From assembly GCF_022045235.1 (NCBI RefSeq), contig NW_027266286.1, forward strand, positions 1,319,856 to 1,383,855: a stretch of 64,000 nucleotides of DNA, given 5' to 3'. The position numbers and the translations under genes are program-made. This DNA is from Haliotis cracherodii. Its lineage: Eukaryota. Under the pieces are notes generated by a model. That model was not told where the DNA came from and searched no databases. It saw only the letters and a list, made by a program, of their open reading frames with translations. Shown here in pieces: positions 1 through 64,000 of this stretch (positions are counted from its first letter, which is position 1; each line of letters opens with the position of its first letter).

Positions 1-168
1 AAATAATCGAGTTTGGACCAGACAATCCAGTGATTGACATCATGAGCATTGATCCTCGCAATTGAGATACGATGACATGCATCAACCAAGTCAGTGAGCC
101 GGACCACCCGATCCTGTTAGTCGCCTTTTACGGCAAGCATAGTCGCCTGGTACGCCAAGCATAGATCT
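1..168 (-). mobile_element. SINE family A copy (antisense on +), truncated by the window edge
   Basis: Matches at least 11 other copies (..ggaccagacaatccagtgat..gtcgccttttacggcaagcat..). Confidence 0.7.
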
Positions 169-169
169 G

Positions 170-329
170 GACCTGTAAATACCCTGTGTTAACCTTTTCA
201 AGGTTGCATGATCTTGTAAGTGACATTCTGATTGGTCGGATGAAAGGTTGTTCTGACATGTTCCATGATGGGATGTCCTCAGACGTTTGTTCAGCGGGAG
301 TGAGAACAAGGATATGATTTTAATGAGAT
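170..329. mobile_element. MITE family 1, right-half fragment
   Basis: Aligns to 45240-45446 (..gtcggatgaaaggt..gggatgtcc..gattttaatgagat). Confidence 0.55.
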
Positions 330-569
330 ATATCAGTGATATGATTATATTGTTACAGATTAGGGTGTCATGTTTCGCACACATCCCATTCTACAAGTTA
401 TATTTGTATTTGCCTGCAGGTGGCGCCTGACTCGCCAGTGTTGGAAGAAACGCCAAACAAGAAAAGCAAGTTGAAGCGGATATCCTGGCCCTAGCTGTCA
501 TCGTGTATTGTGTGTGTATGTCACGGCACCAGATTCCTGGCTGAAGACCTCACAGTGCAGACCATGTGT

Positions 570-755
570 GTTTGATGGTGTGCCAGCTGCAGTTGTCATG
601 GTTGCATAGTTAAGGAGTTTGATGGTGCTCCAGCTGCAGTTGTCATGGTTACACAGTGTAAGGAGGTTTATGGTGTGCCAGCTGCAGTTGTCATGGTTAC
701 ACAGTGTAAGAAGTTTGATGGTGTACCCAGCTCCAGTTGTCATGGTTACCATTTC
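570..755. repeat. 57-bp tandem repeat, about 3.3 copies
   Basis: gtttgatggtgtgccagctgcagttgtcatggttacacagtgtaaggag repeated. Confidence 0.8.
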
Positions 756-1416
756 ATGACGGACCTGAATCCAGGTGTTGCCATGATTACTCAGTTTGTA
801 CTGGTTCTACAACCATGTAAGTATGATGAAGGTCAAACATGATGGTATTTCTACAAGATGCAATCTGTGCCAAAACATGACTGGCCCAAACTTGGCTTTA
901 TTTTCAGTTGAGTGTGAAAATGGTTAAGTGTTCATCCCTGGTTGACTTTGATGTGGTTGAGTATAACATGGAATGTTCCAACACTGTCAGCCACATTCAC
1001 GGGTGTCCCTTGCTCAGGCCCAATGATCCTTAAGCCAGGACAGCTGGAATGTCACAGACTGCCACAAATCAACAGTCACTCACTCATCCTGGCATGGAAT
1101 TTATGAATAATGTACAGGTACTGACTGTTTCAGATGTCAGTTTGGGCAAATGTAGAGAAATGAGTTTTAAACCTCTTGTCACCTACATCATTGCACGTGG
1201 AACATTTCACACACAAATGATGTAAACTAGTTATGATGACTCGCGTATCGCGATATGTGAGGTAAGCATATCGTGACATCTCTGGGATAAGTGGAAAGGA
1301 AATGTCACTCGTCCCTCCTGAATTTTACTCATCTTGGACAGAAAACTTTAATTTCAAACCATGACCTTTAGTTCGGTTCCTGGAACATTATGGGCCCAGT
1401 ATACATGTGACATTAA

Positions 1417-1566
1417 TAATCCCTGACTAGTCTCACCATGGATTTACTCGTACAGCTGTGTGTTGATGGGGCTTGTACTGGGGAAACTGCTTAATCCCTG
1501 ACTAGTCTCACCATGGATGTACTCGTACAGCTGTGTGTTGACGGTGCTTGTACTGGGGACACTGCT
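1417..1566. repeat. 74-bp tandem duplication (2 copies)
   Basis: Direct read. Confidence 0.8.
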
Positions 1567-1697
1567 TAGTCCACGTTTATTGTCCAAACAACATTTAGTG
1601 TCTGCTAACCAAGTCTATCAATCTAGTGCAATATTGTGAAATGCAAGTCGGCTTACCATATTTACCCTATTAAGTGCTCTACTCTAATAAGCACCTC

Positions 1698-1763
1698 ATC
1701 ACTCACTCACTCACTCTCACTCACTCACTCTCACTCACTCACTCACTCACTCACTCACTCACG
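1698..1763. repeat. (CACT)n microsatellite
   Basis: Direct read. Confidence 0.9.
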
Positions 1764-2040
1764 CAGTGGCAACAAATGTAATTTAATGATGTATGGCTTC
1801 AGTAAGTTTCCCCTCTTTGCCATTTGTCTAAGCTCCATGTGTAACATGGTCACTAAAACCAGCAAGTAAGCAGGAGAAATGTGTGAGAATTGGTGGGAAA
1901 GCTGTTCAAGGGAGATAACCACAGATAGCTTAATTACTTTCAGCTGATTGGTCCGTTTTGACCTCCACACATTTTGGTATCTAATCTTTTTACATGTTCT
2001 AACGTATTTAATTGTATAGATTTTCAAGATCCAAAAGAGA

Positions 2041-2340
2041 TTGATAGTTGGTATTATTCACTGGCCCTGTCGTCTGCTGCTGTGTGTCACGAGCCGGCAG
2101 TTGTTGGTTGGTGGTGTACCTGTTGGCATGGTTGGTAACCATAAGGGAGCAAAATTCTGTCATGTGACCTATATCCTGGCACAGCTGGCAAGCCTTGACA
2201 CCCTGGCCTGTGAATATCACCCTGTAAAGGTCTGTGTCCACCTTACTCCAATCCACTTTCCAGTTCTGTTGCTCAAAGAGGGCTGCTGCTTTAGCCGAAA
2301 ACTTGCGACGACACATCTCCAGGATGTGACACAGATGGAT
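2041..2340 (-). pseudogene. Gag-like fragment with CCHC zinc knuckle (CQLCQDIGHMTEFC), abutting a (CA)n array
   Basis: C-x2-C-x4-H-x4-C in the minus-strand ORF 2008-2535. Confidence 0.3.
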
Positions 2341-2372
2341 GGACGGACGCACGCACGCACACACGCACACGC

Positions 2373-2410
<38 letters not shown>

Positions 2411-2413
2411 ACA
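2341..2413. repeat. (CACG/CA)n microsatellite
   Basis: Direct read. Confidence 0.9.
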
Positions 2414-2554
2414 GGTATGCCATAAGTATTTATAAATATACAATTTATTTTAAACTTTACAATTTTCTCTAGCTTGTCTGATGGAACTTTCTTCCAAGGA
2501 TGACAGGTTATCTGACAACTTGGAGATACTGTCATGTAGAGATTTATATTTCTT

Positions 2555-3205
2555 GTTCATCTTGTTTATGAATAGGTTTTCTGTCTTCCTTTTTCTGACT
2601 TCTTCTTCAAGGTCATGTATTTGGAACAGAGCTTCTTTAATCTTGTTCGACGAGTCCATATTTACTGCTTTAAGATTATGGTTAAATTGGTAGAGCTGTC
2701 TTCTAGGCACTGCTATGGACGGCATGTGCTGGTTGAGCCGTGTGTCCTGATTAATGAAGGATTCTTTTAGTGACAGTACATACTGATGAGAGGTCAATAT
2801 TGAACCCACTTTAGTAGCAGTTTCCTTCTTTGGGGAGGTTTTGTTTTTGCCGGTGTTTGTTTAGATGGAGCTTGGGTTGTATGGATAATCTGATCATTAG
2901 TTGAGATCATTGAGAGATTTATGTTGCTTGGTTACGGATAAATTGTCTGTCTTCAGCTTCCCGACATCTTCTTCCATAGGTTGTATTCTTAGCATAGTCG
3001 TAGCTTCTTCACTCCTGTTTGACAAGTGTGTATTTACCGCTGTAAGTGTATTGTTAAATTGGGAGAGTTATCTTTTACGCACTGCTTGTTGATAGCTGGT
3101 GCTGGTCGAGCCTTGTCTCCTGATTAATGAAGGGTTCTTTAAGTGATTGTACAGATTGATGAGAGGTTAACATTGAACCCACCTCAGTAACAATTCCTTT
3201 TTGGG
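2555..3205. repeat. Two diverged tandem copies (~280 bp each, ~75% identity, ~370-bp period)
   Basis: 2600-2825 aligns to 2965-3200. Confidence 0.6.
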
Positions 3206-5153
3206 AATGTGTTCTGTTTGGCAAGTGTATCTTCAGCTGTAGCCTTGGTGCAGACACTAGCTGAATCTGTATCACTCCCTGAGTCAGTCTCTTTGATTTG
3301 GGAGATAAATTCTTTAAGATTTACGTGATGTTATGCTAAACGGATGTTCAGAAATTTTATTTGAACATGATTCTATAAGGCAGAGTGTTCAAATGAAAGA
3401 TTTTGAATCCAGTCAGCATAACATCACACAAATCTCATCCAACAAAATATGTATCGACTTTGTAACATGAACGTTATTTAAAATCGATATTTAGGAGGAA
3501 CTAATTAACTGAGCACATGACAAAACAAAACTGTCGTTAGCAAAACATCTCCTCGTGCTTACCTTCGACATCATGCATGATATCGGGTGCCGCGAAACCA
3601 ATCAAGGTACTCCAATAATGATGGTTCATTTTACTAAAGAAGTGGTAACATTTTCATGCCCATTTTTCAGAAAAAAATAACAACAAACGTCATAAATTCA
3701 ATTCTTTATCACAGTCCTTTTTCTCACTTGTAATTTGTAGTATGCATATCTTTGATATACAAATAATCAAAAAAAGAAAATACAAGTTGAACTCTCCTGA
3801 AACGGAGGTGGTGACAAGCTGCATCAAACATGTGACATGCAGCTTAGCTGGGATGGAAGAAGTTGTGTCTTGACTTCTTCTCTTGTGAGTGACGTTATAT
3901 CAAACACAAGCATCCATTTCACATCCTTACTTGTGTAATAGGCACCCTCTAGCGGGCTGCCCAGTGACAGGATTGCAATCGGAGAGTACTAAGTTCGAAC
4001 CCTGTTCATATAATTGCGGACTTTGTGTTGTGTTCTACTGTGATCAGTCATGAACAGCGTACTCTCTCGAGGTTCTATGGTTGGTCAAGTTCTCAATTTT
4101 GCCAAAACAAAAAACTAAGACAAAAATCATAATTAGATGATTTATTAAACTTAACAAAATGTACAAATTAACAATAAATCAGAAAAATACAAAAAGAAAG
4201 CACTCACACACAATTAAACCTTTACTGTTGGCCTAAATTTTCTTATCCTTAACTGCCTAATTTATCTTATTTTCTCCTACACCTACTTCTCCCCAACACC
4301 ACTATTCCAGTAACTATACTAAATAAATACCTTACAAAACCTACATTTTAACTTATTTCTTACTCTCCAACCTACCTAAATCCTTACTTCTACATATTTA
4401 CCCCCCATATGATAAACCTACACTTAAAACTAATTGTAAGGAAAACCTTATTGCCTAGAGGGATGTTCCCCCGTAGTGGCTGCTGTGGACTTACTTGTCG
4501 GGATACCCATAACTTCAGACACCTGATCTGGGTCGTATCAGGCTTTTATACCCACGGAACTAACCATATTCATAGGTCACAGGGTCATACAATCTTCTAA
4601 GCTTCCCATTGGTCAAATGACAATTCCTAACATAGCATGTTCGGCGACACCTATAGATCCGGAAACACGCTACGGCAGGAAGACATGTGGACCTCGCAAC
4701 CATCATAGGAAATTTCAATGGAATTTTGCTGCCAAACGTGAGTAATATATAGATTGACTACAAGGTAACGACTTCCACCAGCCCTGCTGAAGCACTGCAA
4801 AGCCCTATAATATACAACCCTTACTAAACACAAAAATTATACTTACCGCCATAGTACCTGATAAATTACAAACTATTTTTAGCCCAACTGCCACATACCT
4901 CCCCCCTTAAGATCAAAATTACCCAATTTTGTCCCCAAAATACTCCTTTCTTTAACACAATGCTCTCATACATACAGATAAATAACAACAACAGATCAAC
5001 AGAAAAACAACAAAAAGAGACATCAACAACAACAGATTCAGTCGGAGTCCAAGTTGTTGATGGCTTCCAGCTCCTCTTCCTCCAGTTCTTCCCAAGATCT
5101 CCTCCTTGACGGCAGCCGGTGTCTCCTGCGCTGTGCAGCTTCCTTGAGTGATA

Positions 5154-5645
5154 TCATACCTTGGCTGACAAACATGCTGCTCCATGGGACGAAGACGATC
5201 CAGAGACGGAGGTCGGGGTTCCTGTTGTCCGTCGCCACAGCAACATCACTGAGCCAGGACGCACAAAACAAGCATTTGGTAACCGGACTGGCTGTACTTC
5301 ACCCGAAGGATGTATCTTGAGGTGTTGTCTACATGAACTGGATTTATTAAAAACCCTCTTGCAGATGCTGCACTGGTGGCGGAGGATGTCCTCCTTATGC
5401 CGGGCCAACCAGTGGTCTAGATAGTCTCCATACTTCATAAAAACTCTGCTGATGCAGCCTGGGACTTTACAACGCATCCCCTCCTCTGTCCATAATGGCC
5501 GATCCTGCTCCAAAGAGTTCTTCAACTCATCTGGGTCGACATTGACTTCGAACGTGTCCATCCTAAAACAAGTGGAAGATAACTTCCAAGGAATCGATGT
5601 CGCCCTACAAACATTCTTTTTATTTCTTATGTTTAAAACCAACAC
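5154..5645 (-). mobile_element. Degenerate TE-associated ORF with C2H2 zinc finger (HQCSICKRVFNKSSSCRQHLKIH)
   Basis: C-x2-C-x12-H-x3-H; paralogous copy at 8198-8437. Confidence 0.4.
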
Positions 5646-5777
5646 CCAACTTAAAAAACAACAACAAATACAACATAAATCAAGAGATATAATTTATTTT
5701 GGAAAATAACGAAGCATAATGACGAAACTTATTAAAATCGGACGCGATAATCAGAGAGTTTACAAATCTCCAAACAC

Positions 5778-6110
5778 CTACGGGGAAAACATTTTCCTTG
5801 GCTTTACAGTCCTCCCTACTCTAGTTCTGACTGGTGGTGGAAATAGACTACACTTAACACCATCCCCCTCTTCCTGCCCAACAGATTCATCTGCAGACTC
5901 TGGAGCAGATTCAGTAGACAAAGATAACTCTGTCCTTGGCCTATCAGAATGTAACCAAGTCTGGGGTGTATCAGTACCGTGGAAAGGTTTAAGATGATCC
6001 ACATGCACATTGACAATACGACCAGTACTGCTTTTCTGAATTTGGTAGGTTAAGTCTGAAACGTAACCAACTACAAGATAAGGACCATCCCAACCTAATC
6101 CCAATCTCAT
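5778..6110 (-). mobile_element. Retroelement fragment: integrase C-terminal GPY/F module (GPYLVVGYVSDLTYQIQ..VNVHVDHLKPFHG)
   Basis: Motif typical of Ty3/Gypsy integrase C-termini; ORF truncated and interrupted by the mini-MITE. Confidence 0.5.
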
Positions 6111-6201
6111 TAAAATCAGATCTTAGTTGTCGCTGCCGCTTGGATGTCCTCAGATCTTTGTTTAGCGGTAGCAACAACTAAGATCTGATTTTAATGAGAT
6201 T
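6102..6201. mobile_element. MITE family 1, TIR-only deletion derivative (perfect 28-bp inverted ends)
   Basis: aatctcattaaaatcagatcttagttgt ... acaactaagatctgattttaatgagatt; flanking direct repeat about AACCTAATC. Confidence 0.7.
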
Positions 6202-6360
6202 AAACCTAATCCCAACTTTTGATTTGGCTTTGGTGGATACCACCGCCAGACAAACTCCCCAATTTCAAAAGACCTAGTCTTAAAGCCCTGTTCATAATTC
6301 CGTTTTTGAGCTGCAGCCGCAACTTCCTTTCGGGATCTATCGTCTCTCTCCCTTCAGCTG

Positions 6361-6918
6361 TTGAGCTTGAAGGCGGCGTTCCTTGTGGCAGTGACGTCAG
6401 GTAGACGGGTAGGCGACATTCACGCAATGTCCGCCGATCCCGAGCTGACCGTCTTTCACCGGGACAAAGTCAGTATTCGCCTACCAGACTCTTACCGTCC
6501 CAAGGTCACACATGCCTTCCACATGACGGCTCCTATTGAGCTACCTGCTCTTTCACAGCCTTCCTCGTCGGGGACCTCTGCAAGACATGCTCATGTCTTG
6601 GATGTCCGCAAGATTCTCAAGGTCTATATCAGCAAGACTAAGGATATCCGTAAGCATAACCAATTATTCTGCTGTTGCGGCGGTAGGAAGGCTGGCTCCC
6701 CTGCGACCAAACAGTCTATCTCGCGGTGGATTGTTTCTATAATTTGTTCGGCATATACCAACAAAGGGAGGGACCCCCCTGAGGGGCTGAAAGCTCATTC
6801 GGTTAGAGCAGTGGCTACGTCAAAGGCGTATGCCGCAGCTGTGCCCATTGAGGAGATCTGCTCCGCGGCTATTTGGAACCCGTCCGAGCACGTTCATCAA
6901 ACATTACCAAATCGATAA
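6361..6918 (+). pseudogene. Tyrosine recombinase (DIRS/Crypton-like) C-terminal domain fragment
   Basis: ..TSGRRVGDI.. and ..KAHSVRAVATSKAYAAAVPIEEICSAAIWNPSEH.. (H-x-x-R box); the ORF stops before the expected catalytic Tyr. Confidence 0.45.
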
Positions 6919-7378
6919 ACACTCTAGGGAGCGTGCTCGGTTCGGTCAGTCAGTTCTCTTCACTGGACAGAGTTCTACATCTCTAGCCGATTGAGTCTTC
7001 AAGATTTTAGAATGTCCTCCGGTTTTCTTGGCTTTGTAATGCTCCGTCTCCTCTCTTCTCTCCGAGACTGACAATTCTTGGGTAGCCATTACTAATCGAT
7101 AAAGCACTCGTTTTGCACACGGCACTCGCTCGATCCTACGGGACCCTATAGCCTGCCTAGCTAGCAGGCGTGTTGTCCCCATTGTACAAAAGTGTGGGTG
7201 TGTGTGTGTTTTTTGAGTTTTCACTCACATTATGATGGCCCATTACTGGGGCTTTTTCATAGTATATGGCCTCTCGACGGTGGGTTCCATTTTTTTAATT
7301 CTCTTTCATAATGTGTTTATTTACACTTGTTGCAGATGGATGCCACTTCCTTTATTATCTTTAGGAGTCTATCTTGAA

Positions 7379-7740
7379 GCAATAAGTGCCCCAAGGAGGA
7401 TTTAATCTGAAAGAGAATCATACAAACCTGTAGAGGTTATGGATTCTCTGATAGAATCCTCCTTGGGGCACGGCCACCCACCTCCCCACATTCTGTCTGC
7501 TATGAGACATTGGAAAAGTGATTTGGGTGAGAGTTGCTCCCCTTGGCGTGTGTCGCCTGTAGAGGGTGAGGCCCCGTTGGGGTGGTCATATATCATTCAA
7601 AAACGTTGTTTTTTGTGTGTTAACATTTTTTATTAAGGAAAATGGTTACAACTATGTCATGTAGATTTTCTTGAGCAAGGAAAATGCAATAAGTGCCCCA
7701 AGGAGGATTTCATCAGAGAATCCATAGCCTCTACAGGTTT
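7379..7740. mobile_element. Foldback or MITE-like element with gcaataagtgccccaaggaggattt termini and an internal hairpin
   Basis: 17-bp stems gtgccccaaggaggatt / aatcctccttggggcac at 7385-7470; second terminal copy at 7683-7740. Confidence 0.4.
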
Positions 7741-7946
7741 GTACTAGTTTTCTGTTTATGCAACTTCAATTTGCCTTGTGAAGTTTTAAGAATCTTACGC
7801 CTAATCATAATGTCACAATCATAGGTCTCCAGGAAATCCAAATCAATAATACTACTCAAAGGTCCTAGGTCTGCAACAACAAACTCTGGCACTAACTGTG
7901 CACGACCAACAGTGAACTCAAATGTTGCACAACCATACACATTCAC
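7731..7946 (-). pseudogene. Retropepsin-like fragment (..FVVADLGPLSSIIDLDFLETYDCDIMIR..)
   Basis: Resembles the C-terminal ILG.DFL..ID region of LTR-retroelement proteases; weak. Confidence 0.3.
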
Positions 7947-8197
7947 CGGACTACCAGTAGCTGTGAAAAATTCAACAAATCAACAAATACAAATTAAAAT
8001 ATTGAGGGTCACTCCGAATCGGCATCAATTTACAGATATTTTAAATCTCTCATGTGCTGTTCTCTCTACTGCACCGTCGGGACGGGCACCGCCATCTTTC
8101 CTCCTGGGCTTGAAGCCGCGCTTCTTCATGGATCTGCGTACCTTGGACCTGGGTGTCCTGTCTAGGGGGTCTAGGGGGCAATACGTCTTCGGGGTCC

Positions 8198-8437
8198 CTA
8201 TACTCTTGGTTGGGCCTCTCCTCCAAGATAATTCAAGGCCGCGGGGCGATGAATCTTCACATGAGCCTTGGTATGGGTTCTTTTCTTGTAAAGCTTCCCA
8301 CATTGGTCGCACCGGGATAAAGTTACATGTTTGTGAAAAACGGGCCCAGTGGTCCAAAGCAGGAATAGTGACATCCAGTGACACTTCATTCCCCCTGTTG
8401 GCCAGTCCTCCCTAAGTGTCTTCAATTCAAAGTCCAT
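8198..8437 (-). mobile_element. Second copy of the C2H2 finger ORF (SRCDQCGKLYKKRTHTKAHVKIH)
   Basis: Paralog of 5154-5645. Confidence 0.4.
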
Positions 8438-8567
8438 TCTTTCTGATGCGTCGACTTCTATTTCAATTTCAATTTCTTTAATAAAAATAAGATATATGTG
8501 GAGCTACCCTCAGGATCTGTGGATCAATAAGGCTACCCTCAGGATCAATAAAACATAATCAGGTCTC

Positions 8568-8858
8568 CTAGGGAGAATAACGGTCTCGAGGTTTCACAAT
8601 TCTTCCCCTTCTGGTCCTAACAGGTGTTGCCGAAGCATGCGGACTAGATCCCAAATTATCCATTGAATCACCTAAAGAATCCACCCCATGTAAATTGTTT
8701 AATTCACTAACAGGTTCTGTTTCTGTTTGACAGGTGGATTGAACTATAATGATGATTTTCCCATGATGGGAACGATGGTAGCATAAATCTTGACTAGTCA
8801 CTGAACCCAACAGTTCTCCATCACTGTTTAGGTCATACATGCTTGGCACCACTGACAT
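8568..8858 (-). mobile_element. Retroelement ORF fragment (..RTRRGRIVKPRDRYSP), paralog of 5778-5900; source of the 109-bp satellite
   Basis: Shares the ..RTR.GR.VKPR...SP tail with 5778-6110; its ..HHGKIIIIVQSTCQTE.. segment matches the satellite unit. Confidence 0.45.
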
Positions 8859-9124
8859 GATAATTGATAATACAGTTTTAGAATGTTCTTGAATGTGTTT
8901 TCTTGAAGGACATTCCTCTACACATGACCTCTTGCATTTAACCTAGTCTTGGAGTACCGGCTCTTGTTGCAAAATAAAGTTAATATAATATATACGGTAC
9001 TGTTTGCATATTTATCTGATATTCTTACGATCCGATCTGATGCTTGAATGGTTTCACCTTCCTGTGAGCCCCCTGAATCAGCTCAACCCGGAGTGGCTGT
9101 GGTAGACAGTCACACTGTTGGACT

Positions 9125-9925
9125 GACCTGGTCTTTTATTTTCCCATAATGAGGACGGTGGTCGACGTTCATGCTGTAGGAGCTAGGTTGTCCATCTATA
9201 CACCCATGTTTGAAAGGTGGATTGACCTAGTCTTTGAATAGTGATGATTTTCCCATAATGGGGAAGGTGGTTGATGTTCATGCACCAGGAGCTAGGTTGT
9301 CCATCTATACACCCATGTTTGACAGGTGGATTGACCTGGTCTTTGAATCGTGATGATTTTCCCATAATGAGGACGGTGGTCGACGTTCATGCTGTAGGAG
9401 CTAGGTTGTCCATCTATACACCCATGTTTGACAGGTGGATTGACCTGATCTTTGAATAGTGATGATTTTCCCATAATGAGGACGATGGTTGACGTTCATG
9501 CTGTAGGAGCTAGGTTGTCCATCTATACACCCATGTTTGACAGGTGGATTGACCTGGTCTTTGAATAATGATGATTTTCCCATAATGAGGACGGTGGTTG
9601 ACGTTCATGCACCAGGAGCTAGGTTGTCCATCTATACACCCATGTTTGACAGGTGGACTGACCTGATCTTTGAATAATGATGATTTTCCCATAATGGGGA
9701 CGGTGGTTGACGTTCATGCTGTAGGAGCTAGGTTGTCCATCTATACACCCATGTTTGACTGGTGGATTGACCTGATCTTTGAATCGTGATGATTTTCCCA
9801 TAATGGGGACGGTGGATAACGTTCATGCTGTAGGAGCTAGGTTGTCCATCTATACACCCATGTTTGACAGGTGGATTGACCTGGTCTTTAAATAGTGATG
9901 ATTTTCCCATAATGGGGACGGTGGT
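9125..9925. repeat. 109-bp satellite, about 7.3 copies, embedded in a higher-order repeat spanning 8700-10910
   Basis: ORF periodicity of 109 bp; A-units (~340 bp) at 8775-9125, 9925-10265 and 10508-10855 alternate with B-unit runs. Confidence 0.85.
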
Positions 9926-12872
9926 AGCATAAATCTTGACTAGTCACTGAACCTAACAGTTCTCCATTGCTGGTTAGGTCACACACTGACGTGATAATTT
10001 ATTATACAGTTTTGGAATGTTCTTGAATGTGTTTTCTTGAACGACATTCCTCTGCACATGACCTCTTGCATTGACTCAGTCTTGGAGTACTGGCTCTTGT
10101 TGGAAAATAAAGTTAATATAATATATACTGTACTGTTTGCATATTTATCTGATATTCTTACGATCCGATCTGATGCCTGAATGGTTTCACCTTCCTGTGA
10201 GCCCCCTGAATCAGCTCAACCCGGAGTGGCTGTGGTAGACAGTCACACTGTTGGACTGACCTGGTCTTTTATTTTCCCATAATGAGGACGGTGGTCGACG
10301 TTCATGCTGTAGGAGCTAGGTTGTCCATCTATACACCCATGTTTAACAGGTGGATTGACCTGGTCTTTGAATCGTGATGATTTTCCCATAATGGGGAAGG
10401 TGGTTGACGTTCATGCTGTAGGAGCTAGGTTGTCCATCTATACACCCATGTTTGACAGGTGGATTGACCTGGTCTTTGAATCGTGATGATTTTCCCATAA
10501 TGGGCATGGTAGTAGCATAAATCTTGACTAGTCACTGAACTTAACAGTTCTCCATTGCTGGTTAGGTCACACACTGATGTGATAATTTATTATACAGTTT
10601 TGGAATGTTCTTGAATGTGTTTTCTTGAACGACATTCCTCTGCACATGACCTCTTGCATTGACTTGGTCTTGGAGTACTGGCTCTTGTTGGAAAATAAAG
10701 TTAATATAATATATACTGTACTGTTTGCATATTTATCTGATATTCTTACGATCCGATCTGATGCCTGAATGGTTTCACCTTCCTGTGAGCCCCCTGAATC
10801 AGCTCAACCCGGAGTGGCTGTGGTAGACAGTCACACTGTTGGACTGACCTGGTCCTTGAATAGTGATGATTTTCCCATAATGAGGACGGTGATTGACGTT
10901 CATGCAGCAGGAGTTTACCGTTGAGCTGCCGATAATGCAGTGAAAAACTGCTTCGCCTCACCTTTCAGTGACAAATGAAAGCAAGCAACCTTCTTCTCAT
11001 TTTCCGTGATTTCCTTCACTATGAACAAACTTTCCAGCTGGCTAAAATGATCACTAGAATCACACTCATCCCACTTCGATACTCCGTTAGTTCAGCACTG
11101 CCACCGATGAAAGAAGACTCAAGACACCAGTTAACTCAAACAATGTTTTCTTGCTCAGATCAAAACAATAACTGACAACACAACTTCCTGTATTACGATA
11201 TGACGTCATCATAACACTCGTACAATCATTCCAAACTACGTTGCTGTTAATGCGTTCTATGTATAGAAATACTTCCAAGTTTAGAGTTACCTCCTTTACA
11301 TCATTATATTCACACAGCAGCAACAGTGGTCCAGCTTCCAAGAGGGCTAGGCAGGGAATCAGGGATAAAGAGCGATTCTCACATGAAAGCTGGTTTCTTT
11401 CTCTGCTCCCAATCTCAATTTTTTTTTCAAATTCTAATTTTTTTCAAAGCCAAAACATCAGGTTTTTTCAATAAAAGCCGAAGCATCATCATCCAAAATG
11501 TTTCTCTCAACTAGGTAGTTATCACAATTTTCTTGACATCGGCCTTAAATGTACCCAATTTGATGTCAAGTTTGTATGTTTGGCCAATTAAACCAGTTCA
11601 GACCTTTTTAGCATAGAGACTTGTGTTGTTGAAGGTTGGCTAACAAATTCTTCTGGAAATCTGTATGTAAAAGAACTTGATGTGGAACCAACAACCAACA
11701 AATGGTATACAATCAACAAATGTATTACAAAATTGACTAGGTAAAAATTAACAAATCAACACAAATTACTGCACAGCAATTACAATGGCAGTACACAATG
11801 AAGTGGAAGTACAATATTCAGTGGTAAAAAATATTATGATAGTAGTGGTCAGTATCAAATACAAAAAAAAGTGGTGATAGCTAAAGTCAGTGATAAAAAT
11901 ATATATTCACCCAGCGGCGGCGGCGGTGGTCAAGCTTCTGAGGTGGGCCTGGGCAGGGAATACGTGTTGTGGCAGACGCTGTGTGTAGAGAAGGAGTAGC
12001 AAATATATGCTGGTATTAAAGGGAGATGTGTCACAGCAAGTCCATTTCTGGTGTCCTTCGTGGTAATATTGCTGGAAGATTGCTAAAAGTGGCGTAAAAG
12101 CAAACTCACTAACTCACTAATGGGAGGTGAGTTATTTACTGATGTGAATGACTGTCACGGGAGATCGTGTGATTAGGAAAGGTGTCAAACGGGTAAAGTT
12201 TCATATTGCAACTGGTATCCCTAATTTCATGTAGCTAAATATGTTCATAAATGTCAACAAAATTATTTATGATTTTGATACAAAACCCGAACATTTATGG
12301 GTAAAACCAACTGTCACTAAAGCATGCAGTCATTGGAATGAGATGCCCCCACACCTGTACCCACAATGCACCACGCCCTGTTGGATATAGCCAATGAGAG
12401 CTTCATTCTCACAAAATGTCTGTTTGGAATATAGCGATCCCTCCACTTCTCCTTCCTGCACTGTTGAATTATTTTTATTTTTTTAGTTTGACATCATGCA
12501 AAAGAAAAGTAAGAAAGAACCCTGTTGTATTTAAGATGGCAGTTCTGACCATCATGCGATATATTTGACTGAGACAAGATAGTACTTGAGTTAGCAGACA
12601 AAGAAAGTTGTTTGGACGACGTCATCTGCATAATTATAATTATTAATTGCTGAGTTAGAAATATTTGTAATATGTAATTAATGTCCGATCTTATGAAATG
12701 TAGAATTTGAACAATGTTCCATTTCCTGATATTCTCAACATGTCAGTTTTGCTGATGTGATAAGATTTGTTTGAAAGACGTGTAAATATGGAGAATGTTT
12801 CATTAAACATTTATGACTTACAATGCTTACTTGTGTTGTTTTATTTGTTCTTCAACTTTTCTTTTTTGGAAA

Positions 12873-13096
12873 GGGGACCACCTTCGTGGTCTAGTGGTAG
12901 AGCGCCCAACCGGAGAGCCAGAGGTCCCGGGTTCAATCCCCAAATGCGTCATACCAAATGACGTTAAAAGGTCGTACTTGTCGTTACCCTGTCTGGCGAT
13001 CTGCATTAAGGGGCTTAAGCAAGGACGAGTCAGTATACTGTGTCTGAGTGGGGTATTCATGTTAAAGTGCGGCATGGTATCTCAGTGGGCTAGCAC
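12873..13096 (+). mobile_element. SINE family D copy; degenerate tRNA-like head (ggtctagtggtagagcgc..gggttcaatcccc)
   Basis: Two more copies in reverse orientation at 16578 and 19231; head cannot fold into a proper cloverleaf (T-stem mismatch), so it is not a tRNA gene. Confidence 0.65.
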
Positions 13097-13370
13097 TATA
13101 AAATCAGCATCAGTCCGGTCTATAACAAGCAGACAGACACACACACGTCACTATATAAGTGGAGAAATCTTGGATGCAATCAAATTCAGTGGCTTGGATG
13201 CAATAGTTTGTCATGTGACAGCCTGTCCCTCCGAGATGCGCAGACAGGCCCCTTGGCACAATCTCTGTAGCTCCATCCCTCCATGCTGTATCGGGAGTTA
13301 CTGTACAGGTAACTTCAAGTGAAAACACTGCTACGAGGCTGCAATTCCCCAAACATCTGAATAGCTCTTC

Positions 13371-13562
13371 AGCAACCCATGCTTGCCGTAAAAGGTGACT
13401 ATGCTTGTCGTAAAAGGCGACTAACGGGATCGGGTGGTCAGGCTCGCTGACTAGGTTGAAGCATGTCATTGATCCCAATTGCTTGGATCCATGCTCATGA
13501 TGTCAATCACTGGATTGTCTGGTCCAGACTCGATTATTTACAGACCGCCGTCATATAGCTGA
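13371..13562 (+). mobile_element. SINE family A copy, 3'-truncated
   Basis: Alignable to family A consensus; shares the 2x 22-bp internal repeat. Confidence 0.65.
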
Positions 13563-14565
13563 CGTCATCCATCCCAACACACAACATCACAACAAATTTA
13601 TAAAATAATTTATTTTAAATATTGTTTTAATGCATACTTGCGGTAACAATGGCGGGTTTTGAGTCTGATATACTAGGATAACAACATAAAATCATGTACA
13701 ACATTGTATATGGAACAAGCTAAAACCAGGAGATGGTTACCTTGGACACATGGTTTGTTACCATGGAAACACAGTTTACCAGGCTCAAACCCAGACAACA
13801 CTGGCCACTGAGTGACCTACTTTTAGTTTCACAGCCTATTGGCGCTGACAAGCCAAGGATGATAGTCAGGGTGAATGGTGGGATGCAAACCCTGGCACAC
13901 GACTCTCAGCAGATAGCATAGTTCTCACCTATACCTAGACGGGTGGAAGTTTGAAGAGAAAGCTTGACCTGAAAATATGACATTGTTTTTCAATTGGTGT
14001 GCAGAACTATTCTTACCCCCCCATGGCGGAACACTGAAACTAACTAACAAACATCAGCTTCAGGGCTAACTGGTAGATGCTCAGTCTGCATCTTACAAAC
14101 CAGTAGTGAATCCTAACAAATAAAAGTCCCGTGATAGGATTCAAACCATGGACCCATCTGGTTGGGTACCTTGTCCTCATGACCAAAGAGGTAAACCGCG
14201 TCAGCAAGCAGACACAATATGGATGCCATCTGTGGGGACGACTCCTCATCCTACTACACACTATTGTTTCAATGTAAGCAACAAGCACACTACCCCTGGA
14301 CTTACAGCAATATGGGATAGAAGAGAACCTACAGATGCAACTGTGTAGCACCGAGTGAAATGATGGTCAGAATGTAGGTGGAGCCAGCTAGAATATAAAC
14401 ACATTTGGCAAAATATTTAACAGTTGGAACTTGAAGGACAGTTGTAGATCCTGTCCCAGTAAACATCACCATCTTTCTCCTGGAGACACCATCTCTGACA
14501 AACTTGACCAATGGTGGACTTAGAACCACCCTTTTTCATTATTTTGCTAAAAAATCCACCTAAGG

Positions 14566-14841
14566 AGTGAGTGAGTTGGGTTTAAAGCTGATTTTAACAG
14601 TATTCCAGTTATATCACGGCGTGTCAGCTTAATGTGGGAGGAAAGCCCCAAGTGATGCAGGTCTCAGACGTTTACCACTTCGATGAAACCCACGAGCACT
14701 GGCATTGTGCTGACAAACCTAGAAACATATTAGGGGCAAACCGGGTTTAAAACCCACAATCATAGGTTTCTGGCGTGCCCAAGGGACGCAATTCTGCCTA
14801 GCAAATTGCGGCGAATAGACGACTGGGCCACCCGTGCCCCC
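14566..14841 (-). mobile_element. SINE family B copy (tRNA-like head at right, (CACT)n tail at left)
   Basis: RC of head gggggcacgggtggcccagtcgtc..gggtt..aacccggtttgcccc is tRNA-like; body shared by at least 7 copies. Confidence 0.75.
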
Positions 14842-14900
14842 TCAACCTAAGGAAACATTAACTCAATTCTGTCTCCAATGGCCGACTCATGGCAGTAAAT

Positions 14901-15172
14901 GAGTGTTAGGGAATTTGGTTTATTGCTGCTTTGAGCAGTATTTCAGTAACATCACGGTGTCGGCTTGATGTGGGAGGAGAGGTAGATGGGAGGCAGGTCT
15001 GAGATGTTTACCACTTTGTTAAAACCCACGAACATGGCATGGTGCTGACAAACTTAGGAACATCTGGGATTAGGTCTGGGATTCGAACCAACAATCACAG
15101 GTGCCTGGTACACCTAAGGGATGCAACTCTGCACAGAGAATTGTGGCGCCTTGGCTAGAGCCATCTGTGTTC
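14901..15172 (-). mobile_element. SINE family B copy (diverged), tandem to the previous copy
   Basis: Consensus match. Confidence 0.6.
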
Positions 15173-16017
15173 CTGTTGTGGTAGTGAAAAATAAAACTGA
15201 AAAACCTTCTCTTTGGAATAAAAGCAATTTGAGAATATGATAACAAAACATGATTATAAACAATATCAAACATTCAACTAATATATACATGTGATAACTG
15301 ATTTATACAATACACAGGACATCCAAGATTCAGCAGCTGACAAAGATGTTATTATATCACAACACACACATTGTTCCTCGACAGAACCTGACAACCATTT
15401 CAGTTTCAAAGACAAATTCTGTTTTCAGGACATTAGAAGAAAAAAACAAATTTCTCTGTTTCCTCAACTCTCGGATTCTGTCGTTTAATTCCCAACTCAG
15501 AATCTTCTGAATTCCAAAACAGCTGTCAATATTATCTCTGTAAATGAACAAATCTGAACAAGTTAACCTACATTTTGTGCATGTGTATTGCACAACAGAT
15601 GTTGAACTTTGAGGGCTATGTTAGGATCCAGTTCTGCTACACGTCCAAGCAGAGAACATCCTAACTGAAAACACAGGGGCAAGAATGTTCTGAAGACGCA
15701 CAGGTAACCTAACTAATGGTTGCAGTCATACGGTCACTTTACTACTGGTTGTAGTGAGTGAGAGTATGGTTTTACGCCGCTTTCAGGAATATTCCAGAAT
15801 TATCACGGCAGGGGACACCAGAAATGTAAGAGTATGGTTAACAATGTTTTGGCATTATTTCCACAATGTCATGGCAGAAGACTCCCAGGATGAGTTTCAC
15901 AGACTGCAACCAGTTCTTTAACCAAAGACAGATCTTGTGTTGCGGCACACTTCAACCACGAGGCTTCCAAAATCCCCATTGCAAGATAGACCTTCATCCC
16001 CGACACACAGAGCTCCG

Positions 16018-16190
16018 CTAGCATCTGCTGGCTCCAGACACTGGGTCCTTGTCCAGCACACCGTTTGTCTCCCTTGGAGAGGATGGCGGGATGCATGCTG
16101 GGACTCCAGTGATGCTGAGCGTGGATCCAGCACCAAACTTCATGGGGATGTAGCCGTCGATGTTGGCACCAAGAACACAGGGGTCACCAT
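16018..16190 (-). CDS. Probable terminal coding exon (D-GDPCVLGANIDGYIPMKFGAGSTLSITGVPACIPPSSPRETNGVLDKDPVSGASRC*)
   Basis: Acceptor tatgttgtcag|; phase fits E12; in-frame TAG at 16018-16020; no convincing donor before the stop. Confidence 0.4.
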
Positions 16191-16577
16191 CTGACAACAT
16201 AGCAGGATAACAACACTATACAAACCAGTAGGACATTAACAACGGAAGCATGGAGCTAGCATGTTTAATAAGTGTTGATTATGAATAAAACAGCGTTGAT
16301 GGAAGGTCCAAATAATTAATTTAATTTTAACTTTACTCCTGACCTTATTTGACCCTTGATAACATGAAGGCAGGTCAATTGATAGTTGATATTTGTTGAT
16401 GTGTTTTGTGACCGTGACATATAAAAGTGAGGGACACATACAAAATCATGTGTCTACCTCTTGCACTATTGCAGAAAACTGATCCCAAGCCTGGAAGGGA
16501 GTTGAGGAGAAACGGGGCTTAACGTCGCATCCAAGATTATAGCACTTATATATCCACGTGCATGCACGTGTGTGTGT

Positions 16578-16809
16578 GGCTCCTTGTACTGAGATACCAT
16601 GCCGCAGTTTAACATGAATACCGCACACAGACACAGTATACTGACTCAGAGACAACCAGTCCTTGTTTTTGTCCCTTACTGCTGAGCGCCAGGCAGGTTA
16701 ACAACAAGTATCATCTTTTAACGTCTTTTGGTATAACGAGGACAGGGATTGAACCCCAGACCTTCCTCACTCTGGGCAGATGCTTTACGGCTAGACCACA
16801 GAGGTGGTC
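16578..16809 (-). mobile_element. SINE family D copy
   Basis: Consensus match. Confidence 0.6.
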
Positions 16810-16966
16810 ATTGGCTGTAAGTTACATGTTTGGTGACAAAAACAATATGTCTCCCCTCCCTTTGGGGTGGGAGAGGAAGACGTAATGGGGGAAACATTAA
16901 AACAATCCAACTGATCCCAGCCATGACTTGTGTGATGGCTGGCAGTGACAAGTCTGCCGTACTCAC

Positions 16967-17098
16967 CCATGATCAGCTCCACGGTGGCCAGACCGAACGC
17001 TTGTTTGACAGGGTCCAGCTGCAGTCTGCCGGTGTCCAACAGGAACGACCTTGTCAGCGTGTGGCCATCAGACGTCTCGTAGATAACCTTCACCTTCT
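16967..17098 (-). CDS. Exon E12 (E-KVKVIYETSDGHTLTRSFLLDTGRLQLDPVKQAFGLATVELIM)
   Basis: Acceptor tctctcag|, donor |GTGAGT; phase continuous. Confidence 0.6.
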
Positions 17099-17635
17099 CT
17101 GAGAGATACAAGAACAGAGTCCAGTTTCACAAACATCAAAACAAGGCAATAACAAATCTCTGAAACCTACTTCAATGACTTGAGGACACTGATACTAAGT
17201 GCTTTCATCAACCCGACAAAAACGGAATGTAAACTTGAAATGTTTCCTTACTCTAAACTATCAAACAGAAACTTTCTAGACATCATAGATATGCTCAATT
17301 TGTTTGAAGTGAGTCAGAGCTAATGTATCTTTGAACAGTATTTGAGCAACATGACAGAGTGTCAGCTTAATGTTGGAGGAGAGCCAACAGTGATGTAAAA
17401 GGTGGACTTTGAACAACATTTGAAAAAGCAAAGATCAGGGCATACACGGATCACTTGATGAGAACCATGATTAGCAGAACCTGACTCGGCCAAGGGGAGG
17501 TAACTCCCCACAGTTACTTGTGGTACTTTTGATCACTTGGCATCCAGCACCCCTTGGCTACAAACTTGCACAACTGATTTCGAAATGAAAGACGAAGGAC
17601 TCCCAAGTAGGAATTATTGAAAGACTGAAACTTAC

Positions 17636-17757
17636 CTGGTCTCTCGGGAGTCTGGTACTTGGTTGGGAATATACACGATGTATCTTCGACAGCTCTAGAA
17701 CAGATGGGAGGGACATTAATTACATCCTCCATCACCTCGACATCAGCTTGCTTCACA
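17636..17757 (-). CDS. Exon E11 (H-VKQADVEVMEDVINVPPICSRAVEDTSCIFPTKYQTPERP)
   Basis: Acceptor tatatatcctgag| lies inside the first unit of a 61-bp tandem repeat; donor |GTAAGT; phase continuous. Confidence 0.55.
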
Positions 17758-17942
17758 CTCAGGATATATATAACACTTTACACATTCAGATAACATCTTC
17801 AGATATTAGTGGTAGCTACTCAGGATACATATAACACTTTACACATTCAGATAACATCTTTAGAAATTAGTGGTAGCTACTCAGGATACATATAACACTT
17901 TACACATTCAGATAACATCTTCAGATATTAGTGGTAGCTACT
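17756..17942. repeat. 61-bp tandem repeat x3, starting at the E11 acceptor site
   Basis: ctcaggatacatataacactttacacattcagataacatcttcagatattagtggtagcta. Confidence 0.8.
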
Positions 17943-17984
17943 CAAACAGTCCATGTGTGGTTGGTAGGATAGACAAGTGGTTAT

Positions 17985-18245
17985 AGTGAGTGAGTGAGTT
18001 TGGTTTACAACCGCTTTTAACAATATTTCAGTTATATAACGGTATATCAGCTTAATGTTACAGGGAAGCTTGAAGTGATGCAGGTCTCAGACGTTTACCA
18101 CTTTGAAACCCACAAGCACAGGTATGGCGCTGACAAACCAAGAAACATAATCGGGACGAACTGGGATTCGAACCCACAATCACAGGGACACAACTCTGCA
18201 CAGTGAACTGCGGCCCCTTAGATGACTGGGCCACCCGTGCCCCCT
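17985..18245 (-). mobile_element. SINE family B copy (intronic)
   Basis: Consensus match. Confidence 0.7.
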
Positions 18246-18529
18246 AGTGGTTGTGTTGATTTATCTCACCAAAGACTGAGTTCTGTTACCTTTTGAGTCA
18301 AATGTGTCCCCCACATGCTTTAAGTTGAACAAACCCATGTACAGTCAACTACTGTTATATCGAACCCAAAGGGACCCGAATTGTAGTTTGTTAAAACCAT
18401 AGTTTGTTATAAGCATATATACAGCAAATGTCCGGGACCAAAAAATATATTTGTTATATCCGTCACTTCGTCATAAGCGTGTTTGTTAGAAACGTAGTTT
18501 ACTTCACCAAGTTAGAGATCCATACTTAC

Positions 18530-18576
18530 TGGGATAACACATCGATTTTCTTCTGCAATGCAGCAATCTGATCTTT
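18530..18576 (-). CDS. Exon E10 (KDQIAALQKKIDVLS-), short coiled-coil-like
   Basis: Acceptor tgtctttcag|, donor |GTAAGT; phase 0 to phase 2, completed by the first base of E11. Confidence 0.5.
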
Positions 18577-19230
18577 CTGAAAGACACAAGTAATAAACAA
18601 ATGATATTAATAACACCATGGGGAAAACACGTTTTCCAGTTCCTTGTTTATACTAGCACACCTGCAGGTGCCACATCAGTTTCAACACTGAATGAGTTAA
18701 AACACACTTAATGTTGCATCAGCATTATTCCAGCCATACAGCAAGGAAAAGTCTAAAACAGGAACTTATGCGAGTACTCTCTAACAGTTTACCCCCTGGG
18801 GATTCGGGGATCAAATTGGTCCCCATGTGTGTCGTATGGGGCATCTACATGGACCAGGTGACTTCGTTGATTATGTGTCATCGTACCACCAAGTGTGGGA
18901 GATTGATTGTACCAGTAATCACTGAACTGTCAACTGAAAAATGATGAAGTTGCATCTTCAGCAAACAAACAGTACTTGTGGATAACCTGCTGTATCATTC
19001 CTTCAGGTAATGTGTCATCAAGACTGACGTGAATCCTCTCCTCTCACTCCTCACCTCTTATCAGTATTTCTTCAAACAATTTTTCATAATATTAATCTTC
19101 ATACCGATATATATTAGTCAATCCCTAATTGTTTCACACTCTCAAGTGACAACCCTAACCCTAACCAATTGTAGTTTTAGTTTTATTTTATTATCAACAC
19201 TGAAACCTGATTAACCCAGACAGTTTCATA

Positions 19231-19445
19231 GTGCTAGCCCACTGAGGTCACATGTTGCAGTTTAACTTGGACACCCCACACAGACACCGTATATTACAAC
19301 GCACCAGTGCTTGTTTTAGCCCCTTAATGCCTAAAGCCAGACAGGGTAACATCAAGTACCATCTCTTAATGTCTATTGGTATGACATGGGGATCAAACAA
19401 CCCATCTTCTGCTCTCCTGGCAGACGCTCTAACAACCACACAACC
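19231..19445 (-). mobile_element. SINE family D copy (intronic)
   Basis: Consensus match. Confidence 0.6.
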
Positions 19446-19578
19446 AAATGATGGATCTGGGGCAATATCCTTTGTAAACATAGAGCATCCTAAGGTATAC
19501 AGCAGGGTTTCCAAGCTCGATTCCCTTCAGCTTACTCGGTGGAAACAATAAGACTTCGACTTAGTCTTGGATACTGAC

Positions 19579-20135
19579 CTGTGACCTGACAAGCATTGCC
19601 AGCTGGTCACAACCGGTTTCGTCTTGGCTGTCTACACTGGCGGAGTTGCCAGGATCGGAGAGGGAGTCCTCCATCACACAGCCATAATCCCTCTCCTCTC
19701 TCGTCGCACATTTCAGATCACTCGGCAAATCCAGCTCAATGTCCGTGGTCACACTGCGACACCCATTCACTCGGCCCCCATTGTCCACAGAATCAAAGAA
19801 CTTATCCACATGGGAATTCTGGAACTTGGGAGTCTGACTTGAAAATTGCACAGTTTCCGTTTCGAGATTTTCTGTCTTTCCATTAGCACCGAGGTCGACT
19901 ACAAGTCTATGGGTGTCCCCCCCATCTCTGGAAGACTGGGGGGGAGAGGGGACTGACATCTTGACATTACTAGCATAAGGAACATCCTCTGAAGGGGGGG
20001 TAACTCTGGACTTGGCAGGAGTCCTGGTAGGGAGGTTGGAGCCACTCAGACTCTTGATCTTCTGTTCTTGTTGCTTGGTGTCAGACGTCAAGTTGTTGGG
20101 CATCACAGAGTAACTATTACGAAGGTGAGATTTAT
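19579..20135 (-). CDS. Exon E9, large Ser/Pro-rich low-complexity exon (D-KSHLRNSYSVMPNNLTSDTKQQEQ..SPPQSSRDGG..CDQLAMLVRSQ)
   Basis: Acceptor ctttcag|, donor cacag|GTCAGT; 557 nt open frame, not repeat-derived; looks like a disordered linker. Confidence 0.6.
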
Positions 20136-20246
20136 CTGAAAGTTCAAAGAGTTATGCAGCTTTAACAGTGTGATAGGGAACCAACTCAAAGAGAAGCAGG
20201 TTATGCAAACTTTGGCCGTGTGATTCAAGCAGACAGATATCATTTT

Positions 20247-20480
20247 GTTTGTTTGTTCGTTTGTTGTTTAATGCCGCACTCAGCAATATTCCAGATATAT
20301 GACGGCGATCTGTCAAGTCTGGACCAGACAATCCAGTGATAGACATCATGAGCATCGATCCACACAATTTAGATATGATGACATGCATCAACCAAGTCAG
20401 CAAGCCTGAAAAACCTGATCCTGTAGGTCGCCTCTTATGACAAACATAGTCGCCTTTTACGGCAAGCATGGGTTGCTGCA
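20247..20480 (-). mobile_element. SINE family A copy (intronic)
   Basis: (TTTG)n tail + core ttgttgtttaatgccgcactcagcaatattccag + body. Confidence 0.7.
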
Positions 20481-20591
20481 GACAGAGATATTGGAATCAA
20501 ACTTCTGGAGAAGATGTCAATAAACAACTTTATATGACTGATATGCTACAGCAGTTACCATGACAACTACAGCGACACATCTATTTCTTAC

Positions 20592-20769
20592 CTATTTTGA
20601 TTGGGAAGTATCTGATGAGTAGTGTAAACCGTGCTTCATTAGTGGATGAAGGAAAAGCTGAATCAGCAATATCTCCCTCGCCAACCATCACCAGGACCCC
20701 AGAGTTTGTCTGGGCAAAGAGGGGGGGCAATCTACAGGATCCCTTGGGCCGCTGATGTTTCTCAAGTTG
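20592..20769 (-). CDS. Exon E8b (QLEKHQRPKGSCRLPPLFAQTNSGVLVMVGEGDIADSAFPSSTNEARFTLLIRYFPIKI)
   Basis: Acceptor atgtttcag|, donor |GTAAGA; required to restore phase between E8 and E9; flanked by SINE-A and SINE-C insertions in the introns. Confidence 0.55.
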
Positions 20770-20885
20770 CTGAAACATTGATGAATCAGTGACAGGTCTG
20801 GGCCAAGATGTTGGGAAGCCATTCTGACGTGACCCGTAACTTTATCTTATGTGCAGGAACATGTCAACACTGTGCTAGCTGAAGG

Positions 20886-21055
20886 GTGAGTGAGTGAATT
20901 TTGTTTAACGCCGCTTTTAGTACTATTCCAGCAATATTCCAGCAATATCACGGCGGGGGACACCATGAGCTTTACACATTGAACCAAATCGAGGAATCAA
21001 ACCCGGACCTTTAGCGTGAGGAGCGAATGCTTTAACCACTAGGCTAACCCACCAC
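20886..21055 (-). mobile_element. SINE family C copy (intronic)
   Basis: RC head gtggtgggttagcctagtggttaaagcattcgctcctcacgctaaaggtccgggtttgattcc is tRNA-like; shared core ..attccagcaatatcacggcggggg.. Confidence 0.65.
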
Positions 21056-21124
21056 ATCTGCTAGCTGAAGAGGACACTAGGATGAGTAAGGCTGTTACAG
21101 ACAAGGACAAAACAGAATACTCAC

Positions 21125-21220
21125 AATATCCGAAACTTTGTGTAACTCTTCACCCAGGAAGGTGAAGATCTGTAAGAGACTCTGGTTGTTGCTACCAACG
21201 ATGATGGAGTTGGTCCGGTG
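21125..21220 (-). CDS. Exon E8 (HRTNSIIVGSNNQSLLQIFTFLGEELHKVSDI)
   Basis: Acceptor ttttcacacag|, donor |GTGAGT; 96 nt, phase 0 to phase 0. Confidence 0.6.
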
Positions 21221-21317
21221 CTGTGTGAAAATATTAAAGAATTAAATACAGAGAACACATGCAGCGTGGAGGAACAGTAGAACACTGAGAGAAACTCCCA
21301 GCACTTCCGTCATCTGA

Positions 21318-21520
21318 TTGTTTGTTGTTTAACGCTGCAATTAGCACTATTCCAGCTATATGACGGAGGTCTGTAAATAATCTGGACCAGACAATCCAGT
21401 GATTGATATTGTGAACAATGTTCCACTCCACTGGGGTATGATGACATGTTACCATCACCAACACCAAGTCTGACCACCCGATCCCTTGGTCGCCACTTAC
21501 GAACATCATGGTGGGGTCTT
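21318..21520 (-). mobile_element. SINE family A copy (intronic)
   Basis: Consensus match. Confidence 0.65.
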
Positions 21521-21629
21521 GTTATCTCCTCGTATCTCCACAGGGCCAATTAATTAAATATGTCAGTTGCAAATGATCAAAATTTAAAAAAGCTGAAAAG
21601 AATGAGTATTTTTATAAATGTCCACCAAC

Positions 21630-21762
21630 CTCATGTGTAAGCACGTCTGGCACCAGGACGCCCCGGATGTTGGTTCGGCTGACTACGCTTGGATCCTGCA
21701 GCTTGTTGTGGAGTCGGATCACCACCAACTGGGACGTATCCTGCACCAGGCTCTGCACATCA
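21630..21762 (-). CDS. Exon E7 (SLVQDTSQLVVIRLHNKLQDPSVVSRTNIRGVLVPDVLTHE); donor position uncertain
   Basis: Stop-free frame and acceptor ..gatgtgcag|; the only available donor (gag|GTTGGT) is weak, so the 3' boundary is tentative. Confidence 0.4.
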
Positions 21763-21847
21763 CCATGGCAACACAATTTAATTCAACTTCAAAACCAGTA
21801 TTTGCCACTTTAGTTGTTTAACTACCGTGGTATCTCTACAGGTGAAG

Positions 21848-22335
21848 CACAAGACAATGGAGCCACGAGCTGGTAATGTTTCTAGGACAAGACAATGGAG
21901 CCACTAGCTAGTAATGTTTCTAGGCCAAGACAATGGAGCCACTAGCTAGTAATGTTTCCAGGCCAAGACAATGGTGCCACTAGCTAGTAATGTTTCTAGG
22001 ACAAGACAATGGTGCCACTAGCTGGTAATCTTTCTAGGACAAGACAATGGAGCCACTAGCTGGTAATCTTTCTAGGACAAGACAATGGTGCCACTAGCTG
22101 GTAATGTTTCTAGGACAAGACAATGGAGCCACTAGATGGTTATGTTTCTAGGACAAGACAATGGTGCCACTAGCTGGTAATGTTTCTAGGACAAGACAAT
22201 GGTGCCACTAGATGGTTATGTTTCTAGGACAAGACAATGGTGCCACTAGCTGGTAATGTTTCTAGGACATGACAATGGAGCCACTAGCTGGTAATGTTTC
22301 TAGGACAAGACAATGGTGCCACTAATGTTTCTATG
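21848..22335. repeat. 34-bp minisatellite, about 14 copies (intronic)
   Basis: ggacaagacaatgg(a/t)gccactagctggtaatgtttcta. Confidence 0.85.
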
Positions 22336-22360
22336 ATCAACCAGTTAGAGCTGATCCTAC

Positions 22361-22476
22361 CTGTGGATTTCTCTCCAGGTGCATGAGGCTATCCTTGACC
22401 GACACCTCTCTCCCTCTTGGGGCGATCACATCATCAGATCCGTTCATGGCACGGTCCTTGCTAGAGCTCACCACAT
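22361..22476 (-). CDS. Exon E6 (D-VVSSSKDRAMNGSDDVIAPRGREVSVKDSLMHLERNPQ)
   Basis: Acceptor tctatttcag|, donor cag|GTAGGA; phase continuous. Confidence 0.55.
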
Positions 22477-22973
22477 CTGAAATAGACGTTCACAATGACC
22501 TGCATTGTTCTTTAAATTCTTTTGAGTATTATATATGTCACATGATCTGAGTCTGGAGGAGACAAACCAGTGGATGACGGCATGAACAACATTCCACAAC
22601 AGTGATAACCACGTCACACTATGGTCCTATCTAAGTCAACTTTTACTACAAGCAAAATGACACATTCTGCTGAAAATATCTAAAATATCTAATCTAAAAT
22701 ACTGTATTTCCTCTAATAAGCACTCCTGCTTATTCTTTGCACCAAACCCCATGGATAAAAAGGCCTGACAGTAACTGGAGACCTGGCGTATAACATAAAA
22801 GATCAGAGGTGCTAAAACGGGATCCTTTATTACTAACCTTTCCTTTATTCCAGGCGAAATCTAACACACCCAATGCTCATAAGAGACCCTGTAGTTATTG
22901 TGGCTCTATTAGAGACCTATTATAGGAAATATGGTCATTTATATCTGCACAACAATGGTGTGGTGTTAAATAC

Positions 22974-23086
22974 CTGGCACAACAAACATATCTTGTTGTT
23001 TGCAGAGGGACTCCAAGGGCAACTCGGTCGCACACACAAGGGAATCACGGGACAGCGTCACGATGGAGGTGATGTTGCCGTCCAGG
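22974..23086 (-). CDS. Exon E5 (G-LDGNITSIVTLSRDSLVCATELPLESLCKQQDMFVVP)
   Basis: Acceptor tatgttgcag|, donor |GTATTT; phase continuous. Confidence 0.55.
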
Positions 23087-23206
23087 CTGCAACATATCAA
23101 CAAACATCCTCACTGCCGTGACTAGCATGAGCAAGGCAACACACACGTGGAACAATGACTCCACACAAGCATTGCTGCGATTAAGGCAGACACTGTTCGT
23201 GTGATA

Positions 23207-23420
23207 TTTGTTTGTTGTTGACCACATACTCGGCAATATTCCAGCTATATGACAACAGCCTGTAAACAATCAAATCTGGACCAGACAAACCAGTGATCGA
23301 TATTATGAGCACCACCCCTCACAATGGTGTAAAATGATTGTGGGGGTACCCAAGTCACAGAGTCTAACCTCCCGATGTATTTAGTCGCTGCGGACCTTTT
23401 CTAGCCCAGAATCCTAACAG
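23207..23420 (-). mobile_element. SINE family A copy (intronic)
   Basis: Consensus match. Confidence 0.65.
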
Positions 23421-24460
23421 GGGAAACGTGACAATGTTGACCGACTATGAAATGACATCACAATATTGATGACACGAAACCCAAGTACATATTAAGACAA
23501 CATTGTTATTAATTTTTCCTTATGACCTGTACTTTACTTAACGTCCAGTTTTACAAACAAGGTATTGATGACACTTCCAACACACAAACACAACTCCTGT
23601 TCTTCACTAAAACTAATAATCAAGTGAGGGTGACAAATAGATTATTACAGTGGTGTTAATTGTGTTTTATTGTATGATAAACAACTCCCACTCGTGTATT
23701 TCTCAAATACACAGATGCCAACTTGTTCTTAACAATGACATATATGACTTTTATTCCCCCTTTGGGTGCTGGAGTCAGTAAGTGGTACACTGTTGCAGCT
23801 TTCCACAACAAAATACAGGACCTTCTTATAGCTTATACACCAGTCTATTGTGTGCAAACAGTAAGGATGGTCTGTGGATGTAGGTCAACCCGATGAATGG
23901 ATGTTGACTGAAACATAACGTTTTATGTGGGATGTTGTACAGCTTGCACAGCAACACTCAATCCATAGGGGGATTATATACTACTGACTGGGAGAACCAC
24001 ATCTGGACGCCATTTGTCACTGTAAACTAGTCTACATATAGATTTCTGGATTTATAGTGTGCAGTATATATTATGTGTGTACTCTAGACCCTAACAAAGC
24101 TTTACACCAACAGTAACATGTCCATCTGAAACAACATTTTCATAAGATTTTTCAAAATCTTGTAAACATAGACTTTTTTTAATCAGCTGGTCTTCATAAC
24201 AGAAGCATCTTCCGATGTAAGTCATTCAAGGGGGCACAAAAATTATGATTGTAATAATTCATAAATACTTTTCATAATTAAAATGCTTTCTATAAACCTT
24301 GCTTTCATGACAGAAAACACACCTGTGGTACATAATAACACTGACACACACATTATCAAGACAACAGAGGCAGACCACATTTAATATAACTTGAACTGTG
24401 AGAACCACCCTAATGTACTGAGGACACAGTGAATCACCACCCTGGTTTCTGATGCCTTAC

Positions 24461-24528
24461 CCCGGGACCTTCCAGGCTGCAGGGGTGAAGTCCGACATGG
24501 ATGTCTCTATGTCTGGCCACATGTACAC
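24461..24528 (-). CDS. Exon E4 (VYMWPDIETSMSDFTPAAWKVP)
   Basis: Acceptor tgttccag|, donor |GTAAGG; phase continuous into E5. Confidence 0.55.
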
Positions 24529-24857
24529 CTGGAACACAGGTACATCACATACAAACTATTTCTACACAAAGATGAATATCAAACATAAAAACAGGCAAAC
24601 CGGTGGTTGATAGCATGAGCAATGGTTGCTGCAATCGGGTAGGATTTCACAAAATCACCCAGTCCTCCAGAAGGGGTATTGGAGACTTATTCTGCCCTTG
24701 AATACCTACAGGGGAACAAACACTGTCTGCTGGGGACCTATTCTGCCCAGGACCCCATGTTGTGTAATTCAGTATAAGATCAATCTAATTACAATCACAT
24801 CTTTACTCTGAGGTCCTGTCAGGTGACCTTTCTAATCAATGTCAAGGTTTCTTGGTA

Positions 24858-24993
24858 TGCGTGAGCGCAGTGAGTGTGTGAGTGAGTGAGTATGGTTTTA
24901 TGCCGCTTTTATCAATATTCCAGCAATATCATGGCGGGGGACACCAGACATGGGCTTCACACATTGTACCAATAACCACTAGGCTACTCCACA
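24858..24993 (-). mobile_element. SINE family C copy (internally deleted)
   Basis: Consensus match. Confidence 0.55.
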
Positions 24994-25454
24994 GCTAGGA
25001 GTGAGTACAGCCTTCAGACATAGCTGTTCTGCAACTCCACAACGACCCAAAATCTGGACTTCCAAATGCACAACAATCAAGGCAGCACTATGATACTGTT
25101 GTGGATATATCATACATCCTGTTATACGTCATGCCTCTACATCTACAGCCATGGCATATAATATCATGGTGTTCTGTGAGAGTTTTCTTTGGCTAAGGTC
25201 AAATTCCCAAAATTGAGCTGGTAAAGGAATGAAGCTGAACCATTTTCATTTTCAACGCCAAAAATCATAGGTCACGCCTACCAACGGACAGCTGTTTGCT
25301 GATTGGCTGACAATAGAGTGAGTGAGGCTTGTGTTACTGTGATTTCACTGGTCTCGTACTCTTGTCCACAGGTTTTGTGTTCATCACATGAACAGTCTGA
25401 GAAGCCATTATTGTTGACATATTTATTTATAAGAACTGACTTATGGAGTTTCTG

Positions 25455-25705
25455 TTTATTTGTTTGTTGTTTCGCCGCACTCAGCAATATGACATTGATC
25501 AGTAAATAATCGTTCTAGACCAGACAATCCAGTGATTTATATCATGAGAATCGATCTACACAACTGAGATATGATGACATGCATCAACCAAGTCAGCGAG
25601 CCTGACCACCAGATCCAATTAGTCGCCTCTTACGACAAGCATAGTCACCTGTTACAGCAAACATGGGTTGCTGAAGACCTATTCTAACCCGGATCTTCAC
25701 AGGTC
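25455..25705 (-). mobile_element. SINE family A copy, full length
   Basis: Consensus match including 5' end ..gggttgctgaagacctattctaacccggatcttcacaggtc. Confidence 0.7.
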
Positions 25706-25786
25706 CATGGCTTTTCTGTAGGTTTTTTTACACTTTTACCTACACAAACAAAAAGACAACATTAAATAGACAAGTGGAGGACTCAC

Positions 25787-25859
25787 CAGCACCACGGCGC
25801 CCACACACAGCACCAGCCTCTGTCCATCTTCCGACCACGTTCCGCAGGTGATCTTACCA
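25787..25859 (-). CDS. Exon E3 (S-GKITCGTWSEDGQRLVLCVGAVVL)
   Basis: Acceptor gtttcag|, donor |GTGAGT; WD-repeat-like TWSEDGQRLV; phase continuous. Confidence 0.6.
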
Positions 25860-27819
25860 CTGAAACACAGACAGAGAGCCCACAATATCAGCTGCTTCAC
25901 AGAACAGTGATTTTGACACAAAAAGCTGTATACAGTATACAAAACAACATTGCAAAAATAAGACATCATTACAGCATATATCCCGGGTAATGGGTTTTCG
26001 GACACTGAAGAAACAGTCATAGTATTCTCGCTGATCACATGAACAACTGTAAAACTTCTCATTCACTTATTCATAAAAGACAACTTTATCTTAGAATAAA
26101 GACATCATCTGAGTATTTACAATTTATGTGTGACACCTCTTGTTATAGTGCAAGTATTCGTGATAGAAAACGCATTATGTCCAAAAACCTATGATCCGAC
26201 GATAATACTTAATAGTATTGTATCATGAACAATAATAATAAAGGCTCTGATCGAAAGCAGGACAATCCGCGACGGCTGTCTGGAAACACGATATTTTCGG
26301 AGTATTTTTTATATTTTTACGAAGAAGATGACTCTTTCAGAGAACCGCTGTTTTCAAAAATGCAAATTTCAGCATTTTTGCAGAGATTTCACATTGCTAG
26401 ATCTAATTATTTACGTATTGAACAAATTGACCAGTCACCGTAGGGACTGCGCTACATGTATTTCGATTGCGAAAATGTAATGTTGACATTTAATAGTCAA
26501 ATTGCCTCAAATATGACTTTAAATGAGTCAAGGTATGGCATTTATGATATGTGTCCATTCTCTTGCAACTAAAGTTAGTTTCAAGGCGTCAATAGCGGTA
26601 ATCTGACCGTGGTTGCTGTAAATAATGGTGAGTTGTGCGATCTACCGATCACTTCGCATACATTTCACCAAAATTATTATGATTATTGAATGAAATTTTT
26701 AATAAAATTCAAACATAAGTCCAGATAAACAATGAACACCTTTTTATAACCAGATATTATAATAGGATTAAATTGCATACTTCAGTTCAGATTAGTTGAC
26801 TGGTATTTCCGGTGTTACATGATTGCGTTGATCAGCTAATAATGTTTTTTGAGATGGGGAAAAACATTGTGTCATTGGAAAACTTAAGTTTATTAAAAAC
26901 GTAAGTAAATTTTGGGAGCCATGCTTCACCGCCTGCTATAACCGAATTAGGGCTATTATTGAAGAACACCCACTGTATCTGATGCTGAAAGCTCTGATTG
27001 AAAACAGGACAATATGTGTACTGTACATCCTCTCGATGGGCACTAAACTTTATGAGAGCATTAAAATCGATGGTGCCAAATCAATACCTTAAGTGGAATA
27101 ATCCTTACTATTTACTATTTAATCATGAAATTATGACGCATGTGACGCCTTGCTTAGCATTTCTATCGGTCAAAAGTATGACAACTTAAACAAACCATCG
27201 GTCAAATAGAAAGTTAATCTGTCTATGACCGGTAACCGAAACCCTGCAGAACAACCATCCCTTGCCATTGTACAAGCTCCCAGGAATCACACCATGACAT
27301 GTGACAAGTTATTTACAACTGATTAGTGATTAGAAATTTGGCTAAATTTCAAAGCAATTCTATATGATAATTGAAAATAAACATCCACAGTAGTGACAGG
27401 TTTCTATCTATAATGCAGAAATTCTGTCATCTATTTCCTCTAGAAAACTTAAGAGGAATTTAATTGAGGAAATAAAATAATATTCTCCAACTTATCAGAT
27501 CGTGCTATTTCTGTTTGAATAGCTGATGCATTAGTCAGACTACAAAAATTTATTACCATGACGACCTTGAATATTTAAAGGTCAAGATAAATATTTACTT
27601 AATCACCATGCTATGCGGAAATTGGTTCTGAAATGAATTCTAAATGTTCCTGTTATCCGACAAATCATTTCATTATGAGATTTAATTGCTGAAAGCTGTC
27701 AGAGGATCAGACTTAATCACACAGTCATCCAGGTGCAGGGGGAGGAAATGAAACTATTGGCGGCCATGCTGGTTCATGCACGGGTTCACACACGCTGCCG
27801 AGTGCATTGATGCCGCTGA

Positions 27820-27972
27820 ACGTTGGACTTTACGCCATTTTGAGCATCGTTTTAGCAACATCATTGCAGGTGACACCAGAAGTGGGCTTCACAGATAGCA
27901 CCCATGTAGGGAAGTGAACACAGACATTTGATGTGACGAGCAAATGCTTTACCCACTAGGCTACCTCACCAA
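27820..27972 (-). mobile_element. SINE family C-like copy
   Basis: Partial consensus match. Confidence 0.45.
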
Positions 27973-28139
27973 CACAATTGTAACACAACACGTGATTCAT
28001 GAAACAACAATCATTATTTGGCCACTATTACCAATACACTGTATAATTCAGACATGAGACAATGTCTTGTTAACTGAAATAATATGGACAAGAGCAAAGC
28101 TAATGAGGGTCACTTCAAGATTGTGTTGTGTACTTCATG

Positions 28140-28577
28140 GGAGGGGTGAGTTTGAATGGGAGGGTCAGTTTGAGGGGAGGGGTCAGAGTGAAGGGAGGTA
28201 AGTTTGAGGGGAGGGGTCAGACTGAAGGGTGGTCAGACTGATGGTAGGGGTCAGTTGGAGGGGGGGTCAGATTGAGGGGAATGGGTCAGAAAGAGGGGAG
28301 GTTCAGTTTGAAGAAAGGGGTTAGACTGATGGGAGGGGTCAGATTGAGTGGAGGGGTCAGATTGAGGGGAAGGGTCAGACTGAGGGGAGGGGTCAGACTG
28401 ATGGGAGGGGTCAGACTGATGGGAGGGGTCAGACTGATGGAAGGGGTCAGATTGAGTGAAGGGTCAGACTGATGGGAGGGGTCAGATTGAGGGGAGGGGT
28501 CAGACTGATGGGAGGGGTCAGATTGAGTGAAGGGTCAGACTGATGGGAGGGGTCAGACTGATGGAAGGGGGCAGATT
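28140..28577. repeat. 21-22-bp G-rich minisatellite (gaggggaggggtcagactgat), about 20 copies; continues at 28869-28900 after the SINE insertion
   Basis: Direct read. Confidence 0.8.
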
Positions 28578-28868
28578 GAGTGAGTGAGTGAGTGAGTGAG
28601 TTGCATTTCACGCCGCTTTTAACAGTATTCCAGTTATATCACAACGTGTCAGCTTAATGTGGGTGGAAAGCCCGAAGTGATGCAGGTCTCAGACGTTTAC
28701 CACCTCGGTGAAATCCACGAGCACGGGTATGGTGCTGACAAACCTAGAAACATAATCGTGGCGAACCGGGATTCGAACCCACAATCATAGGTTTCTGGCA
28801 TGCCCAAGGGACGCAACTCTGCACAGCGAATCGCGGCGCCTTAGACGACTGGGCCACCAGTTTCCCCG
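28578..28868 (-). mobile_element. SINE family B copy inserted into a 21-22-bp minisatellite, flanked by cagattgag(tg) direct repeats
   Basis: Consensus match; the satellite resumes after the insertion. Confidence 0.7.
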
Positions 28869-28910
28869 TCAGATTGAGTGGAGGGGTCAGATCGTGGCTA
28901 ATGAACTAAC

Positions 28911-29028
28911 CTTTCGAGCTGAGGGAAGGCATAGCTGCTCTTGTTGTGAAGATGTCGGAAGTAGAAGCTGCACTGTTGTTGACTCAGCAGACACAAGATG
29001 TCCTCCTTCTTGGGGTGCCACAGACAGC
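28911..29028 (-). CDS. Exon E2 (G-CLWHPKKEDILCLLSQQQCSFYFRHLHNKSSYAFPQLE)
   Basis: Acceptor tgtgttgtggcag|, donor |GTTAGT; the only stop-free frame is phase-compatible with E1 and E3; lies between a SINE-B and a 23-bp satellite. Confidence 0.5.
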
Positions 29029-29051
29029 CTGCCACAACACACAGAACACAT

Positions 29052-30592
29052 GTGACGGTCTAAGTAACTGTTACGTGGCATTCTATGTAAGAGTCACATG
29101 ATGGCCTAAGTAACAGTCATATTACAGTCGAAGTAACACAGTTATGTGATGGTCTAAGTAACACATTCATGTGATGGTCTAAGTGACAGTCATGTGATGG
29201 TCTAAGTAACAGGTATGTGATGGTCTAAGTAACAGTGATGTGACGGTCTAAGTTACAGTCACATGATGGTCTAAGTAACAGTCACTTGATGGTCTAAGTA
29301 ACAGTCACTTGATGGTCTAAGTAACATTCATGTGATGGTCTAAGTAACAGTCATGTGATGGTCTAAGTAACAGTCATGTGATGGTCTAAGTAACAGTCAT
29401 GTGATGGTCTAAATAACAGCTATGTGATGGTCTAAGTAACACATTCATGTGATGGTCTAAGTGACAGTCATGTGATGGTCTAAGTAACAGGTATGTGATG
29501 GCCTAAGTAACACAGTGATGTGAAGGTCTAAGTTACAGTCACATGATGGTCTAAGTAACAGTCACTTGATGGTCTAAGTAACAGTCACTTGATGGTCTGA
29601 ATAACATTCATGTGATGGTCTAAGCTAAGTAAAACAGTTATGATACGGTCTAAGTAACAGTTATGTGATTGTCTAAGGAACAGTCATGTGATGGTCTAAA
29701 TAACAGCTATGTGATGGTCTAAGTAACAGTCATGTGATGGTCTAAATAACAGCTATGTGATGGTCTAAGTAACAGTCATGTGATGGTCTAAGTAACAGTC
29801 ATGTGATGGTCTAAGTAACAGTCATGTGACAGTCTAAGTAAAACAGTTATGATACGGTCTAAGTAACAGTTATGTGATGGTCTAAGTAACAGTCACATGA
29901 TGGTCTAAGTAACAGTCATGTGATGGTCTAAGTAACAGTCATTTGATGGTCTAAGTATCACAGTTATGTGACGGTCCAAGTAACAGTCATGTCATGTGAT
30001 GGTCTAAGTAACAGCTATGTAATGGTCTAAGGAACAGTCATGTGATGTGATGGTCTAAGTAACAGTCATTCGATGGTCTAAGTATCACAGTTATGTGACG
30101 GTCCAAGTAACAGTCATGTCATGTTATGGTCTAAGTAACAGTCATGTGATGGTCTAAGTAGCACATTGATGTGATGGTCTAAATGACAGTCACATGATGG
30201 TCTAAGTAACAGTCATGTGATGGTCTAAGTAACACAGTAATGTGGTGTTCTAAGTAACAGTCACATGATGGTCTAAGTAAGTCATGTGACAGTCTAAGTA
30301 ACAGGCATGTGATGTGACGGTCTAAGTAACACATTCATGTGATGGTCTAAGTTACACAGTGATGTGACGGTCTAAGTTATACAGTCATGTGACGATCTAA
30401 GTAACAGTCATGTGATGGTCGAAGTAACAGTCATGTGATAGTCTAAGTCACAGTCATGTGACGGTCTAAGTGACAGTCATGTGACGGTCTAAGTGACAGT
30501 CATGTGACAGTCTAAGTGACATCATGTGACGGTCCAAGTGACAGTCCTGGACGGTCTAAGTAACACATTCATGTGATGGTCTACGTAACACA
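29052..30592. repeat. 23-bp minisatellite (gtgatggtctaagtaacagtcat), about 65 copies
   Basis: Direct read. Confidence 0.9.
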
Positions 30593-30890
30593 GCCATATC
30601 AGGGTATAGCCCTGTTGGGATTCTAGGTTAGAATTGGTCACATGCATGTTGAAAATGCATTTGGTGGTCCAACTCTGTTGACTGTATGTCACCGTAACCC
30701 AACGTTGCAAATATCATCAATCACATGTTTGTCTGGACTCTACAATCCATGATCACATGAGTGGAATATTGCAGTGACAACAAGAAACAAACAAACAAAT
30801 CTCGGTGTAAGCATCGCAGTCTTGCCCCAGTGTTGGCATCCGAGTCTGGACCAGACAAACCACTGATGACAGCAGGAGCACAAGAGCCCA

Positions 30891-31345
30891 ACTTACCAAG
30901 GCAAGGGAGTTAACTGACTATAAAAGTCCAGTTTCCACCCTTGCTGAACTAGGCTGGAATTTCTGAGTCATATTTTGGCTGGACTAACGAGTTTATGCAT
31001 AGTCAAATCAAAATTTGTGTAAACAACACAGTGACTGACGTGCAGATTTCTGTTGGTTGCAAGATGGCAAAGCATGTGTACAGTCAACTGGGCGTCAAGA
31101 TCTTTTCATGTTTTAATCAACATACTCAAGTGATTTGATGAACTTCAGGAGGTTAGACCTGTTATAGTACAACATAGATCTTGATTATCGCTCCGATCAT
31201 CTTGACTGGGCGCCGCCATTTTGTTTGGAGCAAATGCAAGTGATATGAGAGGTGGAATCTGATTGGTCAATAGGAGGGACATAGAAGGGAAGTAACTCAT
31301 AATAGCCACTGGTGGCGCTACAATGGAGACACAAAATTTCAGCCA
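30891..31345. mobile_element. MITE family 2 copy, right end degraded, no satellite expansion
   Basis: About 85% identity to 54250-54640; single ggagggacatagaagggaag where copy 2 has the array. Confidence 0.55.
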
Positions 31346-31383
31346 AGTCTTAATAATCTTCAACAATCCCTAGACAAACTTAC

Positions 31384-31544
31384 CTTGGGGAATGGGTTGC
31401 ACATTAAGTTTGCGGACTTGCTTGAATCCTAGTTTTGGAGCCAACCCTGTGACTTTCCACACTGTGACATTCTGCCGGTGGATGGCACACAGGAAGCAGG
31501 TGTCGCCGTCCACGTCCCCGCTCCAGTGAAGGCTCCTCACGTTG
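31384..31544 (-). CDS. Exon E1 of minus-strand WD40-repeat gene (..NVRSLHWSGDVDGDTCFLCAIHRQNVTVWKVTGLAPKLGFKQVRKLNVQPIPQ)
   Basis: Acceptor tgtgtgtttgcag| and donor |GTAAGT read on the minus strand; open frame with a WD-repeat-like motif (..W.SGDVDGDT..VTVWKV); the end phase matches the next exon. Confidence 0.6.
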
Positions 31545-32027
31545 CTGCAAACACACAAAAATAGGGACATGTAAAATAGGGACACTGGTAAGTGGGTATA
31601 CGTGCTACAAGACAGGTGTGATGAAAACGCTGAGAACCAACATCTTCAGTTCATAAATAATCAGGTCTGGGTATGGCTGGGCTACCAAGGAGAGACGGCA
31701 TCAGCAACGATCCTAGCCTTTAGGACATCAGTCGAGTCATCCTACATTGTGCCTACACAATCCTCACTTTAGTTGGCTGAGATTCGAGTGTGTAGCCACA
31801 TCAGTCATTCTTTCCTAATAAATGACATTCGATCAACACGTTCATTTGAGCAAGTGACCTTTTTTGAAATGTGCCTCTGTTCATACAGCAGTGAATGGGT
31901 ACCCGGTAGGATGAGATGGCAAAGTGGTGGTAACCTTCAAATGCCTAACAGGCAGCTTGGGTTGTATACTCCCCAGGGAGCTGCGAATTATTGTTGAGTG
32001 CATGGAGTACAGCAAATATAAATGGAC

Positions 32028-32393
32028 TACCGTATTCAATGTAATAAACGCTCAGGGTGCTCTCAAAATTAGAAATAGGGGGCTCTTATTAGAACATAAT
32101 TTTGGTGAGATAAAAAACTTTGTGGTTTATGCTGACAGCCTGAAATGATATAAAAGAAGAATCTGTGCGTATTATATACGATAGATATATTTTCGAGAAT
32201 TTAATTGCCCATAATTAAGGGTGCATATAACACATGAGTGCGTATTATACACGAATAAATAAGTCTTGTGTACATTGATCAGTTGGAAGGGGTACTAATT
32301 GGGATTGTTCACTAGCCAATATACATGATATATTAGCAAATATCGCCGTAGGTGCTTATTAGAGCGGGGCGCTTATTACGTTGAATACGGTAT
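32028..32393 (+). mobile_element. MITE family 3 copy (TIR CCGTATTCAATGTAATAAACGC), TA-flanked
   Basis: Terminal inverted repeats; TA on both flanks. Confidence 0.65.
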
Positions 32394-32552
32394 TATTGTT
32401 CATTATTATAACTGATTAACAATTTCAGTTGACAGTTTGAGGTAGCCTAACAGACAGGGTGTTCACTTGTCACACAACTACTCGTGGTTTGATTCCTGTC
32501 ACTGGCACAATGAGTCCCCCAGCTGTCATAAGATTATCATCCCTGACCCAAT

Positions 32553-35282
32553 ACAACACAATACTTGTGTGTAGAAACAGCCATGTCCTGATCACACAGT
32601 GTGAGCAGTATACCCAGGACAACGTCTGTAACACAATACTTGTGTAGAAACAGCCATGTCCTGATCACACAGTGTGAGCAGTAAACACAGGACAACGCCT
32701 GTAACACAATACTTGTGTAGAAACAGCCATGTCCTGATCACACAGTGTGAGCAGTAAACACAGGACAACGTCTGTAACACGATACTTGTGTGTAGAAACA
32801 GCCATGTCCTGATCACACAGTGTGAGCAGTATACACAGGACAACGCCTGTAACACAATACTTGTGTGTAGAAACAGCCATGTCCTGATCACACAGTGTGA
32901 GCAGTAAACACAGGACAACGCCTGTAACACAATATTTGTGTAGAAACAGCCATGTCCTGATCACACAGTGTGAGCAGTAAACACAGGACAACGCCTGTAA
33001 CACAATATTTGTGTAGAAACAGCCATGTCCTGATCACACAGTGTGAGCAGTATACACAGGACAACGCCTGTAACACAATACTTGTGTGTAGAAACAGCCA
33101 TGTCCTGATCACACAGTGTGAGCAGTAAACACAGGACAACGCCTGTAACACAATATTTGTGTAGAAACAGCCATGTCCTGATCACACAGTGTGAGCAGTA
33201 AACACAGGACAACGCCTGTAACACAATATTTGTGTAGAAACAGCCATGTCCTGATCACACAGTGTGAGCAGTAAACACAGGACAACGCCTGTAACACAAT
33301 ACTTGTGTAGAAACAGCCATGTCCTGATCACACAGTGTGAGCAGTATACACAGGACAACGCCTGTAACACAATACTTGTGTAGAAACAGCCATGTCCTGA
33401 TCACACAGTGTGAGCAGTAAACACAGGACAACGCCTGTAACACAATACTTGTGTAGAAACAGCCATGTCCTGATCACACAGTGTGAGCAGTAAACACAGG
33501 ACAACGCCTGTAACACAATACTTGTGTAGAAACAGCCATGTCCTGATCACACAGTGTGAGCAGTAAACACAGGACAACGTCTGTAACACAATACTTGTGT
33601 AGAAACAGCCATGTCCTGATCACACAGTGTGAGCAGTAAACACAGGACAACGCCTGTAACACAATACTTGTGTAGAAACAGCCATGTCCTGATCACACAG
33701 TGTGAGCCGTAAACACAGGACAACGCCTGTAACACAATACTTGTGTAGAAACAGCCATGTCCTGATCACACAGTGTGAGCAGTAAACACAGGACAACGCC
33801 TGTAACACAATACTTGTGTAGAAACAGCCATGTCCTGATCACACAGTGTGAGCAGTAAACACAGGACAACGCCTGTAACACAATATTTGTGTAGAAACAG
33901 CCATGTCCTGATCACACAGTGTGAGCAGTAAACACAGGACAACGCCTGTAACACAATACTTGTGTAGAAACAGCCATGTCCTGATCACACAGTGTGAGCA
34001 GTAAACACAGGACAACGTCTGTAACACAATACTTGTGTAGAAACAGCCATGTCCTGATCACACAGTGTGAGCAGTAAACACAGGACAATGCCTGTAACAC
34101 GATACTTGTGTGTAGAAACAGCCATGTCCTGATCACACAGTGTGAGCAGTAAACACAGGACAACGCCTGTAACACAATACTTGTGTAGAAACAGCCATGT
34201 CCTGATCACACAGTGTGAGCAGTAAACACAGGACAACGCCTGTAACACAATACTTGTGTAGAAACAGCCATGTCCTGATCACACAGTGTGAGCAGTAAAC
34301 ACAGGACAACGTCTGTAACACAATACTTGTATGTAGAAACAGCCATGTCCTGATCACACAGTGTGAGCAGTAAACACAGGACAACGCCTGTAACACATTA
34401 CTTGTATGTAGAAACAGCCATGTCCTGATCACACAGTGTGAGCAGTAAACACAGGACAACGTCTGTAACACAATACTTGTATGTAGAAACAGCCATGTCC
34501 TGATCACACAGTGTGAGCAGTAAACACAGGACAACGCCTGTAACACGATACTTGTGTGTAGAAACAGCCATGTCCTGATCACAGTGTGAGCAGTAAACAC
34601 AGGACAACGCCTGTAACACAATACTTGTGTAGAAACAGCCATGTCCTGATCACAGTGTGAGCAGTAAACACAGGACAACGCCTGTAACACAATACTTGTG
34701 TAGAAACAGCCATGTCCTGATCACACAGTGTGAGCAGTAAACACAGGACAACGTCTGTAACACAATACTTGTATGTAGAAACAGCCATGTCCTGATCACA
34801 CAGTGTGAGCAGTAAACACAGGACAACGCCTGTAACACGATACTTGTGTGTAGAAACAGCCATGTCCTGATCACAGTGTGAGCAGTAAACACAGGACAAC
34901 GCCTGTAACACAATACTTGTGTAGAAACAGCCCTGTCCTGATCACAGTGTGAGCAGTAAACACAGGACAACGCCTGTAACACAATACTTGTGTAGAAACA
35001 GCCATGTCCTGATCACACAGTGTGAGCAGTAAACACAGGACAACGCCTGTAACACGATACTTGTGTGTAGAAACAGCCATGTCCTGATCACACAGTGTGA
35101 GCAGTAAACACAGGACAACGCCTGTAACACAATATTTGTGTAGAAACAGCCATGTCCTGATCACACAGTGTGAGCAGTAAACACAGGACAACGTCTGTAA
35201 CACAATACTTGTGTAGAAACAGCCATGTCCTGATCACAGTGTGAGCAGTATACCCAGGACAACGCCTGTAACACAATACTAC
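32553..35282. repeat. 73-bp satellite, about 37 copies (2.7 kb)
   Basis: acacagtgtgagcagtaaacacaggacaacgcctgtaacacaatacttgtgtagaaacagccatgtcctgatc; periodic 62-aa spurious ORFs. Confidence 0.9.
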
Positions 35283-35439
35283 CAGGAACACAACTGCTGC
35301 CATATGCTGCCGTAATTTAACCCTCACAGCGTACTGACAAATCAAGGTCTGTGTCTTTATGGTCTTTGACTGATAACTGGCAGCAATTATCAGTGTACAT
35401 GAAGAATTACCCCCACAAACTAACATGCGATTGGGTTTG

Positions 35440-35640
35440 TATCGTCATTCGTTGTTTAACACCAATATTCCAGATACACGACTATTGTCGACAAATTATC
35501 AAGTCTGGTCCAGACAATCCAGTGGCCCAGTGAGCATCAATCCATATATGCAATTGGGACACGATGACACACAATCAACCAGGTTCTCAAGCCTGACCAC
35601 ACAAACCATTTAGCCGTCTCTTATGTATTCTTACCCAGCA
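35440..35640 (-). mobile_element. SINE family A copy (diverged)
   Basis: Consensus match. Confidence 0.55.
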
Positions 35641-36555
35641 TCCCCATGGGTTGGGGTTGGGGGGTTGAGGGGTTGGGGGGTTGAGGGGTTTGGGTTGGGG
35701 TTGGGGTCGGGAGTTCAGGTTCTGTGATTAAGCTGACATTGTACGTGTCATTGAACCTGGTCATTATGGATCGTTGCTTATGCTATCAATCACTGGTTTA
35801 CCTGCTCCAACTAATTACAAGCAGATACAGTGTTTCCCTTCTCCGGTGTATATACTGGATATTAACCTGTTAAATATTTCTGGGATGGGTAAACTTTAGG
35901 TCTGACGGTCCCTGTGTCCGCCACAAATTTCCACTGAATAATGCACATCATATCCTGTGTATCGCTGCAAACATTAAATCACTTAAAAAGCTGGCGTTTC
36001 AATTTTCGGCAACATTCTGGCATTAAAATTCAAAAAGTATATGAACCTATTAAACCTATTCACAAAATATGAATGATTTTCAAATTATAATGTGCACATT
36101 ACTTTACTCTTCCCTCACATCATGATACAGGCACCAAAAGTCTGAATGACGACGGAATATTCTGACAGACGGATTAACTAAACGATGAGTTGATTTGTCA
36201 TGGTATCCAAATGTTTCTCATCAATTAAATTTCCATCACATGCTGAAATGATGACAGTTTATGAAGAACATCATCAGGAACAAAGAAAACCTGGACTCAA
36301 CCAGCAGCTTCACTGAGGCGGACTCGACTGTACTTTTAAGTGGTAATCCCAGACACAAGACTAGCTACAATCCCCATCTCAAGGTTTTCTTCAGTGGTCA
36401 ACGTGACCTGTAATCCTCTTTGTCAAAACCGGGGAGTGTCAACAAAAGTAAAAAGCATGCCAAGCACTACATCAGGTAACTTTGCAAACATTAATATGAT
36501 TTAAAAAAGGTCACTTTGACCTATTTGACATGCCCATAGAAAACAACTGACAGTC

Positions 36556-36808
36556 CGACCGACAGACAGACAGATAGGCAGACAGACAGACAGACAGACA
36601 GACATACATACAGACAGACAGACAGACAGACAGACAGATATGCAGACAGGCAGACAGATAGACGGACAGACAGATAGGCAGACAGACAGACAGATAGGCA
36701 GACAGACAGACAGATAGGCAGACAGACAGACAGATAGGCAGACAGACAGACAGACAGACAGACAGGCAGACAGACAGACAGATAGGCAGCCAGACAGGCA
36801 GACAGACC
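36556..36808. repeat. (CAGA)n / (CAGACAGG)n microsatellite
   Basis: Direct read. Confidence 0.9.
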
Positions 36809-37439
36809 AAACTGTGTTCTTTAGACCTCAGGCTCATAACACAAACAAGATGGAAAAAATAAATAAATTTACATGCTGAATAAATGGCGGGAGAACAACA
36901 CTAGATGTTATAGGGATAAATGTCTTGCTTGTAATCTTTAGTACGTGACAATTAAATCAAACATTTATAATATGGATATTGTTTGTTGACATCAGTCTTG
37001 CAAAGAAAACAGTTGAGATTGTGTACATCAAGCATTGATCAGGCTGAAGTGCTGACAGCTTAACACTTGCCAGCACACACACGGGGAGAAACAATGGCAA
37101 GGACAGTATATGACGGACACCTGGTGCTAATCTCAACATTTCAAATCCTGACATGGAGATGATCAAACACAAATACTGATGGATACATATTTCCATGTCT
37201 GAAACTACGCCTATTTTCCTGTCTGACGAGGAGGTCAGTGAAACTTTGTTCTTGCCTGCTGGTTGGCTAACAGGTTGTATTTTCCAACCATCACGTTATG
37301 ATTGATTTTTGATACATGATATGTCGGATATAAATTTCACAAAATGTTACAACTGCCTCACACAACACAGTGAACAAATACTGAAAGCTGGCGGCATTCG
37401 CTTGGTGGTTGTTGAAGCAGTGCAACAGGTGTAGAGAGG

Positions 37440-38150
37440 CTGGCCCAGTCAGACTGATTGCTTAGACTGTACCTAGTCTCCTGACTGCATCAGCTCCTGA
37501 GTATAACATATAGACTAAACCCAGTCTCCTCACTGGAGCATCAGCTATTGAGTATAATATATAGACTAAATCCAGTCTCCTGACTGCAGCATCAGCTATT
37601 GAGTATAATATATAGACTAAATCCAGTCTCCTGACTGCAGCATCAGATGTTGAGTATAACATATAGACTGTACCTAGTGTTTAGCATCAGCTCCTGAGTA
37701 TAAGAGATATAGACTGCATCCAGTCTCACAACTGAAACATCAGCTACTGGATACAACAGATATAGACTGTACCCAGTCTCTTGACTGAAGCATCAGCTAT
37801 TGAGTATAACAAATAAACTGGACCCAGACTCCCAATGGAGCCATCAGCTATAGAGTATAACACTAATAATAAACAAACCTGCAGTATGAGAGCTACAGGG
37901 GTCACATAGACTGTACCCAGTCTCCTGACTGCAGTATCAGCATAGAGTATAACATACAGACTGTACCCAGTCTCCTGACTGCAGCATCAGCTATTGAGTA
38001 CAACATTGTTAATGAACAAACCTGCAGTATGAGAGCAACAAGGGAGCACATAGACTGTACCCAGTCTCCTGACTGAAGCATCAGCTATTGAGTACAACAT
38101 TGCTAATGAACAAACCTGCAGTAAGAGCTAGGGTACAAAGGGTTAACTAT
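37440..38150. repeat. Complex minisatellite (~57-bp units, then ~120-bp units)
   Basis: tagactaaatccagtctcctgactgcagcatcagctattgagtataa variants. Confidence 0.7.
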
Positions 38151-38228
38151 GACAAGTACGACCTTGACCCACACTGGTATTAATTTCAAAGGGACAGGCA
38201 TCAGAAAAAGATGACAATGAAAAAGAAT

Positions 38229-38597
38229 ATACCGTATTCAATGTAATAAACGCCCTGCTCTAATAAGCGTCCACGGCGATATTTACTAATATATTGGCTA
38301 GTGAACAATCCCAATTAGTACCCCTTCCAACTGATCAATGTACACAAGACTTATTTATTCGTGTATAATATGCACTCATGTTATATGCACCCTTAATTAT
38401 AAATAAATTAAATCAAATATAAATTATATAAATTCTGAAAAAATATATCTGTCATATATAAACATTTCAGGCTGTCAGCATAAACCACAAAATTTATCTT
38501 TCAACTCTGTTTTTTTACACCAAAATAATATTCTAATAAGGGCCCCCTATTTCTAATTTTGAGAGCATCCTAGGCTCTTATTACATCGGATACGGTA
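38229..38597 (-). mobile_element. MITE family 3 copy in inverted orientation, TA-flanked
   Basis: Reverse complement of 32028-32393 at about 85% identity. Confidence 0.65.
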
Positions 38598-39509
38598 TCA
38601 CGATCTTTAAGTGGCCCAGCAAACCTCAACATGCCCAACACCTCAGAACATGTTACCATCCCCTTTCAAGGTTAGTACTAAAACTTCCTTGTTCTACGTT
38701 AACCTCACACATGCCTTAGACTCAGACATTAGCAGGACAAAACATCTCACTTACATTTCCATATCCAAGGCTAACAGGAAAAGATTACTTGATTTTTTTG
38801 TAAATCATTTAAATGCTAATTCCATTTAACATCCCATCCTGGGACAGAATAGGTCCCCTGCTAGGTTGTTGTGAACTTACGAGGATCAGCATGATACGAG
38901 GATTGTGTGTCATCATGCCCCTAATGCTGACTTGTTGCTCATGCTATCGACCACTGGACTGCTTGTCCTAGGCTTGATTAACGACAAGCTGCCATGCAGC
39001 TGGATACTGCTGACTAAAAACGTTGATGTACTGATTCACTTCCATGACCATAGTTACCACAGCTACATGCCATTAGCAAGTTAAGAAAGTTTGATACATG
39101 TCTATATAACACTATCCTATGCCTTGCATACATAACAGGGGCTCCGGCCTATAGTGCAGCTACCTGGCAGTGTACGTTTGTGCTACACCTTGAGATAATT
39201 GGGCAGGTGTGTTTTCTCACGCAGGTGTGAAGTTCATCTCAGCAGAGGCAGGTAACGCTGCGCCTATTGTACACAGTATATACAGAACCAACACATCATC
39301 ACAAACAACTGCATGTTAGTCTGATACTGGGTCAAAGCATTGGATACTAAATATAAATATGTCATGATATCCCTTGAATGTATCCTGCCCTTGCAACACT
39401 GGCTCTCTCAATCATGAGTCATGTGTGAGTGGGTTTGGTTTATTGTAGCTTTGAACAGAACTTCAGTAATATGACAGCATGTCAGCTTGATGTGGGATTG
39501 GTTGGTTGG

Positions 39510-39750
39510 TTGGTTTGTTGTTTAACGCCGCACTCAGCAATATTCCAGCTGATGATGGCGTTCTGTAAATAATCGAGTCTGGACCAGACAATCCAGTGAT
39601 TAAAATCATGAGCATCGATCAATGCGATTGGGATCGAAGACATACATCAACCAAGTCAGCAAGCCTGACCACCCGACAAGCATAGTCACCTGTTACGGCA
39701 AGCATGGGTTGCTGAAGATCTATTCTGCCCCGGATCTTCACAGGTCTTGA
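39510..39750 (-). mobile_element. SINE family A copy, full length
   Basis: Consensus match; immediately preceded by a SINE-B fragment (39420-39505). Confidence 0.7.
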
Positions 39751-40140
39751 TGCGGGAGGCAAGCCTGATGCAGGTCTTACATGTTACCACCTTGGTGATG
39801 TAATGGCGATTGTGAATGGCCTCCACACATCTCGTCAACTACAAGAGATGGACGCACATTGAAGCGGTTCATCAACAGTATTCAACACCCCACCAACTTG
39901 ATTTTTTTTTTCAATAATATCTTATAACTTTTTCATTTAACGGACCTCCACCTCAGAAAAAACTTCCCCAAAATAAAAATTCGTAAAGTACTTGATTTAG
40001 TTTCTAATGAATCAGTGTTGCATTATGAATACATTTACTTATTCAAACAGCAATAATCTGAGGGTTGTGAAAGTGAAATACATCTCCCTGTCAAAACTTG
40101 TCCAGTCTGCTTCCTAGTGTGCATAGGTGCATCACACCAG

Positions 40141-43100
40141 GACTACCACTCAGCATGTCTCCCAGGGGGCGCCACTCAGCATATCTCCCATGGGGGGCAC
40201 CACACAGCATGTTTCACATAGGGGGCACCACACAGCATGTTTCACATAGGGGGCACCACACAGTATGTTTCATATTGGGGGCACCACACAGCATGTTTCA
40301 CATAGGGGGCGCCACTCAGCATGTCTCACATAGGGGGCACCACACAGCATGTCTCACATAGGGGGCACCACACAGCATGTCTCACATAGGGGGCACCACA
40401 CAGTATGTTTCACATAGGGGGCACCACTCAGCATGTTTCACATAGGGGGCGCCACTCAGCATGTTTCACATAGGGGGCGCCACACAGCATGTTTCACATA
40501 GGGGGCACCACACAGCATGTTTCACATAGGGGGCACCACACAGCATGTCTCACATAGGGGGCGCCACACAGCATGTTTCACATAGGGGGCACCACACAGC
40601 ATGTTTCACATAGGGGGCACCACACAGCATGTCTCACATAGTGGGCGCCAATCAGCATGTCTCCCAGGGGGCATCAATCAGCATGTGGCAAACATAGGAC
40701 GCGCCAATCAGCATGTGTCCCAGGGGGCGCCACTCAGCATGTGTCCCATAGGGGGTGCCACTCAGCATGTGTCCCATAGGGGGCGCCACTCAGCATGTGT
40801 CCCATAGGGGGAGCCACTCAGCATGTGTCCCATAGGGGGAGCCACTCAGCATGTGTCCCAGGGGGCACCACACAGCATGTGGAACATAGTAAGTGCCACT
40901 CAGCATGAGCATGTGTCCCAGGGGGCGCCACTCAGCATGTGTCCTATAGGGGGCACCGCCCAGCATGTGGAACATAGGACGCGCCACTCAGCATGTGTCC
41001 CAGGGGGCACCACTCAGCATGTGGAACATAAGACGCGCCAATCATGCATGTGTCCCATAGGGGGTGCTACTCAGCATGTCTCCCAGGGGACGCCACTCAG
41101 CATGTGTCCAATTGGGGGCGCCACTCAGCATGTGTCCCAGGGGGCACCACTCAGCATGTGTCCCAGGGGGCGCCACTCAGCATGTGTCCCATAGGGGGTG
41201 CCACTCAGCATGTGTCCCATAGGGGATGCCACTCAGCATGTGTCCCATAGGGGGTGCCACTCAGCATGTGTCCCATAGGGGATGCCACTCAGCATGTGTC
41301 CCATAGGGGGTGCCACTCAGCATGTGGCACATAGGGGGCGCCAATCAGCATGTGTCCCATAGGGGGCGCCACTCAGCATGTGTCCCAGGGGGCACCACTC
41401 AGCATGTGTTCCAGGGGGCGCCACTCAGCATGTGTCCCAGGGGGTGCCACTCAGCATGTGTCCCATAGGGGGTGCCACTCAGCATGTCTCCCAGGGGACG
41501 CCACTCAGCATGTGTCCCATAGGGTGCGCCACTCAGCATGTGGCACATAGGGGGCGCAACTCAGCATGTAGCACATAGGGGGCGCCAATCAGCATGTGGC
41601 ACATAGGGGGCGCAACTCAGCATGTAGCACATAGGGGGCGCAACTCAGCATGTGTCTCGGGGGGCGCCACTCAGCATGTGGCACATAGGGGGCGCCACTC
41701 AGCATATCTCACATAGGGGGCGCAACTTTGCATGTAGCACATAGGGGGCGCCAATCAGCATGTGTCCCAAAGGGGGCACCAATCAGCATGTGTCCCAGGG
41801 GGCGCCACTCAGCATGTGTCCCATAGGGGGCGCCACTCAGCATGTGTCCCAGGGGGCGCCACTCAGCATGTGTCCCATAGGGGGCGCCACTCAGCATGTG
41901 GCACATAGGGGGCGCAACTCAGCATGTAGCACATAGGGGGCGCCAATCAGCATGTGTCCCAGGGGGCGCCACTCAGCATGTGTCCCATAGGGTGCACCAA
42001 TCAGCATGTGTCCCAGGGGGTGCCACTCAGCATGTGTCCCATAGGGGGCGCCACTCAGCATATGTCCCATAGGGGGTGCTACTCAGCATGTGTCCCATAG
42101 GGGGCGCCACACAGCATGTGGCACATAGGGGGCGCAACTCAGCATGTAGCACATAGGGGGCACCAATCAGCATGTGTCCCAGGGGGCGCCACTCAGCATG
42201 TGTCCCATAGGGGGCGCCACTCAGCATGTGTCCCAGGGGGCGCCACTCAGCATGTGTCCCATAGGGGGCGCCACTCATTATGTGTCCCATAGGGGGTGCT
42301 ACTCAGCATGTCTCCCAGGGGACGCCACTCAGCATGTGTCCAATTGGGGGCGCCACTCAGCATGTGTCCCAGGGGGCACCACTCAGCATGTGTCCCAGGG
42401 GGCACCACTAAGCATGTGTCCCATAGGGGGTGCAACTCAGCATATGTCCAATAGGGGTGCCACTCAGCATGTGTCCCAGGGGGGGCCACTCAGCATGTGG
42501 CACATAGGGGGCGCCACTCAGCATGTGGCACATAGGGGTGCCGCACAACATGTCTCACATAGGGGGCGCCACTCAGCATCTGTCCCAGGGGGCGCCACTC
42601 AGCATGTCTCATATATGGGGTGCCACTCAGCATGTCGCATATAGGGGGCGCCACTCAGCTTTTGGCACATAGGAGGCGCCACTCAGCATGCTCCACATAG
42701 GCGGCACCACACAGCATGTCGCACATATGGCACCACTCAGCATGTCTCCCAGGGGGCGCCACTCAGCATGTCGCATGAAGCGGGCGCCACTCAGAATTTG
42801 GCACATAGGGGGCGCCACTCAGCATGTGGCACATACGGGGCGCCACTCAGCGTGTTAAAGTTTAAATTGGTGCAGGAAGTATTTTTGTAAAAGCTTAAAC
42901 AAAATGCATACACATTTTGACTTGCAAAATACTGGGGGCGCCAATCAGCATGTGGCACATAGGGGGCGCAACTCAGCATGTAGCACATAGGGGGCGCAAC
43001 TCAGCATGTGTCCCAGGGGGCGCCACTCAGCATGTGTCCCATAGGGGGCGCCACTCAGCATGTGGCACATAGGGGGCGCCACTCAGCATGTAGCACATAG

Positions 43101-43524
43101 GGGGCGCCAATCAGCATGTGTCCCAGGGGGCGCCACTCAGCATGTGTCCCATAGGGGGCACCAATCAGCATGTGTCCCAGGGGGCGCCACTCAGCATGTG
43201 TCCCATAGGGGGCGCCACTCAGCATGTGTCCCAGGGGGCGCCACTCAGCATGTCGCATATAGGGAGCGCCACTCAGCTTTTGGCACATAGGGGGCGCCAC
43301 TCAGCATGCTGCACATAGGGGGCACCACACAGCATGTCTCCCGGGGGCGCCACTCAGCATGTCGCATGAAGCGGGCGCCACTCAGAATTTGGCACATAGG
43401 GGGTGCCACTCAGCATGTGGCACATACGGGGCGCCACTCAGCGTGTTAAAGTTTAAATTGGTGCAGGAAGTATTTTTGTAAAAGCTTAAACAAAATGCAT
43501 ACACATTTTGACTTGCAAAATACT
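40141..43524. repeat. 27-28-bp satellite (catgtgtcccatagggggcgccactcag), about 120 copies, with a ~590-bp higher-order duplication at the right end
   Basis: Unique 84-bp segment present twice (42851-42934, 43441-43524) with identical left context. Confidence 0.9.
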
Positions 43525-44689
43525 GCTATATTTCATAGGAGAAAAAGGTGTCAGCTTATGTCATGTATGTAAACAGGGAACTCAACCCAACTTGAGTAGT
43601 CCGTTAATCATGTAGTCTCTCGTGGTTAACTTCCAGGGCCTGCACTGGGGACCTGGCTTAGAACTGATCCTAGCAACCAATGCCTGTCATGAGAATCGAC
43701 GATAACGAGGTGTTGTTCATAATATCAATCACTGGTTTGTCTGCAGCAGATTTGAACATTTGCAGGTTCTGTGAGATTGCTGGAATATTGCTGACTGCAA
43801 CAACAAAAAAAACTACATTGTCCTCATAGTCTTTAAAAAGACTTTCAGTAAAATGATGTTTACAAGGTGAAGGCCGATGATGACTAATGCTATGTACCTG
43901 CAGACATGTTCCAGGTCTCGCATGGAGTAAGCCGACCCCGACACCCTCAGTCATCAACTTGAACCATTTCATTTCCAGCATGTTTAAACACAACTGCATG
44001 TCTAGCAGGTTCTGCAGTCCAACAAACAACCCCATACCCTTCCCAGTCAGTCTTCTGCGTCAGTCAGTCCTTCAGAGGAATGGCAAAGTTGTAACTTCAA
44101 CACAAATCCCCACCACATTCTATTACAAACTTCACCCATTTCTTTCTCTCAAATTTACAAAACTGAAACACGGTTACCTGAACTCTCAAATATTTTACTC
44201 AAAACATTTTAAAGTGGACAAGTAAACTTGAATGAGTTTGTTTAAAGATTTCACATGCCGGTCCCAACAACAGGCAAATAGATTTGTTTAATGTAGACAC
44301 AACCAGCTCCCTGTCACTTGGTGGGCAGATGAGGCAAAGGGCTGGAGACTGACGAGATGAATATTGATTGTTCACTTTTTAAGGCAAGACAAACACAGGG
44401 TAGCTTGATCCTCATCTGGCTCAAGCAGCTCAGACACTGACAGCCCCTAATTGCCTGTCAAGGTAGATGAAGCACCGTGGTCTAATTCATCACAACCAGC
44501 TTGCGATGAGCTGCCCCAGGTGACCATGGTGAAGCGGAGAGAAAGCCATCTTCTCGGCCTGGGTGGTCAAGGGAAGATACAGAATTGTTGCATTCAGTAA
44601 GGGTACATGTACCATCATACACACCGGGATGGAACTAAAGCATGACTTACTTTTTACTTCCATATGAAATGCAACCTGATGCTGCACAG

Positions 44690-44693
44690 TGTA

Positions 44694-44730
<37 letters not shown>

Positions 44731-44760
44731 CCTATCTCATTTATTTATTTATTTATTTAT
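44690..44760. repeat. (ATCT)n then (TTTA)n microsatellites
   Basis: Direct read. Confidence 0.85.
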
Positions 44761-44936
44761 TTGAACTGCTTCAATAACAAAATTCTGTCTGACCCAAGGA
44801 AAAGCAAAGTGATGAAATCCACAAGCACATGTAAAGTGCTGCTAAATCTAGAAACCTTATCAGGTCAAACTAGGCTATACTGAAAGAGTGAGTGAGTTGG
44901 GTTTTACGCTGCTTTTAACAGTATTCCAGTTAAATT

Positions 44937-45446
44937 GTCAATCTCATTAAAATCAGTTCTTAGTTCTCGCTGCCGCTGAACAAAGATCTGAAGACATCCC
45001 ATTACGGGTCACGTCAAACCGACCTTGTGTGAACTTTGACCGACCAATAGAATGACTGACAAGAAGTCGACATTAGCCAATCAGAAGGCAGCTTTCTCGT
45101 GCTTTACGGCATGAATTTCAAATTGGTGACGACGCTTAAAAACATATTTTGACATAATATGATTCTCGATAAAAAATTCGAAACATGAGCAAAAGAACAT
45201 TAAAATAGATAATCTAGATTGTATGGATTCAGTCGTTAAGCCCCTAACTATTGTTCTGAATACCCCGTGTTAAAGTTTTCGAGGTTGCATGATTAGAAAT
45301 CACATTCTGACTGTCACTTTCATGATCTGGTAAGCGACGCTCTGATTTGTCGGATGAAAGGTCATTCTGACATGACCCCTAATGGGATGTCCTTAGATCT
45401 TTGTTTAGCAATAGCAAGTACTTAGATCTGATTTTAATGAGATTGG
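44937..45446. mobile_element. MITE family 1, full copy (510 bp) with ~62-bp TIRs and 8-bp TSD TTAAATTG
   Basis: Left caatctcattaaaatcagttcttagtt..gacatccc vs right gggatgtcc..ctgattttaatgagattg; TTAAATTG on both flanks. Confidence 0.75.
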
Positions 45447-45492
45447 TTAAATTGTTTGATAGGCATTACTTAGAAGTTAACAGATGACAAGG

Positions 45493-45662
45493 TAGACACA
45501 ATTTTATGGATAACAACTTCTATAATACTGTAAAAAGCAACATTTCGGTATAGATCCTTATACCGTTGTCAAGCAAGACTGACAGACAACGGTATAAGGA
45601 TCTATACCGAAACGTCACTTTTTACAGCATTAAAGAAGTTGTTATCCATAAAATTGTGTCTA
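45493..45662. mobile_element. Foldback element: ~78-bp arms at about 90% identity, 15-bp loop
   Basis: tagacacaattttatggataac.. / ..gttatccataaaattgtgtcta. Confidence 0.6.
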
Positions 45663-46698
45663 CTTAGTATTCCAGTTAGATGCGGTGTGTCAGCTTAATG
45701 TGGGAGGAAGGCCCAAAGTGATGCAGGTCTCAGACGTTTACCACATCGGTGAAACCAACAAGCACGGGTATGGTGCTGACAAACCTAGAAACATAATCAG
45801 GGCGAACTGGGATTCGAACCCAATCATAGGTTTCTGGCATGCCCAAGGGGTGCAACTTTGCACAGTGAATCACAGCGCCTTAAGACGGCTGGGCCATCTG
45901 TGCCACCCTGTACTGAAAGAAATGTCCATGGACGTGTGGTATTTCTATCCTCCTAATAGGCAAGTATAGGTACATGGACAGTAAGGACTCCAGTTTCTTA
46001 TAGGGACAACTCGTTCTTGTTTTTTACATAACCTCGAAATTATGATTTAAACTAATAATTATTGCCTCAGAGACTTGTGCAAGTCTAGGTCCTACCTTGT
46101 CCCCTCCATCACTAACATACAACACTGTTACACAAACACATCATCAATGGCCACATGATATATCATTTGCTGTGTAAACCAAAAGAGGGACGGCAAGGTA
46201 CATTCTACCTGAGTATGTTTGACTCATTAAAACAGCACTCTACCTGTCCACACTCAAACTTCATGATCAACCCAGCAATAAATAATGACCGCCATTAAAC
46301 AGAGACAATGTGTCCGTTTCACACAATCACTTATTGCAGAATCTAGATCAGAATTGACCCAAGATGTTTAAACCTTGTCTCCTAACATTTGACTGTTTTC
46401 TGCAAATGATGAGTTCTCCAAATACAATAACAGTTGTTGTCAACCCAGTCCACCTTGCAATAAATAATTCCCCTCAATACACAGAGGCAGACAGTGTGCT
46501 CCCACAAGGAATTCAATGCTATGTCTAGACTGAGGCTGGAAACGGGTCCCAGATGGCAGAGCCGTAATTGTTTCCTCTTAATATTTGACGGACAATATAT
46601 TTCTTAACATTTTCTCCTTTGTTTTTCTCAAAATTTAGCAAATCAGAAATAATGATTTAAATGTTTTCCCCAGTACATTTTTATGATCACATGGGACA

Positions 46699-46860
46699 GT
46701 CGAGTAGCCCAGTGGTTAAAGTGTTCCCTCGTCACGCCAAAGACCCGGGTTCAATTCCCGACATGTGTACAATGTGTGAAGCCCATTTCTGGTGTCCCCC
46801 GCTGTGATATTGCCGTGATATTGCTGAAAGCGGCGTAAAACCATACTCACTCACTCACTT
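46699..46860 (+). mobile_element. SINE family C copy, sense on +
   Basis: gagtagcccagtggttaaagtg..gggttcaattcccgac tRNA-like head; (CACT)n tail. Confidence 0.65.
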
Positions 46861-47086
46861 ATGATCTCACAGCCATCATGAATACATGAACCTTTTAATG
46901 ATCTAAGCCTATCAAAGACTACATAGCCATAGTCTGACACACAGCCCAATGAGTGGGAGGATTGTCACATTCACACAGCACCATCACAACTCCTATGAAC
47001 GAAATCAGGATCCCAGGTATACTGTCCACGAATGTCAACCTAGCAACTGACCCATGAATATCTGGGTTACAATAGGTCTTAAGCAT

Positions 47087-47275
47087 CCCATGCTTGTCAC
47101 AAGAAGCGACAAAGAGGCTGTCTGACTTGGCTGATGCATGTCATCATATCCCAATTGCGTATATCAAAGCTCATCATGTCAATCACTGGATTGTCTGGTC
47201 CAGAGTCGATTATCAACAGACCGCTGTCATATAGCGTTATAGTGTGGCATTAAAACAAACAAACAAACAAACAAA
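47087..47275 (+). mobile_element. SINE family A copy with (CAAA)n tail
   Basis: Consensus match; tail acaaacaaacaaacaaacaaa at 47255-47285. Confidence 0.65.
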
Positions 47276-48170
47276 ATAAACAAACCAAGCAATACATTAT
47301 TACCCTTTTAACACAATGTGTGAGACAATGTGTCACACAATCAGTTATCATTTGCTTATGCAACGTCTAGATCATTAATAAACAAATACGGTTGACCTTT
47401 ATCGCCTTTCAATATTTGAAATGCCTTGTCCAGATACCATGTTAGCCGTAGCCTGATGTCACGATCATACAGCCACCATAGTCTGACCTAATACAAAATA
47501 CTCGGGATAAATGGCACACTAGACATATTTCGTGTCATTCTAGACAAACATGCCTTCCCCTTGTGTCTATATGCATTAAGTCTATGTCCACAAAGGAAGC
47601 CATACATATATGGTAAAGATGGTTATAGATAAATGATCAGCTTGAAAAACTATTTATTCTGAAGAAAGTTCAAATAAAGTTTTAAAAGTTCCAGTGAACA
47701 TTGTTAAAGCCAGGGCTATTTGTGCAGGATGACTGCACCATGGAGTGTCTACAGTGACGACACAGACGAACACCGTCGTTATCAAAGACGTCCATGACTC
47801 ATGTGTATCACCATACAAGATGATTACACCGTGTGACGCTCGGCATGCTGGGTACTCAACAACTGTGACAAGCATACAGTCTGTCACAGTTTGTGGACGC
47901 TTCACCGATCACAGGACCGACCGGATATATAGGTCTCTAAGTATTCCAACAGCTGATGAAGTGAAAGGGTGTATTTGAGCGGAATAACGCATCGTCTTCA
48001 ATGAATTCACACCTCCTCTGTAGTGGCAGGCTCCCATTACAATACACAGGCCAGGGAGGTGAAGGTCATGTTTGTGTGGTTCGGGAGACAGCGGTTTGAT
48101 GTGAGTGATTGAGTGAGTGAGTGAGTGAGTGAGTGAGTGAGTGAGTGAGTGAGTGAGTGAGTGAGTGAGT

Positions 48171-48405
48171 TTGTTGTTTAACACCACATTCAGCAATATT
48201 CCAGCTATATAACGGCAGTCTGTAAATAATCATGCCTGAACTAGACAAGCCAGTGATTGACATCATGAGCATTGATCCACGCAATAGGGATACGATGACA
48301 TGCAAACCAAATCAGCAAGCCTGACCACCCAATCCCGTTACTCGCCTTTTACGACAAGAATAGTCGCCTTTTACTGCAAGAATGCGTTGCTGAAGACCTA
48401 TTCTA
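48171..48405 (-). mobile_element. SINE family A copy preceded by (GAGT)n microsatellite 48100-48170
   Basis: Consensus match. Confidence 0.65.
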
Positions 48406-48633
48406 CTTTGAACTAAGACTGGGAAGAGTAAAGTGGCTACGAAAGTAAATCTGTATGAAATGAGAAAACCCTCAGCTAAATAAACTTGGAGGTTTCACGC
48501 ACCTCCTGTCTACATGTCTACAAGATGGTGGGAGAAACTAATAATACATCTTTTACATGCAAAATATGTTCATATCCTTAGTTCAAACAATATCCTTGTG
48601 TTTGTAATAACATTGTCAGTACAGCACACATAC

Positions 48634-48751
48634 TCAAATTCTCCGAGCTTGAGTGACTTGGCGTTCTCGATGTCATTGCCGTACAGCCGGACTGGGGCCA
48701 GAAAGATGGCCTTGCCGTCGGTCCACACCAACCCATGACGCGGATGTATAC
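48634..48751 (-). CDS. Isolated exon of a second minus-strand gene (GIHPRHGLVWTDGKAIFLAPVRLYGNDIENAKSLKLGEF)
   Basis: Strong acceptor gtgtttctgtgttgcag| and donor |GTATGT; open non-repetitive frame; neighbouring exons not identified. Confidence 0.45.
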
Positions 48752-49719
48752 CTGCAACACAGAAACACAAAACTCAAGACAACGTAAACACAAACAATAT
48801 TATTCATGATTGGGTATTTTTGTATATTTTGTAACCATGGTAACCCAAGCTGTAGACTGAATACTCGTGCCTGTCTTTATAACATTCATCTCAATCATTT
48901 TCTTAAACAAATTTGATATATGTCCTCATGTCTAGTTTCAACACTGTTGAACATGTTGGCAAGTTGGCCACCATCACTTGACACAACCTGACTGCAAGAC
49001 TTGAGGCCCACTCATGGAAGTAGAGTAATTCTTGACATAACGCAAATGTCCAAGTGGTCCTTAATTCAATCAAGCATGAACTACCCCCCAATTGCATGTT
49101 CAAGACTCAGGCCCCTGATCACTACAGCTGCCTGCAATTTGTTCTAAAGAGCCAATGACACTGAATCAAAATCTGCAATACGCTGCAAGCTGGCAGGTAC
49201 CCATAGCATCTTTAGCCATCGCAGTGGGATGGTGTTACTATGAGATCACTGGGTGCAGTGGTTATCATTGAACACACTGCAATCTTTCATTTGGTTCAAA
49301 AATGGCATGAGGACAAAAAACATGACCGAAATTACAAAAACATAAAAATATGCAGTAAAGTATTGATTCATAACAAAATACAATTGGTTCATCAATGGTT
49401 CAATGATTGTCATGAACACCTAAATAAAAAATGCCAAAATTCCTAAAAAGCAAATGGCACAAGTTCATGGCTAGACTTCCATCTGGGCAAGAATTGATGA
49501 AGAAATATTGAATAGCCTTTGAGTAGTGCTCCAGAAACAACCCTGCCCCCATGTGAACCTTAAAGTCCAATTTGTTGTCACGGAAATATGAAAAAAAATA
49601 AAAACTTCCTAAATTCTTAAATAACAAAAGGCACAGATAATGAACGTTGTTTTAATTATACTCTGGCAACAAAATGTCACCCTGGTACATATACAACCAA
49701 TCCCAATCACAGCACTTAT

Positions 49720-50388
49720 CCAATCATCAATCCTTTCAACCATCACATCATCAATCCATTCAATCCATTCAATCCATTCAATCCTTTCAACCATCAGGTC
49801 ATCAATCCAATCAATCCTTTCAACCATCACTTCATCAATCCATTCAACCATCCCATCATCAATTCATTCAACCATCACTTCATCAATCCATTCAACCATC
49901 ACTTCATCAATCCTTTCAACCATCACTTCATCAATCCTTTCAACCATTACATCATGAATCCTTTCAACCAACACATCATCAATCCTTTCAACCATCACGT
50001 CATCAATCCATTCAACCATCACATCATCAATCCATTCAACCATCACTTCATCAATCCATTCAACCATCACGTCATCAATCCATTCAACCATCACATCATC
50101 AATCCATTCAACCATCACATCATGAATCCATTCAACCATCACATCATCAATCCATTCAACCATCACGTCATCAATCCATTCAATCATCACGCCATCAATC
50201 CATTCAACCATCACGTCATCAATCCATTCAACCATCACATCATCAATCCATCACATCATCAATCCATTCAACCATCACGTCATCAATCCATTCAACCATC
50301 ATGCATCAATCCATTCAACCATCACGTCATCAATCCATTCAACCATCACGTCATCTATCCATTCAACCATCACATCATCAATCCATCC
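49720..50388. repeat. 24-bp minisatellite (catcacgtcatcaatccattcaac), about 28 copies
   Basis: Direct read; produces the spurious 268-aa ORF. Confidence 0.9.
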
Positions 50389-50777
50389 CCACATCAAGTT
50401 TGTCCACCAAGCTTCCTCCTGTTCTTCCAAAACTAAAGCATGATAGAAAACACAGCAGACTTAAACCCAGTCTATCCTGAAACCTTGTCCTCCCCCCTCC
50501 TCCTCCCTCATCTCCTCCTCCAAGTCCCATCCAGCCTGAGTCACAGTCCTGTCTTGAGTGGGACTCCCACAGCAGATAGTGGGGTTTGTTCCAGCTGACA
50601 TGACATGGCGACAGACGTGGGAAGACCGTGTCCGTAGAGCAACCTGCCCCACAATGCAGCAGCATTCAGGTCAAGTCTTGTTTATGTCCCACCCCCAAAC
50701 AACAACAACAACCACCTTGTCCTCCTGAAGATGCTTGACAGAGTACAGTGAGGGATACGCAGCTGGCTGTCAAGCAC

Positions 50778-50805
50778 GGGGGGGGGGGGGGGGGGGGGGG
50801 GGGGG
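50778..50805. repeat. Poly-G homopolymer, 28 nt, preceded by (CAA)n
   Basis: Counted directly. Confidence 0.95.
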
Positions 50806-51021
50806 TCTGCCATCAGTAATGTCCACGCAGAAGCAGGAGACACTGACTTCGGAATATTATAAATATTCACAGAATCTCTAAAAATATTTATGGAATCTCT
50901 TACAATCTCCATAGAGTGTGTTTAAGAATTTTTAGGGTCAGTTAAAAAGCTGCAGTATCAATGAAATGAGGACAGACTTGACCTGTGAATGACCTTTCTA
51001 CTACCACGATTTCAAGCCTGA

Positions 51022-51845
51022 ATACCACTTTCAAACAAGTGACAATATTATCACCATGACTACCACTTTCAAACAAGTGACAATATTATCATCACGACGA
51101 CCACATTTAAGCAAGTGACAATATTATCACCATGACTACCACATTCAAGCAAGTGACAATATTATCATCATGACTACCACATTTAAGCAAGTGACAATAT
51201 TATCATCACGACTACCACATTCAAGCAAGTGACAATATTATCATCATGACTACCACATTCAAGCAAGTGACAATATTATCACCATGACTACCACATTCAA
51301 GCAAGTGACAATATTATCACCATGACTACCACATTCAAGCAAGTGACAATATTATCACCATGACTACCACATTCAAGCAAGTGACAATATTATCACCATG
51401 ACTACCACATTCAAGCAAGTGACAATATTATCATCACGACTACCACATTTAAGCAAGTGACAATATTATCATCACGACTACCACATTAAGCAAGTGACAA
51501 TATTATCATCACGACTACCACATTAAGCAAGTGACAATATTATCATCATGACTACCACATTCAAGCAAGTGACAATATTATCATCACGACTACCACATTA
51601 AGCAAGTGACAATATTATCATCACAACTACCACATTAAGCAAGTGACAATATTATCACCATGACTACCACATTCAAGCAAGTGACAATATTATCACCGTG
51701 ACTACCACATTCAAGCAAGTGACAATATTATCACCATGACTACCACATTCAAGCAAGTGACAATATAATCACCATGACTACCGTCTTGAATCAAGTGACA
51801 ATATAATCACCATGACTACCTCATTCAAGCAAGTGACAATATTCT
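51022..51845. repeat. 38-bp minisatellite (taccacattcaagcaagtgacaatattatcaccatgac), about 21 copies
   Basis: Direct read. Confidence 0.9.
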
Positions 51846-52424
51846 TCAACTACACTTTCCTCCCTGTCAGCCTTATTTCCTGAGAACAACATCCAGATTG
51901 TAACAAACTCTGACAAGACATAATCTATATCGTTCCCAATTTTGAAAATAATCTTCAAGGCATGTTGGACAATCACTAAATTCTTAGAAGATCAACCAAT
52001 CCGTAGCATCCTACAACTCGGCCTACAATAGTAAATATATTCACAGTCTGTAACAGCTGCTGTCACAACATTCCCCACCTTCAGGCAGTCATCTGAGCAT
52101 GTAACAGTTCTCATTAAACTTGTCAGCATAACTGTCTCAACACTCTCACCATCAAACATGGAATCTGAACGTTTCTGTCAGCAGCGCTGTCTCAACACTC
52201 TCACCATCAAACATGGAAACTGAACGTTTGTGCCCTGAGGCCTACCTCCATGCCTGGACTACATGTATACATCAGCAGGTGATGACTCAGCTGTTTCCAG
52301 TTTTCAAATGGTTACATATATGGAAAGTAACCTTACGTGGTACCAAATAAAAACAAAATAGCAGCATTCATTCCTAAACATTACTGAATATGCGCCGCAG
52401 TAGATGCATACTGTATTTGTGTAG

Positions 52425-53677
52425 ATGTAGGATTCCAAGTGTATAGGATGTAGGATTTCATGTGTATAGGATGTAGGATTTCATGTGTATTGAATGTAGG
52501 ATTCCATGTGTATTGGACGTAGGAATTCATGTGTATTGGAGGTAGGATTTCCTGTGTACTGGATGTAGGATTTCATGTGTATTGGATGTAAGATTTCATG
52601 TGTATTGGATGTAGGATTCCAAGTGTATAGGATGTAGGATTTCATGTGTATGGGATGTAGGATTTCATGTGTACTGGATGTAGGATTTCATGTGTATTGG
52701 ATGTAGGATTCCAAGTGTATAGAATGTAGGATTTCATGTGTACTCGATGTAGGATTCCAAGTGTTTACGATGTAGGATTTCAAGCATATTGGATGCAGGA
52801 TTCTATGTGTATTGGGTGTAGGATTTCATGTGTACTCAATGTAGGATTTCATGTGTATTGGATGTAGGATTTTATATGTATTGGATGTAGGAATTCATGT
52901 GTACTGGATGTTGGATTTCATGTGTACTGGATGTTGGTTTTCATGTATACTGGATGTAGGATTTCATATGTATTGGATGTAGGAATTCATGTGTACCGGG
53001 TGTAGGATTTCATGTGTATTGGATGTAGGAATTCATGTGTACTGGGTGTAGGAATTCATGTGTACTGGGTGTAGGAACTCATGTGTATTGGATGTAGGAT
53101 TTCATGTGTATTGGATGTAGGATTCCATGTGTATTGGACGTAGGATTCCATGTGTATTGGACGTAGCAATTCATGTGTATTGGAGGTAGGATTTCCTGTG
53201 TACTGGATGTAGGATTCCATGTGTATTGGGTGTAGGATTTCATGTGTACTTGATGTAGGATTTCATGTGTATTGGATGTAGGATTCCAAGTGTACAGGAT
53301 GTAGGATTTCATGTGTATTGGATTTAGGATTCCATATGTATTGGGTTTTGGATTTCATGTGTACTTGATGTAGGATTTCATATGTATTGGATGTAGGATT
53401 CCAAGTGTACAGGATGTAGGATTTCATGTGTATTGGATGTAGGATTCCATGTGTGTTGGGTGTAGGATTTCATGTGTACTCGATGTAGGATTTCATGTGT
53501 ATTGGATGTAGGAATTCATGTGTATTGGATGTAGGAATTAATGTGTATTGGATGTAGGATTTCATGTGTACTGGATGTAGGATTTCATGTGTATTTAGTA
53601 TTTCATGTGTATTGGATGTAGTTTTAATGTGTATTGGATGTAGTATTTCATGTGTACTGGATGTAGGATTTCATGTC
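52425..53677. repeat. 23-bp minisatellite (ggatgtaggatttcatgtgtatt), about 54 copies
   Basis: Direct read. Confidence 0.9.
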
Positions 53678-54247
53678 TAGTAAATCCTCGTCGTCTTCAT
53701 GATTAATGTGTTTTTCCAGACTTGAGAAGCTCTTAACACAGATACTTCATCACGTACATATTGACTGCATAATGGGAAGTCTTTGTGTACTCTACATTTC
53801 ACTCCCTGCACATCCAACACATGGTCCACGCTGTGTAAACACGGTGAATAACTCCCATACCCTGATCCTATAATACATGTAGGCTGTTATGGCAGGAGAT
53901 TAGCCTGCTACAGAAACCTACTGGCCATGTGTAGCCTTGCTCTAAAGCTGTACTGAAAGAAAAGTCCATGGATGTGTAGTAATTCTATCCTCCTAATCAT
54001 TCTAATGGGCAAGTCTAGATGTGGACAGCACCTAAGGACAACTTGTTCTTTTTATTTACATGATCTAGAAATTATGATTTAAACTAATAATTATTGCCTT
54101 AGAGACTTGTGCGAGTCTAGGCCATGTGTAGAAAGGCAGATTACCGTGTTCAACTTGTATACTTGCCCAGTTTTTGTCTGACACGACTGGAGCACAGCAC
54201 AATAGCCCGACTTTCTGCCGGAGCTGAGTGCAGGTCACATGCCATGC

Positions 54248-55448
54248 CATCTTCCCAAGGCAAGGGAGTTAGCTGACTGTAAAACCCCAGTTTCCACCCT
54301 TGCCAACCTAGGCTGGAATTATGTTTAGGCTGGACTAACGAGTCTATGCATAGTGCAATCAAAATCACGCACATTCGTAAACTCCTGTGCAAATTTCGGT
54401 TAATTGAAGGATTTGCAAAGCATGTGTACCGACAACTCAACATCAACAGATATTTTCAAAATCCTTTCATGATCATGATAAATGTGCGCACATGATTTGA
54501 TGCACTTCATTTTATGACAATATAGATTTTGATTATCGATCAGATCGTTTTGATTGGGTGCTGCCACTTTATTTGAAGCAAATGCAAGTGATATGAGAGA
54601 TGGAATCTTATTGGTCAATAGGAGGGACATAGACATGATAGAAGGGACATAGACATGATAGGAGGGACATAGACATGATAGGAGGGACATAGACATGATA
54701 GGAGGGACATAGACATGATAGGAGGGACATAGACATGATAGAAGGGACATAGACATGATAGAAGGGACATAGACATGATAGAAGGGACATAGACATGATA
54801 GGAGGGACATAGACATGATAGAAGGGACATAGACATGATAGAAGGGACATAGACATGATAGGAGGGACATAGACATGATAGGAGGGACATAGACATGATA
54901 GAAGGGACATAGACATGATAGGAGGGACATAGACATGATAGGAGGGACATAGACATGATAGAAGGGACATAGACATGATAGGAGGGACATAGACATGATA
55001 GGAGGGACATAGACATGATAGAAGGGACATAGACATGATAGGAGGGACATAGACATGATAGAAGGGACATAGACATGATAGGAGGGACATAGACATGATA
55101 GGAGGGACATAGACATGATAGGAGGGACATAGACATGATAGAAGGGACATAGACATGATAGAAGGGACATAGACATGATAGAAGGGACATAGACATGATA
55201 GGAGGGACATAGACATGATAGAAGGGACATAGACATGATAGAAGGGACATAGACATGATAGAAGGGACATAGACATGATAGAAGGGACATAGACATGATA
55301 GGAGGGACATAGACATGATAGGAGGGACACAAAAGGGACATAACTCTAATAACTGCTGGTGGTTTCTACGATGGAGCCAAGACCCTAGTTCGGCAAGGGT
55401 GGAAACTGGACTTTTACAGTCAGTTAACTCCCTTGCCTAGGGAAGATG
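54248..55448. mobile_element. MITE family 2 copy (~60-bp TIRs catcttccc.aggcaagggagtta..), carrying an internal 20-bp minisatellite
   Basis: TIRs at 54248-54310 and 55385-55448; internal region homologous to 30891-31345. Confidence 0.65.
54621..55330. repeat. 20-bp minisatellite (gggacatagacatgatag(g/a)a), about 36 copies, inside MITE family 2
   Basis: Direct read; produces the spurious 313-aa ORF. Confidence 0.9.
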
Positions 55449-55519
55449 CTAGTAACACATGGTTACTCAAGTTAAAAATAACATCCAAATGAAAAGAAAT
55501 AGGATCCAGTGAGAAGGTA

Positions 55520-55725
55520 TAGCAGCTTGTGTGTGTGGCACCACGGCATGTCGACTTGAGGGAGGCCAGCCTAAACTGGTGTTAGACGGTTACCATCCTG
55601 GTGAAACTCATGAATATGGGAATGGTGCTGACAAACCTGAAACACAATCAGGGTGATTTACTATTCACACCCACAATCACAGATTTCTGGTGCCCTTCAG
55701 CATCAGACGACTGGCCATCCCGTGA
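55520..55725 (-). mobile_element. Diverged SINE-B-like copy
   Basis: Partial match (..ggtgctgacaaacctgaaacacaatcagggtga..). Confidence 0.35.
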
Positions 55726-57214
55726 AAATACCAGTGATCCATTAATCAAAGGCTGTAAACAAATTGACCAATATACATGTTTTTGCAAAGTTGGATGTAT
55801 TGCCAATCAAGACGCCACAAACGAATTAAAAACCATAAACAGTAAACATGGTTAAAATGTTTTTATTAATCTTGAAAATAAAAGCTTCAGCACTATTTCT
55901 AAGGTTCTAAAACTTATGATGATTTAGAAAATCCAAGATGGCTGCCTTGCAGCCATAATGAATATCCAGCCCTATATTGTTTGAACACTTCCAAAAAGTT
56001 TCACTCATTAGTAGTAGTAGAGAAGGAGAAATATTCAAGATCATGACAGATGACAAATGAGTCTCAAGCCAATCAGCTTACATTCCCTGGGATCAGAGCA
56101 CACAGAATAGGATCTCCTCTCATGGCCTAAATCCTTAAAATTTTCAATCACAAAACTTATGTTTTCTCTCTATTCACATTGATTCACATAGATTCACTAA
56201 AGTTTGATGAACGAACCTGTAACCACACAGAATAATCTTAAGTTCACATTTCTAACGACAATGGTTTGTGGCAAGGATGTATTCCGAGTCATTCACAATA
56301 TCCTGCAAGTCTCAAGCCTTACAAGCTGAGGAACAGAAAACTAAATTTGTGTTACCTAAAGCCAATTAAAAACAGAGTACAGGGCAAGGTAAGTTTTATT
56401 AATGTTGGTTTTTTTTTTCACTTTGAAGAGCAGCAATTTGCAGTATGTCAGTAAAATCTTGCCTTGAAATGAAGATGTCCTTCTCTATAGCAACATGTGT
56501 CTTGGCAACACATGTACTCTAGTGGCACATGATACAGACGTATACCTGACAGTGATGAAAGCCATGGGGCTGGGCTCCTCTTGGCTACGTAATGGCTGGC
56601 CGGGTCCACAAACTCCCATCTCTACAATACTGACGACACCATTGATGGCGTGTCACAGTAAATCAAGGTGTATCCACAGGATTTTATTCCAATTTACCCA
56701 GCTGTGTAAAATATCAGCACGGTCCGTTATGTAAGCCGTTATGTTAGCCGTGTGTTTGTTTAAGGATTTGTGGGAGTGTACAGCAGGGCAAATGAAGCCA
56801 ATATTTCTCAGCTCTTGTTCGCTCTAAATGTTATTGTAATAAACGTGGACATGACGAACAATAGAGACAATACTCATTTCAAGTTTCTAATGCTTAGGGT
56901 CTCACAAACAATAAGAGATTGTATACTCCTCAGCGAGCTGAGAATGAAAAAACGTGTGGACACTGATCCGCCGAGTCAATAATCCAGGAAATAATGGAAT
57001 CTGCTTAGTAAGAGCTTAGCACCACATAAGAAGCCTTAAAAACAATAAACATAAAAAATGCAAAAAATGTTTTGAATAACACTGAACATTTTGTTTTGTA
57101 CAGATTTGCTGTAGGTGTAATTGAACGAAGTGATGGACAGATATAACATCATTCTAAGGTCCTCAGTAATGCAGGTCTATGCTGGCAATGATTAGTGATA
57201 TTCTGTTCATCAAC

Positions 57215-57432
57215 AGACCCGTGAAGATCCGGGTAGAATACGTCTTCAGCAACCCTGATGATGCTTGCTGTCAAAGGCAACGATGCTTGTCGTAAGAGGC
57301 GACTATGCTTGTCGTAAGAGGCGACTATGCTCGTCGTAAGAGGCGACTACGCTCGTCGTAAGAGGCGACTATGCTCGTCGTAAGAGGCGACTATGCTTGT
57401 CGTAAGAGGCGACTAACAGGGTCGCTGACTTT
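57215..57432 (+). mobile_element. SINE family A copy, 3'-truncated, with internal 22-bp unit expanded to about 5.5 copies (57291-57420)
   Basis: cgtaagaggcgactatgct(c/t)gt repeated head to tail; other copies have 2 units. Confidence 0.65.
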
Positions 57433-57435
57433 GTT

Positions 57436-57565
57436 GAGTGAGTGAGTAAGTATGGTTTTACGCTGCTCTAAGCAATATTCCAGCAATATCACGACGGGGG
57501 GACAACAAAAAATGGGCTTCACACATTGTACCCATGAGGGGAATCAAACTCGGGTCTTCAGAACA
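57436..57565 (-). mobile_element. SINE family C copy (truncated) abutting SINE-A
   Basis: Consensus match. Confidence 0.55.
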
Positions 57566-58289
57566 ACAGTGATGACCCTGCCGTGTTTTACTGTAGATTA
57601 GTCATAAAGGCCAATACAAGAATGGGAAACAGCTTAATCATAACAGTGTTGTCGTAAATACTAAACCAACATTTTAAACATTTTCCGACTTGTACGTTTC
57701 TTGTCCAATGAGTAGGTAGAAAGAAACAGTAGCTCATATTTTTCATATAAATACCTTGAATGTTTTAGTGTTTATAAGCATAACAGCATCATGATAATCC
57801 TAGATAAAAGTCCCCAAATGAAATCACATACTCCCAATTCAACATTGTATCAAAAATTTCTAAATGTCTTATGATGACATGACGTTTAGCATATGTCAAA
57901 CGTCTTGACGTGCAAAACAAGTTATTTATACAATGTAAAGTGATTGCCAACAGCCTATGAATGGACGATGTATGTTAATATTGGCCTGCAACTTGCAAGT
58001 GAGTTACTGTGATTTCAGGCGATGCACACAGGGTCATTGTGTCAGCTATCTCAGGCGTGTCTTCAGTCTTCCCTCCTAGTGGCATCCCTCTCACATTGGT
58101 AGGCTTCTAGACATAAACACATAAATCACTTGAGCTAGTGGTTGTGAACAGATCTCAAGTGACAGGCCGGGCCTTGTGATACAGAGAAAAAACACTTTTC
58201 TTAATAGTTGTGAAGGTGAGCTACAGCAGACCATGTTAAACAGAGAAACCATCAAATCACTCTCCTTTAATAACTACCAATATACACGA

Positions 58290-58545
58290 CCCATGAAGAT
58301 TCGGGGTAGAATAGTCTTCAGCAACCATTGCTTACTGTAATAGTCGACATAATAATGCTTGCCGTAAGAGGCGACTAACGGGATCTGGTGGCTTCATTGA
58401 TGCATGTCATTGTATCCCAATTGCGTGGATCGATGCTCATGATGTATATCACTGGATTGTCTGGTCCAGACTCAATCATTTACAGACCACCGTCATATAG
58501 CTGGAAAATTGATGAGTGCTGCGTTAAACAACAAATATACAAACA
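58290..58545 (+). mobile_element. SINE family A copy, full length with (CAAA)n tail
   Basis: Consensus match. Confidence 0.7.
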
Positions 58546-58560
58546 AACAAACCAATATAC

Positions 58561-59412
58561 ACACAGTGAAGGTGAGTCGACCTTGTCAAACAGAGACACC
58601 ATCAAAACCCTCTCCTATTATAACTGTACTTATACACAGTGAAGGTGATCTACAGTCGACCTTGTCAAACAGAGACACCATCAAAACCCTCTCCTATTAT
58701 AACTGTACTTATACACAGTGAAGGTGATCTACAGTCGACCTTGTCAAACAGAGACGCCATCAAACCACTCTCCTATCATAACTGTGCTTATATATACACA
58801 GTGAAGGTGATCTACAGTCGACCTTGTCAAACAGAGACGCCATCAAACCACTCTCCTATCATAACTGTGCTTATATATACACAGTGAAGGTGATCTACAG
58901 TTGACCTTGTCAAACAGAGACGCCATCAAACCACTCTCCTATCATAACTGTGCTTATATATACACAGTGAAGGTGATCGACAGTCGACCTTGTCAAACAG
59001 AGACACCATCAAAACCCTCTCCTATTATAACTGTACTTATACACAGTGAAGGTGATCTACAGTCGACCTTGTCAAACAGAGACGCCATCAAACCACTCTC
59101 CTATTATAACTGTACTTATATACACAGTGAAGGTGAGCTACAGTCGACCTTGTCAAACAGAGACGCCATCAAACCACTTTCCTGTTATAACTGTGCTTAT
59201 ATAAAAATACACAGTGAAGGTGAGCTACAGCAGACCTTGTCAGACAGTGAAACCATCAAACCACTCTCCTATTATAACTGTACTTATATGTATACACAGT
59301 GAAGGTGAGCTACAGTTGACCTTGTCAAACAGAGACGTCATCAAACCACTCTATTATAACTTTACGAAAATATACACAGTGAAGGTGAGCTTCAGTAGAC
59401 CTTGTTAACAGA
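58561..59412. repeat. Satellite with ~73-83-bp units, about 11 copies
   Basis: acacagtgaaggtgatctacagtcgaccttgtcaaacagagac.ccatcaaa.c.ctctcctat.ataactgt.cttat. Confidence 0.85.
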
Positions 59413-60053
59413 GGTGTGATTGTTGCTGGATTATTGCTAAAAACAGCATAAAACACAACTCACTCACTCACTCCAAAAATCAAGTGTCCATACCCGTTTC
59501 TTCACATCCCAGCATCACATTACACCATCAACCCACATCAGACAAAGCCTACAGGTAAACTCATTGTCAAAATGGAATATTTCAAATACCAGAGTAACAG
59601 TCCCGCTCTGCTAAACACAAAATGAGAATTTCCTCCTTAAAATATCTAAGGGGCATGTACCTAAGTCACATACAGTCCTATGGTTGATCTAAACATGCTT
59701 AAATAATACAAAACACCTTATCCCCTCCTTATGTCATTAAGCAGGTAATTATATAGCTAGACTTGCCCAAGTCTCCCACACCTGCTGGAGGAGATTAAAT
59801 GTGGACTAACCCTTATGATTTACAAGTTGACTACACAATGGTGTCAATACATCAATAAGATGCATGTACAAACTCACAACTTGTTTCATTTAGATCCCTA
59901 ATCATGTTATCATGGTTATACATGTAAACACACAATTTTAAAGCACTCTAATTAAATACTGACATCAATAGTTCATCAACAGTTTACTTCAAATATTCCA
60001 ACTATTTACCATGAATCGAATTCCATGCTAATATTGTGGTACTCTTGGTAGTA

Positions 60054-60331
60054 AGAGTGAGTGAGTTGGGTTAAATGCCGCTTTTAACAGTATTCCAGTC
60101 ATATCACGGCGTGTCAGCTTAATGTGGGAGGAAAGCCTGAAGTAAAGCAGGTCTCAGACGTTTACCACTTCGGTGAAACCAACGAGCACAGGTATGGTGC
60201 TGACAAACCTAGAAACATAATTGGGGTGAACTGGGATTCAAACCCACAATCATAGGTTGCTGATGTGCCCAAGGGACGCAACTCTGCACAGCAAATTGCG
60301 GTGCCCAAGACAACTGGGCCACCCGTGCCCC
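60054..60331 (-). mobile_element. SINE family B copy
   Basis: Consensus match. Confidence 0.7.
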
Positions 60332-61977
60332 CTCTTGGTACTAAGAGAAAAGGGCAGATAATCAAAGTAATTACAGAATATTTTAAAAAACCATTGACAC
60401 TTTATTGCAGTTCTAATTTTGTTAGAGAAACTTGTACTTGCTTGATAATGGTGTCTGCACCCAAAATGTTGCCCTTATTGTCATAAAGAAAATTCCTCCC
60501 AATAACAATAAAATCTCGAAAGGCATTAAGAGGTGATACACATGAGGAAGAGAAATTATGGATCTCAGCTTCTTTATTATGAGGAACACAACATTTCAGA
60601 GTTATACCATGTATACTTCCTCCCTCATCAGGTGAACTCACTCCACATTCACCCGATGAAGGAGTAAGTATAAATCCGAAACAGGGATCAGAAAAATTTT
60701 AATGTCCGGTAAGCAATATTTTAAATCGGACATTTGAGATTCCCAATCCGACATGTCCGGCGCATATGACCGTTTCAGGACCCCTGCTCCGAAATGTTGT
60801 GCTCATCATAAGAAGTAGACATCGATAAATTCTCTTCCTCATCAATTCAAACATTGGGTAAGGTCAGAAAAACACCAAACTTTGATTCGTCAACAGATTC
60901 CTGACAACTGTCTGTCTATACAACAGATTCCTGACAAGCGTCAGTCTACACAAACAGCTGCAAGGAGCTGTCAACAGCTGATCCCACTCAATGTTCAGCA
61001 ATCAGTGTTAAGGCCCCAGTAGTACATGATCCCAGTCTCAATCTCCTTGCCACCTAATCCCAGTCTCCCTGAGCTGCCGCTGTGTATGAGACCTGGTATC
61101 ATAAGCTATTCATTGAGAAACAATCAGCCCCTGATGACAGGTGCCCTTGTAACCATGACAACCATCCTACTTTCCTACCCACTTATAACCATGACAATCT
61201 CCACCAACTGTTGACAGAACACATCCACATCATATCCCGCTGAGGAAGCTAAGATTGATACAAAATGATATCAAAAGTGAATAATTTCTTTTCTAAATTT
61301 AGTTTTCTTTATTAATAGATCACATCTGCTTGTAATTTACAACCCTGGGTACACTTGCACAAAACAAAGTTAGCGCTGCGATGATCGTAACTCCCATACT
61401 CTAACAGACTTAAGATAGTCGTAGCGCCAAGAATAGTTTGTGCTAGTGGGCCCAGGTTTTATCTAAGGCATCCAAACAAAGAGCTTTTGGACAGACAAAT
61501 TGTATGTGTGGACTGGGTATGGGTAGATGATTTTTCCAATTTTGATTTACTAAAAATCGCAAATATTTTCACAAGCATTTAACCTGTACAATGCAGTAAC
61601 ATGAACGTAAACATCTTCCCCTTTATCGATCCTGTTACCAGTGTAACACAAGTTGCGATACAAAGCCATGGTCTTAGTTATACGACCTACGTTTATCAGT
61701 TGATCTGTGTTTTCATACAACCCCAGCACTAAGAATGTGAGACAGGTGACATTCCAGTCAGACATCCCCGTCATGTATATTCACCTTCACCCCTGAGGCT
61801 GCAGTCTCCCAGTCAGACACACGGGGCACGGGTGTTAAATAATCACATAAAGTCAGCCCTACTTTATACAATTATCTGTGACTGTTATTGCTTCTTAATA
61901 CAGTGAGACTCCACAACCACACATACACTCGTTAGTCAGGAGTCTTGTTCCTCCACACACACCACCTTCCGGACCAC

Positions 61978-62528
61978 AACCGCCGGGAATACATACACAA
62001 CCGCCGGGAATACATACACAACCACCGGGAATTAACATACACAACCGCCGGGAATACATACACAAGCGCCAGGAATACATTCACACCTGCCGGGAATACA
62101 TACACACCCGCCGGGAATACATACACACCCGCCGGGAATACATACACAACCGCCGGGAATACATACACAACCGCCGGGAATACATACACAGCCGCCGGGA
62201 ATACATACACAACCGCCGGGAATACATACACAACCACCGGGCATACATACACAACCACCGGGAATACATACACAACCACCGGGAATACATACACAACCGC
62301 CGGGAATACATACACAACCGCCGGGAATACATACACAACCACCGGGAATACATACACAACCACCGGGAATACATACACAACCGCCGGGAATACATACACA
62401 ACCGCCGGGAATACATACACAACCACCGGGAATACATACACAACCACCGGGAATACATACACAACCGCCGGGAATACATACACAACCGCCGGGAATACAT
62501 ACACAACCGCCGGGCATACATACACAAC
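61978..62528. repeat. 21-bp minisatellite (ccgccgggaatacatacacaa), about 26 copies
   Basis: Direct read. Confidence 0.9.
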
Positions 62529-64000
62529 GTGGAATTACTTCGTAACCATGATTTGTTAATCCTTAAATTTGTAAATCAAGATTATTTCAGTGGGAAAGCT
62601 AGCATCAAATGAGCTGTGTTCTACAACAGGTCAACTACAAGATGCTAACATATCTGACTCAAATACTTGATTTTCTTCCCGTAGACTGTAATCTCTACTT
62701 CAAAAATTAATCATGGTCATAACCATCCTTGATGTTAAAGATATCTACATCACATCGCACATTACAAATTAATTTTCACTTTACAATGTTGAAGATAAGA
62801 TTTTCTAACAATCAATGACTTTTTGTTTGTTGAAACCTATTGTGTCTGTGGAGGACAAACAGTCTGACCGGAGACAGCAGTGATGAGTACCGAGAAGCTG
62901 GACGGGGCAAGATGGAATCTGGTGAATAATCCATCATGGTCTCGCTGGAATACAATCAAGTTAGGAACTTACTTGTAGTGTGCCAGGTTGGATTGACCTT
63001 TCTTAAAGTCAAAAAATAAATATTCTATGAACCTGGATTTATGAATTGAACAGTTTCCATACGGATGCAACTAAAAACTACAAATGTATTTTCTTGGAAG
63101 ATAAAATCCCCAGAATTATACAGATAGACACTGAATGAGTGAGAGCCACAAAGAGATTTATAGGAGGTCTACACTGATAAACAAACAACAAACACGCCAT
63201 ATCCTCCGGAACACTCAGAATACCACTGTCAGGATAAAAGAGAGAATTAGTCACTTGTCCTTATCACCATGTGGGGGCCCAGGGACACGCCCTCTGTCCT
63301 GAGTGATGATTTATACCCCAACCTCCGACAGCCTCTCACATCTCCATTCACACACCCAGTGTACACACAGACACTCCACTCAACATAGCTGGCAAGGGAC
63401 TGTCACACTGACAAAAGGAGCTCTCCGACACTCAACACAAATAAAAAAGCAAACATATATCCCCGTGTTATGGGTTTTCAGACGCTCAAGAAACATTCAT
63501 AGTTTCCTCGCTAATAATAAATCAAACATATACATATTACACATATTACCCATGAGATTGCTGAGCAAATGCCAACGTGAGTATCTTTTAGAAAATATTT
63601 AGATACCAACAAAAAAGAAAGAACTGAAAACGAATGAGAATCCTCAGACTATTTGTTGCCTACTGAGTGGATGTTTTTTCGCCTAAACAAAGCTACAGAG
63701 ACCCATCTGGCAGGTAGCAGATCTGTTGGCCAGGTTTGAATCCAATGTTTGGTCGGGAGCTTCATGACTCACGGACGTGCTACACATCCATGGTGTAACT
63801 CCGCCTATGTTAGTCTCTCCACAGCAGTTTCGGTACACCCTGTCATCATGCTTAACAGATCAAGCCTGTGGAAACTGTAATGTTGCAATAGTAATCTGGT
63901 CAAACGTGTACACCAAACATATTTAGTGCACAGTATGATTCATAACCCTCCCCGGGGGATTCAGAACTTGATTAGGGAGTTACCCATTCTCAAAAGGAAG

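Follow-up and report, generated by a model that had tools for sequence, protein, structure and literature searches.

Minus-strand, multi-exon gene with repeat-laden introns in a 64-kb stretch of the Haliotis cracherodii genome very probably encodes WDCP

The window, a stretch of 64,000 nucleotides from the black abalone Haliotis cracherodii, carries on its minus strand 15 of the 16 coding exons of a gene that extends from position 48751 down to 16018. This gene is almost certainly WDCP, the protein of which is already annotated in the black abalone. The gene model was rebuilt via tblastn of the H. rufescens protein on the window and by reading of the splice sites, i.e., splicing was derived from homology and splice-site logic. 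All of the H. rufescens protein except amino acids 1-18 could be placed on the minus strand in order. Exactly 14 coding exons (2014 nt, 671 aa) are located on this strand between 16018 and 31544, and the 15th lies 17 kb upstream of this span. All 14 introns contained in the window are of the GT-AG type with continuous phase, and the open frame is unbroken over 2133 nt and 15 exons, resulting in a product of 710 aa. The exons and the two outermost introns are given below; evidence is tblastn, splice sites and the orthologous H. rufescens exon unless stated in brackets.

48752-64000, minus strand: intron 1, part within the window (colinearity with H. rufescens)
48634-48751, minus strand: coding exon 2, amino acids 19-57 of the full-length protein, acceptor ttgcag before and donor gtatgt after the exon, equal in length to its H. 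rufescens ortholog
31545-48633, minus strand: intron 2, 17.1 kb (splice sites)
31384-31544, minus strand: coding exon 3, contains HWSGDVDGDT...VTVWKV
28911-29028, minus strand: coding exon 4
25787-25859, minus strand: coding exon 5, GKITCGTWSEDGQRLV, Pfam WDCP positions 156-177 (also Pfam)
24461-24528, minus strand: coding exon 6
22974-23086, minus strand: coding exon 7
22361-22476, minus strand: coding exon 8, disordered insert of the propeller (also AlphaFold model)
21630-21752, minus strand: coding exon 9, weak donor GTTGGT, phase 0/0 continuous
21125-21220, minus strand: coding exon 10
20592-20769, minus strand: coding exon 11 (also Pfam)
19579-20135, minus strand: coding exon 12, 557 nt, Ser-rich disordered linker and start of the long helix (tblastn, splice sites, AlphaFold model)
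18530-18576, minus strand: coding exon 13, coiled-coil segment KDQIAALQKKIDVLS, donor within a Gln codon, CA/gtaagt (tblastn, splice sites, model)
17636-17694, minus strand: coding exon 14
16967-17098, minus strand: coding exon 15, conserved C-terminal beta domain, Pfam WDCP positions 637-668 (Pfam, tblastn, splice sites, model)
16018-16190, minus strand: terminal coding exon 16, TAG stop at 16018-16020

A preceding sequence-only reading had proposed a multi-exon minus-strand gene for a WD-repeat-type protein with repeat-laden introns, which was confirmed by the independent rebuild and the annotated protein. Its count of 14 exons between 16018 and 31544 is exact, as are both ends of the span (31544 is the first exon base after AG, 16018 the last base of the TAG of the predicted terminal exon) and the coordinates of an extra exon at 20592-20769. 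Canonical AG/GT at every junction was likewise found by splice-site reading. For the exon at 21630-21752, counted there as the seventh, the weak donor was recognized correctly, whereas the phase break assumed at this junction does not exist, and the 14 exons give 671 aa rather than the 770 aa expected.

The 5′ end had been placed past 31.5 kb, in agreement with the further exon at 48634-48751 and an ATG exon outside the window. The latter comprises 18 codons (MELGRSTLRGNGLNLLLN); all frames of the window were searched for it, and no match of at least 8 of the 18 residues was detected on the minus strand. From colinearity with H. rufescens it is predicted about 3.7 kb past position 64000, with ATGGAGCTG... 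coding for MELGRSTLRGNGLNLLLN and followed by G/gt.

The ortholog, which had been left unassigned, is WDCP. The full spliced product matches the Pfam family PF15390 (WDCP) with 223.8 bits (E=5.5e-66) at a cutoff of 25.3 bits. Its N-terminal stretch covers profile positions 19-233, and three separate exon translations match the profile in order (positions 156-177, 382-425 and 637-668). Domain similarity, which the sequence-only reading had suggested looking for by Pfam comparison of the spliced product, is present, to WDCP and to neither the WD40 nor the Lgl profiles. PF15390 is carried by all 18 of the homologs found, the best being that of H. rufescens; those with a source name are from molluscs or annelids, and the majority is labelled WDCP-like. 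Furthermore, the product is identical without gaps (710/710) to residues 19-728 of H. cracherodii XP_071113391.1, the sole difference being the first 18 codons beyond the window; since it agrees with an annotated protein at every residue, the gene model is not due to chance. Membership in the family is seen in the Pfam score, the colinear profile match including the C-terminal block, the orthology and the combination of propeller and coiled coil. Among the ORFs located at 1-13 kb, a single Pfam match exceeded its cutoff, namely a C-terminal fragment of a retroviral-type integrase.

In H. rufescens (XP_048239358.1 / XP_046335582.2; JALGQA010000048.1), the WDCP-like protein is 98.0% identical with 14 amino-acid substitutions, and its gene is divided into the same 16 coding exons, all with unchanged AG/GT boundaries. 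Colinearity between this locus and the window extends to the introns, and WDCP is the only gene called at the H. rufescens locus. Exon lengths are equal for 14 of the 15 exons in the window; exon 12 differs by 30 nt due to a duplication that belongs to H. rufescens (isoform X1). Intron 1 is about 26 kb longer in H. rufescens, and copy numbers of the tandem arrays differ between the two species. Identity amounts to 96-100% in exons and about 90-95% in introns. A dN/dS of 0.16 (dS = 0.064) indicates that purifying selection acts on the gene.

The N-terminal part of the protein is predicted to adopt a seven-bladed WD40-type beta-propeller fold. In the AlphaFold model, residues 1-390 form 28 strands, i.e., seven blades of four strands each, interrupted by a disordered loop, with the blades mostly at a pLDDT of 80-92. 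Residues 392-561 (pLDDT <50) are modelled as an unstructured, Ser-rich and acidic linker of about 170 residues, followed by a single helix of 33 residues (562-594), which is the coiled-coil segment, and by a C-terminal beta domain (611-684) that is compact and highly conserved. Since disorder is predicted for about 37% of the residues, the model reaches a mean pLDDT of only 63. Conserved columns concentrate in the C-terminal domain as well as in the propeller. The short coiled-coil exon of the sequence-only reading corresponds to 18530-18576. Its 185-aa Ser/Pro-rich exon is found in exon 12 and is indeed rich in Ser (14%), whereas Pro accounts for merely 6.5%.

A Foldseek search of the model revealed 930 PDB matches at E<=0.001, the best 50 of which are all beta-propeller proteins, with E-values of about 1e-7 to 1e-8 for WD40 proteins. 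When PDB sequences were searched with the family profile, no significant match was obtained (best E-value 0.026). Generic seven-bladed propellers such as G-beta, mLST8, coronin and aladin share the fold of the modelled N-terminal 390 residues, but sequence identity to such WD40-type propellers is 7-13%, with weak sequence echoes of aladin, and these proteins do not have the additional coiled coil and C-terminal domain of WDCP. The proposed WD40 nature consequently holds for the modelled fold (28 strands, seven blades, propeller matches in Foldseek) and not for the sequence profile.

A strict canonical WD40-repeat protein that bears PF00400-type repeats and GH/WD signatures and belongs to no narrower family would explain the seven four-stranded blades of the model and its closest structural neighbors, which are WD40 proteins, and 'WD repeat' is part of the family name itself. 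However, the full product has no PF00400 match at E<=1, the dipeptide 'WD' is absent from it (Trp is found as WT, WS, WK, WH and WP), and the specific family model PF15390 spans the propeller to the C-terminus, which leaves this reading with practically no probability. The same holds for an assignment to the Lgl/tomosyn type (lethal giant larvae family), a resemblance that had been mentioned as possibly due to chance. In its favor, Lgl2 (9ejl_A) ranks second in the Foldseek PDB search (E=2.4e-08). With an identity of 11% and TM-scores of 0.23-0.28, Lgl2 is nevertheless one of 930 matches, and the others listed are generic propellers such as G-beta, mLST8, coronin, COPA and WIPI. The Lgl/tomosyn Pfam families (LLGL, Lgl_C) have no match at E<=1, compared to 224 bits for WDCP, and every homolog is either WDCP-like by name or unnamed. 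The model contains a single propeller of about 390 residues and then a disordered linker, whereas Lgl has two consecutive propellers. The Lgl/tomosyn assignment is therefore refuted, and the resemblance is not specific but the similarity common to all beta-propellers.

That the exons belong to a decaying pseudogene or a chance run of open frames is extremely improbable. The missing ATG exon, the weak donor GTTGGT of exon 9 and the heavily repeat-colonized introns could be read in this way. However, the 15 exons stay open over their entire length with canonical splice sites throughout, dN/dS is low and exons are more identical than introns in the comparison with H. rufescens, in which the weak donor and every exon boundary are kept, and colinearity puts the ATG exon just past the end of the window. 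The pseudogene reading was rejected on the intact frame, dN/dS and the conserved boundaries, and the locus is taken as an intact WDCP gene.

The introns between 16018 and 31544 were said to hold at least eight SINEs, and eight SINE-like copies measuring 100 bp or more could in fact be identified there, besides five fragments. They belong to three families and are all in sense orientation:

28589-28867, minus strand: tRNA-derived SINE, full-length, box B GGTTCGAATCC, (CTCA)n tail, intron 4
17987-18244, minus strand: tRNA-derived SINE copy, intron 13
25454-25686, minus strand: SINE-like family A copy, consensus of about 247 bp, (ACAA)n tail, intron 5
20251-20483, minus strand: SINE-like family A copy, intron 11
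21315-21502, minus strand: SINE-like family A copy, intron 9
23207-23311, minus strand: family A copy, partial, intron 6
19241-19382, minus strand: copy of the third dispersed family, box-B-like GGTTCAATCC, intron 12
16588-16734, minus strand: copy of the third dispersed family, intron 15

Across the window, 24 linked segments were counted. The repeats are short (<500 bp), dispersed and provided with simple-repeat tails, the consensus lengths being about 279 bp for the family with (CTCA)n and 247 bp for that with (ACAA)n. Exact GGTTCGAATCC sites, to be compared with the pol III box B consensus GGTTCGAnnCC, occur four times, each inside a copy of the tRNA-derived SINE, at an expectation of 0.05 by chance. 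The tRNA-like head of this family is conserved in the alignment of its copies; an intact tRNA was not detected in the window by ARAGORN, and a scan of the window at the Rfam gathering thresholds gave no match. As family A has no recognizable tRNA head, it is most safely referred to as 'SINE-like'.

Tandem arrays were called with Tandem Repeats Finder, which finds four distinct arrays between 16018 and 31544 instead of the five satellite arrays reported from the sequence-only reading; larger arrays are located in the 17-kb intron 2:

29049-30590, unstranded: 23-bp array, 65 copies, intron 3, orthologous array in H. rufescens
28137-28580, unstranded: 18/71-bp array, intron 4
21849-22324, unstranded: 38-bp array, 12.5 copies, intron 8, orthologous array in H. 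rufescens
17757-17944, unstranded: 61-bp array, 3.1 copies, intron 13
32555-35280: 73-bp array, 37 copies, intron 2
36549-36807: (GACA)n array, intron 2
37463-38100: 51-bp array, 11 copies, intron 2
40146-43446: GC-rich 28-bp array, about 118 copies, intron 2

The arrays that were checked (among them the 23-bp, 38-bp, 73-bp and GC-rich 28-bp arrays) are found at orthologous positions in H. rufescens, at a divergence of dS about 0.06. It is very unlikely that the persistence of the arrays or the sense-strand bias of the SINE-like copies reflects a function, e.g., in splicing or chromatin regulation of a very long gene, instead of neutral persistence. Rather, the long introns have gathered SINE-like retroposons and minisatellite arrays passively. 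Such a passive build-up in long introns is usual for mollusc genomes.

Human WDCP (C2orf44, PF15390) is described in PMC4695188, which cites Yokoyama and Miller (2015), as a fusion partner of ALK in colorectal cancer. Compared via the PF15390 profile, vertebrate WDCP shares the plan of propeller, linker, coiled coil and C-terminal domain with the abalone protein, and the central linker is not conserved. Yokoyama and Miller, in a study of 2015, are said to have found that human WDCP oligomerizes via its coiled coil and is phosphorylated by Src-family kinases (Hck). By analogy with this one vertebrate study and on the basis of the modelled architecture, abalone WDCP may act as a self-associating scaffold. 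The helix would serve as the oligomerization element and the propeller and the C-terminal domain as putative docking sites for partners, and the linker might bear sites for phosphorylation or SH3-type contacts. To our knowledge, WDCP is poorly characterized in every animal.

The gene prediction is correct and concerns a known gene that has already been annotated by NCBI, so that the finding itself is an ordinary one. The true 14-exon model, with exact boundaries, had been obtained by visual reading of splice sites and phases, and the gene is now supplied with its ortholog name, WDCP. While its overall importance is small, a clean gene model of an invertebrate WDCP together with a fold prediction is mildly useful for comparative work.

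The window is eukaryotic DNA of about 43% GC, rich in tandem arrays and in short repeats of dispersed type. Minus-strand open stretches between 16018 and 31544 contain the WD-repeat-like motifs quoted in the sequence-only reading. In a first Pfam scan, three independent matches to WDCP (PF15390; primary paper Yokoyama and Miller, 2015, cited in PMC4695188) were obtained among six minus-strand stretches, colinear at profile positions 156-177, 382-425 and 637-668. When the minus-strand open stretches were roughly concatenated and used as a protein query, 18 proteins were retrieved, all of which contain PF15390; the homologs with a named source are from molluscs or an annelid.

For the gene model, residues 19-728 of the H. 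rufescens WDCP-like protein (isoform X2) were placed by tblastn on 15 ordered minus-strand blocks, and the exon boundaries were then set from the sequence.

Coding exons of WDCP (tblastn and splice sites; all minus strand)
48751-48634, exon 2
31544-31384, exon 3
29028-28911, exon 4
25859-25787, exon 5
24528-24461, exon 6
23086-22974, exon 7
22476-22361, exon 8
21752-21630, exon 9, weak donor GTTGGT
21220-21125, exon 10
20769-20592, exon 11
20135-19579, exon 12, Ser-rich
18576-18530, exon 13
17694-17636, exon 14
17098-16967, exon 15
16190-16018, exon 16 (terminal)

All in-window introns start with GT and end with AG, the frame is kept at all junctions, and the CDS, which includes one base of the missing first exon, comprises 2133 nt and terminates in TAG. 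The manual gene prediction is correct: its 14 minus-strand exons in 16018-31544 were recovered, and its coordinates 31544, 20592-20769 and 16018 are exact. A single phase break had been suspected, but the exon with the weak donor (21630-21752) joins the next one in phase 0. Together these 14 exons code for 671 aa rather than 770.

The acceptor of exon 2 lies inside codon 19; therefore one further coding exon must exist. This exon, predicted to carry MELGRSTLRGNGLNLLLN plus one base, was sought across the window and not found. At the H. rufescens WDCP locus (L001, JALGQA010000048.1) the ATG exon is located 43 kb upstream of exon 2; window position 64000 corresponds to L001 13726, and the ATG exon follows 3.7 kb further on.

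The domain check proposed for the spliced product was carried out with Pfam, and the full 710-aa product matched WDCP with 223.8 bits (cutoff 25.3). The propellers of aladin and IFT140 gave sub-threshold echoes only, and neither WD40 (PF00400) nor Lgl families were found at E<=1. The product matches residues 19-728 of Haliotis cracherodii XP_071113391.1 with 100% identity and no gaps, and shows 98.0% identity to the H. rufescens protein and 84-85% to those of H. asinina and H. rubra. Black abalone is therefore almost certainly the source of the window. The gene, the WDCP ortholog of abalone, is already known from the NCBI annotation, and none of its features is unusual for mollusc genes.

Between about 8 and 64 kb, the window is colinear with the 79.5-kb H. 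rufescens locus, where WDCP is the sole called gene. All 15 exons have counterparts there with unchanged AG/GT dinucleotides, and 14 are of equal length. Exon 12 differs by a 30-nt tandem duplication encoding TREERDYGCV (L001 84380-84966), which separates H. rufescens isoform X1 from X2 and is single-copy in the window (19579-20135). Identity is 96-100% in exons, as against about 90-95% in unique intron DNA. Nei-Gojobori counting gave dS 0.064, dN 0.010 and a dN/dS of 0.16, which indicates purifying selection. Intron 1 of H. rufescens contains about 26 kb of extra sequence (window 56588/56598 versus L001 20682-47068), a large lineage-specific insertion or deletion.

Tandem arrays were called with Tandem Repeats Finder. 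Five satellite arrays had been proposed for 16018-31544, where four distinct ones were detected; those in the 17-kb intron 2 are larger.

Tandem arrays in WDCP introns
17757-17944, array within 16018-31544
21849-22324, 38 bp, within 16018-31544
28137-28580, array within 16018-31544
29049-30590, 23 bp, within 16018-31544
32555-35280, 73 bp x37, intron 2
36549-36807, (GACA)n, intron 2
37463-38100, 51 bp, intron 2
40146-43446, GC-rich 28/56-bp minisatellite, 3.3 kb, ~118 copies, 55-58% GC, intron 2
49723-50386, 24 bp x27, intron 1
51019-51843, 38 bp x22, intron 1
52424-53676, 23 bp x55, intron 1
54618-55329, 20 bp x36, intron 1
57275-57415, 22 bp x6, intron 1
58575-59413, 83 bp x10, intron 1
61975-62528, 21 bp x26, intron 1

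The seven intron 1 arrays (49723-62528) give rise to long ORFs in the six-frame listing that are spurious. In H. rufescens, the 38-bp (21849-22324), 23-bp (29049-30590), 73-bp and 28-bp arrays occupy orthologous positions with different copy numbers, the minisatellite at 40146-43446 being present with about 80-87% identity. A 109-bp tandem repeat forms two blocks (9138-9925 and 10271-10504, 93-96% matches) some 6 kb past the stop codon, and the H. rufescens downstream flank also contains it.

Three dispersed families were defined by self-BLAST and alignments: a tRNA-derived SINE, about 279 bp long, which has box B GGTTCGAATCC and a (CTCA)n tail; a 247-bp family that lacks a clear tRNA head and has an (ACAA)n tail; and a third with the box-B-like GGTTCAATCC. 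In 16018-31544, five fragments and eight copies with a length of 100 bp or more (8/8 minus strand) were found, all in the gene's orientation; the estimate of at least eight intronic SINEs is about right. Across 16018-64000, SINE-like copies of at least 100 bp show a strong sense-orientation bias (~12 minus versus 3 plus). Downstream of the gene, remnants of transposable elements occupy 5154-6918 and 8568-8858.

ORFs in the downstream debris
5154-5645, C2H2-like ORF
5778-6110, minus strand, retroviral-type integrase C-terminal domain (PF22938, E=7e-11)
6361-6918, plus strand, 185-aa ORF, tyrosine recombinase-like by eye, without Pfam match

An AlphaFold2 model of the product (19-sequence alignment, mean pLDDT 63) shows 28 beta-strands in residues 1-390, forming seven four-stranded blades with pLDDT 80-92 over most of them, into which a disordered loop breaks at 208-257. 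Residues 392-561, corresponding to exon 12 (14% Ser, 9% Asp, 6.5% Pro), are unstructured (pLDDT <50), followed by a single helix (562-594) and a compact beta-rich domain (611-684, pLDDT ~80-85). Invariant alignment columns are concentrated in the propeller and the C-terminal domain. A PDB sequence search gave no significant match; Foldseek gave 930 PDB matches at E<=0.001, of which the best 50 are all beta-propeller proteins at 7-13% identity, and mLST8, G-beta, coronins, alpha-COP, WIPI, Nup214, aladin, DDB1 and Lgl2 are among the matches listed. The label 'WD40' holds for the fold and the family name, but the protein lacks the canonical repeat signature. The weak Lgl/tomosyn likeness, considered as a candidate assignment, comes down to what any two propellers share.

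The WDCP gene is intact, conserved and under selection, and its product combines a propeller with a linker, a helix and a C-terminal domain. By analogy and from the model, the protein may be a self-associating scaffold, in which the helix would drive oligomerisation and the propeller and C-terminal domain would bind partners. Human WDCP is reportedly an Hck substrate that forms oligomers, and this would account for its being an ALK fusion partner; a scaffold function in abalone would fit this behaviour.
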